Positions 1 through 64,000 of a DNA stretch of 64,000 nucleotides are shown here, one piece after another. This stretch comes from Anthoceros angustus. Lineage: Eukaryota > Plantae > Anthocerotophyta. The notes beneath the pieces were generated by a model, which ran no database searches, was not told the origin of the DNA, and saw nothing but the letters and a program-made list of their open reading frames with translations. The stretch lies in NCBI GenBank assembly GCA_010909165.1, contig VJWM01000182.1, positions 1 through 64,000 of the forward strand, read 5' to 3'. The position numbers and the translations under genes were made by a program. The number at the start of each line of letters is the position of its first letter. Position 1 is the first letter of the stretch.

Positions 1-618
1 TCTTTGCGTCTTGGATGCAAAACCCATTCCACAATGAGACCGCGAAAATTGTCGCGAGGTCACAAAGAGAAATGGTCTACTCTCCAGCCGACGTCGGAGT
101 AGTCGCGGGCGGGAGGTGTCCCTTCGCTGCCCAGAATCGCCGAGGTCTGCATGGCCTACTCCGCCTTACGCCCACTTACTCTAGCCTTACGCCGTGTACT
201 CTAACCTTACGCTGAACCGACTTGGAGCGTGAATACACGCCTATAACCCACTGCAACCCTACGGCCCCGTCTGCCATGCCCGCTCACCACTCAAGACTGC
301 CCACGTGGCTTCGTCCCTGCCTAAATCACGCCTAACTTCTAAGTTACTTTACTTGGCGATTTATCCTGCCCCTCCCGAGTGTGGTCCGGACTTATCCCGA
401 TACTCTGGCAGTGGTCCGAGTGTGGTGTGCTCCGAGTCCTTCCGCCTACTCCGAGTCCTTCCTACTCCGTAGTCCTTCCGCCTACTCCGAGTCCGAGTGC
501 CCGAGGCAGTACCGGAGTACTGGCTTATTTTCTTCCTTCCGCCTTATTTTCTACTCCGCACCTGAAAAAACAAAAACCTAACTCATTTCCTACCCCCAGG
601 GAGAGTCCGTGGTCCACA
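1..618 (-). mobile_element. LTR fragment of a Ty3/gypsy-type element, truncated by the window edge
   Basis: Ends ...GAGAGTCCGTGGTCCACA (TGTGG on minus). Positions 521-618 resemble the PPT-adjacent LTR end at 46730-46821 (CTTATT..TTCCGCCTTATTTT..AAAAAACAAAA..GTCCGT.G.CCACA). Confidence 0.55.
430..500. repeat. Short tandem repeat (CTCCGAGTCCTTCCGCCTA-like units) inside the LTR
   Basis: Four or five imperfect copies are directly visible. Confidence 0.6.
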
Positions 619-1454
619 CGTACCTACAATTCAGCCATGAGTGCTCTACCATGGCCTTTCCTAATTCAACACATGGCCCTATCTTGCCATCCTCACATCG
701 TGACTCCATTGAAAGCACTTCCACGTGCCTCGGCACCACCATGGCCTCCCCTTGCAACCCTTGTGGCTGCTCACCCTGAACATGAGCTCCTTGCTCCCAT
801 CCTTGCACCGATTGCTGCTCCTCTCTCGCATGCTGAGCTCCCAGCCTAGAGCCCTGCAGAAGATCCTGCACAATTCCACCATTAAGGGCACTTGACCCAT
901 CTTCCTATAGCAACCCTTGCCATACATCTCTACCTAGTCGTCCTCCTTACTGCAGAATCTCAGCAATATGAGTACATGCCCATGTCTCACTTCTTTCACA
1001 CGTATTGCTAATTACTTTGCCTTCCCCTCAAACTTGGTGGTGGTCCCCAATAATCGGGCCTTTGCCTCTACAAGCCTATCAATAGCTGCTTGTGCAACAA
1101 CCTCAAGCTACTTCCTTGGCTTGATTGCCTTCACCCTCTACTCCTCATTCTCCAATAAATTGCCTCAAGATCTTCTCACAATTCTCTTCACTTCAATTCT
1201 CTCCAGTTCGCTTCAGCTCTGCTCTATTTTTGCTCTAGTTTGATCCCTTTTGATCCAAAAAGTAGGAGTGCCCAAACTTTTATGTTCCACAGTGAGCAAT
1301 AAAGCAGCCTTGAGCAACTTTTTGCCATACCACTTATTGTATCATGGGCGATAACTATTTTTGCCAAACGTGAGGCAAGCAATGTTACAAGCACCAATGG
1401 ATTGGCGTAATCTAGATAATTGCTTACAAGACCTCGAAAGGCGTGCAAAGTTTT

Positions 1455-1942
1455 TCAAATAGATTATGCCCATGGCAATGGAGAACCTTGCCATAGCGCA
1501 ACACAGGGATCAACTGTGCATGCTTACACAAGAGGAGGGACATGGAAATCCAAGGTGCCCAAGTTCGAAGTTGGAGACTATGTTTACTTGCATTGGAAGC
1601 TAGCCAACACCTTGGAGGTATCCACCAGTAGAGTCATCTTGTGGGTCGTGCAAGTAGGTAAAGATGGAATACTTGAGCTTGAAGGATATGATGTATAAAG
1701 ATGGAAGGATCACCTCAAGAATTGTGCACCATGCCACTTACCTAATTTGGACCCTCAACTGCAGCCTACAATGTGGCGTTCACCCAAAGATTTGGAATGT
1801 CAGGTTTGCAGACGTATTGATGACGATGATGTGGTGCTTCTTTGTGATTGGCGCAATAGGGGATACCATGTGTTTTGTGTCCAGCCACCTCTGGATGAGG
1901 TTCCCTAAGGAGATTGGTCTTGTGCAAAATGCGCTACATGAG
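1455..1942 (+). pseudogene. Degenerate Ty3/gypsy integrase C-terminus plus PHD finger
   Basis: Reads MPMAMENLAIAQHRDQL..AYTRGGTWKSKVPKFEVGDYVYL..., then CQVC..LLCD..RGYHVFCVQPPLDEVP*GDWSCAKC (C4HC3 PHD). Paralogous to 22085-22536 and 27200-27244. Confidence 0.8.
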
Positions 1943-2854
1943 GTGCGTACATGTGTATTCCTACTAATGATTATGTTTTGACTTGGAGTCTCACATTATC
2001 AGTGGGGATTGGTTTGCATCGATATCTACATATTATATTTGTTTTGCTTGGTTGTCTATTGAGGAAGTGGTCATATGAATGCAAGTGCTTACCTCGTGGC
2101 AACACCTCCGAACAACATCTTTTCCGCCAAAGTCCTGCCTGGTAGCCCGTGGTCTGGCACCTATGCTCACGGTAGCAAAGTTAGGTTCATTGGGGTTATG
2201 TGGAATGTTCTCTGGACATCCACTATGGGCAGTGGTGGCTGGTGCTTGCGTACCGGCAGCGGTAGGTGCACAAAATTGGCTGCATCCTGTAGTGTAGCGG
2301 AGGACTAGAGTTTCCGTGCCCTAACCAGGGGTTCACAAACCAAGGCAAATGTCGGAGAGGATTTTTGTGCTTAGAAGTTTGTGGAGCACGGCAGAGTGCT
2401 CTGTTGAGGCCCTTCTTTTTGGAGGGTGCATATTCAGACTTGGTGTCCACTTGATACAATTTTCTCCACCATTTTGTGGTTTTGTCTAACCGTGCACAGA
2501 TGCTCACTCTCGGCCCTTTGGGCATGGAGGCTCCCAACACTTCTGAAATTTGTGGCTCATGGTCTGGTTTGCGAAAACTTTTTGTTACCAGATGTATGTG
2601 GATAGAGAGCATAAGCCTGCTAACTTTGAAGGTTGGAACATGTCAACCCGATTTTTCGTTAATTAGTTATTGGATAGAAACGCTTAATCGGCAGATAAGG
2701 GGCGAAAACCCGGTTAGGCCTTCCGGGGTTAAAATATAGAAAGAGGATTTCCTGCATCATTTTCAGCATTACTAAGCTGTGCTAGGTGAGTTGCCACAAC
2801 GTTGTTGTGCTCACCTCGATTTGGAACAGCGGCGGCAGGATCGTTCGATCGCTG

Positions 2855-3516
2855 ATGGCTGAAACAAGTTGCTCGTCTCCGGAAACGTCAGTTCCTGCAC
2901 CCTATTGCCCGTTCAAGCTGCTATTTGTAGAGATGGGCACGGGATACGATCAGCATGGGTAAGAAAGTTTGGACTCGTCTCCTGTTGTAATGGGAGCGTC
3001 TTGTTCACGACGAGAGAGAGGAGTGTGTTGGCAGGCAAGACATTACGACGGCAGCTATGCGTGCTTGCAAGAATGCCATCAGCTCCAACTCCATCCCTGC
3101 GTTTCGTACGGGTATGTGAGTTGCATCACATGGTCCCTGTTTGTTCTCATGTTATAAGCCATGACTCCTGCAGGCCTTCCTTTGTTTTCAGGGGCGCTGC
3201 CAGGCGTGAGTTATCAGCAGATGAAACTGAAAGTCAAGCTGGGAGTGCCGCGTTCCACCATGGGCTCCTTGGACATCAAGAAAGTGAAATCGGTTTTCCC
3301 GTAGTAAGCTGGGTTCCCGTTCTGGTTTGCCGTGTATTCTACGTAAATGAGGGTAGGTCCTGATAGAGGGCGCTGGATCTTGGCAGTGGAGAGATTCTGG
3401 ACGTGGAGGTTGTGGATGGTGGTCTCATCTGCTCTAGCGGAGTTGCTCTAGCAGCCATGAGAGACAAAAGCGACGATTGCTACGTCGTGAATGCAGCAAT
3501 TTACGTGGGCTACTGA
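2855..3516 (+). CDS. Lin0512-family conserved protein; 4 coding exons (2855-2958, 3035-3111, 3192-3303, 3387-3516)
   Basis: Spliced by eye at GT-AG sites, frame preserved: KLLFVEMGTGYDQHG/QDITTAAMRACKNAISSNSIPAFRTG/ALPGVSYQQMKLKVKLGVP..VKSVFPY/GEILDVEVVDGGLICSSG..DDCYVVNAAIYVGY*. Absent from the ORF track. Confidence 0.8.
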
Positions 3517-3631
3517 CGTTGCGTAACCCTCCCGCACAGCCATGACCTAAACACGGTACTGGAACCAACAAGTCCTGTCTGACTTACATAACATTTTTAC
3601 AGTAATCACAATGGCCTTTGTACTAACTAGA

Positions 3632-4545
3632 CTATCCTCCTCGTTGTACCATGCCGCCCGGCACGTGAACCCCATCCTTGCTGTCTGCTGCAAAGGAACC
3701 CGCGATGTAGCCGACTCTCGGATATTTATTGCGGAACTTGAACTCCCAGCCGGACAAGGTATCCAACTCCTGAGGTGTAAGCCCTTGGAGATCATCAGTG
3801 AGGTCGTGCTGCTCGAAAGAGAGTTTGGCCAACGCTCGGCTGGCTTCGCTGCCTGCAAACAAAGAATAGGGTCCTCGAGGGCCATAGAAGATCCTGGATG
3901 CAAATCCGTCCGAGTTGTTAGGAATAGCAGGCTTTCACCTCTGTACTGTGTCATGATGCAACAAAGATGCGCAGAAGTGGGGTAAGTACCGCGAGTTGGA
4001 CACATCATATATGTGGCCCTTGATAGCCATGAGTAAAGGCTTAGAGGGATCAGTCCCGTCGTAGGCTCGGAGCTCTACGGCGGTGATCTCACCCAGGTGG
4101 ACAAGAGGGGCCACCATAAGATAGTTGGAGAAAACACGAACTAGAATGAGCTTGAGTAGATGGTAGATAGCCACCAGCACTGCGAGGCTGGTGAAGGTGG
4201 TGACAGGGAGATGGTTGAATACGGCATCCACGCCAGAAGTTACAGCCTGAAAAATCTGCTTCACCCCTGGTCCGGTAAGAGGACCTCTATCGCGGCAGAT
4301 ACATTGCGGAACGACCAAGGGGGTTCAGCCAACCTACCGTGTCCACACCAATGTCCGACTCCGAAGCTTTCGTCTGAGCGTTCATGAAGTGAGACGGCAG
4401 GGCATGAATTCCCTGCGCTCGGCAACGAAATGTGGTGAGGACGAGTAGCGCGGTATCCGGTGGAAGAAGAGCGGGAGCATGGAAGGGCAGGGGCCTGCCT
4501 TTTTACCTGAATACCAAGCGCATGATGAGTGGCGATAGCTGCCAT
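3632..4545 (-). CDS. Membrane steroid-binding / MAPR cytochrome b5-like protein; probable exons 4545-4339, 4267-3990, 3893-3632
   Basis: ELRAYDGTDPSKPLLMAIKGHIYDVSNSR/IFYGPRGPYSLFAGSEASRALAKLSFE..L.GL..ELDTL.GW..KF..KYPRVG, preceded by a transmembrane helix. Intron 3989-3894 is GT-AG. The first exon and start codon are less certain. Confidence 0.85.
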
Positions 4546-4937
4546 GGCTATCTTTGGCGCTCGGGCACCGGACAGCCTCAAACACGAAAGATTTTGGAAG
4601 GAACAACGAGCACTGCTGCTGTTGGTGCTACCATTCCTGCTTGGGCCACAGAGCGGCTTGGCTGCCGAGGCATGGAGACACTGCCACACAGGTGCCGCCA
4701 TCGTGCGGATCCAATACAGGGGCAAGCTTCCCTTGCTGCACCGCATATGAACACCGGAGCCGGGAGGCGACTCCCAGCCGCGGGAAGCGTCCTGGACCTG
4801 TCGGTAGTCCTGGATCCTGGACTCCTGACCATTTTTGTTCACCTACCGCATGCAGCATCCAGCAAACCCGGATGCTTCCCAGCCGCTTCCACTTTGCTTA
4901 ACCTACGGTGTTACATGATGGTGCCAAACTTTCGTTG

Positions 4938-7190
4938 TTAACGCCTATCACCACATGAGCAATTGCCATCCATAAAAGTGTGCACTCGGTGAACATCCCG
5001 CACTATGATCTCCCGCTGCTCAAGGCGGGACATAATCTTCGTACTGCTGTGGCAGTCATTGCACATACGAAGATTTTTTGTGACCAGCAAAGGTGTGCCA
5101 TCGGGCGTATTGAGCAGACCGTAGGCCAGGGCAAGTTTCTCCGCATGCCCGCACAGTGCATCCTCCTTCGCCTGCTCAGACACGGGCCTAAGCACCAGAT
5201 CTGTTTGTGGCAAGTGCCCCCCCTCCTCCTTCAACCTCGTGCTCACGCTCCTCAGCTTCGACGAAATGTCACCCCTCTCTTCCCCTACGGTGAACTCGTG
5301 CACCTGCTGCCTCACTTCGATGCAAGCCTTTGCAGGCTTCTTCCACGCACCTGCACTCTTTCTCAGCCTCTCTATCTCCTCCACATCTTCCCACCTGCCG
5401 GCACTTGCGTAAAGGCCACCCAAGAGCACGTAGGCAGGTGCGTTCTGAGGGTCAAGCGCTACCAGACGCTGAAAACATCGTCTCCCGCGCTCCACGTCAC
5501 CATGGCTTTTGCAGGCACTCAGCAAAGCCTTCAACCCCACAACATAACTGTCCAATTCCGCAGTCTGTAGTATATCTTCGGCCTCATCCAGCCAACCTGC
5601 CCGCCCAAGAAGATCGATCATGCAATTATGGTGGTAGTCAAGGGCCACAATGCCGTACTCCTCTACCATCATCCTGAAATATCGGCGGCCCTCCTCCACC
5701 AGGCCTGCATGACTGCAGGCCACCAGAACACTAACAAAACTGCCTCCATCCGGCTCTACACCTTGCTTCCGCATCTCTTCAAAGCACTGCAATGCCATTT
5801 CACCAACCCCATGTTCGGCGTAGCCGTTGAGCAGCGCAGTCCATGTCACAACAGTTTTTGCGGGGAGGGGCAGCCCATCAAAAACTTTGCGAGCATCCTT
5901 CAACCTCCCGCACTTGGCGTACATGTCCACCAGACCGCTGCCAATCGCCAAATCCGCTTCCATGCCCCTTTTCCGAATCTGGGCATGTAGTTGCGTCCCT
6001 TGCTGCAGTGCTCCCATGCTGGCACATGCTTGAAGGAGGCACACATATGTAACATGGTCTTCAGGAGGGATTGACTCCTGTTGCATAATCCCATACAGAG
6101 CCAGAGCTTCTCGACCAAGCCCCTGCTGCACATATCCCACCATCATGGCATTCCACGTCACTACATCTCGTCTGGCCAAACCATCGAACACAGCACGAGC
6201 AGCCTCCACGCTCCCGCATTTTGCATACATGTTCACCAGGCTACTGCCAACGAAGATGTCAACCCTTAAGTCACAGGCCACAATATCAGCATGAACCTCC
6301 TCGCCTGAAATTAAATCGGCTGCCGCAGCGCAAGCCTTAAGGACTGCTACAAATACACGATTGTCTGGCTTCACGCTTGAATCCCGCATCCGTTGGTAAA
6401 GCCTGATGGCAGCCACGGGCTCACCGTGGCGGACATACCCAAACATAATGGTGGCCCACATGTGCGCGTTCGGAGCTGTTACGGTGGTGAAGACCTCGGC
6501 TGCGTCCTCCAATTTGCCGTGAGAAGAATACATGCCGATGATGTGGTTGGCCAAGAAGGCATTTGACTCGTATCCGCTCTTTTGGGCAAGAGCATGCACA
6601 CGCCTGCCAAGAGCTAAATCCTTCTGCTCAATGCACATCTTCAGCACACGGTAGAAGAGATAACAACTGATAGGGCATGCTCGCTGCACCAACAGGTCCA
6701 AGGCTTGGACAGCGTCCATCAGCTTCCCGTCCCCACAACTTCTGCTCAAGCTCTCGCGCATCGACTCCTCTGGGTAAGGGTATGCAGCGGTAGCATCCCG
6801 CCTTGCTAGCTGCCAGTCCACCCAACCAGGCTTGTAACAGTTGTCCAGCCACAGGGGCTCTTTGGAAGTTTTGTGCCTGAAATCAGGATGACGCCCGCTC
6901 CTCTTATCCGCCCTGTTGTCCCACCACTGCCATGGATGCAAGAAGAAATGTTGCCATAGAAGCTCCTGCCGCTCTTTGGCAACAAGTTCTTCCTTGCCTA
7001 GAGCCAAACTGCCAAAAGCGTACCCGGGCTTGGCTGAGCCTGACACACAAAACTCTGAGCTCCACGCCCATCGTTCCTGTGTCCCCACACCACGCGAGTC
7101 CGGGAGTGCCAAGTTTGGCGCAGCTAGTCCCAGCGGCACCATAGTTTGCCACGCACACGACCGCTCTACTACGGAGGAAAATGGATACAA
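4938..7190 (-). CDS. PLS-class PPR protein with E domains and a DYW:KP-type deaminase domain; N-terminal OSB-like PDF/WW motif
   Basis: Intronless 750-aa ORF with PLS repeats (DVVTWNAMMVGY, LVDMYAKCG), KKPAKACIEV box, HAEKLA..CNDCH zinc site and C-terminal CSCGDRR. N-terminal WWDNR..K...HPDFRHK...LWL. Confidence 0.95.
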   Translation of the reverse strand: MYPFSSVVERSCAWQTMVPLGLAAPNLALPDSRGVGTQERWAWSSEFCVSGSAKPGYAFGSLALGKEELVAKERQELLWQHFFLHPWQWWDNRADKRSGRHPDFRHKTSKEPLWLDNCYKPGWVDWQLARRDATAAYPYPEESMRESLSRSCGDGKLMDAVQALDLLVQRACPISCYLFYRVLKMCIEQKDLALGRRVHALAQKSGYESNAFLANHIIGMYSSHGKLEDAAEVFTTVTAPNAHMWATIMFGYVRHGEPVAAIRLYQRMRDSSVKPDNRVFVAVLKACAAAADLISGEEVHADIVACDLRVDIFVGSSLVNMYAKCGSVEAARAVFDGLARRDVVTWNAMMVGYVQQGLGREALALYGIMQQESIPPEDHVTYVCLLQACASMGALQQGTQLHAQIRKRGMEADLAIGSGLVDMYAKCGRLKDARKVFDGLPLPAKTVVTWTALLNGYAEHGVGEMALQCFEEMRKQGVEPDGGSFVSVLVACSHAGLVEEGRRYFRMMVEEYGIVALDYHHNCMIDLLGRAGWLDEAEDILQTAELDSYVVGLKALLSACKSHGDVERGRRCFQRLVALDPQNAPAYVLLGGLYASAGRWEDVEEIERLRKSAGAWKKPAKACIEVRQQVHEFTVGEERGDISSKLRSVSTRLKEEGGHLPQTDLVLRPVSEQAKEDALCGHAEKLALAYGLLNTPDGTPLLVTKNLRMCNDCHSSTKIMSRLEQREIIVRDVHRVHTFMDGNCSCGDRR

Positions 7191-7997
7191 CTTCAGGGTT
7201 TAACCCCAGAACGCCGGGGCCTTTTTTTTGGCCTAATGTACAGGAAAATCTCGTCGGCCTGATCTTTGCTTCACAATTACCACCATCGTCCACGCTTGAG
7301 AGACCCATGTGCGCGGAAAAATGAGTTGGGGAGGCACGATTTTCCACGCAGAACGCGGAAAGGTGGCCAAGGCTACGGGCAAGGGCAAAGATGGCCGGCC
7401 CGGTGTGCTTGTTTCAAACTTAATGGGACAAGGACAGGACAAAAAAGGGACTTCATGTCACAAGATTGGCAAGTTCTCATGCTCGTAGACGGGTGAAAAT
7501 AATTTTCAAAAAGACAAATCCGCAGGCTACGAAAATGAGTTTTACCCTGCCTATGCTCTATGGCGTGGATCGTCATCATTGCCAGGCAATTGCCTGCGGA
7601 TCTCTCATCATCGCACGGGCAATTGCCCGTTAACGATAGCCTGGGGTGAAAATCAACGGCACTGTGACAATCGGAACGCCTAGAATTCATGAGCTTGAGG
7701 TTCAGTGGCATTTCTCGAGAAACTTGTATGCAATCGCGTGTACAAGACGATGTAGAACATTGTTTTCTCAGCATAACAAAGATGGCATGGCGTGAAACGG
7801 AAAGAGAAAATGTCAAGGAATGGGGACGAACGACTCCAATCGAGTCGATTCGTCCTTCTGGGTTAAAATACGCCGTTTCGTTGCGAAGGGCCGGCCCGGC
7901 AAACTGCCCACCCGGGTACATACATAAATGCAGGCATTCTGTGCATGTGCCAATTTTAACGTACAAAGGTACGTACGGGTGTAACAAACATAACCTA

Positions 7998-10900
7998 TCA
8001 TCTAGCTTCCCCGAGCAGTTTCTCCAAGGAGCTCAGGAACTCCAAAAACTCAGACACATTTTCCTGGACCTGTATCAGACAGCAAAAATTTAGCGGACTT
8101 CGCTCGGATGTCGAGAAAAGGGGTGTTCTCTGCAATCAAGCCTTGCCCAGAAGCTCACCTTCATGGTTTTGCTGTAAGCTTGCCACAAGCTGGGGTCTCC
8201 TCGAAAGAGCTCCAAAAGAATCTAGATATTACCAAATTGTCACGACGTCAGCCAAATTGGGACAAGATCACCACAGAAAAACCAACTGCACGTTCTAACC
8301 TCTGTCTTCTTAAGAAGAGTAGCTAACACCACTATCCATTCCCGAAATCCAACCGCTCGCATGTGATTAAGAAGAAACTCCGCATCCAATCGACTTTGCG
8401 CTGCATCCATATTGAACTGCCACCATCCAAATGTTCGTTTCTCAAATCAACACGAGCAGACACAGCAACTTAAAATTTAATGGCAGATTTTCTTCTTCAG
8501 CAAGTTAGCACACCCGTTCTCCGATGACTTTAAGAGCAGACGAGAAATCCTCCAACCGTGCTGATTTCCCCCTCTCGCTTTGCAGAAATTCCTACACAAC
8601 AAGAGGTCTGCATAGTCAGTCCCTCCAAAACTTCATCTTCAACGACATGACAACGAACCAAGGACATCAGGTAGTATTAAGCGTCTCACAGTCAGGTCAA
8701 ACTGAGTGCTCTGGACGAATGACACAAGCTCCGGGAGCTCCTTCCGCATCATCAAGGAAATTGCATGTTCTCCGAGAATGTTCTTCACTGTCAAGTAGTG
8801 CATGTTCAGCTCCAATGGTGGGGCCCTGACATTGGGTGGAGTGTCAGTTATTTCTCAGTGGCTAGAAACAAGCAAACGACAGTCTAGATTCCCTGACACC
8901 ACAATCACCCGTTTTCTCCTTAACGAGACATAAAGGACCTAGAACAGCATTTCTCCTAACTCGGTTGGATTGTGGACTTACGGAGTTGGGCCTTTGAAAC
9001 CAAGGAAAAAGGTTGTCAAAAGGCCGCTGTTGTTCCTGTCTGCTTCCTTCTCGAAATGTTCATTTTCCTTTCCACACCTGAGTAAGAACCTCACCTGGAA
9101 AAAAGTGATGTCCAGTATTAAAACGTTACTCATTAGACGTCTGCCATCACTTACTGCCTTAATTGCTACAAACGCATCTCACCAACTCTCCAGCCAGCTC
9201 ATACATAGAGACTTCAAGAGTTGCCTGCATACACCAAACAAGAGATTGAACGACCAGAGAAACATATAGCGCAACCCTCACATCAAAAGCAAGGCAGCTG
9301 TACATCCTCCTACTCTGAGGGCCTGCTCAGTACCTGTAGCAACCGGATGGCACTCAATTGGCTAGTTGCAGGGCCCTCCAATTTCTCGATGACCTGCAGC
9401 AACAAATTAGCCATACTGCCTGCACAAAACCTACTCCACAACTTCCACACTAGTAATCCTTAACGGATCATCAACGAAGCAAGTGATGTTCTCAACCTAG
9501 AACTGAAAAGCTTAGACCATGTAGGCATCTACCCACCAGGATGTAACAAGTAGCTGTGCGATAGCATCTTCTTTCGAAACACTCTTCAAAGAGTCTGCAT
9601 GCCACCAATTTGCAAATCACAAACAAGCCCACTCCCTTAATCTCAAAAGAGGCTGCCGCACGAACAAACAAGCAGATAACCCACAGATTATTTCATAGGA
9701 CTCTTTCTACAGATTATTCTTCAGCCAGAACACGTAAGACATAAAACATCACACAGCCAGCCAGCTCCAAAAACTGTGATTCAAACACCATTCTGAACCA
9801 ACAGGTTAAACTTACATACTGGGTAGACTTCCCAGCCGCAGCGAAGAGCTCAGACCAATGTCGCGAATCTGTTTTCCTTGCGACACTGACGACTACATCC
9901 AGATAGTCTGGAAAATGTCGTATAAGGTCACACACAAGCTGTAAGAGCTGGGGCACCACCTTTACAGGATTGGATTTCCCTCGTTTTCTGTTGAGGCTTT
10001 GACTGGAGAGAACCGAATGAAAGTCAGCAACCATAGCAAACAAAACCAACAGGCAAAAGCACCACCTCCATTCCAACAAAACATTCTAGCCAAGCTTCAA
10101 ATTTTACCTTGACATTGCAGCATCAAAAACAGTAAAGAGCAACCACTCAAGTGAATGCGAAAAGTGAGGCCTTCCAGCAGACAGCTTTGCAAGCTGCACT
10201 GCTTCCTCCATCTTGTCTCTCTGCCAAAGGGGACAACAATGCATGAGCTACGCCAATGCAAAAAAAATTGCAACAACAAACGAAGAAGAACAACAATGAC
10301 AAAGAAGATGCTGATATAGCTGGAGATACGTACCTGCAACAGATGCCGTAACAAGCAAGGCAGAATGGGTTGGGCTTGAGGTGTGGGCTCAAAGCAGGGC
10401 ATTTCAGCACAAGCTGATAAAGCAAGACGCTGAGACACGCCAACAATCACCCCAGCACTTGGGCAAAGACCCAACGGGTAAACCTCCCTATCAAAATCAA
10501 GCTCAGGGTCCAGCTGCATTGCACCACAAGTCAGATAAGTTGTCACCATGGAAGATGGACAGATAGACTTGTCATGAAGGAATCAACATTTTCACGCAAA
10601 AGCCACCATGACAATAAGGAAAGTGAATAAAGCTGCTTTGGGCGCGAACAGTCGCCCACGGGAAACAAGACACTTTGCTTCACCACCTGCAAGAGATCTT
10701 GCGCTTGAGAGCAATCCTCTTCTGAGGATGGATACCAAACCTGAACAGAGGATGGAACCTTACCAAATTATTACAGCGGCTGACCTTCTGCTGATAAAAG
10801 TAATGGTGTGTAAGCGCACAAGTCTAGAACACTACCCACTTACTTGCATTCCGCGATGGCCATATGCCCACCAAGGGACCTCCTTGATGAGATTGGCTTC

Positions 10901-13900
10901 TTCCTTTGGCCGTCCACAAGTGAGCCAGAACCGCTCTACACCCGAAACAAGCCTGCGCTCACTACCCTGGTCGAGGTCTAGCAGCGATAACTCACCATCT
11001 GCACGAAGCACCATACACCTGCATGGCTAGCTTCCTTGTTAAGCTGCTAAGGCCTCACTTTGTCACTGATCTTTTTTGCTTGCCTACACATAGAAAGCAT
11101 ACAAGATTGTACTCAGAATGCACTTTACTAACCTTGTAGGCTGCTTTAGCATGGCATCAGCCATAAAATCCCAGGCTCCTTCCTGAAGCTTTGTGCTGCT
11201 TGTATCCACCTGAGAAGTGGGAACAAACTGCATGGCTATCGGAGGCTTCCTTGCACTCATGATAGAGAGTTCTCGTACTATAGTAAGCTGCTCAGATATC
11301 AAACTGCTGACTTTCAGGCCCTTATTTGGTTCACAACCTAGTCAAACTAATGACCATAAATGGTCCACAGACGTGTAAAGCCTTTGTTCACAGAAAATAA
11401 CAAGTGACCTCCCTTCTGAAAATACGACCTGGTTCAGAACGAAATCTAGAGAGACTGAAGATGTACCTGTACACTAGCAGGCCTGAGCGGTGACAAGTTA
11501 CCATGTACGTGAACATGGAAAACACGGATATCAAATGGTGGGCAGGCGACAAGTATGTACTCTTGCCATGCATCCATTGCGATCGGCTTGTCAAGAAGTT
11601 GCTTTCGGCACAGCAAAGACGTTTCATCAAGATGATACCTGGGATACAGACTCAATTCATACCTGTGGCAGTCCAAGAACAGTGCAACTCAGCTCACAAC
11701 CATTAATAAACAAAAAGACCACGCGAACATCATGACGTACCAGTCCACAGATCACCACACATAACTTACGTCTTACTGGCCTCACGAAAGTTGCAAACCA
11801 CCACAATTTTCCCAAGCCACAACAAGCCTGCACAATTTATTTGACGCTCCTGTATCACATCTCCAAACACACGCCATTTTTTTGACCTCAAGTCATACAG
11901 AATTAGGCCCTGACGACCAGCCATAGCCAAGTACGTTCCATCTTCATTTGCCGCAATGTGAGTAATAGGCCAATTCACCCCAATGTACGATTGCTACAGG
12001 AGAAATAGCCAACAGACACAAGTATTAGATTACTGCTTGCCAGCAGTGCTCATTGTCAACGACGACAAGAGCTCAAACTCACAGGTATCACAAGATGGTG
12101 AATTTTCAACTCATCATCCTCATCTGACTCCAAGAGCAGCACACGATCTTCTGCTTGCAGTACTTGCCAAACATGAGAGATTCCTGCAACACTTTTGCTC
12201 AAACAGCTTTTGGCAAATGGGAATTCCACAAGCCTTGAAACATGCCCTTGCTCGACAGCAAAGAGCTGGTAGCCATGCTCTCCCCAGGATAAAGCAGCAA
12301 CACCGGTAACCATCGGTTCACTCCTCGACAGATCATTTCCCGGATAATGAGAAGAATGCGAGGAAAAAGCATTGCTCATACTACCCTGCCGTATGGTACA
12401 CATCAAGCGGCACCCTGACATGGACCAGACAGCAAGGCCCCTGTGCCGCCATCCAACAGCAACTGCCGCATTGTCAGGAGTCCACCGGATGCAATTCACT
12501 GACCCTGTATCTTCAGCTGAATAACTGCACCCACAAGTCCCGCATCATGAAAAAGGCTAACGATTACTCAAAACAACACAATATGCATACCCAAGAAAAT
12601 TCTGAAACACAGGCTCATTTCGAAAGAATGCACAAGACAAGTAAAACTGTCACAAACAGATTATGAATTAACAAACAAATCACTTCACCAGATACTTGAT
12701 CACATAAGCATCAAAATAGCAGCATGGACAGTTTCTCACCCCCAGTCAAACAAGGAAATGGACCGAAGAAGTGATGCATTGTCTGCAAGATTGAACAGTT
12801 CCACAGTGCCTCGCCTTGTTCCAACAGCTAGTGTTCGCCGCTCATGTGCAATTGATGTGCACACCCCATCCAAGACCGCAATCCACCTCTCAGGACTAAT
12901 ATCAATTCCTTGTTTCAACCCCTTCCGGGTAACAGAACAAAGCAGGACACGGCCATCAAGAAGTACAGCTACAAGAAGACATAATGTCTTAGACAACTCC
13001 AGATGCAGAAAACCATTATTTGGGCCGCGCCCGCCGCTGGACTTGTTGAAAGACGCCAGGTTTGCCAAGTTGGACACCATTGGCGACCGTGGACTGCCAT
13101 TGACCTCAGTCACATAAGCTGGTCCTACGGCCGCAACTAGCCCCTGAAAAATATCAGCAGCTCCTAATATCTGGATGTACATTGAAGACGCCATGGTTAA
13201 AGACCAGTTTCTAGGCATTTTCCTTACAGAGGAATATAAGTGGACATGTCGCAGGTACAGATAAATTTACCTCACCACTCCATGAAACTACGTGCAATGA
13301 ACCATTTGAACACCCCAAAATTATGCTCGTATCATCTGCTGCAAGACAACCCCTGCACCAAATCCCTTCTTTACAAACCGGACAAGAATTGGCACGTTGA
13401 AGTCTGCCTTGACATGTTACTAGTGCCAGAAACCAAACAATGCCAGTCCACTCACACAGTGACTGCCCGGTTGAATAGAGGCAAACTTGAACTGGAGATG
13501 AACTTAATGATCACGTTAGACAGACCATGCAAATCATCTCCAGACACTCGTAATTGCTTCCCAGAACGATTTACAGCATAAAAATGCAGGCCATTGCCAG
13601 AGGTCTGCAGGACACAACAGAGGATGAGCAACGCAGCAATCCTGTAGGCAACATCTTGTCGTCTGCCGCAATCCACATCACCCATCCCACTGCCACTTGG
13701 GAGAACGCTAAGAATAAGCCCACACCACCAATCTTGAAAAGACGAGAAGGTGACTTCTGGTTGTTTCTGTTCCAGGACCAAGGGCAGAGGTAATGTAATC
13801 GATCACTGCCATACAGGATGAAGGGGGACTCACCAGGACAGCGACAGTGCTGGTAGTTGTATTCCATACAGCTTGCACATTCACACCTCCTTCTTCCACA

Positions 13901-14303
13901 GACTTGGAGTCTCGAACATGTTGCCCAAGCTTGAGCTTATGCTGCGGTTTAACAAGTCGACAATCGGATCTCTCAAGAGCTACCGGAATAGCTGTGCTCA
14001 AATAATGTCGACTCACATAATTATAGAAATCCCAAGGTCAAAGATGAAGAGCATCCACTACTAGCCCATCATCGGATGAGAACAAGGTTTTCCTACAATT
14101 GAACAAATTTTCCAGGAGCTCCTGGCCGCATGAACCGGATCCCGCCCAACACTAACCTGATCGGCACTCCAAACTTGTATATGTGTGGATGATACGAGGA
14201 GCAGAAGTCCGTGTGCAAACGCAAGGTGAACCACTGGCTGCGAGGTGAGCGAGAGACCCACAGTGATGGGGAGAGTCTTGGGCCAGCCATAAGCCATATA
14301 CAT
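7998..14303 (-). CDS. RIC1: RAB6 GEF complex subunit RIC1, multi-exon
   Basis: Start MYMAYGWPK. Exons include NWPITHIAANEDGTYLAMAGRQGLILYDLRSKKWRVFGD, LYPRYHLDETSLL, LDPELDFDREVYPLGL, YLDVVVSVARKTDSRHWSELFAAAG and EWIVVLATLL. Last exon VQENVSEF..LGEAR* ends at 7998. Confidence 0.92.
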
Positions 14304-14582
14304 GGTGGCTGCTAGTCGTAATTCGCTTCCAGCCAGGCATGCCTCAACCTGTCGTGCTAGAGCAGGGATGCCCCTCCTAGCGATTTGAGAGTGTTGAGTC
14401 GGCTTCCAGAGTGACACCTAGGTTCACCTTGGAAGAGGGTTTTCGTTATATAGGAAACGAAGAGGGGTGATCCCAACCTACACCTTTACATTCTCACAAA
14501 GTTTAGCGTGGATGTGAGTTATATGAGTCTTGGTAGGTTCGTTCAGCAGTTTTCACTTAGGAACGACGCAGGGGATTTGATG

Positions 14583-14658
14583 TTTATAACCTTTATAAAC
14601 CTCCTAGATTTAGTTTATAACCTTCTAGTTTATAACCTTCTAATTTATAACCTTCTAG
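14583..14658. repeat. ~15-bp tandem repeat TTTATAACCTTCTA(G/A)
   Basis: About five imperfect copies, upstream of RIC1. Confidence 0.7.
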
Positions 14659-15399
14659 CTTTAATGTCACGTGGAGGAGGGGTTTTTCTCCTACACGCAT
14701 CCTTGAGGTTAGCCAAGGACTTTATCCCCTGAGGCCAGGGACTTTTATCTTTTGAAGCCAGGGTCGCCTTGCCACATTTCTCCTTGCTCCTCGAGGTTGG
14801 GCTGCGTGGGCTTCAAGCGTCGCTCTTGGAGAAGCACTACCAGCAGGTACAGTTGGCCCCTCTTCCTCGTCCACCATGGAAGATTTCTTATTCAAAGGAA
14901 GTTCCCCCTTTTCCCTCTTTTCCAACGCTGCTACCTTTGCAGCATCCACATACCGGGAATTGCACGTGTGCGTCATTTGAGAGAAATATCTAGCTATGCA
15001 AGATTTCACCACTAAATCTAGGAAGGCCTCCGCCACACACTTGATTAACTAGGCCTTCTCTCCTTTCGAAGCGTCCCGCCAGCTTGTGAGGTAGCCTAGG
15101 TCGTTGACAACATTTGAAGCGCCTCAATATACAAAGCCGCTTCCGGAAAACCGTGATAATAACAAAAACAGCAGTTTCTACGTATGTAATGAATTCGTAT
15201 ATGGTTTATGGGTTTAGGGTTTTACAAAAGAGTAGTTTTCAACATCGGAACACAGTAGACATGGTCATGGGCATAGACATGCCGGTGCCCAAGATCGTTT
15301 TACATCAATCCGGAAATATAGCGGAGCATGGATTATCCAAAATAGCATCGTCTGGCGTATATGTTGTGCCAAGGATAAAAGAGATGACCGGCGCCCACC

Positions 15400-17905
15400 C
15401 TGCAGGCAAATGGTCGACAAAAGTAACTGGCATAAAACAATGTCATTGCTGCAGTCTAGGTGGAAAGGTCTTCCATTCCGACTTGAGTCTCTGGAGGGCA
15501 TTGCCCATGCACGCTATCCATAACCACTTCCAGTCCTTTCATTTGAGTACGCTATGTGTCTTCAATGTTGTGATTTTCCTCCATCGTAATATCTTTGTCA
15601 GTATGGTCTTCTTCCGCGCCACTGGTGGAGTCCTTTTGTGGCCAAATAGCGTCTAGGGTCTGCTACCCATCATCCAGGATGTCATCAGTACTCTCCTTCC
15701 TTCCGTTAGCTGCCAAACGAACAACCTACGACTGAGACCCATCCTTTTGAGACAAACTCACCTCTTTTGCCCAGAGCTAGGTCAGGCCCTCACAATGTGG
15801 TTTATGATTTAACTCCTCTTCTGCGTCTAGCAGCACTTCGTAGCCATGAACCCTCTAAGGAATAAACTCTGAGCACCTCTTATCTACCTCGATTGCAATG
15901 CAGTTGTGTCCACAGAGCAAGGCTGCCAAAGTCGTTGACCCACTCCCACCATAAGCATCCAGAATCCGATCCCCCTCCTTCGAGAAGCTTTTGATGAGCC
16001 TCGTCATCAAAGCCAATGGCCTTTGATAAGCACAGACCACCAGCTTGTCCAATGATGTGTAAAGCAACTTCTTCACCATTGTAGGATGCCCGATGACTGC
16101 CCTCCCATTGTTAAAAGACCCATGGATGTTACTGGGGATCATGAAAACTTTGATCTTCTTGCTATCCGATGTTAAACCCCACCCTATAGTCACGTACTCC
16201 GTAGTGTCGTTCCTACCCAAGTCATTGTGTATATTTGTTTTGCATAATGAATGTCTCATCTCCGGGACAGTTAAGCCACAATACACATGGGCTTCGATCC
16301 ATTGAAAACATGCCTTTCCTAGTGATATGTCCGCTAGATGCCTCATGGCTGCGTAGGTGTGGTTCCCTTCTAGAGCGCCCATAACGTACTTCTTCGCCCT
16401 AAACCTTTTCCAATCAAGTTGTTCAATGTCCTCACACTCTGCAGGGTCAATCACACATAAAAGTGGAAGGACTCCTTCTTCGATCCTTCCTTTTGCAATG
16501 ACTCGGGCAAGATAGTTTGCCCCCGCCTCATCAACTTTCCGGATCTGGGCATCAGGGGTCAGGAAGGCAGCAGGCCTCAAATTTTTGAGTTTCACCAAAA
16601 TAGTTTCGAGCACCACTTTTTTGGAACGAGCAGACTGAAGTACATTCTTAAGGTAGTCTTCATCCATATGCGACACCTCCAATCGCTCATTGTCAGTGGC
16701 CACGTGAACAATTTGAATCCCATTGCTGTCTGAAGGTCTGATTGCGCGCTTCCCTTTCAAGCGCCTCTGGGTATCTGCCGGATCCACTCTTGGAGTTCTC
16801 GTTTTCCTGCCGCCTGCCTTTGCAGAGGTCCTACGTTTTTTGCGGTTGGGCGAGGCCTCCCCGCCATCACCGTCAGAGTCAAGAGAGGTGCCGGCATGTC
16901 GGTGCCCCTCTACTTTGCATTCGCTGTCGTGGAGGGCGCCGACTTCTTTATCCCCTTCCCCAACATCAGGCCTTCCACCAGCCTCACGGCCCACTTGCAC
17001 ACCGCCCATTGTGCTAGGGTGGCACCTGCCCTAGGATGAATCCCCATGGGCGCCGACATGTCGGCACCCTCCCTCTTCAACCCCCACACCATATCCAGGC
17101 ATAAACCACCCAACCTGTGGGGTGCCCAAAGTATCTATGTCGTGAAGGGCCTATAGGGCGCCAACATGCCGGCGCCCTTCTTCCTCCACAAGGTTATAAG
17201 GCAACGTACAAACATCCATGGACGCTCCCGGCAGATTCAACTCGTCCTCCACCATTCCATCCTCCTCTTCCTGTTTAGATGCCCCATCATCTGAATGCCC
17301 TAAGACATCTAAGACGGGCCCATCCTCTTCCTCTGAAGGCCTAAACTCGTTGTCTTCTTCATCTTCCACAAATGCCAGCTCTCCCTAAGCAAAAGCTTCA
17401 AGTCCTTAGCGAGTACTCCTGTATGACATTTCTCGCTTGTGAATTTTGATAGATTGTGCTATTGCTACACACAAGACCCTGTACACAACTCTCTCATCCT
17501 CATCATAGAATTTCCAGCATCACCATTGCTTAGCACAAGACATGAATGTTTCTGACTTACGTTCTGAAAGCACAAGCGAAGACATCACAGGTTACCGTAA
17601 AGGACACTTACAGTCTGTGCAAGCATTACCTCACGAAATTTCAGAGATAAGTCCCTGGGCTCCCACTTATGGGCATTGAAGTTAGACACACTCGAACAAA
17701 TGCTATCTTTATTATGGCCGGGAAGAGTGTCAAATTCATCTGACCTTTCTATGCGAGCACACGCAACTCACGGTGCCCTCGTGCTCCAAGGCAAGTGTTG
17801 CCCACACAACCCAACCAGCCCTCACTCTTTGGTTCAGCAGAGCTCCCGCGTGTCCATCATGACAGACTCCTCATATGAATAAGATGAGGGGATTGGGTTC
17901 CCAGC
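15400..17905 (-). pseudogene. Transposon-derived ParB/Srx-like + beta-class N6A/N4C DNA methyltransferase gene (core ORF 15855-17009), internally deleted
   Basis: ParB-like: QIRKVDE..PLLCVID..ALEGNHTYAAMRHL..AHVYCGL. MTase motifs X-I-II: CAYQRPLALMTRLIKSFSKEGDRILDAYGGSGSTTLAALLCGHNCIAIEVD. A basic NLS-like NRKKRR is present. The same frame continues past in-frame TAG stops. 5' exons are homologous to 59847-60690. Confidence 0.85.
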
Positions 17906-17933
17906 AGACATTGCCTTCAACCTTGGGGGTTTA

Positions 17934-18281
17934 CCCTACTAGAAATGGCAGCCCATGTTACACTTTATGTTAAGATTTGGACCCCTGGATGTAACACTTA
18001 TGTTGCAATTTTGGGGCCATGTAACACTTTTTGGGCCTCTTGTTACACATTGGCTTGGAAACCAAACCGGAGCGTTTGTTGCAACCATATTACAATGGTG
18101 TTGCAATTATGTTGAGATGAAGTGAGAGGTGTTTTTGTCCTCTCTCAAGATTGCAACATATAAAATGTTACAAGAAAAGTCTTGTAACACTTTTGGAGGC
18201 TTGGTACCGAACCTCCTCCCCATCTACCTTCCTCCTTTTACTACTATTACCCTATGGAATACCAAGTTTTACTTAGTAGTT
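17934..18281. mobile_element. Degenerate CACTA-type non-autonomous element (MITE-like)
   Basis: Left end CCCTACTAGAAA, right end TTTTACTTAGTAGTT, with many internal TGTTACAC/TGTAACAC/TGTTGCAA subterminal motifs. Confidence 0.45.
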
Positions 18282-20452
18282 CCCATTGATACTCATATGG
18301 ATACACATACATATAAATACATGTACGAATATATTATTCGTAAAATATGCATATTGTTCATAGCCACATATACTATACGATAATTTTCTATGACATACGG
18401 TCATATTCCATTTTGTATAAAATAAGCATATATGTCACACAGATTACGTACATACTTTGTACACGTCCACGATACGGTACTTTGTATTTACCATTTATGA
18501 GAATATGGAGGCATCCATACACCCCAAATTTCACCACAACGGCCTATTTTCATTTTTCCGGTGTCACGCAACCTACCTCCTCAAGCGGGCGTTGCGTGCC
18601 TAGCTCATCCCCCATGGCCATCGGCTTCCTGCCACGGCTCGCCCAAACCATGTTATCATCGCATTTACCAGTTTATCCTTGAGCACTCAGTGCCTTTTGT
18701 GCCTACGAGTTTGTGCTACGCGGACCCATGTTTGCTATGCGCCGGCGTGGGGTTGTTTGGCTCCATACATGGCCCTCTCCATCATTTCTAATTTCCTACT
18801 CCTCATCGTAAGCATGAGAAGGAAACTTCCTACACCCCCCCTGTTTTGCGATTTTCTTCCTCCCCTTCCTCTTCCGTTCGTCCGCGACCAGCTTTGTCCT
18901 TTCCATCGCATCCATCGCCTTCTGCAGGCACCCACAGCACATACATCACAGCATGCCCTTCAAAACATGTGCAGCATACAGAGGTGTGCACAACGAGCTT
19001 TCGATTTGCTTACCTTCCCCGTACTCCATCCGTCATTCTTGCTGGGTGCTGGCTCATACTCCATCCTTGCCTCACCACCACTCTCTTCAAACTCTATGGA
19101 GCGGATGGGGCTTCGGTTCCACTCAAACTGACCACCGATCCTGCGAACCGAAGGGTATTGAGCTATGGGACTGCAAGATTCCTGAACCGGGATACTCTCG
19201 TTCGTCCAGCCTGAGCGCAAGAGCACCATCACTCTTCAATCCCGCCCCCTGCGTGAAACTATGTACGGCATTGCATCAAAGTTAGTGTTGGTCCCCTCGC
19301 TAGTCCAATCTGCTAGCCAGGCCAACTTGTCAATCACTTCATCCCACAGCCTTTGCCACAGGTAGGCAGGTTCTATCTCTGCCAAGATGGTCAGCTCAGA
19401 GATGGAACGACCAGCATAAAACAGCAAGGAAAAATCCACAATGTTCTCTTCGAAATCCACCATCTACTTAGCTTTCATTGGCACCCATGGGCCCCCTTTT
19501 GCAACGTCGGTTGTGACGCTTGGGGTGCTCCGCGGGCCCTACGATGCTGGCAGTTGCAATGTCGAGCTCTAGAAAGGGGATTGCTGATGTGCAAAAATCG
19601 TTCATGTCCCCTTCAGGCACATTCGCCGACACCCCTTATTCCCAGAGCCTTACACCCACCGCCAGCACGAGAGCTGTATGGTTGTCCTTTCTACCAAACA
19701 AACATCAGCAATCCGCCTCTCCCGGATTGCGCCTAACCCACCGCCGCTTGGCATGCATGCGGCGTGTGATCTGCTGAAGTCGTGGCGCCATCCGTGATCC
19801 CGGCAGAAGCCGTAACCTCGCCGTAATTGCAGCTTGGCGCTTCATGCTCGGCCTCTGTCAGACCTCATATACATCGGAGATGGGCATACGCATGCCCATC
19901 ACCATCCATGCCGATGCACATGAGCATGTGCTCATGATCACACACACCCCGCACGCACACATACCCATTGCATTCGCCGACATCCTATTTGCCATGACAA
20001 CTACCGCGCCATAGTTGCATAGCGGGCATGGCCTCGAACGGTTTCATGTCTAAGTTGTAACCTAACCTAACGCACACCTCTCAAGCACACCCGTAAAACG
20101 ACAAGTAAACGACAATGTTCTAAGCTAAGCACCAAAGAGTGATAAACACCAAAATGGCCCCCCTGCCAAAGTCGCAGCCACAAATTACGCTGGTTGTGGC
20201 GGCACTTTGGGCACTTTAAATACCGTAAAACCGCCGATAGAAGCGCCTGAACATGCTATCACGCAGTTGAGGCTCAGATGGTTTCTCATGCTCCAGGTGT
20301 CCTGTAGCCAGAAGGTCCGCCACCCGCCGTTCCTCGGGATCGAAGTACTCATCCACCTGAGCCTTGCCCAATCGCTGTCTTTCCATGGCACGGTGTCGAG
20401 CCATCATTTCTTCTTCTTCATCACTGTCCAGTTCGGTTTTGACCCTGGGAAG

Positions 20453-21091
20453 CTATGGCCCATTCAAACCGTTGACATAATATTGCTTCTCAATGCATTG
20501 GGCACGCAAGAAATCCCCTACGTTATTGTTAAGCAAATACCAACATTCAGACGTTGGCTCATCCCACTCCAAAGCTCCAGTCCGTAAACACACAAACAGC
20601 CTATAAAATGCCCTGGGATAACCAATGGCATACCATCCCGCCTTATCTCGGTGGAAGTGGCTAAGCCACACTTTTAAGCTGCGCACATCTGCAGGCTTCT
20701 CCTGCTGCCTGTACATCAAAAACCCCTCCTTGGGCCAGTGATCAAAGTCCTGGTGCATGAACAGGTGATGCTCCAGCTTGCGAAAGGCACCTTCACAAGA
20801 ACTGGTCCATAAAAAGGTATGCATGTTCATTCCCCGACCTGCGAGCTCAAAGAGATCCTTGTGATCATAAGGGAAGTTCTCCACTTGGCATGTTTCATGA
20901 TGCGACTCCATGTACAGTAAGAAGGCCTGTAACTCCAGGAAAGTTTCCGGCCTTTCAGGCTTGCCAGGTTGGTATTTACGCACCAACGGGTTGCGCCATT
21001 TGTCCTCCCACGGCCGTTCGGGAAACTGCGGCACACTGTGATTCATTCTGCGAAAACAAGTCCTGCATGTGTGGTCAGCCTCCAAGTCCAT
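20453..21091 (-). CDS. Uncharacterised 212-aa ORF, probable retroelement accessory gene
   Basis: Uninterrupted ORF with globular composition, on the same strand as and downstream of the integrase-PHD. No recognised motif. Confidence 0.4.
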   Translation of the reverse strand: MDLEADHTCRTCFRRMNHSVPQFPERPWEDKWRNPLVRKYQPGKPERPETFLELQAFLLYMESHHETCQVENFPYDHKDLFELAGRGMNMHTFLWTSSCEGAFRKLEHHLFMHQDFDHWPKEGFLMYRQQEKPADVRSLKVWLSHFHRDKAGWYAIGYPRAFYRLFVCLRTGALEWDEPTSECWYLLNNNVGDFLRAQCIEKQYYVNGLNGP

Positions 21092-21411
21092 GTTGGCCAG
21101 TTGTGGCTTGCACCTCGAGGACCCCCACCATGTTTTGGTTCTGACCGTTTACGCCGAGCTGTGATAGGCTGGATTGCACTCCGTCCCGCTACTCGCCGAT
21201 CTTTGGGTCAATCTGTAAACGCCCCGGCCTTCCGGCATCACGCCCCACTACTCCTAACACTACCGCTGCTTATCACTTAGTGTTGTACAAGCCCAGCATC
21301 ATCATCACCATCCTTGACAAGTGCACCTGAGTCCTATGAACCACTAACGCCGTGACCAATAGTCCCGTACTGAGATCGAAACCCACAATTTGACGCTCAG
21401 CATCAGTACGG

Positions 21412-21820
21412 CTGCGGGCACATGATTGGTGGTCAAGAACGTCACACACCACCAAGGTGCCTCAACAGCCTTGCAACATCAACGGTGATGCACGATCTTG
21501 CAGACCCTAAAATTGCGGTAGCCAACTGCGCCCAGCCTTTGCCATACCTCGCAACCGGTTGTTCCCCTTTTTACTTCCCGCACTTCACAGACTTCACTTG
21601 CCCGGCGCCTGCGGGCACATGATTGGTGGTCAAGAACGTCACACACCACCAAGGTGCCTCAACAGCCTTGCAACATCAACGGTGATGCACGATCTTGCAG
21701 GGGCCTAAAATTGCGGTAGCCAACTGCGCCCAGCGCCTTTGCCATACCTCAAATCGCAACGGTTGTTCCCCTTTTTACTTCCCGCACTTCACAGACTTCA
21801 CTTGCCCGCTGCCCTGGGCA
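21412..21820. repeat. Two tandem copies of a ~197-bp unit
   Basis: CTGCGGGCACATGATTGGTGGTCAAGAACGTCAC... begins at 21412 and again at 21609; the copies differ by small indels. Confidence 0.85.
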
Positions 21821-22536
21821 CCTGCAGCCATCACACACCTTGTCGTTAGTCACGCTTCGCCCACGTGACCTTCAATTCTCCCTAGCCTCTGCCTTCGTGC
21901 AATATCGCCGCTCTCCCGCTCCAAATCGCCCTGCCCCATGCTCTTGCCACTGGCGTGTTGGTGCTGTGTGTGTTCACGCACACGGGCTTTATGCACCGCT
22001 TGCCCTAATGGCATGGTTGTTACTTTTTAGAAGCCGTATCCACGGCATGCCATTCATCCGGCCCCCCAGCCATTTCATCTAGTCTCTGGATGGCACATTG
22101 GTGACAATACCACTCACCATCCGGTATCATCTTGAGCGGAGGCCGTAAGCAGAACACATGGTAGCCTTTGTTTTATTTGTCACACAGTATCATCAGCTCT
22201 GGGTCCGTGATGTGACCACAAAATTCGCAAGGTAAGTCGATCGGTGGCTTCCAAGCCTGTGGTTGTGTCCTCATATCTAGGTTGGGCAGGTGACATGGTG
22301 CCAAATGACGCATGTGCTCCTTGCACCATCGTCCATCTTGTCCTTCCAGCTCAATGACTCCCTGCTCACCCACACTCACCAGACATAAAATCAGACGTCC
22401 GGTACTCACATCCAGCGTGCTTGAAGGCCGATGCTGTAAGTACACAAAGTCCCCTACTTCAAACTTCCTCGCCTTGGGTTTCCATGAGCCACCTCGCGTA
22501 AAGGCATACCGGAGTTGATCTCGGTGTTGTGCAATT

Positions 22537-22568
22537 AACAGCGTCTGGGTAGAAAGGGGTTTCTCCAG
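22537..22568 (+). repeat. Terminal inverted repeat (MTase-side end) of the Sola1-like transposon, preceded by AATT target site (22533-22536)
   Basis: AACAGCGTCTGGGTAGAAAGGGGTTTCTCCAG versus TACAGCGTCTGGGTAAAAAGGGGTTTCTCCGG at 35979. Both abut AATT within the same gypsy integrase codons. Confidence 0.85.
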
Positions 22569-22949
22569 TTACCCCTTCTTGCACATGTCTGAGAATGGAC
22601 CCTTTTTTGCACCATGCAAAATCTGAACACAAATCGGCTGATACATAGCAAACCCTAGTGTTTTCCATGTGAAAGCGATTGCTTTCACATAATATGTGTT
22701 ATTGAAATGCAGCAATAATGACAAGTAACCGTAGTCCACCTTGTGGACTTGTGTATATCGGAAAAAATATTACATTTAGATGCGCAAACATGCGCCACCT
22801 CTACAAACCTAATTTATGCTCACATTCTCAATCGGGATAGATGACGATGGGGAGGGAGCAGGTCCAGGGGAGGAGTATGAGGAAGAGCGTGAGAAGAAGG
22901 CACGTGCCATGAGTTATATGAAGAAACAACGCTCTGGACTTCATAGACC

Positions 22950-23886
22950 TTCCGCCTGCCACCTCCTTCGCGAAAAAAACCGGATGCCCTCGCTTATGGG
23001 GTTTGGTTGTCAATTCTTCCTCATCATTGGGGAAAACCTCATGCCACATTGTCAGATTGATCAATGAAAATGGTGCTCCTTTGCTCACGATGGTGGCGAT
23101 GCAATTGCGGCCTTCGATAATCTTTGCCAATATACCTCACTTGTTCCGGGCACCCATCTATTACCCACTCCCCTCTCTCCGTGAAAAGGTCATAAAGCAG
23201 AACAATAAGCCCTATTGGTTTCTGGTAAGGGCATACAACATGTCCATCGTTTGACACATTGAAGTTTCTTCACGTGGATGTCTAATGAAAGCGGGCATGG
23301 CTCCAATCTCCTAGCACCTTTGTTGCCAGCGCCTTTGCATTTCCTCATATCTTGTGGGGTGGACACCATACCCTCTTGTAAAGTACTCGCAGTTCTCATA
23401 TAGACCTTCCTCCGCAATCAAATTATCTTTCTCCCACACCATGGTATACACACCTCCGCGCTCATACCATTTACGCAGCGCATTCTGAACATCCTGCATC
23501 TGATCTGGACCATGCATAAATATCACTCGAAAGGTTTTGCAGTCCGTTACTGTCATGAACCCATCCATGATTTTTTCATAATCTTCGGATGTCATCTCCT
23601 GATCCCAGGATTCTGCCACATTCCCTCTTGGCAAATCAACAACCAGCAGTTTGTATTCCCGCTTTCCAAGATAGCCGCCATTTTGAATATCACCGATAAT
23701 TACTTGGTACCTGACTTTCTGTTTGCTTTTTGGGACTTGGAACATGGATAGTTTAGCATCATTGTCCTCCTCTGCTAATTATCTCTGAAGGTCTTCCACC
23801 CTCTTCCAGTTCCTTGCTGCGTTGATATGCTCTTTGAAGCTATCTGGAATGACCTTTTCTTTGTACTCTTCTGCCTGCTTCAGAGT
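22950..23886 (-). CDS. Beta-class N6A/N4C DNA methyltransferase domain (3' exon of the transposon cargo gene), frameshifted as assembled
   Basis: Acceptor TTTTTTGGTGCTCGCAG at 23887. Motifs in order: QVIIGDI, YKLLVVDLPRG..WD (motif IV-like), VWEKDN, ENCEYF, VCPYQKPIGLIVLLYDLFTERGEWVIDGC.GT (X-I), GRNCIA. The tail EEELTTKPH matches EEELNHKPH of the 15.8-kb copy. Confidence 0.8.
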
Positions 23887-23949
23887 CTGCGAGCACCAAA
23901 AAAGCATTGTGAAATTTGACGTTGATGGGGGATGCGCAAACAAGTGAGG

Positions 23950-24560
23950 CAATGGCATGGAATTGGCAGTAGAAGTCATTCGGATCTTGCGGGAAGTGTA
24001 GGCGACTTACCCATCCTGTTGGTATGTGCTCGAAAATGTGTGTGGTGCTTTCGACAAACGTGAGTATGTCAGGAAACAATATGGGCAACTCAGAAGCTGG
24101 CTGGGGGAGGAGTTTATTTGGATGCCGTGCAGACCGGCTCATACGTGCATCGGGTGCGAAGCTTCTGGACAAATGTGAGCAGTGTGACAGCCCTAAGGCA
24201 TCATCGGCAGTTGACGACACTAGAACAGCGCTATGTAGATGACATCTTGGGTCCAGGATGACGTTCACAACAAGTGCGCAAGGGAGATAAGTTACCCCAC
24301 TACCCAGTGAACGTGGTGGGAAAACCAAGAAGGGCATGGCCCACGCTCGTCAAGACCGTGCAGTCCTATGCGTTTAGGAAAGGAGGAGAAGGCATGGTGC
24401 TAAAAACGAAAGGAAATGAAGTAGGGGAGCCTACAATAACAGAGCAAGAACGGGCCATGGGATTTGGCACATGTGGCACTCACACGGCTGGTGTGTCTGA
24501 ATCATTCCGGTGCAGGTTGATCGGGCAAGCCTTCGACATGACTTTATGCGATGGCTGGTA
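23950..24560 (+). CDS. DNMT3-like C5-cytosine methyltransferase domain (C-terminal half) within gypsy pol
   Basis: EVIRILRE..WYVLENV (motif VI), YLDAVQTGSYVHRVRSFWTN (VIII), EPTITEQERAMGF..GT..GVSESFRCRLIGQAFD..MRWL (IX-X). It runs into the RT-containing ORF. Motifs I and IV lie beyond the breakpoint at ~23915. Confidence 0.8.
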
Positions 24561-27244
24561 AATGCAGGCTTGGCCATAGAGATGGCCGTGTATCGAAAGG
24601 ATGGCAAGGGGCATCTGCTGATATGTGACGAAGAAGGTGAACCTACACCTGCACCCGAGAAACAAGAACATGCCGCCAATACGGCAGTGTCTGTTTCTTC
24701 GTCGCGGGGGGAAGACCATGAGAATCCGATCGATGATTGGCAAATCTGTGAAGACTTGCAACCGGCTGAGCAGCAAAAGATCCGGGACATGTTACATAGA
24801 AATCGAGGCACCTTGCGTTCAGTTGGGGCCGAGTTGGGGCGGTATGATCGCATCAAGTTCAAGATTACCACTACCACCAATGAACCTGTGTTTCGAAGAA
24901 GACACAAATTGAGTCCCATGGAATGGGATATCGTAGACAAGCGGTGCAAGGAGCTGGCTGCGGTTGGGCTGATTAGGAAGTCGACCTCGCAATATGCTGC
25001 AGCTACCGTGTTGCCACTCAAGAAGGATGAACATGGGGAGTGGAAGGATAGGAGAATGTGTGGAGATTATCGAGCCTTGAATGAAATAACGCCCATGGAA
25101 CGGTATCCCATGCCCACTCCTGACGAGATCTTTGACGCCATTGGAGAGGCCAAATACTTCACCACACTTGATTTTCGATCTGGGTTCAATCAGATTGTGA
25201 TTGAAGAGAAGGACAAGTGCAAGACAGCGTTTTGGGGCAAAGAGCAGCTGTGGGAGTGGGAAACCATGCCATTCGGTTTGAAGAATGCATCCATATATTT
25301 TCAACGAGTGGCTGACTTGGAACTGCAAGGACTATCAGTTGTCAAGTGCTACATTGATGACATTCTGGTGTTCAGCAATAGTCTGGAGGAACACCTTGAG
25401 CACTTAGAAGTCGCTGCTGACGGCCTCTGGTGAAGACCCATCCCGAAATGTAAGTTCGTCTGAGGAGATAGAGTACTTGGGGCATAAGATTGTACCGGGG
25501 GGAGTGCTGCCACAGTTGGCCAAAGTGCAGGTGGTGAGTCTCATGCCTAGACCTAAAGATGTAGGCATACGAGGCGTTCTTGGGGTTGGTGAACTACTAT
25601 CATCGGTTTATAAGAAACATGAGCAGAACCTACAAGCCGTTGTACGAGTTACTCAAGAAGGAAGCCCATTGGCACTGGGAGCAGGAGCAGGAGCAAGCGT
25701 GGTAGGAGTTAAAGGAGCAATTGGCAGAGAGGCCAATGCTTAAAAGGCCCAATTTCGACAAGCCCTTCGTCTTGTATACGGATTGGAGTGCAGTAGGCAT
25801 TGGAGCCGTGCTTGCACAAGTAGATGAGGAAGGGAAAGAGCGGGTCGTCGCCTACGCGAGCAGATCTAACAACACTGCGGAGGCCAATTACTCGTCTTAT
25901 GAAGGAGAGTGTCTAGCTGCTGTGTAGGCGGTTCTGCATTTCAGAGTATACCTATTTGGCCGAAGCTTTCAGTTAGTCACGGATCATCAGCCACTACACT
26001 GGCTGATGACCAACATGAAGCTGAGTGGGAAGCTTGCTAGATGGGTTTTGCTGCTGTCAGAATACGACATGCAGATTGTACACCGGGCAGGAAAGGTGCA
26101 TCTCAATGCCGATGGGCTCAGTAGGAGCCCGATGTGTGGGGCAGGAGACACCACTGGGGCCAGACAAGACTTCGGGTCTACTCAGCACGTGCCCAGTGTG
26201 TACCTGACATTGATGTCCATAGAACCAGGCAGCGAACAGCAGCCATCAGAAGGTGGTTGAGACATATGGAAACTCGAGCATGCCATTCAGTTGTTGAGGG
26301 ATGGGCGTGTAGCTGGTTTGGACGCAATGGCTCTCCAGAAGCTGCAGCGAAGGATCGCTTGCTATACGTACAAGGACGGTAAGGTGTTTGTGGTTGATCG
26401 ACGGGTGAGCAAGGAGGTGCCACCCGTGGAAGAAAGAAAACCATTAGTGACCAAGGTGCATAAGGCCATTGGGCACTTTGGTGTCAGCGAGCACCACATG
26501 TTGAAGAATGCATATACGGTCGGTATGTATGCGATGTGGAGCAGTGGTATCGCGGCGCATGCATGCGATGCGATGAAGGCAAGGTTTACTTGACCATGAT
26601 GTGGTGTTACATTCTTTGCCTATCGAGGATTGTTTTTTGAGATGGTCCGTTGATCTGATGCCTGAACTCCTAGCAACAAGACAGGGCAACAAACACTGCA
26701 TGTTGATGATATAGCACTTTTCAAAGTGGGTGGAGTTGGCTTTTCTTCCGGTCAGAAGCTCCAAGTATCTTGCCGGGCATTCCTGATGTGTTCTTAGCGG
26801 TATGGGGAGAAATGCGGTCTTGTGGACCAAGTCAACAAGTTTCGTGGTGAATTCCAAGCATTGTTGGACCGAAGTCTGATAGACCACCGCCACACCTCCC
26901 GGGATCATCCTCAAGCTGACAGGTTGGCTGAACGGTTAGTACAAACTTTCAAGGATTCTCTTCGCAAGTACTGCACTGAGGTTGAACCCGATTGCTGGGA
27001 TGAGTTATTGCCATATGTGGCATTGGGATATAGGATCGGTGTCTGGGCAGCCTTTGAACCAACTTATATATTACATCATGTTTGGACGGAATCTTGTGAT
27101 GTCAAATATTGTGGCGGACACCTATTTTTCAGCATGTCTCCATGCACAAGTAGATTGGGCACAGTCGAGGAGAGTGCCTCTTGGAGTTGCAAAACCGAGC
27201 CAATTTGTTTGATAATCCCAATGGCAATGGACAACTTGGCAATT
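24510..27244 (+). mobile_element. Ty3/gypsy pol: RT-RNaseH-integrase, ending at the transposon insertion site
   Basis: RRMCGDYRALN, YFTTLDFRSGFNQI, MPFGLKNA, CYIDDILVFS, LYTDWSAVGIGAVL, YSSYEGECLA, GHFG, RWSVDL, HPQADRLAERLVQT; ends PMAMDNLAI. Confidence 0.93.
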
Positions 27245-27619
27245 CTGATCTGGGTAAAGGGGTTTCTCCGGCAATAAGGGTTTAGGCAAAAGTCCGTCTT
27301 TTCTTAAAAAGCATGAGGATGTTTTCTGGTTTTTAGCATGTGCACTCGGCTTGGAATAGAGTGATCAATTCCAGGGTGCCCCGTTCTGCATGTTTTGGCC
27401 GTGTCTCCATGCACAAGTAAATGAGCCATTTAAGAAGGTGTAAATGAAATGAAATATGTGTTTTGATAGGTTTTCAGCATGTCTCCATGTCATCAAAGCG
27501 TGGGGTTTGCTCGGCTTGCCTCCGGATATGAGTCGTGCTCCGTTCCTGCGGAGAATTATATAGAATCATGAAGCTTGCAAATCAAGCGCGCAATGCAAAA
27601 TCGCTATTTTTCAAATATA

Positions 27620-30600
27620 GGTGCTACTCCTTTGGTGGTGTCTGAAGATCATCTCTTCCATCTACCATTAGGGATCGCAATTATAGAGGACAAACCCGGC
27701 CTTTCTGCTTTTTTTCCTTCTAGTCCGTCGGACGCTGGTTGGGAGCTCTCTTCAAACATGCCTTCTGTAGGATCTCCAATACCTCGTCCGTGTCCATCTA
27801 CAATTGGTCGAACTAATGCTTTGGCGGCATGGACTCGCGGATCATCCTCAACTCGAACATGGTCTTGGGTTTTAATATCATTGACCATGTATTATAAACG
27901 TTTCTCCTCGCCTCAAGGTGGTGGTGGGCCCTTGTCGTTATTCGACTTCGCACTTTGCATATGGTGGAGTTCAAATAGCTTGGTCTTTATGAGCTCTTGG
28001 GTTCTCACATAAGCGTGCTCTCTCGCGTCGGGGCAAATCCATATGAAAGAATAAAGGTCTCCGACACAAAGGCGATCGAGATGCTTGGACGCTTCCGCCT
28101 TTGGCGTAGAGCATTCTTGTCCACTTAGTTGGGTGGCAAAATCTCTTGGTATATAACGACCTTCAAATGCATTGTTGTTCTCCGTTACCCACCATTGCCG
28201 CGACGGTCGTTCGTCACGAAATCTAGGTTCTCCACCTCGCAACCCAAAAGGCTGTTTTTCGCCTCACATGCAGCGGCAATCATATGGCCCTGGATCTCGA
28301 CCACATCTCCGTCTAATACTTTCCTTGCCCTTGCTCCCTTGGATATAATTACCAAGGTACATATGCAGGCCCTCGTTCCTTGATCTGGACCGGAGAAGCG
28401 ACATCGGAAGGATGGTATCGCTATTTCGCTCTACCGATTGTACCCTTTGCCATGGTATCTCTAGCTCATGATCGGCTCCACTGGAGATTTTTTCGTCGAG
28501 CTTGTGACTCCCAAAAGCCGTTCCACCATACCTTGTCGGCCTTTGGTACTACGCATCGGCTCTTGAGTGCCTTCGATGCCCTCAATGATCTATGAGGTTG
28601 GGATGCGAGCTTTCCCATGTACTTAGTGTAGTGCAGGTGCCCACGGATGGGGTTTACGGGATGAGGCGAAGAAACTCAAGTCCCTCGTCGGGTTCCCAGT
28701 GAGGCGTGGTTGATAATATTGCATGACACTACAACCATTACCCGCTGCGCGTTCTTCTCGTGATTTTAAATTGATGTTGATAATATGGTTGTTCAAGCGT
28801 CCAAGCTGCAGCATCCGTGCCCCTTTTACCCATCGAAGGCCATACATACCTTGAAATCCATAACGGTAATCACTTTCCATACGGATTTGGGGTATCGCTT
28901 GTTCAATAAGCGTCATCGAGTTAGTAGCGACATGCCTTCTTATGCCTTAGACTTTTTGAAAAACAAGAGAACATTTGATCCAGAATCATGGGTGTGCCCG
29001 AGAAGGAATCAACTTTAACCTTCGAATACCGCTTCTTCACCAGCATACTCGGATATGCAAACAACGGCATATTCTTGTTCTCCAGCGGTGTTGTCAATTG
29101 AAGGTAAAGGTCTTTGGCAAGACACGTCATAGTTGAGTATAATATCTTGAATAATATGTATCGTCGAGTTGGCATCATTGCGGATGTTCGGATAGTTGAC
29201 ATACACCCCGTCTTCATCACATTATTGTATACCAAACAACCAACAACATGAACACGAATTAACCCATCGAAATCTTTTGGAGGCCCGTGTCGGGAGCTCT
29301 GTCTTGCTCTGGTCCATTCCATCTATGGCAATTCAATATATCGGTGTTGTCCCGCCAGATGCTTCGCTAGCTTGATCGCTCTTGTTTTAAGCGAACTCGA
29401 CCGCGATTCGCTCTCAAAGCGTTACGCCAAGGAACCATGATGTGAGATTCTTATATTGCATAGAGCATAAGTGCGCAGATTGGGGCTCCACTCGCGAGGC
29501 GCGCACTTTGCGTCTGCGCAGCGCCGATCGGCATGTCGCGCGCGCGCAAGCGCGGCCTTGCGCTGCACGCTGCGGCCGGCGCCTTTGGCGGGGCACTCCT
29601 CTGCATGCCGTCGTGCACTCCCTCTGTCTTGGCCAAGTCGCGCACTCCCTCGCTGCGCACACTTGAGTCCTTACACTTGGACCTACCTTGATCTCGTCGA
29701 TCGTGTCCCGATATGTCTTGATAGTTTTGCGTACACATTTGGAAGCGGCACGGGATCTTGACATTTGGGAAGTGCATCTTCGCATAAAATGAGAGTGAGA
29801 TCGTTTGACATCCGTGCCACCTCCGTTTGTAGTCTTGGAAGATCTCTCCCTTTATAGGGTCGGCGGGTTGAACAACGCGTTGGCATGCGCTCTGCGGATA
29901 TCTTGAAAAATTGGTCCATCAAGCAATGCATTCTAGCACATGGTCTTGCTTTGGACGGGCTTGGACCTTCATTCTGACCATGGTGTGTTAGGACAACCAC
30001 ATTGTCGGATCGTGATACCTTCTCCATCAATGCAGAACACCTTGCGAAAACTTGAACACAACATTGCGTTCGAGGTCTCGGAGGTAGGTTTGATCACCTT
30101 TGGGATAGACTTGAACTACCTCAAGCGGACTTTCCAAATCTGATTCTTGTTGCTCTCGACCCATTCCCAAGCGATACCGGGTTTTCTATATGTTTCCTTC
30201 CAACTTTCGGCAAACATCCTTTGCTACAACAATCACGACCATGCACTCTGAACACTCATTGGAGCACAACCTTTGAGCACGCTTCCGTCTGGGATATTGC
30301 CGGCGTTTTGAGGCGGCACGCATGAAAGTCTCAAACAAAGCTTTGGGATTGAAGTTTGCTTAAAGTCCTCCAAAATCATCGTGATGTAGCAATCTTCGAT
30401 GGAAAATGGAAACGTCTTGGTGTCGCGAGAATGGCCGCGCCGTCAAAACCTCTTCTTTGGCTGTGAGCCCGTCACAGCCACTTCCATGTTAGGGATCTTG
30501 TCCAAGGTTAGGCCTTGGAGAAGAACTTCGTCATTCTCTAATGGAGTCGTATCCATGACCATTACCCGTTTTGGAATAAGCATCGGTATCAGTTTTCATA

Positions 30601-30750
30601 AAAGCGACACTGTCGATGTCCGATACTCTGCCCTCTTGAGGCGATTTGAAACTCCTCTACATTCAGCGTCGAATGCCAGCTTTCTCCCGATTACGCCGTA
30701 TTTGGAGGAGTCACTGCATTGCGGATATCTTTGGATCAAAGTATCCACAT
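27620..30750 (-). pseudogene. Sola-like DDD transposase, frameshifted as assembled
   Basis: CCSKGCLP, FCIGWRRY, WMDQFFKISAERMPN, (I)DGMDQSKT, RVHVVGCLV, LYLQLDNTA.ENKN, FL.GHTHD..DQMFSCFS; reconstructed across frames and against the second copy. Confidence 0.8.
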
Positions 30751-30900
30751 GGTGTGAGGCGAGAATGTGAAAAGGATAGTGGCCCGTAATCTAAACGTTC
30801 AAATTAGGGGACTTCATGGTTGGACATGATGGCGGCCGCCACAAAATAAACTCTCATAGCGGCAACCCGGCCGGGTGAAGTTTAGTAAACCCTAGGTTCT

Positions 30901-32185
30901 TGTGGGCGACTTTTCTTAACCCGGGCGCGCGATCCGTGTCGTTGTAGAGGATTCGTTCCACAATGGACTCGTGCTTGATACACGAGCTCTACAACCCGCT
31001 GAGCGGACTTCATCATGTTTGGTCCGGCTCCACAACCAAGTTTATGCCCCTCCACAACTCGTCGGACGAGGCCATGCACCGGACCTTCCACAAACCGCCG
31101 GGTTTCTCCGGTACCAGAGCGAGGTTTAGCGGCGCTTTCCTCGAAATCTCGTACTCTAGCGCCCGGCGCTCCTCAACTCTGCCCAGCCACAACTCACCTC
31201 GTCACCACGCCCGCCGCCCTCCTGCCATCCCGGCTAGTAGTCACAACACCAACACGCCCGATGTATTCGCACCGGGCCTTTGCCCCGTGCTTCACATTGA
31301 AGAATGTGGTGCTTTGCAACTCCACAACCTGGTTCAGCCTCGAGGGGATGGTTTCCACCGGAGTCACCCCAGCTAATCCCTTGGGCCTTCACGTTTTGCG
31401 GAAGCTTGAGCTGCAACCCCACGGCCTCGTTCCGGCTGACCTCGAGTTATCTCACACGGAAAATCACCCTCGACACCTCCTCGTAGCAGTCGAGTCCAGT
31501 CCGCACGCATCAGCGTGTTGGCGGAGCTCGTCACGAAACTCTCAACACATCCCTCTACCACCAATTAATCACCTTGCGGTGGCCTTGAACCTCCGCTCCT
31601 CGAACACGGAAGGCGAGAGCACACTGAGTGCACGATGAGCCACAAGGGATAGTCGCGGTCTAGGCGCCTATATGCCCACACACCTAATCTAACCCGCTAT
31701 GTATGTACCCTAACCACAGGTACGTAGTAACTAGCCAAAAGCTCATCATTCCATCGGACTTCGTCCACCAGTTGCTTCCCATGCGGCGATCCGTTCGAAC
31801 CATACCATCGGACTAACCCGCGGCGGACCACATCCGGACTAAGCCACTGACGAGACTCCATCGGACTAAACGCCCGGCCGGTTTCTCCGTCGAGCCTCGG
31901 CGGACTTACTCCGTCGAGCATGGCTCGGACTTACTCGTCGAGCGCGCTCGGCGGACTTACTCCGTCGAGCCGCTCGGCGGACTTACTCCGTCGAGCGCCG
32001 CTCGGCGGACCACTCGATCGGACCCGCCCGACGGACCTAGGGTCTAGGGATTGCACACTAAGTGCAATCGGCCAAAAGCCAACCTTATTGGCTAACTCCT
32101 CCTATCCCTCTTAGCAGTGGTGACGAAAAAAGCGAAACAAGACTAAAACAAGTCGCCGAGTACGGACGCCAGTTGGCACTCCACA
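30901..32185. mobile_element. Solo-LTR-like insertion, ~1.3 kb
   Basis: Termini TGTGG...CCACA. Shares the terminal GCGACTTT..GATCCGTGTCGTTGTAG with the LTR at 42633. Contains ~25-bp CTCGGCGGACTTACTCCGTCGAGC repeats at 31890-32010. No clear TSD. Confidence 0.6.
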
Positions 32186-32509
32186 TATCATAACCCTTGG
32201 TTAAAAACTTCGAGTTGGTAGTGTAGTCAATTAACCATGGTTGCATCTTAGCAGGGCATCCTAAAAGCAGGAAGAGCCGTTTTTAGGGTTAAACTGAGTT
32301 ATGGGCGCGGTGCGCGGTTGATGTTTCCTCGGCGTTTGCGGTCCAATTGCGGGATTATGCAGGTTGTGTGGCTGCTAAAGGCAATCGATTGGGCCTTGGG
32401 AGGCGCGACCAGTTCCAGTGAGCAGGCGGATCCACGGGCGCCTCGGAATTTCGATGGGGATCCGGTGATCGATATGCTCTTAGGAATTTTTCTGCGAGAG
32501 GATTGTAGA

Positions 32510-33000
32510 GCCCATGTGGGCGAGGATGCCATGGGCGCGCTGGCGGGCTGAGACGCCATGGAGGCGCGCGAGGGCACGCTAAGGCGCCGGATGGGCTTGC
32601 TTGTGGGCGCCGGATGGGCTTGCTTGGCGCCGGATGGGCTTGCTTGTGGGCGCCCACATGGGCTTGTGAGGCGCCCATGGGAAACTGCTTGTGGGCGCCC
32701 ACATGGGCTGTGGGCGCCCATGGGAGCAGGCGCCCATGGGCTTGTGGGCGCCCACATGGGCTTGTGGGCGCCCACATGTTTCTGTGGGCGCCACATGGGC
32801 TTGCTTGTGAGCCCACAGGCTTCTTGTGAGGCCACATGGGCTTGTGGGCGCCCACATGGGCTTCTTGGGCGCCCATGGGCTTGTGGGCGCCCACGTGGGC
32901 TGCTGTGGGCGCCCATGGGGCCTTGTGGGCGCCCACATGGGCTCTTGTGGGCGCCCACATGGGCTTGTGGGCGCCCACAGCAAACTTTAACATGGCGCCA
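32510..33000. repeat. GC-rich palindromic minisatellite (~20-bp unit ATGGGCTTGTGGGCGCCCAC)
   Basis: About 20 imperfect units; the core TGTGGGCGCCCACA is self-complementary. Confidence 0.9.
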
Positions 33001-33065
33001 CAAGCACAAGGCGTGCCCTCGAACGCCTACGCCAGGCTTCACGCAGGCGCTTCGCCGGTTCTTGT

Positions 33066-33818
33066 CACTACTAGGAAAGCGGGTCTTTACAGCGGAAATT
33101 ACAGCGGCATTACTCGACTTTCGTGGAAGTCGGTTGTAAAACCCTCAAGTAATAAACACACCTTAGTAATGTCGGTAGTAAATATTCATACTAATTATCG
33201 ATGGCTATACATGTTATATCACGGTATTGTCTGGTATCGTTATGCGACTTAGCGGATGGTCGTATATTGGTTAACCTTTAGCGCCTTTACTACGGACAAT
33301 ACTACGATGCACCTAGCGCGTTTTACAACTTCACTAACCATAGTTAATATATTATAGTTAAGTAATCAAGGTTACTTGACTATGGTTTACTAACTAGGAT
33401 TAAGTAGCTGTTGTTACATAACCCCATCTTGATTGGTGTTATCACGGTTAATTAAACTCAATGGTCTCTGTAAAGGCGTACCTTGTTGTAAATGTCGGGT
33501 TGTCAAGGTGCGGTCCTTTGCGGACTTTTAAACCTTGATGTAAAGGGGGTCGTTGTAAATGTTAAACTTTACAACGACCCCTGTGTAAGGAACCAGTTGT
33601 AAAGGGTTAGTAAAGAGCTATCCCTTTACAGCGACCCTGTTGTAATGGAACCTCGTTGTAAAGAAATGGGTTTAGGATTAGGGTCCTTTGTAAAAGTATT
33701 GTGTGTGAACTAAAACCCGATTCGATGTAAATCTCGGAGTCTCTTGTATAAACATCCACCTCGGCACCCAAAACATCACCTCGACCCCCACTAGGACCGA
33801 CCGCCACAATCCATCTTG
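33066..33818 (+). mobile_element. CACTA-type transposon end with subterminal repeats
   Basis: Begins CACTACTAGGAAAG. Many (GTC)GTTGTAAA/TTTACAAC motifs in both orientations, including the hairpin GGGGTCGTTGTAAA-N8-TTTACAACGACCCC at 33546-33581. Confidence 0.7.
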
Positions 33819-34624
33819 TGTGGCGCGACTTTGTTGTGGTAGGCGCGCCTGATCCGTGTCGTTGTAGTAAGTCAGTTCAGAGAATGATAGCTCCGTTTGC
33901 AGCGTTAGGCCGATCCCTTGCGTCCGGCTCAACTTTAACACACATCGTCGTTTCGTCTAACTACTCCGCGTTCGAGCAGGCCGGTGTGGCCAAGCGTTTA
34001 AGGACCGTTTGCGTCCGTATCGTTCGCCGTCACTCGTCCTTTAGTCCGTTCCTCTCATCACTCTCACTCGCTCATCAACCTTGGAAAGAGCATGAAGTAG
34101 CTACGGTCCGGACCTCCTCCGTTGCTCAGCGGGCCTCTCGTCGGGCTCTGCGCCCTCCGGAGTTCCTCCGGCTCACACGTTCGGTCCGCTCGATCTTTGG
34201 GCGGCTGCTGGGCGAACACGGGTCCCATCGCTCTTCCTGCACACACCACCACGTTAGGGTCCGTCACGGGACCTTGATCGATCTCTCGGGGCATCGTGCA
34301 CCTTTCGATGACTCGGGACTCACGTTAGCGAAGACACACAGGTGCAAGCAGCGGCATCAACACCAAGAAGATGATTTATTCAGCCTCGGCCCTCTTATAC
34401 TCGCCCAAGTCGGCGTCTTTATTACACCCTATTATGGTGGCCAGCTCGATGCCCTAATCGACCGCCTACCATCCTATTCCTCCCCTCCTATCTCCTTTCG
34501 GTGGTGGGCACAGGAAGGTCACAGGTTCCGTCTCGGATTGGTGGTCAATCTCCCGTCGGCAGTTGCGGCGCGCAATCGGATGATCGCGGGACCCCTTCCT
34601 CTTCCGGAATCACAGCGGGTTGGG
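33819..34624 (-). mobile_element. Truncated copy of the LTR at 42633-46821
   Basis: Appears identical to 42633-43438 (offset 8814). Confidence 0.8.
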
Positions 34625-35978
34625 AAGGAAAGAGCGGGTTCGCCTACGGCGAGATCTAACAACACTGAGGCCAATTACTCGTCTTATGAAGGAGAGTGTC
34701 TAGCAGTGTAGGCGGTTACGCATTTGAGTATACCTATTTGGCGAAGCTTTCGATTAGTCACGGATCATCGCCACTACAGGGATGACCAACATGAGTGGGA
34801 AGCTTGCTAGATGGGTTTTCTTTTGCGCCGAATCGACATGCAGTGTACCCGGCGGGGAAAGGTGCATCTCAATGGATGGGCTCGTAGGAGCCCGATGTGT
34901 GGCGAGGAGACACCACTGGGCGAGACAAGACTTGGTCTACTCGACGCGTGCCCGGTGTGTACCTGACATTGATGTCCATAGAACCGGTGACGGCGACCAT
35001 CGGAAGGTGGTTGAGACATATGGAACTCGAGCATGCCATTCGATTGTTGAGGGATGGGCGTGTAGCTGGTTTGGACGCAATGGCTCTCCAGAAGCTGCAG
35101 CGAAGGATCGCTTGCTATACGTACAAGGACGGTAAGGTGTTTGTGGTTGATCGACGGGTGAGCAAGGAGGTGCCACCCGTGGAAGAAAGAAAACCATTAG
35201 TGACCAAGGTGCATAAGACGCTGGGGCACTTTGGTGTCAAGCGAACGCACCACATGTTGAAGAATGCATACTTCTGGTCAGGTATGTATGCTGATGTGGA
35301 GCAGGTGGTATCGCGGTGCGCTGCATGCGATGCAGTGAAGGCAAGGTTTAACAGCCATGATGTGGTGTTACATTTGCTGCCTATCAGGGGATTGTTTTTC
35401 AGATGGTCCGTTGATCTGATGCCTGAACTCCTAGCAACAAGACAGGGCAACAAACACTGCATGTTGATGATATAGCACTTTTCAAAGTGGGTGGAGTTGG
35501 CTTTTCTTCCGGTCAGAAGCTCCAAGTATGCATTCCTGATGTGTTCTTAGCGGTATGGGGCTCTTGGGGTCTTGTGGACCAAGTCAACAAGTTTCGTGGT
35601 GAATTCCAAGCATTGTTGGACCGGTCGATAGACCACCACACCTCCGGATCATCCTCAGTCGAGGTTGGTGAGCAGTTAGTACAAACTTTCAAGGATTCTC
35701 TTCGCAAGTACTGCACTGAGGTTGAACCCGATTGCTGGGATGAGTTATTGCCATATGTGGCATTGGGATATAGGATCAGTGTGCAAGCGGCACTGGGCAA
35801 CTTCAGCCTATATTACATCATGTTTGGACGGAATGCTGTGATGTCAAATATTGTGGCGGACACCTATTTTCAACCGGTAGATTGGGCACAGAGTCCAGGA
35901 GAGTGCCTCTTGGAGTTGCAAAACCGAGCCAAGCTGTTTCAGCGAGTAATCCCAATGGCAATGGACAACTTGGCAATT
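34625..35978 (+). mobile_element. Duplicated gypsy RNaseH-integrase segment
   Basis: HKTLGHFGVKRT..YFWSGMYADV..CAAC (HHCC zinc finger), FFRWSVDL; ends RVIPMAMDNLAI. Confidence 0.9.
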
Positions 35979-36010
35979 TACAGCGTCTGGGTAAAAAGGG
36001 GTTTCTCCGG
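35979..36010 (+). repeat. Terminal inverted repeat (transposase-side end) after AATT (35975-35978)
   Basis: TACAGCGTCTGGGTAAAAAGGGGTTTCTCCGG, 29/32 identical to 22537-22568. Confidence 0.85.
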
Positions 36011-36399
36011 CAATAAGGGGTTTAGGCAAAAAGTCCGTCTTTTCTAAGGCAAAAACGCCGCGGCGGGATGTTTTTCTGGTTTTTAGCATGTGCACTCGGC
36101 TTGGAATAGAGTGATCAATTCGGTGTGCCCGTTACATGTTTTGGCGCTACCGTGTCTCCATGCACAAGTAAATGGGCCATTTAAGAAGGTGTAAATGAAA
36201 TGAAATATGTGTTTTGATAGGTTTTTCAGCATGTCTCCATGTCATACAAAACGTGGGGTTTGCTCGGCCGGCTTGCCTCCAGATATGAGTGCGCGCACAA
36301 GTGTGCGCACTCACGTTCCTCATGCGGAGAATTATATAGAATCATAGAAGCTTGCAAATCAACTGCAATGCAAAATCGCTAGTTTTCACATATAGGTGC

Positions 36400-39300
36400 T
36401 ACTCACTGGCTGGTGTACAGCAAGATCATCTCTTCCATCTACCAATAGGGATCGCAATTATAGAGGACAAACATGGCCTTTGCCGTTTTTCCTTCTAGTC
36501 CGTCGACGCTGGTTGGGAGCTCTCTTCAAACATGCCTTCAAAAACCCCGACTGGGTTAGGATCTCCAATACCTCGTCCGCGTGTCCATCTCGCAATTGGT
36601 CGAACTAATGCTTTGGCCGGCATGGACTCGCGGATCATCCTCAACTCGAACATGGTCTTGGGTTTTAATATCATTGACCATGACTGTATTATGAAACGTT
36701 TCTCCTCGCGCCTCAAGGTGGTGGGCTGGGCCCTTGTCGTTATTCCCAGCTTCCGCACTTTGCATATGGTGGAGTTCAAATAGCTTGGTCTTTATGAGCT
36801 CTTGGGTTCTCACATACAGCATGCTCTCTCGCGTCAGGGCAAATCCATATGAAAGAATAAAGGTCTCCGCCAGCACAAGGCGATCGAGATGCTTCGGACG
36901 CTTCCGCCTTTGACGTAGAGCATTCTTGTCCGCACAGTTGGGTGGCAAAATCTCTTGGTATATGACCTTCAAATGCATTGTTGTTCTCGTTACCCACCAT
37001 TGCGACCGAATCAGTTCGTCGGAAATCTAGGTTCTCCACCTCGCAACCCAAAAGGCTGTTTTGGTCATCCGCCTCATGCACGGCAATCATATGGCCTGGA
37101 TCTCGGCACATCTCTCTAACTGCACTTCCCTTGCCCTTGCTCGCCGGGATATAATTACCAAGGTACATTGCCTTGGCCCTCGTTGCATCGGACCGAGAGA
37201 AGCGAACATCCGCACAAGGATGGTATCGCTCGCTCCTCTACCCGATTGTACCTTGCCATGGTATCTCTAGCTCATGGTCACGGATTTGAGATTTAAATCG
37301 GGCTTGTGACTCCCAAAAGCCGTTCCACCATACCTTATCGGCCTAGTGCTTGCATCGGCTCTTGAGTGCCTTCGATGCCATCCAATGATCTATGAGGGTT
37401 GGGATCTGGAGCTTTCCCATGTGTAGTGCACAGAGGTGCCCACGGATGGGGTTTCGGGATGAGGCGAAGAAACTCAAGTCCCTCGTCGGGTTCCCATGAG
37501 CGTGGTTGATAAATATTTGCGCGCACTACAACCATTGCCCGCCTGCGCGTTCTTCTCGTGATTTTAAATTGATGTTGATAAATGGTTGTTCAAGCGTCCA
37601 AGCATCCGTGCCCCCTTTTACCCATCGAAGGCCATACATACCCGGAAATCCGCAACACCGGTAATCACTTTCACTTACGGATTTGGGGTATCGCTTGTTC
37701 AATAAGCGTCATCGAGTTAGTAGCGACATTGCCTTCTTATGTCTTAGACTTTTGAAAAACAAGAGAACATTTGATCCACAGAATCATGGGTGTGCGACAA
37801 GAAGGAATCCAACTTTAACCTTCTCGAATACCGCTTCTTCACCAGCATACTCGGATATGCAAACAACGCATATTCTTGTTCTCTCGTGTTGTCAATTGAA
37901 GGTAAAAGGTCTTTGGCAAGACACCGTCATAGTTGAGTATAATATCTTGAATAATATGTATCTTCAGGTTGGCATCATTGCGGATGTTCGGATAGTTGAC
38001 ATACACCTTCGTCTTCATCACATTATTGTATACCAAACAACCAACAACATGAACACGAATTAACCCATCGGCGAAATCTTTTGGAGGCCTTGTAAAGTGC
38101 GGAAGCTCTGTCTTGCTCTGGTCCATTCTATCTATGGCAATTCCAATATATTGGCTCGGTTGTCCCGCGCACTTCAGCCGATGCTTCGCTAGCTTCAGTC
38201 GCTCTTGTTTTAAGAACTACATGCGACGATTCGCTCTCAAACGCGTTACGCCAAGGAACCATGACGATGTGAGATTCTTATATTGCATAGGAGATAAGGC
38301 GCAGATTGGGGCTCTTTTGCGCGAGGCGCGCCTCAGTGCGCGCCGTCTGGCCCGCCTGCGCAAGCACTTGGCGTGGCGCAAGCTTGGCGCACTTGGCTGT
38401 GCCAGCGCGTGCGCGCGCTGCGCCTGCACGGGCCTCCTGCACGCAAGTGCGTGCACTCCTCCTCGCGCGCTGTGCGCGCACTCCCTCGCTTGCGCGCAGT
38501 CCTTACACTTGGACCTACCTTGATCTCGTCGATCATGTCAGATGGCCGTCTTGATAGTTTTCTGTACACATTTGGCTTGGGATCTTGACATTCGGAAGTG
38601 CATCTTCCATAATGCAAAATGAGAGTGAGATCGTTTGACATCCCGTGCCACCTCCCGTTTGTAGTCTTGGAAGATCTCTCCCTTCGTATAGGAGTCAGGC
38701 AGGTTGAACACTGCAACGTTAGGCATGCGCTCTGCAGATATCTTGAAAAATTGGTCCATCCAAGCAATGCATTCTAGCACATGGTCTTGTTTTGGACGGG
38801 CTTGGACCTTCAATTCCGATGACCATGGTGTGTTCCGGACAACCCCGTTCGTCAGATCGTGATACCTTCTCCATCCAATGCAGAACACCTTGCGAAAACT
38901 TCGAACACAACATTGCGTTCCGGTCTCCGGACAGGTTTGTTGTGTCGGGATAGAGTTGAACTACCTCAAGCGGACTTTCCAAATCTGATTCTGTTGCTCT
39001 CGACCCATTCCCAAGCGATACCTAGGTTTTCTATATGTTTCCTTCCAACTTTCGGCAAACATCCTTTGCTACAACAATGCGACGACCATGCACTCTGAAC
39101 ACGCTCATTGGGAACACAACCTTTGCACGCTTCCGTCTGGGATATTGCCGGCGTTTTTGAGGGCTGGCTGCATGAAAGTCTCGCAAAGCTTTGGGATTGA
39201 AGTTTGCTTAAAGTCCTCCAAAACCGTCATGTGATGTCGCAATCTTCGATGGAAATGGAAGCGTCTTTATGTGATGGAGAATAAGCGCCGTGTCGAGCAT

Positions 39301-39600
39301 CTTCTTTGGGATGCCACGTCACAGCCACTTCCTTGTTATCTTGTCAAAGATTAGGCCTTGGGAAGAAGAACTTTCTTCTCTAATGGAGTCGTATCCATGA
39401 CCATTACCCGTTTTGGAATAGAAGCATCGAGTAGTTTCCATAACACTGTGTGATGTCTCGATATGCCACTCTCGGAGGCGATTTGAAACCGCTCTCTGTC
39501 CTCTACATTCCGCGTCGCAATCGAATGCCATGTGCTTCCCCGATTACGCCATATGTTTGGGGAGGTCAGCATTGCGATATCTTTGGATCAAAGGTATCCA
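36400..39600 (-). pseudogene. Sola-like DDD transposase, duplicate copy
   Basis: MDQSKTELPHFTRPPKDFADGLIRVHVVGCLVYNN..NDANL..LPKTFYLQL..RENKN; WMDQFFKISAERMPNVAVFNLPDSYTKGEIFQDY. Confidence 0.8.
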
Positions 39601-39753
39601 CAAGGTGTGAGGCGAGAATGTGAAAAGGATAGTGGCCCCGTAATCCGACGTTCAAATTAGGGGACTTCATGGTTGGACATGATGGCGGCCGCCACAAAAT
39701 AAACTCATAGCGGCAACCCGGCCTTGGGTGAAGTTTAGTAAACCCTAGGTTCT

Positions 39754-41050
39754 TGTGGCGCGACTTTTCTTTGACGGCCCGGGCGGCGCACGATCCGTGT
39801 CGTTGTAGTAAAGGATTCGTTCCACAGAATGGACTCGTGCTTATACACTTTGAGCTCTACAACCTATCGCTGAAGACTTCATCATGTTTGGTCCGTGCTC
39901 CACAACCAAGTTTATGCCCCTCCACAACTCGTCGGACAGCCTGACCACGGACCTTCCCACAAACCCGCGGGTTTCTCGATACCAGGAGCAGTTTAGCGGC
40001 GCTTTCCTCGTGATCTCGTACTCTGGCGGCGCTCCTCAACTTCTGCCCAGCCACAACTCCACCTCGCCTGCCGCGCCCTCCTCCATCCCGGCTAGTAGTC
40101 ACAGCACACGCGCCCGATGTATTCACCGGGCCGCCTTTGCCCGTGCTTCACATTCGTAAGCTTTGCAGCTTGCAACTCCACAACCTGGTTCAGCGGCCTC
40201 GAGGATGGTTTCCACCGGGTCACCCCAGCCCCTAATCCCTTGGTGCCTTCACGTTTTGCGGGGAAGTGGCTTGCTAACCCCAGACCTCCGTTCCAGCCTC
40301 GAGTTAGTCTCACACGGAAAATCACCCTCGAGCACCTCCTCGGCGCAGTCCGACCCGGTCGCACCCATCAGCGTGTTGGCGGAGCTCGTCACGAAACTCT
40401 CAACACATCCCTCTACCACCAATTAATCACCTTGCGGTGGCCCAGAACACCTCCTCCTCGAACCACGGAAGGCGAGAGCACAGTGCGAAGATGGTGCGGG
40501 ATAGTCGCGGTCTAGGCGCCTAGGCCTCCTGCTTCCCACACCTAATCTAACCCGCTATGTATGTACCCTAACCACAGGTGGTAGTAAGCCAAAGGCGTAG
40601 CTCATCATTCCATCGGACTTCGTCCACCAGTAGCTTCCCGCCATACGGCGGATCCGTTCCAGACCATGCCATAGGACTAACCCGCGGCCGGAACACATCC
40701 GGACTAAAGCCACTGAGAACTCCATCCAGACTAAGCCGCCCGGAGTTTTCCGTCGAAAGGCTCGGCGGACTTACTCCGTCGAGCGCCTTCGGCGGACTTA
40801 CTCGTCGAGCGCGCTCGGCGGACTTACTCCGTCGAGCAGCTCGGCGGACTTACTCCGTCGACGCCGCTCGGCGGACCACTCGATCGGACCCCGCCCAGAC
40901 GGACCTAGGGTCTAGGGATTGCACACTAAGTGCAATCGGCCAAAGCCACCTTATTGGCTAACTCCTCCCTATCCCTCTTAGTGTGACGAAAAAAGCGAAA
41001 CAAGACTAAAACAAGTCGCCGAGAATGCGGACGCCAGTTGGCACTCCATA
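39754..41050. mobile_element. Duplicate of the solo-LTR-like insertion
   Basis: TGTGGCGCGACTTT...GGCACTCCATA; colinear with 30901-32185. Confidence 0.6.
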
Positions 41051-41379
41051 TACTTAACCCTTGGTTAAAAACTTCGAGTTAGTGCTTAGTCAATTAACCA
41101 TGGTTGCATCTTAGCAGGGCATCCTAAAAACAGGAAGCGTTTTTAGGGTTAAGGCTCGAGTTATGGGGCGCGGTCGCGGTTTTGATGTTCCTCGGCGTTT
41201 GCGGGTCCAATTGCGGCAGTATGGCGTAGGTGTGTGCTAAATCGATTGGGCCGGGGAGGCGCGACGGTCCGGTGAGCAGGCGATCCACGAGCGCCTCGGA
41301 ATTTCGATGAGATCCGGTGATCGATATGCTCTTAGGAATTTTTCTGCGAGAGGATTGTAGCCCATGAGGCGGGCACGAG

Positions 41380-41815
41380 ATGCCCATGGGCGCGCTGGTG
41401 GCGGGCTGAGACGCCCATGGGCGCACGCTAACCGCGCCGGATGGGCTTGCTTGTGGCGCCCAGATGGGCTTGCTTGTGGGCGCCGGATGGGCTTGCTGTG
41501 AGCGCCCATGGGCCGTGGGCGCCCACATGGAGCTTTGTGAGGCGCCCACATGGGCTGTGGGCGCCCACATGGGAAGCGCCCATGGGCTTGTGAACATGGG
41601 CTTGTGGGCGCCCACATGGGCGGGTGAGCCCACAGGCTTTAACTTGTGAGGCCCATGGGCTTGTGGGCGCCCACATGGGCAGCGTGGGCGCACATGGGCT
41701 TTCGTGAGCCACATGGGCGCCCACGTGGGCTTGCTGTGGGCGCCCATGGGGCTTGTGGGGGCGCCCACATGGGCTTGTGGGCGCCCACATGGAGACGCTT
41801 GTGGGCGCCCACAAG
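41380..41815. repeat. Duplicate palindromic minisatellite
   Basis: Same TGTGGGCGCCCACATGGGCT units as at 32510-33000. Confidence 0.9.
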
Positions 41816-41881
41816 TGAGACACAGGCGTGCCCTCGAGACGCGCCTACGCCAGGCTTCACGGTGGCGCTTCATGTTCTTGT

Positions 41882-42632
41882 CACTACTAGGAAAGCGGGT
41901 CTTTTACAGCGGAAATTACAGCGGCAATTACTACGACTTTAAGTGTCGTTGTAAAACCCTCAAGTATAAACACACCTTAGTAATATCGGTAGTAAATATT
42001 CATACTAATTATCGATGGCTATACATATTATATCACGGTATTGTCTGGTATCGTTATGCGACTTAGCGGATGGTCGTATATTGGTTAACCTTTAGCGCCT
42101 TTACTACGGACAATACTACGATGCACCTAGCGCGTTTTACAACTTCACTAACCATAGTTAATATATTATAGTTAAGTAATCAAGGTTACTTGACTATGGT
42201 TTACTAACTAGGATTAAGTAGCTGTTGTTACATAACCCCATCTTGATTGGTGTTATCACGGTTAATTAAACTCAATGGTCTCTGTAAAGGCGTACCTTGT
42301 TGTAAATGTCGGGTTGTCAAGGTGCGGTCCTTTGCGGACTTTTAAACCTTGATGTAAAGGGGGTCGTTGTAAATGTTAAACTTTACAACGACCCCTGTGT
42401 AAGGAACCAGTTGTAAAGGGTTAGTAAAGAGCTATCCCTTTACAGCGACCCTGTTGTAATGGAACCTCGTTGTAAAGAAATGGGTTTAGGATTAGGGTCC
42501 TTTGTAAAAGTATTGTGTGTGAACTAAAACCCGATTCGATGTAAATCTCGGAGTCTCTTGTATAAACATCCACCTCGGCACCCAAAACATCACCTCGACC
42601 CCCACTAGGACCGACCGCCACAATCCATCTTG
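41882..42632 (+). mobile_element. Duplicate CACTA-type end
   Basis: CACTACTAGGAAAG at 41882; near-identical to 33066-33818. Confidence 0.7.
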
Positions 42633-45600
42633 TGTGGCGCGACTTTGTTGTGGTAGGCGCGCCTGATCCGTGTCGTTGTAGTAAGTCAGTTCAGAGAATG
42701 ATAGCTCCGTTTGCAGCGTTAGGCCGATCCCTTGCGTCCGGCTCAACTTTAACACACATCGTCGTTTCGTCTAACTACTCCGCGTTCGAGCAGGCCGGTG
42801 TGGCCAAGCGTTTAAGGACCGTTTGCGTCCGTATCGTTCGCCGTCACTCGTCCTTTAGTCCGTTCCTCTCATCACTCTCACTCGCTCATCAACCTTGGAA
42901 AGAGCATGAAGTAGCTACGGTCCGGACCTCCTCCGTTGCTCAGCGGGCCTCTCGTCGGGCTCTGCGCCCTCCGGAGTTCCTCCGGCTCACACGTTCGGTC
43001 CGCTCGATCTTTGGGCGGCTGCTGGGCGAACACGGGTCCCATCGCTCTTCCTGCACACACCACCACGTTAGGGTCCGTCACGGGACCTTGATCGATCTCT
43101 CGGGGCATCGTGCACCTTTCGATGACTCGGGACTCACGTTAGCGAAGACACACAGGTGCAAGCAGCGGCATCAACACCAAGAAGATGATTTATTCAGCCT
43201 CGGCCCTCTTATACTCGCCCAAGTCGGCGTCTTTATTACACCCTATTATGGTGGCCAGCTCGATGCCCTAATCGACCGCCTACCATCCTATTCCTCCCCT
43301 CCTATCTCCTTTCGGTGGTGGGCACAGGAAGGTCACAGGTTCCGTCTCGGATTGGTGGTCAATCTCCCGTCGGCAGTTGCGGCGCGCAATCGGATGATCG
43401 CGGGACCCCTTCCTCTTCCGGAATCACAGCGGGTTGGGCTACCGTGCGGCGGTCGGCGACCGCCCGTTACCACGTCGTCCCCAGCCCCGGTGGGTCCCCT
43501 TGGAGGCCACCATTGCTCCCCAGCGTAAGTCGGAGGGACTCCTCCTTGCTTCTGAGTCCGGACCTCGAGGTCGGTCTCGACTCCGTCGAACTTGAGTGCC
43601 TTATTCCACAGTCGGTCTGGGTCGGTCTCATCTCAGGGTTCGGACCTCGGTCGAACTTATTCAGTCCGGTCCCAAGCTCGGACCCCTTGTCTGCGGACCT
43701 CTTGCTGGGTCCTCATCCCTTCCAGACCCTTGTCTTGGGTGGGTTGGCCTTCCGCCCCTTTGGGCCCCGCCTCTATCCTCCCGGCGGGTTGCGGTGGACT
43801 TACCACGAGTCCGTTGTATTGGCGCGTCTGCTCCTCACAGGCTCTTCTCCCCGCTACCGTCGTCTCCAAGCAGGGCCACTAGGGTCCCGTCTTTGTCCCC
43901 ATGCCCTTCATCCCTTGAGCCCTTAGTCAGGTGTGTGGAGCGGGGAGGCTTCAATGCCTTAAGGAGCTCTGGTAGTAGGCAAAATCCAGTCAATTTTGGT
44001 GAGCGTCTTTGTCCGACTTTTGGACCATCCCCCTGCCGGTTCGTTGGCGGGCGGGCGAATCTCGCGAGGCCACAAGGGCCGCCTCGGTCACCTCCTGCCC
44101 TTGTTGTTGCTCCGCTGCTCCGGCTCCGTCGTTTCCGCTCTGCGCTTACGCCATAGCGCGGCGCTCCCCTTCGCCTTCCAGCGGACGGCGGCTTCTTTTT
44201 GCGTCCGGTGCTCCCGTTTATTACGGCGTTAGCTCGCCATCTCCCTCTCCGGGCGGTCGGGCAACTGCCCGGTGCGGGCTTCGCCAGTCCTTCTCCATTT
44301 GGCGGCGTCTGCTCCTGTTCCATCGCCTTACCCTCCTCAAATCCCGAGTGGAGCCGCTCTATTTCTCGTTCGTGATCGAGATCACGCCTGATACCATTCC
44401 TCTCAATGGTAACTTGGGGCTGACTCGAGTCTCTTGCGGTCTTCCATCTCCCGCTGTTGCTCCACCTCCATGGCGGGGAGGAGATCCTCCATCTCCTTGT
44501 CGCGGGCTTCCTTCTCCTCGGCATGGTGGCCCCGCTCCGCCGCCTCTGCTCCTTCTTGAGTTAGGCGGCTATCCCTGCTCTCCCTCCACGGTTCGATCAC
44601 GATAGTGATCGCGGTCGGTCTTAGCGGCTTCCGCCTCCCTCGCCGCCTTACCGCCCGCTTGGCGGGTCGGTGGCCGCCTCCGGCCCTGAGCCTTCTCGCT
44701 TGCGCGGGCCTCCTGCCTCTGCTGCGCTACCCCTCTCCGCTGCGAGGTCTTGACCCGGCGCTTGGGCCTCCTGCTGCCGGTGCTCACCCGGTGAAGGAAT
44801 TTAGTCAGTCTGTCGAATGGACGGACTTCCCTTCGGCCTCCGGCGTTTCCCTTCTTGATGCGGCCGAGCTTACGCCTTCCTCCTTCGCCTCTGGGCCGCC
44901 TCCAAGCTGCTCACTGGAGGAGCACCATCGCCTCCGGTGGCTTCTACTTCACAGGTCTTCTCGGCATCCCGAGACCCCAAAAGCACCGTCCATGGCGGTA
45001 GCAGGACCCGCCGTGTCTCTTCCACGGCCGCCAGTGAGACCCCCAAAAAGTCCGTAGTGGGAGGCGGGCATCTCACGGTCGCCAGGACCTCCATACGCGG
45101 TCCGGAGTAAGTCGGGGGTTCTCGGACCTAATCGGGCCCCTTAGGTCACGATTGCGAGGTCAGCTTCTCCTTGGCCCTCTTGGCCCCAATTCCTATTGCC
45201 CTCTTCGTCACAGGGCTCGGAGGGTGAGGGGGTCGAGGCGGCCTTGCCTCTCCCGGTCGGCAGGGGCCCGGCTCGAGTGGGGTTCTTGCGGTGACCTCCC
45301 TGCTCCTTGGCGGCGTCCCTTTCTCTTCTCACGCTCTTGACCTCTTGCCACTCGTGGGCGGGGGGGCAGAGCACCGCGAGTCTTTGCGTTGGGTGGCACC
45401 GTCTTCCGCCTCTTGATTGCCCGGCGAGTTCGTCGGGCTCCTCTGCCGTTGTGTGGTGGGTGGTTGGCGTCGGGCGTCTCTGCTGCTGCTTGCTCGGCGA
45501 GGCACCGAGGAGGCGGGGATATCTTCCACACTTCCCTAGGTGGTGAGGGGTCCGTTCGGGCGTATGGAGTCGGTATCCTTCGATCGTCCTCCTCCCGGAC

Positions 45601-46821
45601 CGTTTGGCCCTAGTCGGGCCTCTACCTCGCGCCCTTGCCTCTGCGGGGCCGCCAACCCTTTCCGGGCGCCGCTCTACTCCCATCCTTGAGGAGCTCGTAA
45701 TGTCCCCATACATGGATCGGTATGGGGATAGTCAGACGGCGGGGCTCTCGCTCCTCGACTTGCGGGCCTCTGGCTGACCAGGCGAAGATAATCCTTCCCA
45801 GTCCGCCCTCTTGCCCAGCGCAGCGCATGCGGGGAACACCACAAATTATCACCAAGGTGATCCACCTTGGTGAGCAAGTTCGATGGACAATGATCGGGCT
45901 CGCCCTCACCTCATCCGGTCGGTATCAACCACCGTTGGTTGTCGCTGCGTTGCCCGCATCGCCGCCCTTCGCCTCTATCTTTCCCCTGCCTTGAGGGGCT
46001 CGGACTCGCCCCATCCTCCTCCTTTGGGCGGTTGTAGGCGCCCTCGGGACCTCAAGGTCCGCCTGGGATCCTCCGGAGGTTCTTGGAACCTCCTTGTTGG
46101 CCCGCCAACATCTTCGGGCGAACTCCGGACGGTGACACGTCAAGCGTCAGGGCACTGGAACACGTCAAAGTGCCACTCCTGACTAATCCTCCCTTCCTCG
46201 GCCCAAAGTCCGGATAGCGCGGGTCACAATGTTGCGCTCTACGGGTTCCATGGCTCCCAAACTCCGACCTTTTTGGGTGCCATCGCCTTCTTCTCCTTTC
46301 TTGTAGGCGCTTGGAGACGGCGCGATCGCCCTCTTCGCCCGCGTTGCTCCAACCTCAGGTGAGCGGCGGGTCTGGCGTTCAAAGAGATAGCGCGAGCGGG
46401 TTGCGGGCGCGAGGCTGAGTGTCTCAGTCGGCCGAAATGACCTCCTCGTCGGCGCTTGGAAGTAACCCGGCGGAGGGTGCCTCTTCCACTGTCCGTGGCG
46501 CGAGGTGCGCGCGCCTCCGCCTTGCGCCGCCCGCGCCTCTGCCACCGCGCACGGTCGCGGGCGTGAATACACTATATGCCTCCAGCAGGCTCAATTTACT
46601 TTCCACTGCGTACTTATCTGTTTGACCCGGGTGGGGTCCGGACTTATCCGTTACCCGGTCGTGGTCGGCTCGTCATAGCGTGTCAGGTCGTTCCTCGGTC
46701 GGAGTATACTCGAGCCGTCAGGGCGCCATCCGTGCTTATTCCTCCTTTTCCGCCTTATTTTACTTCACCTACAAAAAACAAAACCCCACTTATTCTAACC
46801 CCAAGAAGTCCGTAGCCCACA
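42633..46821 (-). mobile_element. Probable ~4.2-kb 3' LTR of a minus-strand gypsy element
   Basis: Inverted termini TGTGG/CCACA. On the minus strand it is immediately preceded by a purine tract and by integrase. Confidence 0.65.
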
Positions 46822-46836
46822 TACTCCCTTCTCATC
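46822..46836 (-). other. Polypurine tract
   Basis: Minus-strand GATGAGAAGGGAGTA directly before TGTGGGCTACGG. Confidence 0.65.
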
Positions 46837-49800
46837 ATTGGCGTCTCCGCCAACACTAGGCATGATACTTTTTCACCGCCACCCGTTCACAGTGGGCATT
46901 CACCATCCAAGCGCCGGTGAGCGGACCCATTGGCGTATACGCCACTTGGTAAGGTCCCATCCATAGGTGGAGTTTACAGGAAGTGCATATGGTCATCGTA
47001 AGAGGGCCAAATCTCCCTCCTTCACATACTCTTGATGCCACTGTTGCCACAACTTGCGTTGATTACATGCAGTTGCATTCTTGTTGCGCCTCTTCCGACC
47101 CTCCATTATCTTTGAACAAACCCTAGCAAGCGCTCGATTGGCTCTCTTCATCCGTTAAGCGCCTCCATCATGACCGGTGTTGGCACCTCAAACTCTCGGC
47201 ATAAGAGTGCCCATAGAAATGTCTGAGTTCTTGTAGTTACCTTCTCACCGTCGAGGCCCATAGCGCGATGGGCTTTGTATCGATCGTGCGCATAGTTAAC
47301 CGTAAGCTTATTGAGGATCGGCGAGATAAGTCCCGTTGGTCTTCTCGTCAATCCGCGTTGGCCGGGTTGTAGGGGCCGTTTTCGATGTGTGATGCCAAAA
47401 TAGTCCGTCATTGCGGTTATCACATCATTGAGGAAATGGGTTCCCCTATAAACTTACCGGTACCAGCGGACACCCTACCTTGTGATGATGTTTCGTGAGG
47501 AATTTGGCCACCGTGCTTGAGTCCTAGTTCGTAGCTTCCACCCACCACTGCGATGCGGTGGTCGTTGCCACCAAGATGTACCGCTTTTGTGTGTGCCTGG
47601 TGGGTATAGGTCCGGAGTCGATGCCCACTTCTCAAAAGGCGCTAGTGCTAGTATGGGCACTGGCCATTGTTGTGGGAGTCGGCTTCCGATCGGACAAGCA
47701 TCACACTTCTTCACAAATTGGTGTGTTTCCCCATACATGGTGGGCCACGAGACCTCAAGATTTTCTTGGTGGTGACTGCATAATGTCCACCACCTAGTCC
47801 TTCGTGCATCCCTTTATTACCACCTCCGTCTCACTTTGTTGGGTACCTTCGTTCCTCGGCCCCATCTTAAAGATGCGTTATACAACCTAAAGGCGGCGTA
47901 GTGCACAAATGCCTGGACAGTTCGATTCGTTGGTAGCTCCATCTCCCATAGGTACCGTTCCAACTCCGCATAGAGGCCGCCCCTGCGTCCGCTCCCTTCT
48001 CGCTTCTGCGTGGGTCGGTTCCCAGCTTAGGGTTTGTCTGCTCCTCCTCCTCCTCTGCCACCAATTCCTCATCAAGGCGTCCTCGATCTGCGGGGCGGCT
48101 CCGTTTTAACTGGACAAGAAGTCGCGTTTTGGTGTTGCCGCCCTTGCAGTCTCCACCTCAAATGTGAACTCCTGTAGCAAGAATCCACCTACAATTCGTC
48201 CCGGACAGTGCCTTGTTCACCAAATGCTTGGCCAGTGATCAACATAGAACACAAACTCATTGGGCGAAGGTAATGCCTTAGCAGTATACCATCCCCTGCC
48301 TCTCGCTCCGTAGTAGTGTACCTCCGTTCGCATCGTGAGCTCTTCCGCGTAGTAGATTGGATGATCCCTCCGTTTATCATCTTTTGGTGAGCACTACTCG
48401 ATGGCGACACATCCATACACATGGAATCGCTTTCCCGGTGGTCCTTTCAATCTTGGGGCAATCGAGTGGTGTGGGTCTCGAATGCCGCCTCCTCCCTTTC
48501 GGTGTCCGGGTCCATTCCTCCTCCTTCTGAGTAGCTCCGTTAGCTTGGCCCGCTTTGCAAATCTTGGATGAAGCGTATAGTAACCCACCATGCCGAATCC
48601 CGTAACTCCTTCAAGTTCGTGGTGGGCTGCGGGGATGACCTTCACCTTGTCTTGATCCACCTCTATCCCTCCGCACCGGTGTCCCAACAAGATTCCCCTC
48701 ATGCAGTAGCAGCATTTCTCGGGATGAGGCAGTTGAGTCTCCTACAACGTTCCAAAGCACTTCCAGATGTCCAACGTGTTTGTCCTCCTCGTGCACACAA
48801 AGTCGTCCAAGAACACCTCCATGAAGTCCCTCAGAAAATCCCGGAAGACGTTGGTCACCATCCGCATAAATGATCCGGGTGCTCCTGTCATCCCGAAGGC
48901 GCTTCGTTTGTAGGCGAACGTTCCCCACTCCGTGGTGAACGTTGTCTTATCCCAGTCCGACTCCCTTAGGTGCAGTTGGTTGTAGCCGGAGTAGCCATCC
49001 AAGAAGGAGTAGGTACTCGTCCTGCCACCTTGTCCAGTATGTCGTCTACAAAGGGCATGGGAAATGGTCCTTCTCAGTGGCGGCGTTAAGCTTCTCCGAT
49101 CACGGACGAATCGCCCTTGCTGTTTCTTGGCACGACAACAATGGGTGCACCCATTCTTACGATTGGGAAGATGATGTCGCCTCCGGATACTTATCCGGAC
49201 TTCCTTGACCTTGGCGAGTGCTTGGGATTGATTTATCTTGCCGAATCCGAGCGCACCGCTCACGGCTTCGAATCTATCCGGTGTTAGCCTTGTTTGAATG
49301 CCCTTCATGTCCGTGACCTTGAAAGCGAACACCTCAATTCCCCAACATGAGTGAGGTCTTGTTTCAACTCCGGGCATACCCTTGCGGAATTTTAGGAATT
49401 TCCAGCGGACCTCCACGTCTTCCACATCGTCGGGATTGGGTCTCTTTCCCTCGCTTCGCTCGCCCAAAGCCATCATCCTCCATCCGGTTCATCTTCACGC
49501 ATTCCCCCCATTCCCGAGAAGTCGAGGTGAACCGGTTACTTCTTGAGGTCCTCCCGTGGGTTCCCTTGTTTTCCCTCCTCCTCGATTCACCACTTGGAAA
49601 CAATCGATCACCTCCGCTCCAAAGTGTCCCTCCAGTCCATCTCCTTCTTGGACCACAGATTTTTGGAAAGGGTAGTCCTCATTCGTATCCTCGCTCATCG
49701 TCCCCACTTGTCTTGGAGGTGTACCCTACGTGGTGCTTGGTTTCACCAGTTGTGTCCTTACTCAGTGTAATCGCTACCGTCCTTCCCTCACCTTGGATCC

Positions 49801-51900
49801 CGGTCACGGCTTGAAGTGTATTTCCTTCCTTCCGAAGTGTAGTTTTGTATGCGAGCGAGCCAGGGGCCCCCATACCCTCGTCCAGGCGGGCGATGACAAA
49901 TGTATAGGGGCTCCCGCTATGGTGGCTTGGACTCGGACAAGCGTGACATGTCCGCCATCACGAGGGTTTTGGTGGATGGCTCAAGGGTGAACCCGTCTTC
50001 GGTGGCCTCGGTGATGAGGTTCACTCGACCCGTGTCGAGGCGTTCTTAATCACACCGCAATTTCCACTGCTGGCGCCCGAGTCCGTATGAGATACTACCC
50101 TTACCTCCACGTTCTTGCCCTTAGGACCAAGGGTTTCGGCGTGGTTGTGTCTCACGATGGCCCTCCGGACTTCTGCCGATACTTGGGTTGTCTTTTAACA
50201 AGGGACACCAAGTGTTGTTGGTCCATCATCAAGTCGGCCACCTTGAAAGGCGTGGGTGGCTCCTTGCATCGTGTCGCCTTGACTCCTCCGGCGATGCCCG
50301 CCCGTGGTGGTCGGACCACTGCTCGGATCTCTTCAAGCATCTCGTCACTTCTCGGACCATCCGGTGGCGGGGTGTTGCCTTGGAGTCCGCTTCTCCTAAC
50401 TCCGGGGCTTGGTTGGGGCTTCTTGGCGAGCTGCCGATTTAACTCGTCCTTCTTTGGGTTTGCCTCCTTTGGTGTCCCGTCCTCCGTATCCGTTGGACTA
50501 TCCCATTTTCTTCCTCTTAATCTCCTTTCGCTCCTTTCGGCGACTTGGGTTGACACTTCCGGTACCTCAGTCCGCCTTCTCCTCCTTAGCGAACTTGCCC
50601 GTACCCTCGTTCCAAGTTCCTTGCCTCTTCCCCTCCCGTGCGTCTTCAATCTATCGGCCGCCTTAGGGAGGGCGTGGCGGTGTGGCTCCCCTCGGGGTGG
50701 CGTGGCGTCCTCGAGCGAGTTCGGACACAAGTCTTGCCATGTGCCCGCCTTCTCCACAGGCGTTCAAAGTCCCCGTTGCCTTGCGGTGGGGTATGGGCGC
50801 AGCGTTGGAGTAGTGCCGGGGTTCCCAGTTCATGAGCGCCACGAGAATTCTGGAGGGGCTCCCATGCGTCTTTGCCGGATGGTCGGATGCCCAGTTGTGG
50901 GTACATCGTCTTGGGATCTGCGGCCCGGTGGTGCTTCTTGCACTTGGTATGCATCCTCCTTTGTTCCTCGGACTCTTCCGTAGTCGTACTCCACGGTTCA
51001 CGGTGCGGAGGCGGTTAGCCTTGAATGCCCATGTTGGTGACACACGCACACCACAGATGAGTCCGGACCGTGGTGGCCGCCTTCCGCGTTCTTTATCCTT
51101 CACGGTTGATCGTCAACTCCTCCACCCTCTTCATTACCCGTTCGATCTTCCCTCGGCTACTTCCTTCAAAGAGCTGGGTCGGTGGACCTCTCGCTGCGGC
51201 GCATCATAACCTCCTTCTTCTCCACCCTCCGCTTGACTACGGGCTTCTTCTTATTTCTTGGCGGGGTTCTTCTTCCTCATCCTCATTCTTCTTGAGTCCT
51301 CTTCCTCTTCCTCCGATGCTACCTCGGTCTCATCATCCTCCTCTTGAGGGTTCTTCATCTTGATCCGACCCCGTTTCTTCTTTTCTTCTTCCTCCGGAGG
51401 CGTCCTCGTCGTTGGTGCATCGATTCTTCATAGTTCTCCGCCGCGGAGCCTTGCTCACATCCTTCTCGCCAAGCGACGTGTAGCCATTGGCTTGGTAAGC
51501 CAGTGCGAACCAACGCTACACATGGTGGTGTGGGTGGGGTGTCGATCGAGCGTAGAACCGTTCGATGTCACGATCCCAACTTCTCCGTCTTGCCTCGCTT
51601 GGGTTCTCGAGTTTGGACAGGCGTAGCCTTCTTGATCGATCCCGGAATCTTTCAAGAAGGCATCCTTGATCTTGAAAGCTCATTCGAGGGGGATGAGGGG
51701 CTTGCGATTGAGGAAGCCACTGCTCCCCGCAGGTGAAGGAAGAAATCACAGATCCCAACCCTCCGCATAGGCGCCTTCGCCATTGAGGAAATCTCCACGA
51801 AGGCTAGGCTCTCTACCTAGGCTTGCTTGCAGTCGATGGTAGCCTGGAATGGCGTGCCACCGAGAAGGAAGATGGTGGAGAGACCACATCTCAGGAGTAC
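46837..51900 (-). mobile_element. Second Ty3/gypsy element, gag-pol heavily frameshifted, apparently lacking DNMT and PHD
   Basis: RT: YSFLDGYSGYNQL..DKTTFTTEWGTFAY..AFG..FMEVFLDDF. RNaseH: ERRYTTTERE. Integrase: VKKCDAC..PILALAPFEKW, YFGITHR, WMGPYQV. Confidence 0.85.
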
Positions 51901-52669
51901 CGACTTGGTGCTACTTCGAGGCTACAAGGAGAGCGATCCGTCTAACGGCTTTCTTGGGTTGATGGCGAAATTGGTCCTTAGTACGCACTGAGGCCGCCGC
52001 CTGAGGCGTCACAAGGCCTCGAGCGCCTCCGCGAGGTCCGACCCAGTGCGGACTGAGCGCAATCGTTTAGATCGTAGCCCCTCCACGGGAGGAGTGGAAG
52101 AGTATACCTTTCCTACGAGGGAACGGGTCTCTGATGGCTCAAGGCATTTGCTTAAAATGTGGCGGAGGCTGTGCGATGATCACCGGGCGCGCATAACCTG
52201 CATGTCGCTAGCGGGAGGAGAGAATGGATTGCTGCTTCAGCGAGGGCGACCCTATCCCAGGAATCGCCGTTTAATGGCTACTCCGGTAGGAAGCAGCGTG
52301 TGGCCAAATGGAAGGAAGAGACTTGAACATGGCTTGCCTACACGTCGACCATGCCTCATCACCTCACTATTTCTTTGAGAACGCGAGGTTACTCCGCTGC
52401 CAAGTTCCGCCTGGAGCATGACGCCTCGGAACTCACATGCCCGGGTCCGGGTTTTATCTACCGGCCTGACGAACAAGGCGCGCGGTCTTTATCCATCAGC
52501 TGCACCTATTACGCTAGGGGTCCTATACTAGCTTGGCGGGGCTCGAGAAGATGCGGCGGTGTCTACGGTAGGCCAAAGGACACTAAAGTGACTCACGCAC
52601 AGGGAAGACAGAGTGGCGGTCACTAGTCCGCAAGCCTGAAGTAATCAACACCAAGTGAAGAAGATCTTA

Positions 52670-53550
52670 AATCTTGCAGCCGGTGCGCTTCGATGCAAAA
52701 GGATGTGTGGGAATTTATTCAGGTGTGATGCATCATGTCGGGTTGGGCGGCCTACGTTGTCGACACAATGGCCCTCACCTATATACTACAACTAGCACCG
52801 TTGAAAGTGAGGAATCGATTTCGTGGGACCCGATCAAGCCACCTACCCGGTGGACAAGGCGGTTACATTCGGGTGGCCACGGACTATTGTCGAAGATGGT
52901 GGAAGCAGGCGGCGAGGAAAGGGCGGCGGTACCGCGGTGGCAAAGTTTCATGTGAGAACATCATAGCAGTGGTGTCAGATTTGGAATTGAGTCGTGTGGA
53001 CACATTCCTCAACTCTGTCGTTGGTCTAACCACCTTCAGCATCCGACATCGAGCGACCCCCTACAACCCCAAAGTGACGGATTGTGAGAAGATGAGCAGG
53101 TTGTTATGCACAATCCTCACCAAGGTAATTATAGCACATGTATGATTGGGATGCTAAGTTGCATTAAACCTTGTGGAGCTTCAGAACATGGGAAGAAAAT
53201 AACCACCAAGAAGACCCTTATTATCGACATATGGCATGTCCCTATTATGCTGTGGGAATTGATACCTACCATAGGATCATGAGAGGATGAGCATGACATT
53301 AGAAGATAGTTAAGTAACTAGGTTAGAGTCTTTTGTAGAAACCGGGAGGCCTGAGGAGAAGATGCCTTAGGGAGACCAGTAGTTGAGAAAAGGGCAGACT
53401 GAGAGGAGGTTATAAGTGGCTGGTTCTTCTTTGTTTTTCCGGAGAAGGCCGGATGGATGGGACCTTATGAGGTGGTGGCCGTTATCGATGGTCAACTGAT
53501 CTTTGGTTGCTTCTAGAGGTGAACAGGGTGGAAGGTTGAAGTACCTTCAA
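52670..53550 (+). pseudogene. Degenerate gypsy integrase fragment
   Basis: ILQLAP.E..GIDFVGPIKPP..YIRVATDY.SKMVEA, HRATPYNPK, WMGPYEV, read across frames. Confidence 0.7.
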
Positions 53551-55099
53551 CCCGAGGTACTGTTCTGAGGGGCCTTAAGCGGTGAGAGGAGTATGTGGAA
53601 TGCAAAGTTTGGGCAACCAGCCAAAGAGCGGAAGGAAGAGCGAACTGATTTTTTTTTGGCTAAAAGCGATTGAAGAGAGGACATGTTGGGAATGTTTTGA
53701 GAACCTTGGATCCGGAGCTGTAGGATATGGGTAGAAAGGCACGAGGGATATCGGGGAAAGAAACAAGCAAAAGCGACCTCGGGCGAGGCGAAAAGGCAGT
53801 GAGCCGTAGGCGGTGGGTTGTGAGACTACCACGTAGGCTGCCACACTCGCCCGTGGTGAGGAGAAGCCTTGAGACTACTGCAGGGGTGGCGAGACTTCAT
53901 GGGCGACAAGATCTTGAGAAGGAAATTAGTTGAGGGATATCCACATATATGCTCACCAATAGGGGAATAGATAAATAGGATTAATTTGGGGTTATCCGTA
54001 GGACAGGGGAATAGGTAATTTAGGCAGGATTAGGAATTTTAGGATGGAAACCCAAATCTAGGGTTGAGGGGCCTCCAGGTGGCAGACATCCAAGGAGGGC
54101 AAAGTGCGGTTTTGGCAGCGCCCCCTTCACTTCGTGATGGACTGAAGCTGGGACGTAAGAGGAAGCGGAAGAAGGAGAAAAGGGAGGCTACCGCCGCCAT
54201 CATCGCCCGCCACTGTGACGAAAGGAAAAAGCGCGCGAGTTGAAAGAGGAGGAGCAAGCCACAGGCTGGGCGGGGCGGCGACGAGGAAGAGGAAGGCCAG
54301 TCACAGTGGAGCGCCGAGGAGCTTTTTCGAACACTCCGAGCTGCCGAAGGAAGGTGGGAGGAGCCCGTTGCGCATCGCGAGTGTGGGAGGAAGCTTCGAG
54401 GCGGGAGGCGTGAGATTGGGGCGCCTAAGGCAGTGAGATTGAGGAAAGTGAGACTAAGAGGAGAAGCACCGCGACCACCTTGGCCAGCTGCCCTTACTGA
54501 AAGGAGAGGTCTAGAGGGCCAGGTTGGCGGCAAGGGCAAGCAACTAACGTGCCTTGTGTCTCCAAGTGGGGTGTTGTGCTAGCGACAAGGAAAGGAGTGT
54601 TTGGAAGTGAGAACACCATAATATTTGAGCGGTGAATATACATGAAGCGGCTTTTCGGTGAATATCGGCAAGCGGGGTTTTCGATGGGTATCGAGGCCAT
54701 ATTTGAGCATACCTGGAAGATGGCACATAATAAGGGTGTCGTGACGCCCTACACATGCTATGACGCATGCATGCAGGGAAGGGTCCGTCTAATCGCACGA
54801 GCATTGTTTTTGCTAGAAAGCGATGCCCATGTCCTTAGACCATGCGATACGATTAGGATCCGTTAATGACCCGAACAGCGACCACAGGGCCCCTTTGGAG
54901 GGAATGCGTACACATATGTATACTCTCTTGCTATACACCCATATATGCACATGGTGGGCGAGGTTTTGAACAACGATAGGGTTAAAAGGGCGGCGAGCGG
55001 AAGAACGCCGCTGCAGGCGCCGCATGCGGCGCGTCCGCAGGGACTTGTCGAGCGCGGCGTGTAGGCGCCAACGTTGAATGACTTTCTCGATGCCATGTA

Positions 55100-58000
55100 G
55101 GACTCACTTCTTCAAAGCAGTTAAGCGCATCGCGGCCTTAGAGGACTAGTCATTTGCCGGCGGGCACGATCGAGGGGCGTACAAAATGAACAAAAGTTGC
55201 TTCCTCCGTGGCATGGACAAGGCACCTTGCAAACCCGTTCGGAACAAGGCACATATTCCGATCATTCCTCGACTCGAGTCCCTCCCGCCGGATATGTCGG
55301 CGTCGCTGATTCATCGTCCATTACACCATGGGTTGCGGGCTTGAGGTGGGCTCGTGAGCACTCATCTTCTCTTTGATCGCTTTCTTGTCGGCTCAGATGT
55401 TTCCTTGCGTTCGGCTTGAACCCATAATAAAGCGATAAGCTTTCCGAGCGAATAACTTGTATATTAGGTGGATTGTGTTGTTTGCCCCTTCCTTTTCGGT
55501 GGCCTTCGTCGTTCTCAACTCGAGGATGACTTCCGCCATATACTTCCCTTCGTCTGTGTGGTCTCCACCAATGCACAAAGTAAGGATCGGTGCGGTGAAA
55601 TGGACTTCCACAACCTTTGCGAGCAGCTCATGTGTATGTCACCCTCACAAGGCGTTATAATGAACATGCCTTTCTCTATCTCCATGATATCCCCATTCAT
55701 CCTTTCACACTCTTGTCCTTGATCGCACTGGTGGGGTCCTAAGTACATGTCCCTTTGGGGAATCTCCCATAACAATGCTTCATCTAGAACAACAACCCCC
55801 TTGCTGGTGGGAGGTGAGTTGCGTCGGTTTGCTCTGTACCACTTCCATGGTTTTTCCAGAGACCAATATTGTTGTCTACGATACATGCAATCTCCTCCCC
55901 GATCCTTCCGAACATTGTCCACCATTGTTCTTCTTCGTCATTGACATATGTTGGTAGATTTAGCATTCCTTTCCGCAAGTAACCCCAGAATAGTCATCCC
56001 AACACCACCTCTTTTGTCCTTGGCTTGGGCGCCATCAAAGGTGCCGGGCTCGTCGAACAAGCGTCGAGAACTCCAAGCCATCTTGACTCCCGAGGAGAGG
56101 TTGAATCTTACTCGGATAAGCTACTTTCCACGATTGATTTCTCCTCTCGTGTGATTTTGAACGATGTTGAAAGCGATAGATTGTTCAATTGTTTCACCGC
56201 CCTTGTCGATATCTGCTGCGCCCTTTGTTATAGGCCGGACATCGTCCGAAATCGGAACCTCGGTCAACACGAACCTCCGGGTTGGGCGTGTCTGTTGCTT
56301 ATCAAGGTTTCCATACGGTAGGGTTTTCACCTCCTTGTGCTTGGATGTTTAGAAAAGCAAGAGAACATCCGTCCACTTGGTCGTGTGTATGCCGAGAAAT
56401 CCGACCTTCACCTTTTCAAAGGTGCCCACCTCAACAAGCATATTGAGGTGCATAAAGCAACGGTTCTTATTCTCCCGGCATGTGTTATCCATGCAAATAT
56501 AGAATTTTCGGAAGGAACCCATTATACGTGTGGATAACGTCACGAATAATAGCAATAGTCAAGTTTGCATCATTCCTCAGTTCGCAAAGTGGAGATACGG
56601 CTTTCAAAGTATAATTGTGTACCATGCAGCCCACCACGTGGTACTATGCGATCCTCCAGTCCTTGGCCATCTCAAATATGCGGCAACTCCGTCTTCTTGA
56701 TCCATCCGTCAATGCATAGTAATATGTATTTACGAGGAGAGTAGCTTTAGTGCGATGCTTCATCAACTTCTTCCTCGTTCATCAAGCGTGTTCGATGTTT
56801 ATTTAAAGCGTCGATATGCATCTAAACACGACCGAAATTAGAAAGGACGAGTTAGTTCCACAATGGGTTAGCCCATTCAAAATACAAACATTTTATTCCC
56901 CCAACCGGAAACATGTCATCGAGGCACCCGTGCCAATATCATTCCACGGCATAGGCATGGCAGGCGGAGGAAGGCTCGCGCCCAACCATCCGGTGCAACT
57001 ATGCCGGAGCGACTCTTCGGTGGCCGATATAACCGGCGGGAGGGCGCGGCATGCGTCGCCCTAGCTCGGGCCGCCGCACGCCCTCCCATCCGGTGATGTG
57101 GATGTAGGGGCCCGCGGTGGGCGGGCGCGGCATCGGCGCCTAACTGACGGCGCCCGGCGCCCTCCCATCGTGCGCGAATGCCGGCGAACCGGTGGGTGCG
57201 CCCGCATCGCGCCGCGCCCTACCGGCGCGCCATCCGATGTTGCCCGTGCGGATACGGGCGCCGGCATGCAGCGCCATCCCTGTCTGGAGCCGTATGCAGC
57301 GCGGCGCACTCCGGCGCCCGCCGCCTCGCCGTGCACGCTGCGGACTTCGGGCATGGGCGCGGCATGCGGCGCCCGCCCTCCCGGCGCCGACGCGGCGGCT
57401 CTCTCGCGCTGCGTGCCGGGCGCACTTCCTCAGGCCGGCTGTCGCCCTTCATTCCATGGCTCCAACATGGCCGCCGTGGAAGCTAGGGCATTCGCGCCTT
57501 GCATCTACTGGCGGCAGCTACGTTAGAGGGTTAGCTCTCCGGAAGAGTATGATACCTATTACAAAGATTCTATGCAGAAATGACGGAGGCGTATCTTGGC
57601 GTACCTTGATCAATCCGATGACCGTACTCGGATGTTGTACTTCAACCCGCATAACGCACATGTCGAAACCGGTTGGACTTGAATTTTCACCCTCTTAAAA
57701 TTTTTTACATCCATAGCCTCGTGAAAATATGCATATGACACAAACCGCAGACTTGTTCCATGTCGGTGTAATCGATTCCAAACCTCAAGTTTAGTGAATG
57801 TGGAAGGTTGTACACTTCAACGTTGGGCAACCTTTGAAGAAATGTTGAGTCCATCCACGCGATCGCAGCAAGAGCATGTGAGGATTGCACACGAGGATTC
57901 GGCTTGGCCCCATCCCAAGGTGCGTTCAGCAATACCCTGTTCTTCAACTCGTCGTATCTTGCAGAGCCTATGCAGTAAACCCGACGAAATGCTTTCAGGC

Positions 58001-58500
58001 AACAGCGCATCGGGGGCTCTCCCATAATGTAGGTGACAACCTTGTCTCTGCATTTGGCATTCACATCCGGTCTAACAAGAGATTGAAGGAATAACTCCTG
58101 CTCCGGCCTGCCTAGCCTCAAGAACCTGGTCCTCTGTTCTCGAAGACCATCCCTTGACAAAATAGGAAGACACAACTTGTTGCAGCATGGCTTCCGCAAA
58201 TCTGCCATCACAGCGTCGCCGTCAGTTTTCCGTAAAGAGACACCTGCGGCTCGCCTCTTTTGAATCGGCAAAACATTCGTCTCCGCCTGCATTGTCTGAC
58301 TCATCGGCTTCGGCTGATAAGAGACACCATTTCGTTTCCTCTGAGGTGTATGCGGCACATCAACAACGGAATGAACGTCGCCCACCACGGTGGTGTTGCA
58401 AACAAAAGCGATCCGATCGATCCCTTGGGAGGCTGGATTTGGACGACCGCCTTTCTCCCTCCGACACAGGCTTCCACCCACAGACACCTATTCAAGTTCC
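55100..58500 (-). pseudogene. Sola-like DDD transposase, diverged subfamily B
   Basis: KPCCNKLCLP..CCLKAFRRVYCIGSARY..IAWMD..RLPNVEVYNLP; LLCIDG...KTELPH; FYICMDNTCRENKN..MLVEVGTFEKVKVGFL.HT..VD. Confidence 0.8.
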
Positions 58501-59846
58501 GGGAGTAGGTGGCAAATCTGCGGTATTCCTACATTCGGTCTTGCGCGTGTGTTCTCCTAGCCACCGCAAAGGAAGACCATCGGTTTCATCCCATGGAACA
58601 AAAGCACGATTAAGCGAGACCATTTCTGGTTTGTGACACCTTGCTATTCAAGTCAAACAACGACAAAATGTGAACCATAGGATCCGTGACATTTGGTCTT
58701 ACGCAAAGGCATGGAGTGGGTATCAAAGAAATGACCTTCTAGTAGGGAGTGCCGGGCTTGAGTTAGGAGCGCCAAGCGATGGTGCACCATGAGTTCCTTC
58801 CCGTCCCTTCCAAGACCTTCTTCTTCTCTGAATGAGAAGGACCTTGTTGCACCCACGGACTCCATGAACAAGGACCTCCGCGGGCGTTAGAACAAAGCAG
58901 GTGCAATGACTTCCCACATTCGTAGCGTAAATGATCACCGAGTTGACTTGAGAGAATACCTCATCCTCGTCAAGCCATGGATAGAATGCGGCATCTTGGC
59001 GGGCTGCCCGACTTAGACGATCGGCAAAAGCGAACGAACATCAAGCTTGGAACATACCGGATGGGTCTTCAACCACCGAAACCTCCCTCTTATTGCCGCA
59101 ACACGCTTCGCGCTATTCAATTAAGAGGGCATAAGACATGCCAGTGCGTCACTCACCACGCCGCCATTGCATCGATGGTTCGGTGGCGGCGATGGGATAT
59201 CCAGGTGAAAATAGATTGCATTTATTGTGATATAACTTAATGATCGAGATAGTGTCATATCCGGTATAAATAAGGCAGGTATTGGGGTTTAAATATTGGC
59301 GATGGTCTATATTTCGAGTCGTCACCACATTAGGGTTTCTTCACGGATGTCCGCTAAAAGGGTATAAATTAGAGGAGCCCCGTCATACTGCGTTTCTTGC
59401 GGTGAAGGACGGAGTGCTCACGAGGCGGTGGCGCGTAATCGGAAGCACACCATCGCTGACCCGGGCACCTTGGCGCCGCTCCAATTCGGCGCTAATCCCA
59501 TCTGGTGCGATTGGCGCGGGCAGATCGAGGCTAGAGGCGATCATCGTAGCGACGAATCGAAGGTATTGTGGCAATCGCTTTTGCTCCAACTCACGGCCAC
59601 AGGTGTGCGTTCACGATCTGAGTGCGGGATTATGGCGAGTGGGACGTAGAGAAAGACTGCCGGGCAGCCGACAACCCGGGATTGTGGTGAAGGCGAAGAA
59701 GGCGCGGCGGCGGGAGATCGTTGCGAATCTCCATTGCGGTGGAGTTTTCGAGGCATGTTGGTGTCGAATCCATCTTTTCCGTGCTTTTTAACTCCTGCGG
59801 TGTTAAGGTGGGTCTCGAATTCAGCAAAAGAGCAGCACCAAAGCGC

Positions 59847-60690
59847 ATGGAGGAAACAGAGGAGAAGAGTGGAATGTCTCGGAGCAAAAGAAGAGCACCC
59901 GAGCCCAATCCATCGCCATACACGTATGAGGAGAGTGCTCTGCGGAGACACACAAGCCGAGGTTGAGCTGCGGCATTGGACAAAGAATGGTTTCTAACCT
60001 GCAAGTGAGCCACGGAAGATGGGGCAATATGGACACCCTTGTTGAAGTTGTGGGTTCTGAGGCTACAGGGGCTCTTGTCAGCTCAAGAGCCGGATGGGTA
60101 TTGTGGGCAAGTTTGGAGATGGACACATTGCATCCGGAGGTGCAAGTGCTCGCACATCAAGACCCTATGGCGTTGATAATTTGCACGGATGATTACAAGG
60201 TGTTCCTCTTCGGATAGATGGCTTTCAAGCGAAGAAATGTGAACCGAAGGAGCTGTCAATGCAATTTCGCGAAAGCCTACGCGGAAACAGTCGTGGCCAC
60301 TTAGGCCTTCAAATTCACTTAGCACCTTTCCTCCCCCATCACGATATCGACATTTCAACACTATTGTTTGCGGCCGGGAAGGCATTCTCTGAGATGCCTC
60401 GTGGGGTCATCACAGTGCATGATTAATCACGGGGAGGAGATGTCTTTCAGAAGAACAAGGCGAGCCTTTGCACGAGTTCGCAGTGAGGACCAGTACCCTC
60501 CTCATGTTGATCACGAGCGAGGCTGGGCCCTTAGGCGAGGAAGATGGCCCTATACCAGATGTACTCGGGCGGTCGGATGCGGGCGGGTCCAGAAGGGAAG
60601 ATGCACGCGAAGAGGCGGATATCATCATGGACTTTCGCTCCGGCGACCTCAAGCGGCCTTTCTGTATTAGCAACAATACAACTAGTCGGA
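59847..60690 (+). pseudogene. 5' part of the ParB-MTase cargo gene of subfamily B, divergent from the transposase and truncated by a copia fragment
   Basis: PEPNPSPYTYEESAL matches WEPNPSSYSYEESVM (~17900, minus). EEDGPIPDVLGRSDAGGS matches EEDGPVLDVLGHSDDGAS (~17320, minus). Confidence 0.7.
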
Positions 60691-60699
60691 TAACTTGTT

Positions 60700-61540
60700 G
60701 CGGAATCTTGAGTGCAAAATGAGAGATGGTGACTCAGTCGAGAAGCACATGGGAATCTTCAGAGACCTTGTTGCAAGACTCGAGAGTGCTTCCAATGAGG
60801 TCGTTAAGGACGACATGCTGGCTTTGTACCTTATGCTCTCATTACCTCCATCCTAGTCACACTTTCTGACCTCACTGAATGCCTCACAACTCACAGCTAA
60901 GAAATTAGCTAAGGCTACAAATGTCATTCTCTCCGAGATGACATTCATAGAATTAGTGGGAGCTCTTCTTGAGGAAGAGGCAACAAAAAGACCTGGAAAG
61001 GGCAAACAGCATGCCCTCTACACCACAAACCGAGGAAAAGGTGGAAAGCCTAATTTCTGAGGTCGACAAAACTCTTTAGTTGTTGGAAGCTCTCAAAAGA
61101 GTTCCTCAGAGAAGAAATCCAAGAAGTCTGGAAAATGCCACTGGTGCTAAATTCCAGGCCATTGGGAAAGCGAGTGTCGAAAGAAGCAGGCCGGAATATC
61201 TCGTAAGGAGGGCAATTCCACTTTAGAGACACATCTTGTGGTGAAGAAGCAATCTTCCCCATCAGTCCTGAATGCAGGGACCAGGGAGTATGCTCGTCCT
61301 CTTGTCCTTCCTACCTGTCTGTCAACAAAAACATAGGTCAGACCATTTCATGAATGGTACCTTGACACAGGTGCAACTGCACACATATGTTTTGACAGAA
61401 ATGCTTTTGCCAAATATAGACCAGTAACGGATCAGTTTGTTTACCTGGGTAATAATAGGTCCCTTATGTCTCCTAGTAGAGGCACAGTGAGTCTCCCTAT
61501 CCCCTCAGGGATTACTTTGTCTCTCACAGATGTATACTAT
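60700..61540 (+). mobile_element. Ty1/copia gag-protease fragment
   Basis: LMLSLPPS, zinc knuckle CHWC*IPGHWESEC, protease EWYLDTGATAHICFD..VYLGNN..GTVSL..LTDVYY. Confidence 0.85.
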
Positions 61541-64000
61541 TGTGGAGGACCACATGTACACTAACCCTTCTCCGAACTGTCAGGATGAATGATTTTTTTT
61601 TGTTTTTGGTGTGTTAGTATAGCGGAATGCTTTGGAAACGTCCGGGTAAGGCCTTTTATACGGAAATGGTCCTTGGCCCATGGTGATAATAATATTTTTT
61701 GTTTTTTTGGTCCTTGGGTTTTGACCCTGGGTATGTAGGTCAGATATAGAGTCCTTGGGTTTTGGTGATTTAAGGAATAAGAGGTGTCTATATATGCTAG
61801 GAATGCCCACATTATGCCACAGTTGGGCAGTCAATTGGGAAGGTGGCTAGCTCCACCACGGTGGCAGCAGGACGTCTGAGACCGAGGGGAGTTCACAACC
61901 CTAGTGGCGGAGGCGGGGCGGCAGTCGGTCGGAGGCCATAGCTGGAAGACCACCCGGCACCAGGCCAATTTCAAGGAGGCGGTGGGCGGGCTGACAGGCG
62001 GGTGAGGCGCACGCATGCGGCCAGCTGGGCGAAATCTCCCTTTTGTTGTGCGGTGGCAGATAGCGGCAGATAGGCGGCGAGGAGAAAACTCACGCTCGGG
62101 GCATCTTGGCGAAGGAGGAAATAAATGAGGCAGGGGGACCAGCGGAGAAAGAAGGAGGTGGTGCCTTCCTCTCGAGGCAGTCGCAGGGAGGCGGGAGGTT
62201 TTTGTGAGCGAAGAGGAAGGAAGATGGCGCCTCGAGCGGCGAAATTCCACCGCGGTGGCCCAACATGGACCACTAGAAGGTTAGAACTGGCGGCCTTGTG
62301 CGAGGCGGGCTGGATTTCATGGAGAAGAAATGGTGCTCCCAACATTGGTGTGGGAGTCGCCATGGCTGAGAACCGGTCATAGAGGCGGCGAGGAAGAGGC
62401 CGCAAAATTGGGATTTGGGGCTCTTAAGGGCATGTATGGGCGAGAGGAATCGGAGGATGGGAGCACGGTGATTGACCCCCGGAGGAAGAAGACCACGAGG
62501 CTGCGGTGACGCGCTGAAGCACAGGGAAGTGAGGGGTTAACAATGGATGGGTGACTCGCCAACTCGTGTCTGCGGTGGTGGGATTGGCCAAGTGGATTTT
62601 GTGTTTCTGCGAGCCAGGAGTTGGATCACATGGCGGACCACTTCTGGTCTTCCTTCATGAAGTGGTTAAGGGCACACGTCGATTGGGAAGGATGATTTTT
62701 GAAAGAGCACAGCAGAGAAAGGCGGGCTCCCTTCCTCGGCCCTCCTTGATTTCACCCTTTTTGATTCATGTGTTTGCGCATTCCGGATGCCTAGCAGTTG
62801 AAGGCGTATATGCGCCCTTCATAGCTGGGCCTCGGGGAACTCAGGTAGAGGAGGAGGAGTGTAAGGAGGACTCAGGGAAGGATTCCAGCAGTTGAGAATG
62901 CGCCTCTTTAGAAGATTCGGATGAAGGTGGGGAGGTTTCCAAGGGCAAGAAGCGGAGGGTGGCGGCGGTGAGCAGGGGTTGGCCAAAAGGGAAGCAACTG
63001 GTGTCTAAGCCCATCGCGGAAGGAGGAGGCAGGGTGGAAGCCAGATAGGAGGCTGCGGATGGGGATCGGCTCCACAGAACCCTAAGAGCCCGGCCCGGGA
63101 TTGTCCACAGGAGGGAGGGTAAGGACCTCTGCAGAAAGGCGTATTGTGCTGCGGCGTCGGATGAGGATGCTCATGTCCACAGCCCACGCATGGTGGCGGG
63201 TGCTCACTCTAAATGTGTATGTGGTTGTTGGGGACGGAGGCGAAACTACGGTGCACATCTTGGCCCGCAGGCGTTTACGATGGTTCCTTGAGCAGGGCTG
63301 GGCCTACCCCAAGTGGTGATCGAGGAGATGAGTGAGGCGGAGGCTAGAGCATGGAGGGAGGAGCACACGATGTGGCTGTCCGGACGAGTGGAATAATAGG
63401 CATAGGGCCTATAGGCAGCGCGATGCGCGGAGAGAAGAAACCGCATGCGGCAGTGAGGTGGAGGTTTTGGGGAGAATCGCTCGGATCGGGCGTGGCGGGG
63501 AGGCGAGAGGACCCCATGGGCGTAGGGCTGGGCGGCAAAGCAACCGCAGGCCTGATTTTAGAGGAGCACGACATCATAGGCCAGGTTTCTTTTGGGTTAG
63601 GGAATAGGATGTTTTGAGAACTGCTTGGTGTGGTTACTGGTGGTAGGAGCGCTCATGGTAGGGGCCATAATTTTTAGACCTTTGGAGAAGTGGTGTGGTG
63701 ATCCGTAGCTGGATGTATAAGAGACCCTTTTTGTGTCTCTCTTAACAGATAATTTCAGGTGTGAACTTCCGTGTGTCGAATCTGCGCGCGAGGTTGGTTG
63801 GAGACGTCTGATCAGCATCAAACTAGTTCAGTGCACCGTCTTCTCGTCACAAGAAGGCCGGGAAGGTCCACGGTGGTCGAGGCGGGTGGCCAAGCTCACG
63901 TTTGGGGTGGTGTGATGAGGTACCAGTGCATCTTTGAGAAGGGCATGAATTTAGTGGAAGGCTGAGGGTGAGGCTGCCGATGTCTTGAATGCCCAATCTT
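61541..64000 (+). mobile_element. Probable LTR-element start inserted into the copia fragment
   Basis: Copia homology stops at TGTGGAGGACCAC. A TTTTTGTTTTT tract follows ~50 bp in, as in the LTR starts at 618 and 46821 (minus). Confidence 0.45.

Follow-up and report, generated by a model that had tools for sequence, protein, structure and literature searches.

A defective Sola1-type transposon copy in Anthoceros angustus and its relatives with a ParB-like/amino-methyltransferase cargo gene

In Anthoceros angustus contig VJWM01000182.1, part of a prokaryotic-type amino-DNA-methyltransferase (MTase) gene lies next to the terminus of a DNA transposon, raising the questions of whether the exon, the terminus and a nearby transposase belong to one element, and what such a cargo would do. 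We analysed the first 64,000 nucleotides of the contig (hereafter the window; Table 1), in which the region concerned is noisy and of raw-read quality. The best explanation overall, to which we give a probability of about 0.6, is that this is a defective copy from a Sola1 subclade with a ParB-like/MTase cargo gene, a self-marking element. The anatomy as reconstructed is very probable, and the catalytic self-marking step, as judged from sequence, falls a little short of an even chance.

Table 1. Positions of features in the window
Feature	Position	Strand	Evidence
Cargo-gene paralog: ParB-like domain, MTase motifs X and I	15858..17030	-	profile
Host Gypsy 3' part: integrase end, PHD-like finger	22100..22532	-	
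AATT target-site duplication (TSD), MTase-side end	22533..22536	.	flank comparison
Terminal inverted repeat (TIR), MTase-side end; begins AACA, inverted relative to original position	22537..22566	+	36-nt match
3' half of beta-class amino-MTase gene	23042..23886	-	profile match, motifs
Inferred inversion breakpoint, MTase gene (probable intron acceptor ~23889) to Gypsy 5' part	23889..23945	.	inference
Host Gypsy 5' part: C5-DNMT-like remnant, RT, RNase H, integrase	23946..27240	+	
AATT TSD, transposase-side end	27241..27244	.	
TIR, transposase-side end, error-ridden	27245..27270	+	
Sola1/DUF7869 DDD transposase; many frameshifts, outer limits approximate	27570..30800	-	
26-bp tandem array, intergenic region	31885..32010	.	
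~17 copies of a 20-bp unit with palindrome GTGGGCGCCCAC	32583..32979	.	
CACTA-type terminus, truncates Sola element	33066..33078	+	
Second copy of 25828-34624 (87% identity, 361 gaps)	34623..43438	+	window self-comparison

The original prediction, that the TIR at 22537 has counterparts at 27245 and 35979 and that all adjoin AATT, is borne out. Comparison within the window yields a 36-nt match between 22531-22566 and 35973-36008 (94% identity, E=2.5e-8), a third, degraded copy of the terminus is at 27245, and AATT stands directly 5' of each (Table 1, and 35975-35978 for the terminus at 35979). All three share one orientation in the assembly, and they are therefore TIRs only once an inversion is undone. 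Undoing it is justified because the flanks are two halves of one Gypsy integrase, of which an uninterrupted copy is present at ~1.5 kb: the integrase stops at IPMAMDNLAI in the flank 5' of 27245/35979 and continues at IAQHRDQL in the minus-strand flank of 22537, and the intact reference Gypsy at about 1470-1520 reads IMPMAMENLAIAQHRDQL, spanning the junction without interruption. TSD and Gypsy continuity thus tie both ends to one insertion. We infer that an inversion, real or assembly-made, separates the two ends of the Sola element, and the intervening Gypsy sequence is the insertion target and lies outside the element. With the Gypsy halves rejoined, the predicted layout of TIR, transposase, MTase gene and TIR is recovered. 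The termini at 27245 and 35979 are one and the same element end, duplicated by an 8.8-kb indel-rich tandem repeat; its second copy, probably an assembly duplication, contains the TIR at 35979-36008 and better-read transposase pieces at 37747-39226. No TIR pair was found around a second Sola at 55.4-58.5 kb of the window.

The transposase downstream of 27245/35979 is of the DUF7869/Sola1 type by sequence, and in this the prediction agrees at the level of motifs. It matches Pfam DUF7869 (E=3e-9 and 9e-10) and the family transposase HMM (E=3e-34), its catalytic core lies at ~28924-29332, and the motifs D(GMDQ), D(N...ENKN) and GHTHEDID are invariant. By eye, the published transposase of Sola1-1_Ec32 shows the same motif series as far as it is displayed; its best match is Sola1-1_PPa (PMC12477816). 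No PDB sequence matched the transposase profile. TSDs of 4 bp flank three elements (AATT in the window, TAGA in Riccia, AGGG in Cymbomonas), as was expected, although the AWWT preference described for Sola1, also part of the expectation, fits only the first; TSDs of Sola1-1_Ec32 are likewise not restricted to AWWT (PMC12477816).

That a beta-class MTase adjoins the TIR at 22537 is supported by a profile built without window sequences, which matches the exon pieces 23314-23778 and 23042-23269 with E=2.8e-14 and 2.6e-11; the gene, being broken and spliced, was searched piece by piece. The exon retains motif IV as DLPR (~23630), motif X as PYQKP (~23230) and a remnant of motif I (~23150), but it is interrupted by a stop at 23779-81 and by frameshifts near 23300 and 23150, and Pfam N6_N4_Mtase does not match the exon itself. 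Exon and transposase are not contiguous in the assembly, and the cargo gene's 5' half is missing from this copy; the sequence at 30.7-33.06 kb, considered as the 5' exon, has no homology to the family. The claim of a divergently transcribed ParB-MTase cargo holds for three TIR-bounded elements elsewhere, but not in full for the window copy, as the family profile finds no ParB-like sequence within 22537-33065. Within the window the ParB-like part occurs only at the paralog (E=1.8e-18), which Pfam N6_N4_Mtase also matches (E=3.9e-12), in which an internal deletion removes motif IV, and around which no TIR pair was found. A word-indexed homologue search with 15855-17009 returned nothing, which is uninformative given its length and word limits; the cargo family was recovered by a full HMMER scan.

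Full-length TIR-bounded elements that carry the MTase gene occur outside Anthoceros. Three elements have the complete layout of TIR, transposase, head-to-head ParB-like/MTase gene and TIR. The one on a Chara-like JGI metagenome contig (L002; 8915 bp, TIRs at 20-47 and 8844-8871) encodes a 789-aa MTase with DFPY, and its short flanks do not match as a TSD. That of Riccia sorocarpa (L006) spans 2883-13813 between TAGA TSDs and has the motif DIPY, and that of Cymbomonas (L010; TIRs at 4862-4896 and 13854-13888, TSD AGGG) was reached through its transposase, with no use of the MTase in the search. Every end of these three and of the window element begins with AACA. Oyster copies have the same termini and differing flanks, and their partner gene, for a 703-aa protein, has a ParB-like exon. 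Linkage of MTase and transposase is not obligatory, since three MTase loci of Chara braunii have no transposase in the surrounding 10 kb, and no MTase accompanies two of its transposases. A metagenome scan with one family MTase (P0005) gave no loci. A separate TIR scan of metagenomes gave a single 22-nt match, which lies inside a bacterial ORF and was set aside as chance.

These elements bear directly on whether the MTase exon was passively captured, as in Pack-type elements, or lies beside the TIR only through chimeric assembly. The raw-read quality, the likely false 8.8-kb duplication, the separation of exon from transposase and the missing 5' half all leave room for this; however, the head-to-head layout recurs with long open frames in the TIR- and TSD-bounded Riccia and Cymbomonas elements and on the JGI contig, and one insertion joins both ends of the window copy. 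We regard this explanation as very improbable for the window, and passive capture is, from these sequences, largely refuted for the family. What the enzyme does is a separate matter. The predicted beta-class motif order IV, X, I is kept family-wide, and fold and HMM agree with it; in a quick tree the 15 MTase rows of the family all group into a single clade (SH-aLRT 99). The best structural matches of an AF2 model of P0005 (pLDDT 78) are CcrM, M1.HpyAVI, M.BceJIV and M.RsrI (E 1e-11 to 1e-8), with a consistent HMM-vs-PDB ranking, and on this modelling the family is assigned a beta-class amino-MTase fold. An N4-cytosine writer like Marchantia DN4MT1 or rotifer N4CMT, with 4mC at CG blocking host 5mC, would be compatible with the Pfam model, which cannot tell N6A from N4C, with the presence of N4CMT and PvuII among the structural matches (ranks 21-37) and with 4mC in a liverwort. 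It is nonetheless improbable: motif IV is D-type, the (T)SPPY form of DN4MT1 and N4CMT is absent from the family, and N6A enzymes rank higher by both fold and HMM.

The cargo could instead be a non-catalytic DNA-binding accessory, an anti-silencing factor or a helper of the transpososome, in the manner of VANC proteins or of the inactive MTases of DIRS elements, with the MTase fold kept for binding DNA or protein, at least in the clade with DLPR. Against the canonical (D/N/S)PP(Y/F/W), the family has D-x-P-Y, as do the prokaryotic-type P0016 and P0035; the first Pro is missing family-wide, and the aromatic residue is substituted in the window clade. DLPR is common to the window copy, P0003 and P0017 and is therefore not a read error, P0031 has DIPH and Cymbomonas DCNY, the oyster partner has no N6_N4_Mtase match on record, and the MTase domains of DIRS elements are regarded as inactive (PMC4738411). 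Yet from chlorophytes to land plants the family keeps the Asp of motif IV, YQKP and the SAM-binding D-x-x-x-G-S-G, and Chara, Riccia and the JGI contigs have an intact D-x-P-Y. We consider the accessory role, as an alternative to a self-marking enzyme, rather unlikely.

The N-terminal domain would direct such an enzyme to its target. The expected ParBc hit failed to appear, no Pfam or NCBIfam ParB model matching the domain. Its invariant R and G-x-H-x-x-x-A align weakly (E~1) to the sulfiredoxin active-site motif, and the whole model matches phage ParB/Spo0J in Foldseek at E 4e-9 to 5e-3, part of which the MTase may drive; a single-sequence AF2 model of the domain reached a pLDDT of only 36. 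Repeated palindromes specific to each element are present in the window (x7), Cymbomonas (x19), Riccia (~10) and oyster (x12), the controls having no repeated palindrome and the JGI contig showing no clear one in the palindrome scan. Such family-specific arrays are new here, and that at 32583-32979 is a candidate parS-like binding array.

The self-marking reading can be put together as follows. The subclade would comprise cut-and-paste elements with AAC termini and 4-bp TSDs, whose autonomous members carry, head-to-head to the transposase, a second gene encoding a beta-class amino-MTase preceded by a helical linker and a putative N-terminal ParB/sulfiredoxin-like domain. The window copy presumably entered the Gypsy integrase at AATT and then suffered an inversion and a CACTA insertion, with loss of the 5' half of the cargo. 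In intact members the ParB-like domain may bind the element's own palindrome arrays and tether the MTase in cis; the MTase would set an exocyclic methyl mark on the element, N6-adenine being likelier than N4-cytosine; and the mark could counter 5mC silencing by the host, either keeping the shared divergent promoter active or timing when the transposase reaches the element's ends. Self-modification has likewise been proposed for Sola1-1_Ec32 (PMC12477816), with a parallel hypothesis for Plavaka PAG3 (bioRxiv 10.1101/2025.02.11.637652), but Dam enzymes carried by transposable elements showed no activity in E. coli (bioRxiv 10.64898/2026.05.21.726589), which counts against self-marking. More tentatively, and with rather more doubt than belief, the ParB-like gene may have been inherited together with an ancient AAC-terminus subclade in brown algae, chlorophytes, charophytes, land plants and molluscs, and intact members of that subclade would then actively mark themselves with 6mA or 4mC via parS-like arrays.

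The land-plant and green-algal members are new, as is a relative in oyster whose partner gene is ParB-like. A layout formerly known from a one-paragraph remark on a single brown-algal family now belongs to a conserved subclade of transposons that extends to land plants, with full-length copies verified by TSDs and a predicted enzyme with intact D-I-P-Y in a liverwort, Riccia. Streptophytes are reported to be without abundant genomic 6mA, and these elements are therefore a concrete, testable local source of 6mA or 4mC. They form a candidate counter-silencing system and, if the reading is correct, would give land plants a mark other than 5mC, encoded by a transposon and opposed to silencing. For such work the window copy is a poor reagent, and the Riccia and Chara-like copies are preferable.

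The closest known system is Sola1-1_Ec32 of Ectocarpus, in which a gene with ParB-like and N4C/N6A MTase domains lies on the strand opposite the transposase (PMC12477816, 2025); because that paper describes it, the claim that the architecture was undescribed for Sola elements fails. The likeness extends to the transposase motif series (by eye), the AAC termini, the 4-bp TSD and the position of the ParB-like/MTase gene inside the TIRs, as in the Chara-like, Riccia and Cymbomonas elements and in the reconstructed window copy, which lacks the ParB half; the 1104-aa Ectocarpus cargo is likened to ours by published description rather than sequence. The brown-algal element is 21.5 kb with 282-bp TIRs, whereas those of the green lineage are 9-11 kb with ~30-bp TIRs. 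Sola1 as defined by Bao et al. 2009 (Sola1-1_PPa subgroup) shares the DDD transposase, short TIRs and a 4-bp TSD, AATT fitting AWWT, but the green-lineage elements add a second gene and have TSDs outside AWWT. The Plavaka accessory genes PAG2/PAG3 of Bostrychia (bioRxiv 10.1101/2025.02.11.637652) also give a DNA transposon an N6A methylase together with a ParB-like domain, and inverted-repeat arrays adjoin the ParB gene, although the transposon belongs to another superfamily, ParB is joined to a 2OG oxygenase and the methylase carries a fused SET domain. CcrM, M.RsrI, M1.HpyAVI and phage ParB-MTase fusions share fold and motif order IV-X-I, but the family is at most 20% identical to them, has D-x-P-Y/R and forms a distinct eukaryotic clade. 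Marchantia DN4MT1, bdelloid N4CMT, DAM-carrying retrotransposons and MTase-bearing viral Mariner elements likewise are, or carry, prokaryotic-type amino-MTases in eukaryotes or in transposable elements. DAM-LTRs differ in being retroelements with NPP-type motifs, reported absent from streptophytes, and DN4MT1 and N4CMT in being domesticated host SPPY enzymes; because their (T)SPPY stands against D-type motif IV here, the suggested link to Marchantia and bdelloids survives as an analogy and not as kinship.

The reconstruction of a single transposon from its terminal repeats and target sites is borne out, and the feature is real. The sequences at 22531–22566 and 35973–36008 match over 36 nt (94%, E = 2.5e-8), a degraded third copy of this terminus begins at 27245, and AATT lies directly 5′ of all three. 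In the assembly the three termini are direct repeats in one orientation, an arrangement explained by the structure of the flanks. A plus-strand Gypsy integrase ends at IPMAMDNLAI upstream of 27245/35979 and continues at IAQHRDQL on the minus strand beside 22537, and an unbroken Gypsy copy is present at ~1.5 kb (IMPMAMENLAIAQHRDQL). The two integrase halves and the uninterrupted copy therefore show that a single element went into an AATT site and duplicated these 4 bp; from the flank evidence, its ends were subsequently parted by an inversion that broke near 23930. The other visible limit of the element is a CACTA-type terminus, which is found twice (Table) and is followed by an ORF with no Pfam hit; no second end of this CACTA-type element was found within the window.

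The ends at 27245 and 35979 are one element end repeated by an 8.8-kb tandem duplication (25828–34624 and 34623–43438). Its halves are 87% identical with 361 gaps, ranging from 75 to 89% along their length with many indels, and are 100% identical over the final 1.1 kb. This looks like uncorrected read error, so that frameshifts in the region cannot confidently be read as biological decay, and the duplication is probably an assembly artefact of unpolished long reads.

Coordinates of features in the window and in related elements
Feature	Location	Strand	Remarks
PPR-DYW gene	4938–7190	-	intronless, 750 aa
ParB-like paralog	15858–17030	-	adjoins, upstream, RIC1-like gene (about 9–14 kb)
ORF	20453–21091	-	intact, 212 aa, no Pfam match; downstream of Gypsy 3′ part
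MTase half-gene	23042–23886	-	inward of 22537
C5-DNMT-like remnant	23946–24560	+	in Gypsy, upstream of RT
Palindrome array	32583–32979		about 17 units
CACTA-type terminus	33066; 41882		33066 limits the element
ORF	33818–34711		297 aa
Second Sola1/DUF7869 transposase	55400–58500	-	divergent remnant
Riccia sorocarpa element	L006:2883–13813		TSD TAGA
Second Riccia DUF7869 element	L006:18543–21752		adjoins the first
Loci in oyster Sola1 copies	L012:119–709; L014:84–674		Saccostrea echinata

Inward of 27245/35979, a minus-strand transposase matches Pfam DUF7869 and the family profile (E = 3e-34) and carries the motifs DMDQSK, ENKN and HTH..DQ. Neither a cargo gene nor a TIR pair was detected around the second transposase remnant. 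The methyltransferase (MTase) half-gene at the opposite end is broken by a single stop codon and two or more frameshifts; its pieces, searched one by one and unjoined, match homologs (E = 2e-14) and a profile built without window sequences (2.8e-14 and 2.6e-11), and retain motif IV in the form DLPR, together with PYQKP and what is left of motif I. The element interval lacks the 5′ half of this gene, ParB-like domain included. The only ParB-like profile match in the window is the separate paralog, in which an internal deletion fuses this domain directly to MTase motifs X/I without motif IV, and around which no TIR pair was found. The ParB-MTase cargo of the original prediction thus holds for the family, but its 'ParB' derives from this neighbour.

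The linkage of transposase and cargo is settled by the genomic contexts of family homologs, for which the best matches of a full HMMER scan were in Chara braunii, Riccia sorocarpa and JGI/Logan contigs. A metagenomic contig of 8915 bp (L002) reads TIR, minus-strand transposase, plus-strand MTase (789 aa, DFPY), TIR, and the Riccia element shares this layout, with an intact DIPY exon missed by annotation. As a reverse test, a locus of the chlorophyte Cymbomonas was chosen by transposase homology with the MTase disregarded; it holds a head-to-head MTase family member inside 35-nt TIRs (TSD AGGG). AACA starts every end compared (window, L002, Riccia and Cymbomonas). Oyster elements were picked as an expected negative control, and three recent copies (99% identical, >26 kb) likewise have an AACAC end and carry a head-to-head 703-aa gene, of which an exon matches the ParB-like profile at 1.6e-17. 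No MTase occurs within the oyster DNA examined, and any MTase part would lie outside it. The two genes are not always linked: at five Chara braunii loci, one occurs without the other within 10 kb. In the Chara braunii contig BFEA01000570.1, the annotated 1825-aa CBR_g41648 merges two cargo-gene copies 25 kb apart, with rearranged fragments of a third nearby.

The family MTase domains form a single clade separate from prokaryotic-type matches (SH-aLRT 99) in a quick tree, in which placement within the clade is weak because four rows are about half filled or less. An AF2 model best matches beta-class N6A enzymes, with N4C enzymes ranking lower. The N-terminal domain has no Pfam ParB match; a ParB-like identity is suggested by its pattern of motifs, by weak matches to sulfiredoxin and to phage ParB, and by published work. 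Repeated palindromes, each element having its own, are present in the window, in Riccia (about 10), in the oyster (12) and in Cymbomonas (19, part of them directly upstream of the cargo gene); in control regions none was repeated, and L002 has no clear one. The second Riccia element has its own repeated palindrome, with core CATGAGACTCATG; any partner gene of this element would lie outside the DNA examined.

The simplest reading is that the palindromes would be a parS-like address bound by the ParB-like domain, which may tether the MTase to its own element. Motif IV with D or N favours N6A and with S favours N4C, with exceptions; since motif IV here is D-type, the mark placed on the element would more likely be 6mA, and could maintain activity of the promoter that the two genes share, or control access of the transposase. 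Given the variants DLPR (window) and DCNY (Cymbomonas), the cargo may have a non-catalytic role in some lineages, that of the window copy included.

Elsewhere in the window, the PPR-DYW protein has KPAKA and HAEKLA motifs, which are characteristic of the hornwort and fern DYW:KP clade, and is a candidate DYW:KP-like U-to-C RNA editing factor. The C5-DNMT-like remnant in the Gypsy has WYVLENV and RSFWTN motifs, with no Pfam match, and a PHD-like finger follows the integrase; the element resembles the Gypsy-DNMT3 elements reported in streptophytes. Like the PPR-DYW protein, a Gypsy with such a remnant is consistent with a seedless streptophyte.

Sola1 with ParB-like/MTase cargo is a recently described kind of element. 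In Ectocarpus Sola1-1_Ec32, a gene opposite the transposase strand is already reported to encode a ParB-like domain together with an N4C/N6A methyltransferase (PMC12477816); for this element the paper lists AACCG termini, a TSD of 4 bp and Sola1-1_PPa as best match. Our literature search, with Repbase and most subscription papers outside its scope, found no such element described for land plants or other streptophytes. New here are the taxonomic reach, intact copies with verified TSDs, conserved termini and the palindrome arrays. Related themes are the accessory genes of Plavaka, DAM retrotransposons and MTase-bearing viral Mariners.

Follow-up and report, generated by a model that had tools for sequence, protein, structure and literature searches.

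A decayed, split Gypsy retrotransposon of a hornwort retains part of a DNMT3-like methyltransferase ahead of its reverse transcriptase

The window analysed here, a 64,000-nucleotide stretch of DNA from the hornwort Anthoceros angustus (contig VJWM01000182.1), contains the remains of an element with the Gypsy domain order reverse transcriptase (RT), RNase H and integrase. The remnant of a DNMT3-like cytosine methyltransferase (DNMT) lies ahead of RT, and a PHD finger follows the integrase on a severed 3' half. What the element is can be stated with near certainty. The features of the window that bear on it are listed below, with related proteins given by their P numbers.

1292..1938, forward: piece of a different family within the clade, comprising the integrase end and a PHD finger (1798-1932; Pfam PHD 3.2e-9; fourth Cys replaced by Arg)
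4941..7199, reverse: PPR-E-DYW gene of KP type, intact, with DRR at its C-terminus and separate from the element (Pfam DYW_deaminase 2.3e-34)
22092..22536, reverse: severed 3' half, integrase C-terminal region and PHD finger (P0016 residues 770-925, E 4e-50)
22229-22095, reverse: PHD finger of the 3' half (Pfam PHD 8.9e-10; fourth Cys replaced by a stop)
22537..22565, forward: other end of the TIR transposon, inverted with the 3' half and preceded by AATT (22533-22536)
23957..24121, forward: DNMT3-like domain, helix after motif V and motif VI (ENV) (profile positions 114-168, E 1e-6)
24121..24545, forward: DNMT3-like domain, motif VIII (HRVR..WTN), target-recognition region, motifs IX and X (profile E 7e-50)
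24546..24737, forward: last DNMT helix (MRWLV) and linker, stop-free in the RT reading frame (ORF 24501-25433; tblastn of P0017)
24738..25713, forward: RT, YIDD near 25350, frameshifted after 25412 (Pfam RVT_1 7.9e-20; tblastn)
25574..26260, forward: RT connection and RNase H, in-frame stops at 25703, 25925 and 26258 (Pfam RT_RNaseH 1.7e-37)
26261..27244, forward: integrase zinc finger and core, frameshifted, cut at AATT (27241-27244) (tblastn of P0016, P0138 and P0202)
27245..27268, forward: left end of a TIR DNA transposon that splits the integrase (shared ~28-bp end)
28924-29322, reverse: transposase-like sequence (DUF7869) of the TIR transposon (Pfam 3e-9)
34623..35978, forward: second RNase H-integrase copy, inside a tandem duplication (Integrase_H2C2 9e-17)

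In the translation of the window, YVLENV is read in frame from 23957; past a frameshift near 24121 follow DAVQTGSYVHRVRSFWTN, EQERAMGF and RCRLIGQAFD (24121-24543). The motifs that the first-pass annotation had placed directly before RT (ENV, HR.R..WTN, ERAMGF and RLIGQAFD) were thereby located at 23957-24543, with RT starting at 24738. A family profile made from the DNMT domains of 12 relatives, the window excluded, matches 23957-24121 at positions 114-168 of 316 (E 1e-6) and 24070-24543 at positions 152-310 of 316 (158 bits, E 7e-50); among 20 shuffles of 23950-27244, the best score was at most -1.7 bits in 19 and absent in one. The matched span, 23957-24558, corresponds to about the C-terminal two-thirds of the DNMT3-like domain and contains motifs VI (ENV), VIII (RxR), IX and X, including the motif VI Glu and both motif VIII Arg residues.

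Profile positions 1-113, which comprise motifs I-IV and the catalytic Cys, have no counterpart in any of the six frames of the window. The surviving element starts abruptly at ~23957; its missing 5' part was sought elsewhere in the window and not found, and the N-terminal parts of four of four relatives (Gag and protease) match nothing there, and no protease is present in the window. Because Gag, protease and motifs I-IV are absent, the window copy is regarded as dead and cut at its 5' end. It encodes no working methyltransferase: motifs I-IV are absent, two in-frame stops (TAG at 23999 in the 23957..24121 piece, TGA at 24259 in the 24121..24545 piece) interrupt what remains, and the reading frame is shifted.

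Curated profiles (Pfam DNA_methylase and NCBIfam) gave no match on the window pieces, the C-terminal half from the window matched nothing in the PDB on its own, and a word-indexed search with the window DNMT piece returned 114 candidates, none of which passed. The first-pass annotation had proposed a DNA_methylase search and named the lack of a hit as evidence against its claim; taken literally, Pfam gave that outcome, yet the family profile detects the domain at E 7e-50. The curated profiles miss it because Pfam matches the family mainly around motif IV, which is deleted here.

The final DNMT helix shares the RT frame with no stop and no intron (ORF 24501-25433; P0017 alignment), so DNMT and RT were once parts of a single polyprotein. 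Together with the profile match, this shared frame upholds the description of a Gypsy element with a DNMT3-like C5 methyltransferase ahead of RT. A programmed frameshift between DNMT and RT was considered for the window and rejected, as the final helix of the DNMT itself contains the shift. Frameshifts elsewhere in the domain are either decay or read errors. An 8.8-kb tandem duplication (25828-34624 and 34623-43438; 87% identity) is rich in indels, with 361 gap openings that suggest unpolished long-read sequence, so some frameshifts may have arisen in the reads.

The integrase is broken in two. Residues 220-778 of P0016 align to 25574-27244 on the forward strand and residues 770-925 to 22559-22092 on the reverse strand, and AATT followed by the same ~28-bp transposon end is found at both halves. 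We read this arrangement as the probable insertion of a TIR transposon, presumably Sola-like, into the integrase with a 4-bp duplication, followed by an inversion. As to the ends of the element, the 5' end is missing and just a 197-bp tandem pair lies downstream of the PHD finger. CpG observed/expected is 0.66 in the element and 0.67 in the nearby host gene; this equal depletion gives no sign of heavier methylation on the element. A search of sequencing runs with 23950-27244 listed no run. Next to the element, the reverse-strand ORF 23311-23949 shows no significant match to the reverse-strand N6/N4 methyltransferase ORF at 15858-17030.

Both PHD fingers in the window score above the Pfam cut-off of 24 (38.9 and 37.1 bits), and each retains seven of the eight C4HC3 ligands; relatives such as P0016 and P0015 have all eight. 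The C4HC3 PHD finger announced after the integrase is thus confirmed as a domain but lacks its fourth Cys in both copies, and the window copy contains no intact PHD finger. With motifs I-IV absent as well, the earlier statement that the element encodes both a chromatin writer and a histone reader does not hold for this copy. Nor is the sequence at 1455-1942 the paralog it was taken for: the piece at 1292-1938 belongs to another family, is 53% identical to the 3' half and has no DNMT in view. The solved structures nearest to the PHD finger are those of ATXR5, WSTF, KDM5A, BAZ2B, CHD4 and UHRF1, most of which read unmodified H3 tails.

Against the PDB, the family profile scores DNMT3A (7e-23) and DNMT3B above DRM2 (6e-10), M.HhaI (4e-9) and DNMT2 (7e-7). 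An AlphaFold model of the domain of the relative P0003 (pLDDT 88.5) matches DNMT3A/3B with a TM score of 0.72 at ~21% identity. Judged by these comparisons, the domain resembles DNMT3 more than it does DRM, DNMT2 or bacterial enzymes, and its motif order is unpermuted. Across 123 near-complete domains, a set that includes near-duplicates, the catalytic Cys and the motif VI Glu are always kept, and the two motif VIII Arg residues in 122 and 121; the motif I Gly is kept in 107 of the 107 domains that cover it. Motifs I and IV, which were to be recovered from the family, are therefore present in the relatives and missing from the window. Motif IV reads EC in 50, PC in 34, DC in four and SC in two of 90 readable domains among the best 150 of 448 clusters; L004 and L014 have the PC type and P0202 the EC type. 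Median dN/dS is 0.385 for DNMT and 0.347 for RT (102 of 171 pairs, from 19 metagenome loci), where pairs with dS of 0.05-0.3 were kept, 60 were saturated and nine fell outside the range; the pairs are decayed, partly redundant copies, mostly of one moss-like family that is not the window's. These ratios indicate purifying selection on the DNMT in relatives.

The window RT retrieved 110 longer proteins, 15 with Pfam DNA_methylase (three of them in the top six) and 14 with a PHD finger. The window DNMT half alone gave 448 clusters at E <= 0.001 in a full HMMER scan. Sorted by domain order, the best 150 comprise seven with the DNMT before RT (layout A), 33 with RT before the DNMT and 34 more in which the DNMT follows RNase H or adjoins the integrase (layout B, where the DNMT separates RNase H from the integrase); the other 76 are fragmentary or have neither RT nor integrase. 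Most matches are metagenome records. The named carriers are Closterium (layout A), Hariotina and Scenedesmus (layout B) and Cymbomonas (DNMT then integrase). The range was thus understated at first: Closterium and chlorophytes have this combination of domains too, and algal Gypsy polyproteins with PHD fingers have been published. Coleochaete and the liverwort Calypogeia fissa have clade proteins running from RT to PHD, whose annotated frames begin past the DNMT position; two loci with RT 81% and 76% identical to Calypogeia P0165 (L050 and L073) do carry the DNMT.

Relatives also contain Gag and an aspartic protease, and P0138 and P0202 present the whole layout in single proteins. Eighty metagenome loci were picked by RNase H; in 41 of them the sequence extends 1.5 kb upstream of RT, and the DNMT lies before RT in 38 of these and is lacking in three. 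The loci are partly redundant and come mostly from a single family related closely to P0138. P0054 is inside the clade with no DNMT match, and two Closterium proteins, P0027 and P0035, have no PHD finger at their end. Frames are intact in loci L004 and L014 and the chlorophyte polyproteins are stop-free; an in-frame stop separates the DNMT from RT and PHD in five loci (L004, L014, L050, L060 and L073). Viral contigs yielded three distant methyltransferases (23-28% identity), none near an RT, and thus no sign of a viral source for the DNMT.

In four relatives (L012, L017, L053 and L056), the 5' end carries a repeat A and the 3' end the series B-A-B, whose first B is preceded by a G-run. Among the 45 loci with enough DNA after the PHD finger, the B1/B2 pair was found in 17 (one doubtful, several redundant), A1/A2 in five and both in four. 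Relatives end in TG..CA, and two of the four full elements have clear 4-bp target duplications, ATGT and TGAC. The CG target preference of Phygy (NCGN, PMC6317226) is not seen in these two.

An RT-RNase H tree was built from the window and 57 proteins (60 were chosen, but three were too short to keep). Among its 58 rows, the 36 of the clade stand apart from 22 other Gypsy rows with 100/100 support; layout B forms a single group (100/99) and layout A is weak (71/75). The window stands alone on a branch, with no row more than 61% identical to it, and its RT is 50% identical to the moss-like P0138. Quick, unrooted DNMT and RT trees of 46 rows each split layout A from layout B (SH-aLRT 97 and 100), and place the window DNMT and window RT in layout A. 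That the two domains descended together is also evident in their distances, which are correlated across the 46 rows (rho 0.57, 0 of 999 permutations) and within layout A (rho 0.53, 1 of 999), but only weakly and not clearly within layout B (rho 0.20, 60 of 999). Since the two trees split the layouts alike, they point to a single capture; although unrooted, they fit one old acquisition of a domain that would later have moved within the polyprotein.

The element is, with near certainty, of the KnitGypsy-Dnmt3 kind already published for Klebsormidium nitens (PMC5890265). As described there, KnitGypsy-Dnmt3 has an intronless, unpermuted Dnmt3-like domain in the Gypsy Pol frame, purifying selection on the DNMT (measured here in relatives) and DIRS-like split repeats (A1, ORFs, B-A2-B), the arrangement of L012, L017, L053 and L056; in DIRS elements, A1 and A2 flank the ORFs and two B repeats flank A2. 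No match in our protein searches was named Klebsormidium, and the likeness rests on the description. The window copy differs in being dead, in its land-plant host and in the PHD finger after the integrase, which the main text of that paper does not mention. The retrotransposon-borne C5 methyltransferases of Symbiodinium in the same account, SymbioDIRS-Dnmt3 and SymbioLINE-Dnmt, are separate captures by tyrosine-recombinase or LINE elements that lack a DDE integrase with PHD.

Other elements share part of this design. Gypsy-7a_cRei of Chlamydomonas (10.1101/2022.06.16.496473) is a green-lineage Gypsy polyprotein with a PHD finger whose insertions are biased to intergenic DNA; compared by description, it has no methyltransferase among its listed domains, and its PHD is listed before the integrase. 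The EpiLTRs of Cymbomonas and Euglena (10.64898/2026.05.21.726589) likewise join a DNA-methylation writer to a histone reader in LTR elements, but their DNMT is described as sister to DNMT4, accompanied by an adenine methyltransferase and a chromodomain, and as distinct from streptophyte Gypsy-DNMT3. The Phygy and Selgy non-chromovirus clades of moss and lycophyte (PMC6317226) are chromodomain-less as well; their description mentions neither methyltransferase nor PHD. Gypsy-DNMT3 was later cited as streptophyte (PMC12344493; 10.64898/2026.05.21.726589). Full-text searches of the main texts of openly available papers retrieved no land-plant Gypsy-DNMT3 and no layout B, in agreement with the first-pass annotation's impression that a land-plant case had not been reported. 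New here are a separate hornwort-type lineage and, as far as sequence comparison goes, a chlorophyte sister clade with layout B. The clade is wider and older than described.

We favour, with slightly better than even confidence, the following explanation: the window holds a dead, 5'-truncated and split Gypsy copy of a family with the polyprotein order protease, DNMT3-like domain, RT, RNase H, integrase and PHD, active copies of which likely methylate their own cDNA while the PHD finger likely biases integration away from active promoters. The protease would free the DNMT inside the particle, where, packaged with RT, it would meet new cDNA and methylate its cytosines in its presumed sequence context. 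The PHD finger after the integrase would bind H3 tails lacking H3K4 methylation and favour such nucleosomes, biasing integration away from active promoters, so that a new copy would benefit from arriving already marked and in quiet chromatin. The position of the domain, its conserved chemistry and the selection on it support a role in transposition. Also in favour of the explanation, the Dnmt3 domains of the dinoflagellate DIRS elements methylate CG in yeast (PMC5890265). For self-methylated cDNA and PHD-guided integration in particular, the probability seems a little above even; the points against are the negative yeast test of KnitGypsy-Dnmt3, the frequent EC at motif IV, the absence of the DNMT or of the PHD finger from some clade members, the weak layout B correlation of DNMT with RT, and CpG depletion equal to that of a host gene.

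It is unlikely, though a serious possibility, that the DNMT does its work in the nucleus once integration is over, where it would modify inserted copies or DNA of the host and the PHD finger would serve as a chromatin tether, like the ADD of animal DNMT3, instead of an integration guide. Conserved catalytic residues would suit this as well, the layout B DNMT sits directly before integrase and PHD, and self-limiting or host-beneficial roles are listed as open for retrotransposon DNMTs (PMC5890265). In layout A, however, RT, RNase H and integrase intervene between DNMT and PHD, and the stop after the DNMT in five loci means that most DNMT molecules there would lack a PHD finger. Retention of the domain for DNA or RNA binding or another replication step, with cytosine methylation weak or absent, appears quite unlikely. 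It could draw on EC at motif IV in more than half of the readable domains (among the best 150 of 448 clusters), on the split repeats without a standard LTR pair in relatives, and on the failure of the Klebsormidium enzyme to methylate in yeast; that test was called inconclusive, and human DNMT3B failed too (PMC5890265). Binding alone would hardly need a Cys and Glu invariant in 123 of 123 domains and a motif I Gly in 107 of 107.

A foreign origin of the element, as algal or moss DNA brought by contamination or recent horizontal transfer, is very unlikely: most named relatives are algae, but the element shares its sequence with the PPR-E-DYW gene at 4941-7199 (reverse), which has Lys-Pro at the place of the PG box. 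This DYW:KP type is described as restricted to hornworts, lycophytes and ferns, with a DRH variant placed in hornworts (PMC9478123, PMC11897456). Taken by itself, the gene identifies the host as a land plant with near certainty and as a likely hornwort. In addition, the element is decayed, interrupted by another transposon and on its own RT-RNase H branch (at most 61% identity; RT 50% to moss-like P0138). An accidental fusion, in which an ordinary Gypsy RT came to lie beside a piece of host DNMT3 or was joined to the domain by a nested insertion or a chimeric assembly, is extremely improbable. The region is rearranged and indel-rich, with its 8.8-kb duplication at 87% identity and the abrupt start at ~23957, but the closest RT relatives have the same domain in the same place (15 of 110; three of the top six), both window domains fall in layout A (SH-aLRT 97 and 100), the last DNMT helix is intron-free in the RT frame, and the 38 of 41 metagenome loci with DNMT before RT already contradict it.

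For the clade as a whole, the chances appear evenly balanced that a Gypsy lineage with a PHD finger acquired Dnmt3 a single time, ahead of the chlorophyte-streptophyte divergence, moved it within the polyprotein and passed it on with RT to prasinophytes, Sphaeropleales, zygnematophytes and all three bryophyte lineages. On this view, the Klebsormidium case would represent a single branch of a hitherto unrecognised clade of green plants whose members put 5mC on their own cDNA, recognise unmethylated H3 and replicate via split repeats. With copies in bryophytes, what seemed a Klebsormidium oddity becomes an old green-lineage clade. DNA methylation usually silences transposons; a transposon that carries a de novo methyltransferase inverts this picture, and the purpose has been open since 2018. 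The broken window copy itself offers no function to study, but bryophyte copies and algal polyproteins would let the purpose of the methyltransferase be tested in tractable plants and algae.

Four integrase-type elements related to the window element, in metagenome loci L012 (2597-12688), L017 (3341-12692), L053 (1611-11099) and L056 (159-8728), carry split direct repeats arranged as A...B-A-B, in which the inner B/A junction is a copy of the element end joined to the element start. In the window, a 197-bp tandem pair (94% identical, 21409-21808) lies downstream of the PHD finger on the minus strand and is possibly a remnant of the 3' repeats of the window element. Other features of the window are the following:

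4941-7199 (-): intact PPR-E-DYW:KP gene, ending in DRR
9717-12544 (-): exons of the host gene RIC1
15858-17030 (-): 391-residue stop-free frame with an N6/N4 DNA methyltransferase match at its end
22537-23950 and 27245-33400: DNA transposon of the TIR type (AATT target, DUF7869 transposase)
25828-34624 and 34623-43438: the two copies of an 8.8-kb tandem duplication (87% identity, 361 gap openings)
48154-49488 (-): unrelated Gypsy reverse transcriptase (RT)
57708-58487 (-): transposase-like frame, recognised by eye

The PPR-E-DYW:KP gene product is a candidate U-to-C editing factor; after the gene comes a frame (near 3550-4324) identified by eye as cytochrome b5-like and steroid-binding. The TIR transposon is presumably Sola-like, and a frame in its region (23311-23949, minus strand) gave only a weak methyltransferase-like match (AviRa, E 0.025). 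The tandem duplication may be an assembly artefact.

The frame at 15858-17030 matches N6/N4 DNA methyltransferases (Pfam, 4e-12; CcrM-like, 5e-6), with what we take to be a ParB-like motif upstream. This enzyme may be transposon-borne or bacterially derived.

An in-frame TAG separates Gag-protease-DNMT (the DNMT3-like C5 methyltransferase domain) from RT in relatives of the window element at loci L004 (4661-4669) and L014 (5083-5091), and L050, L060 and L073 have an in-frame TAG at the matching position. The stop is followed by CARYYA, the read-through context of tobacco mosaic virus, in L004 and L014, and reads TAG CAACCC in the other three. With the TAG in this place, the DNMT of these relatives would be made at Gag levels. 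A stop of this kind is absent from the window copy. A related DNMT also occurs with an integrase and a Copia-type RT in a Tetraselmis protein (P0184), which suggests that the domain entered a Copia element too.
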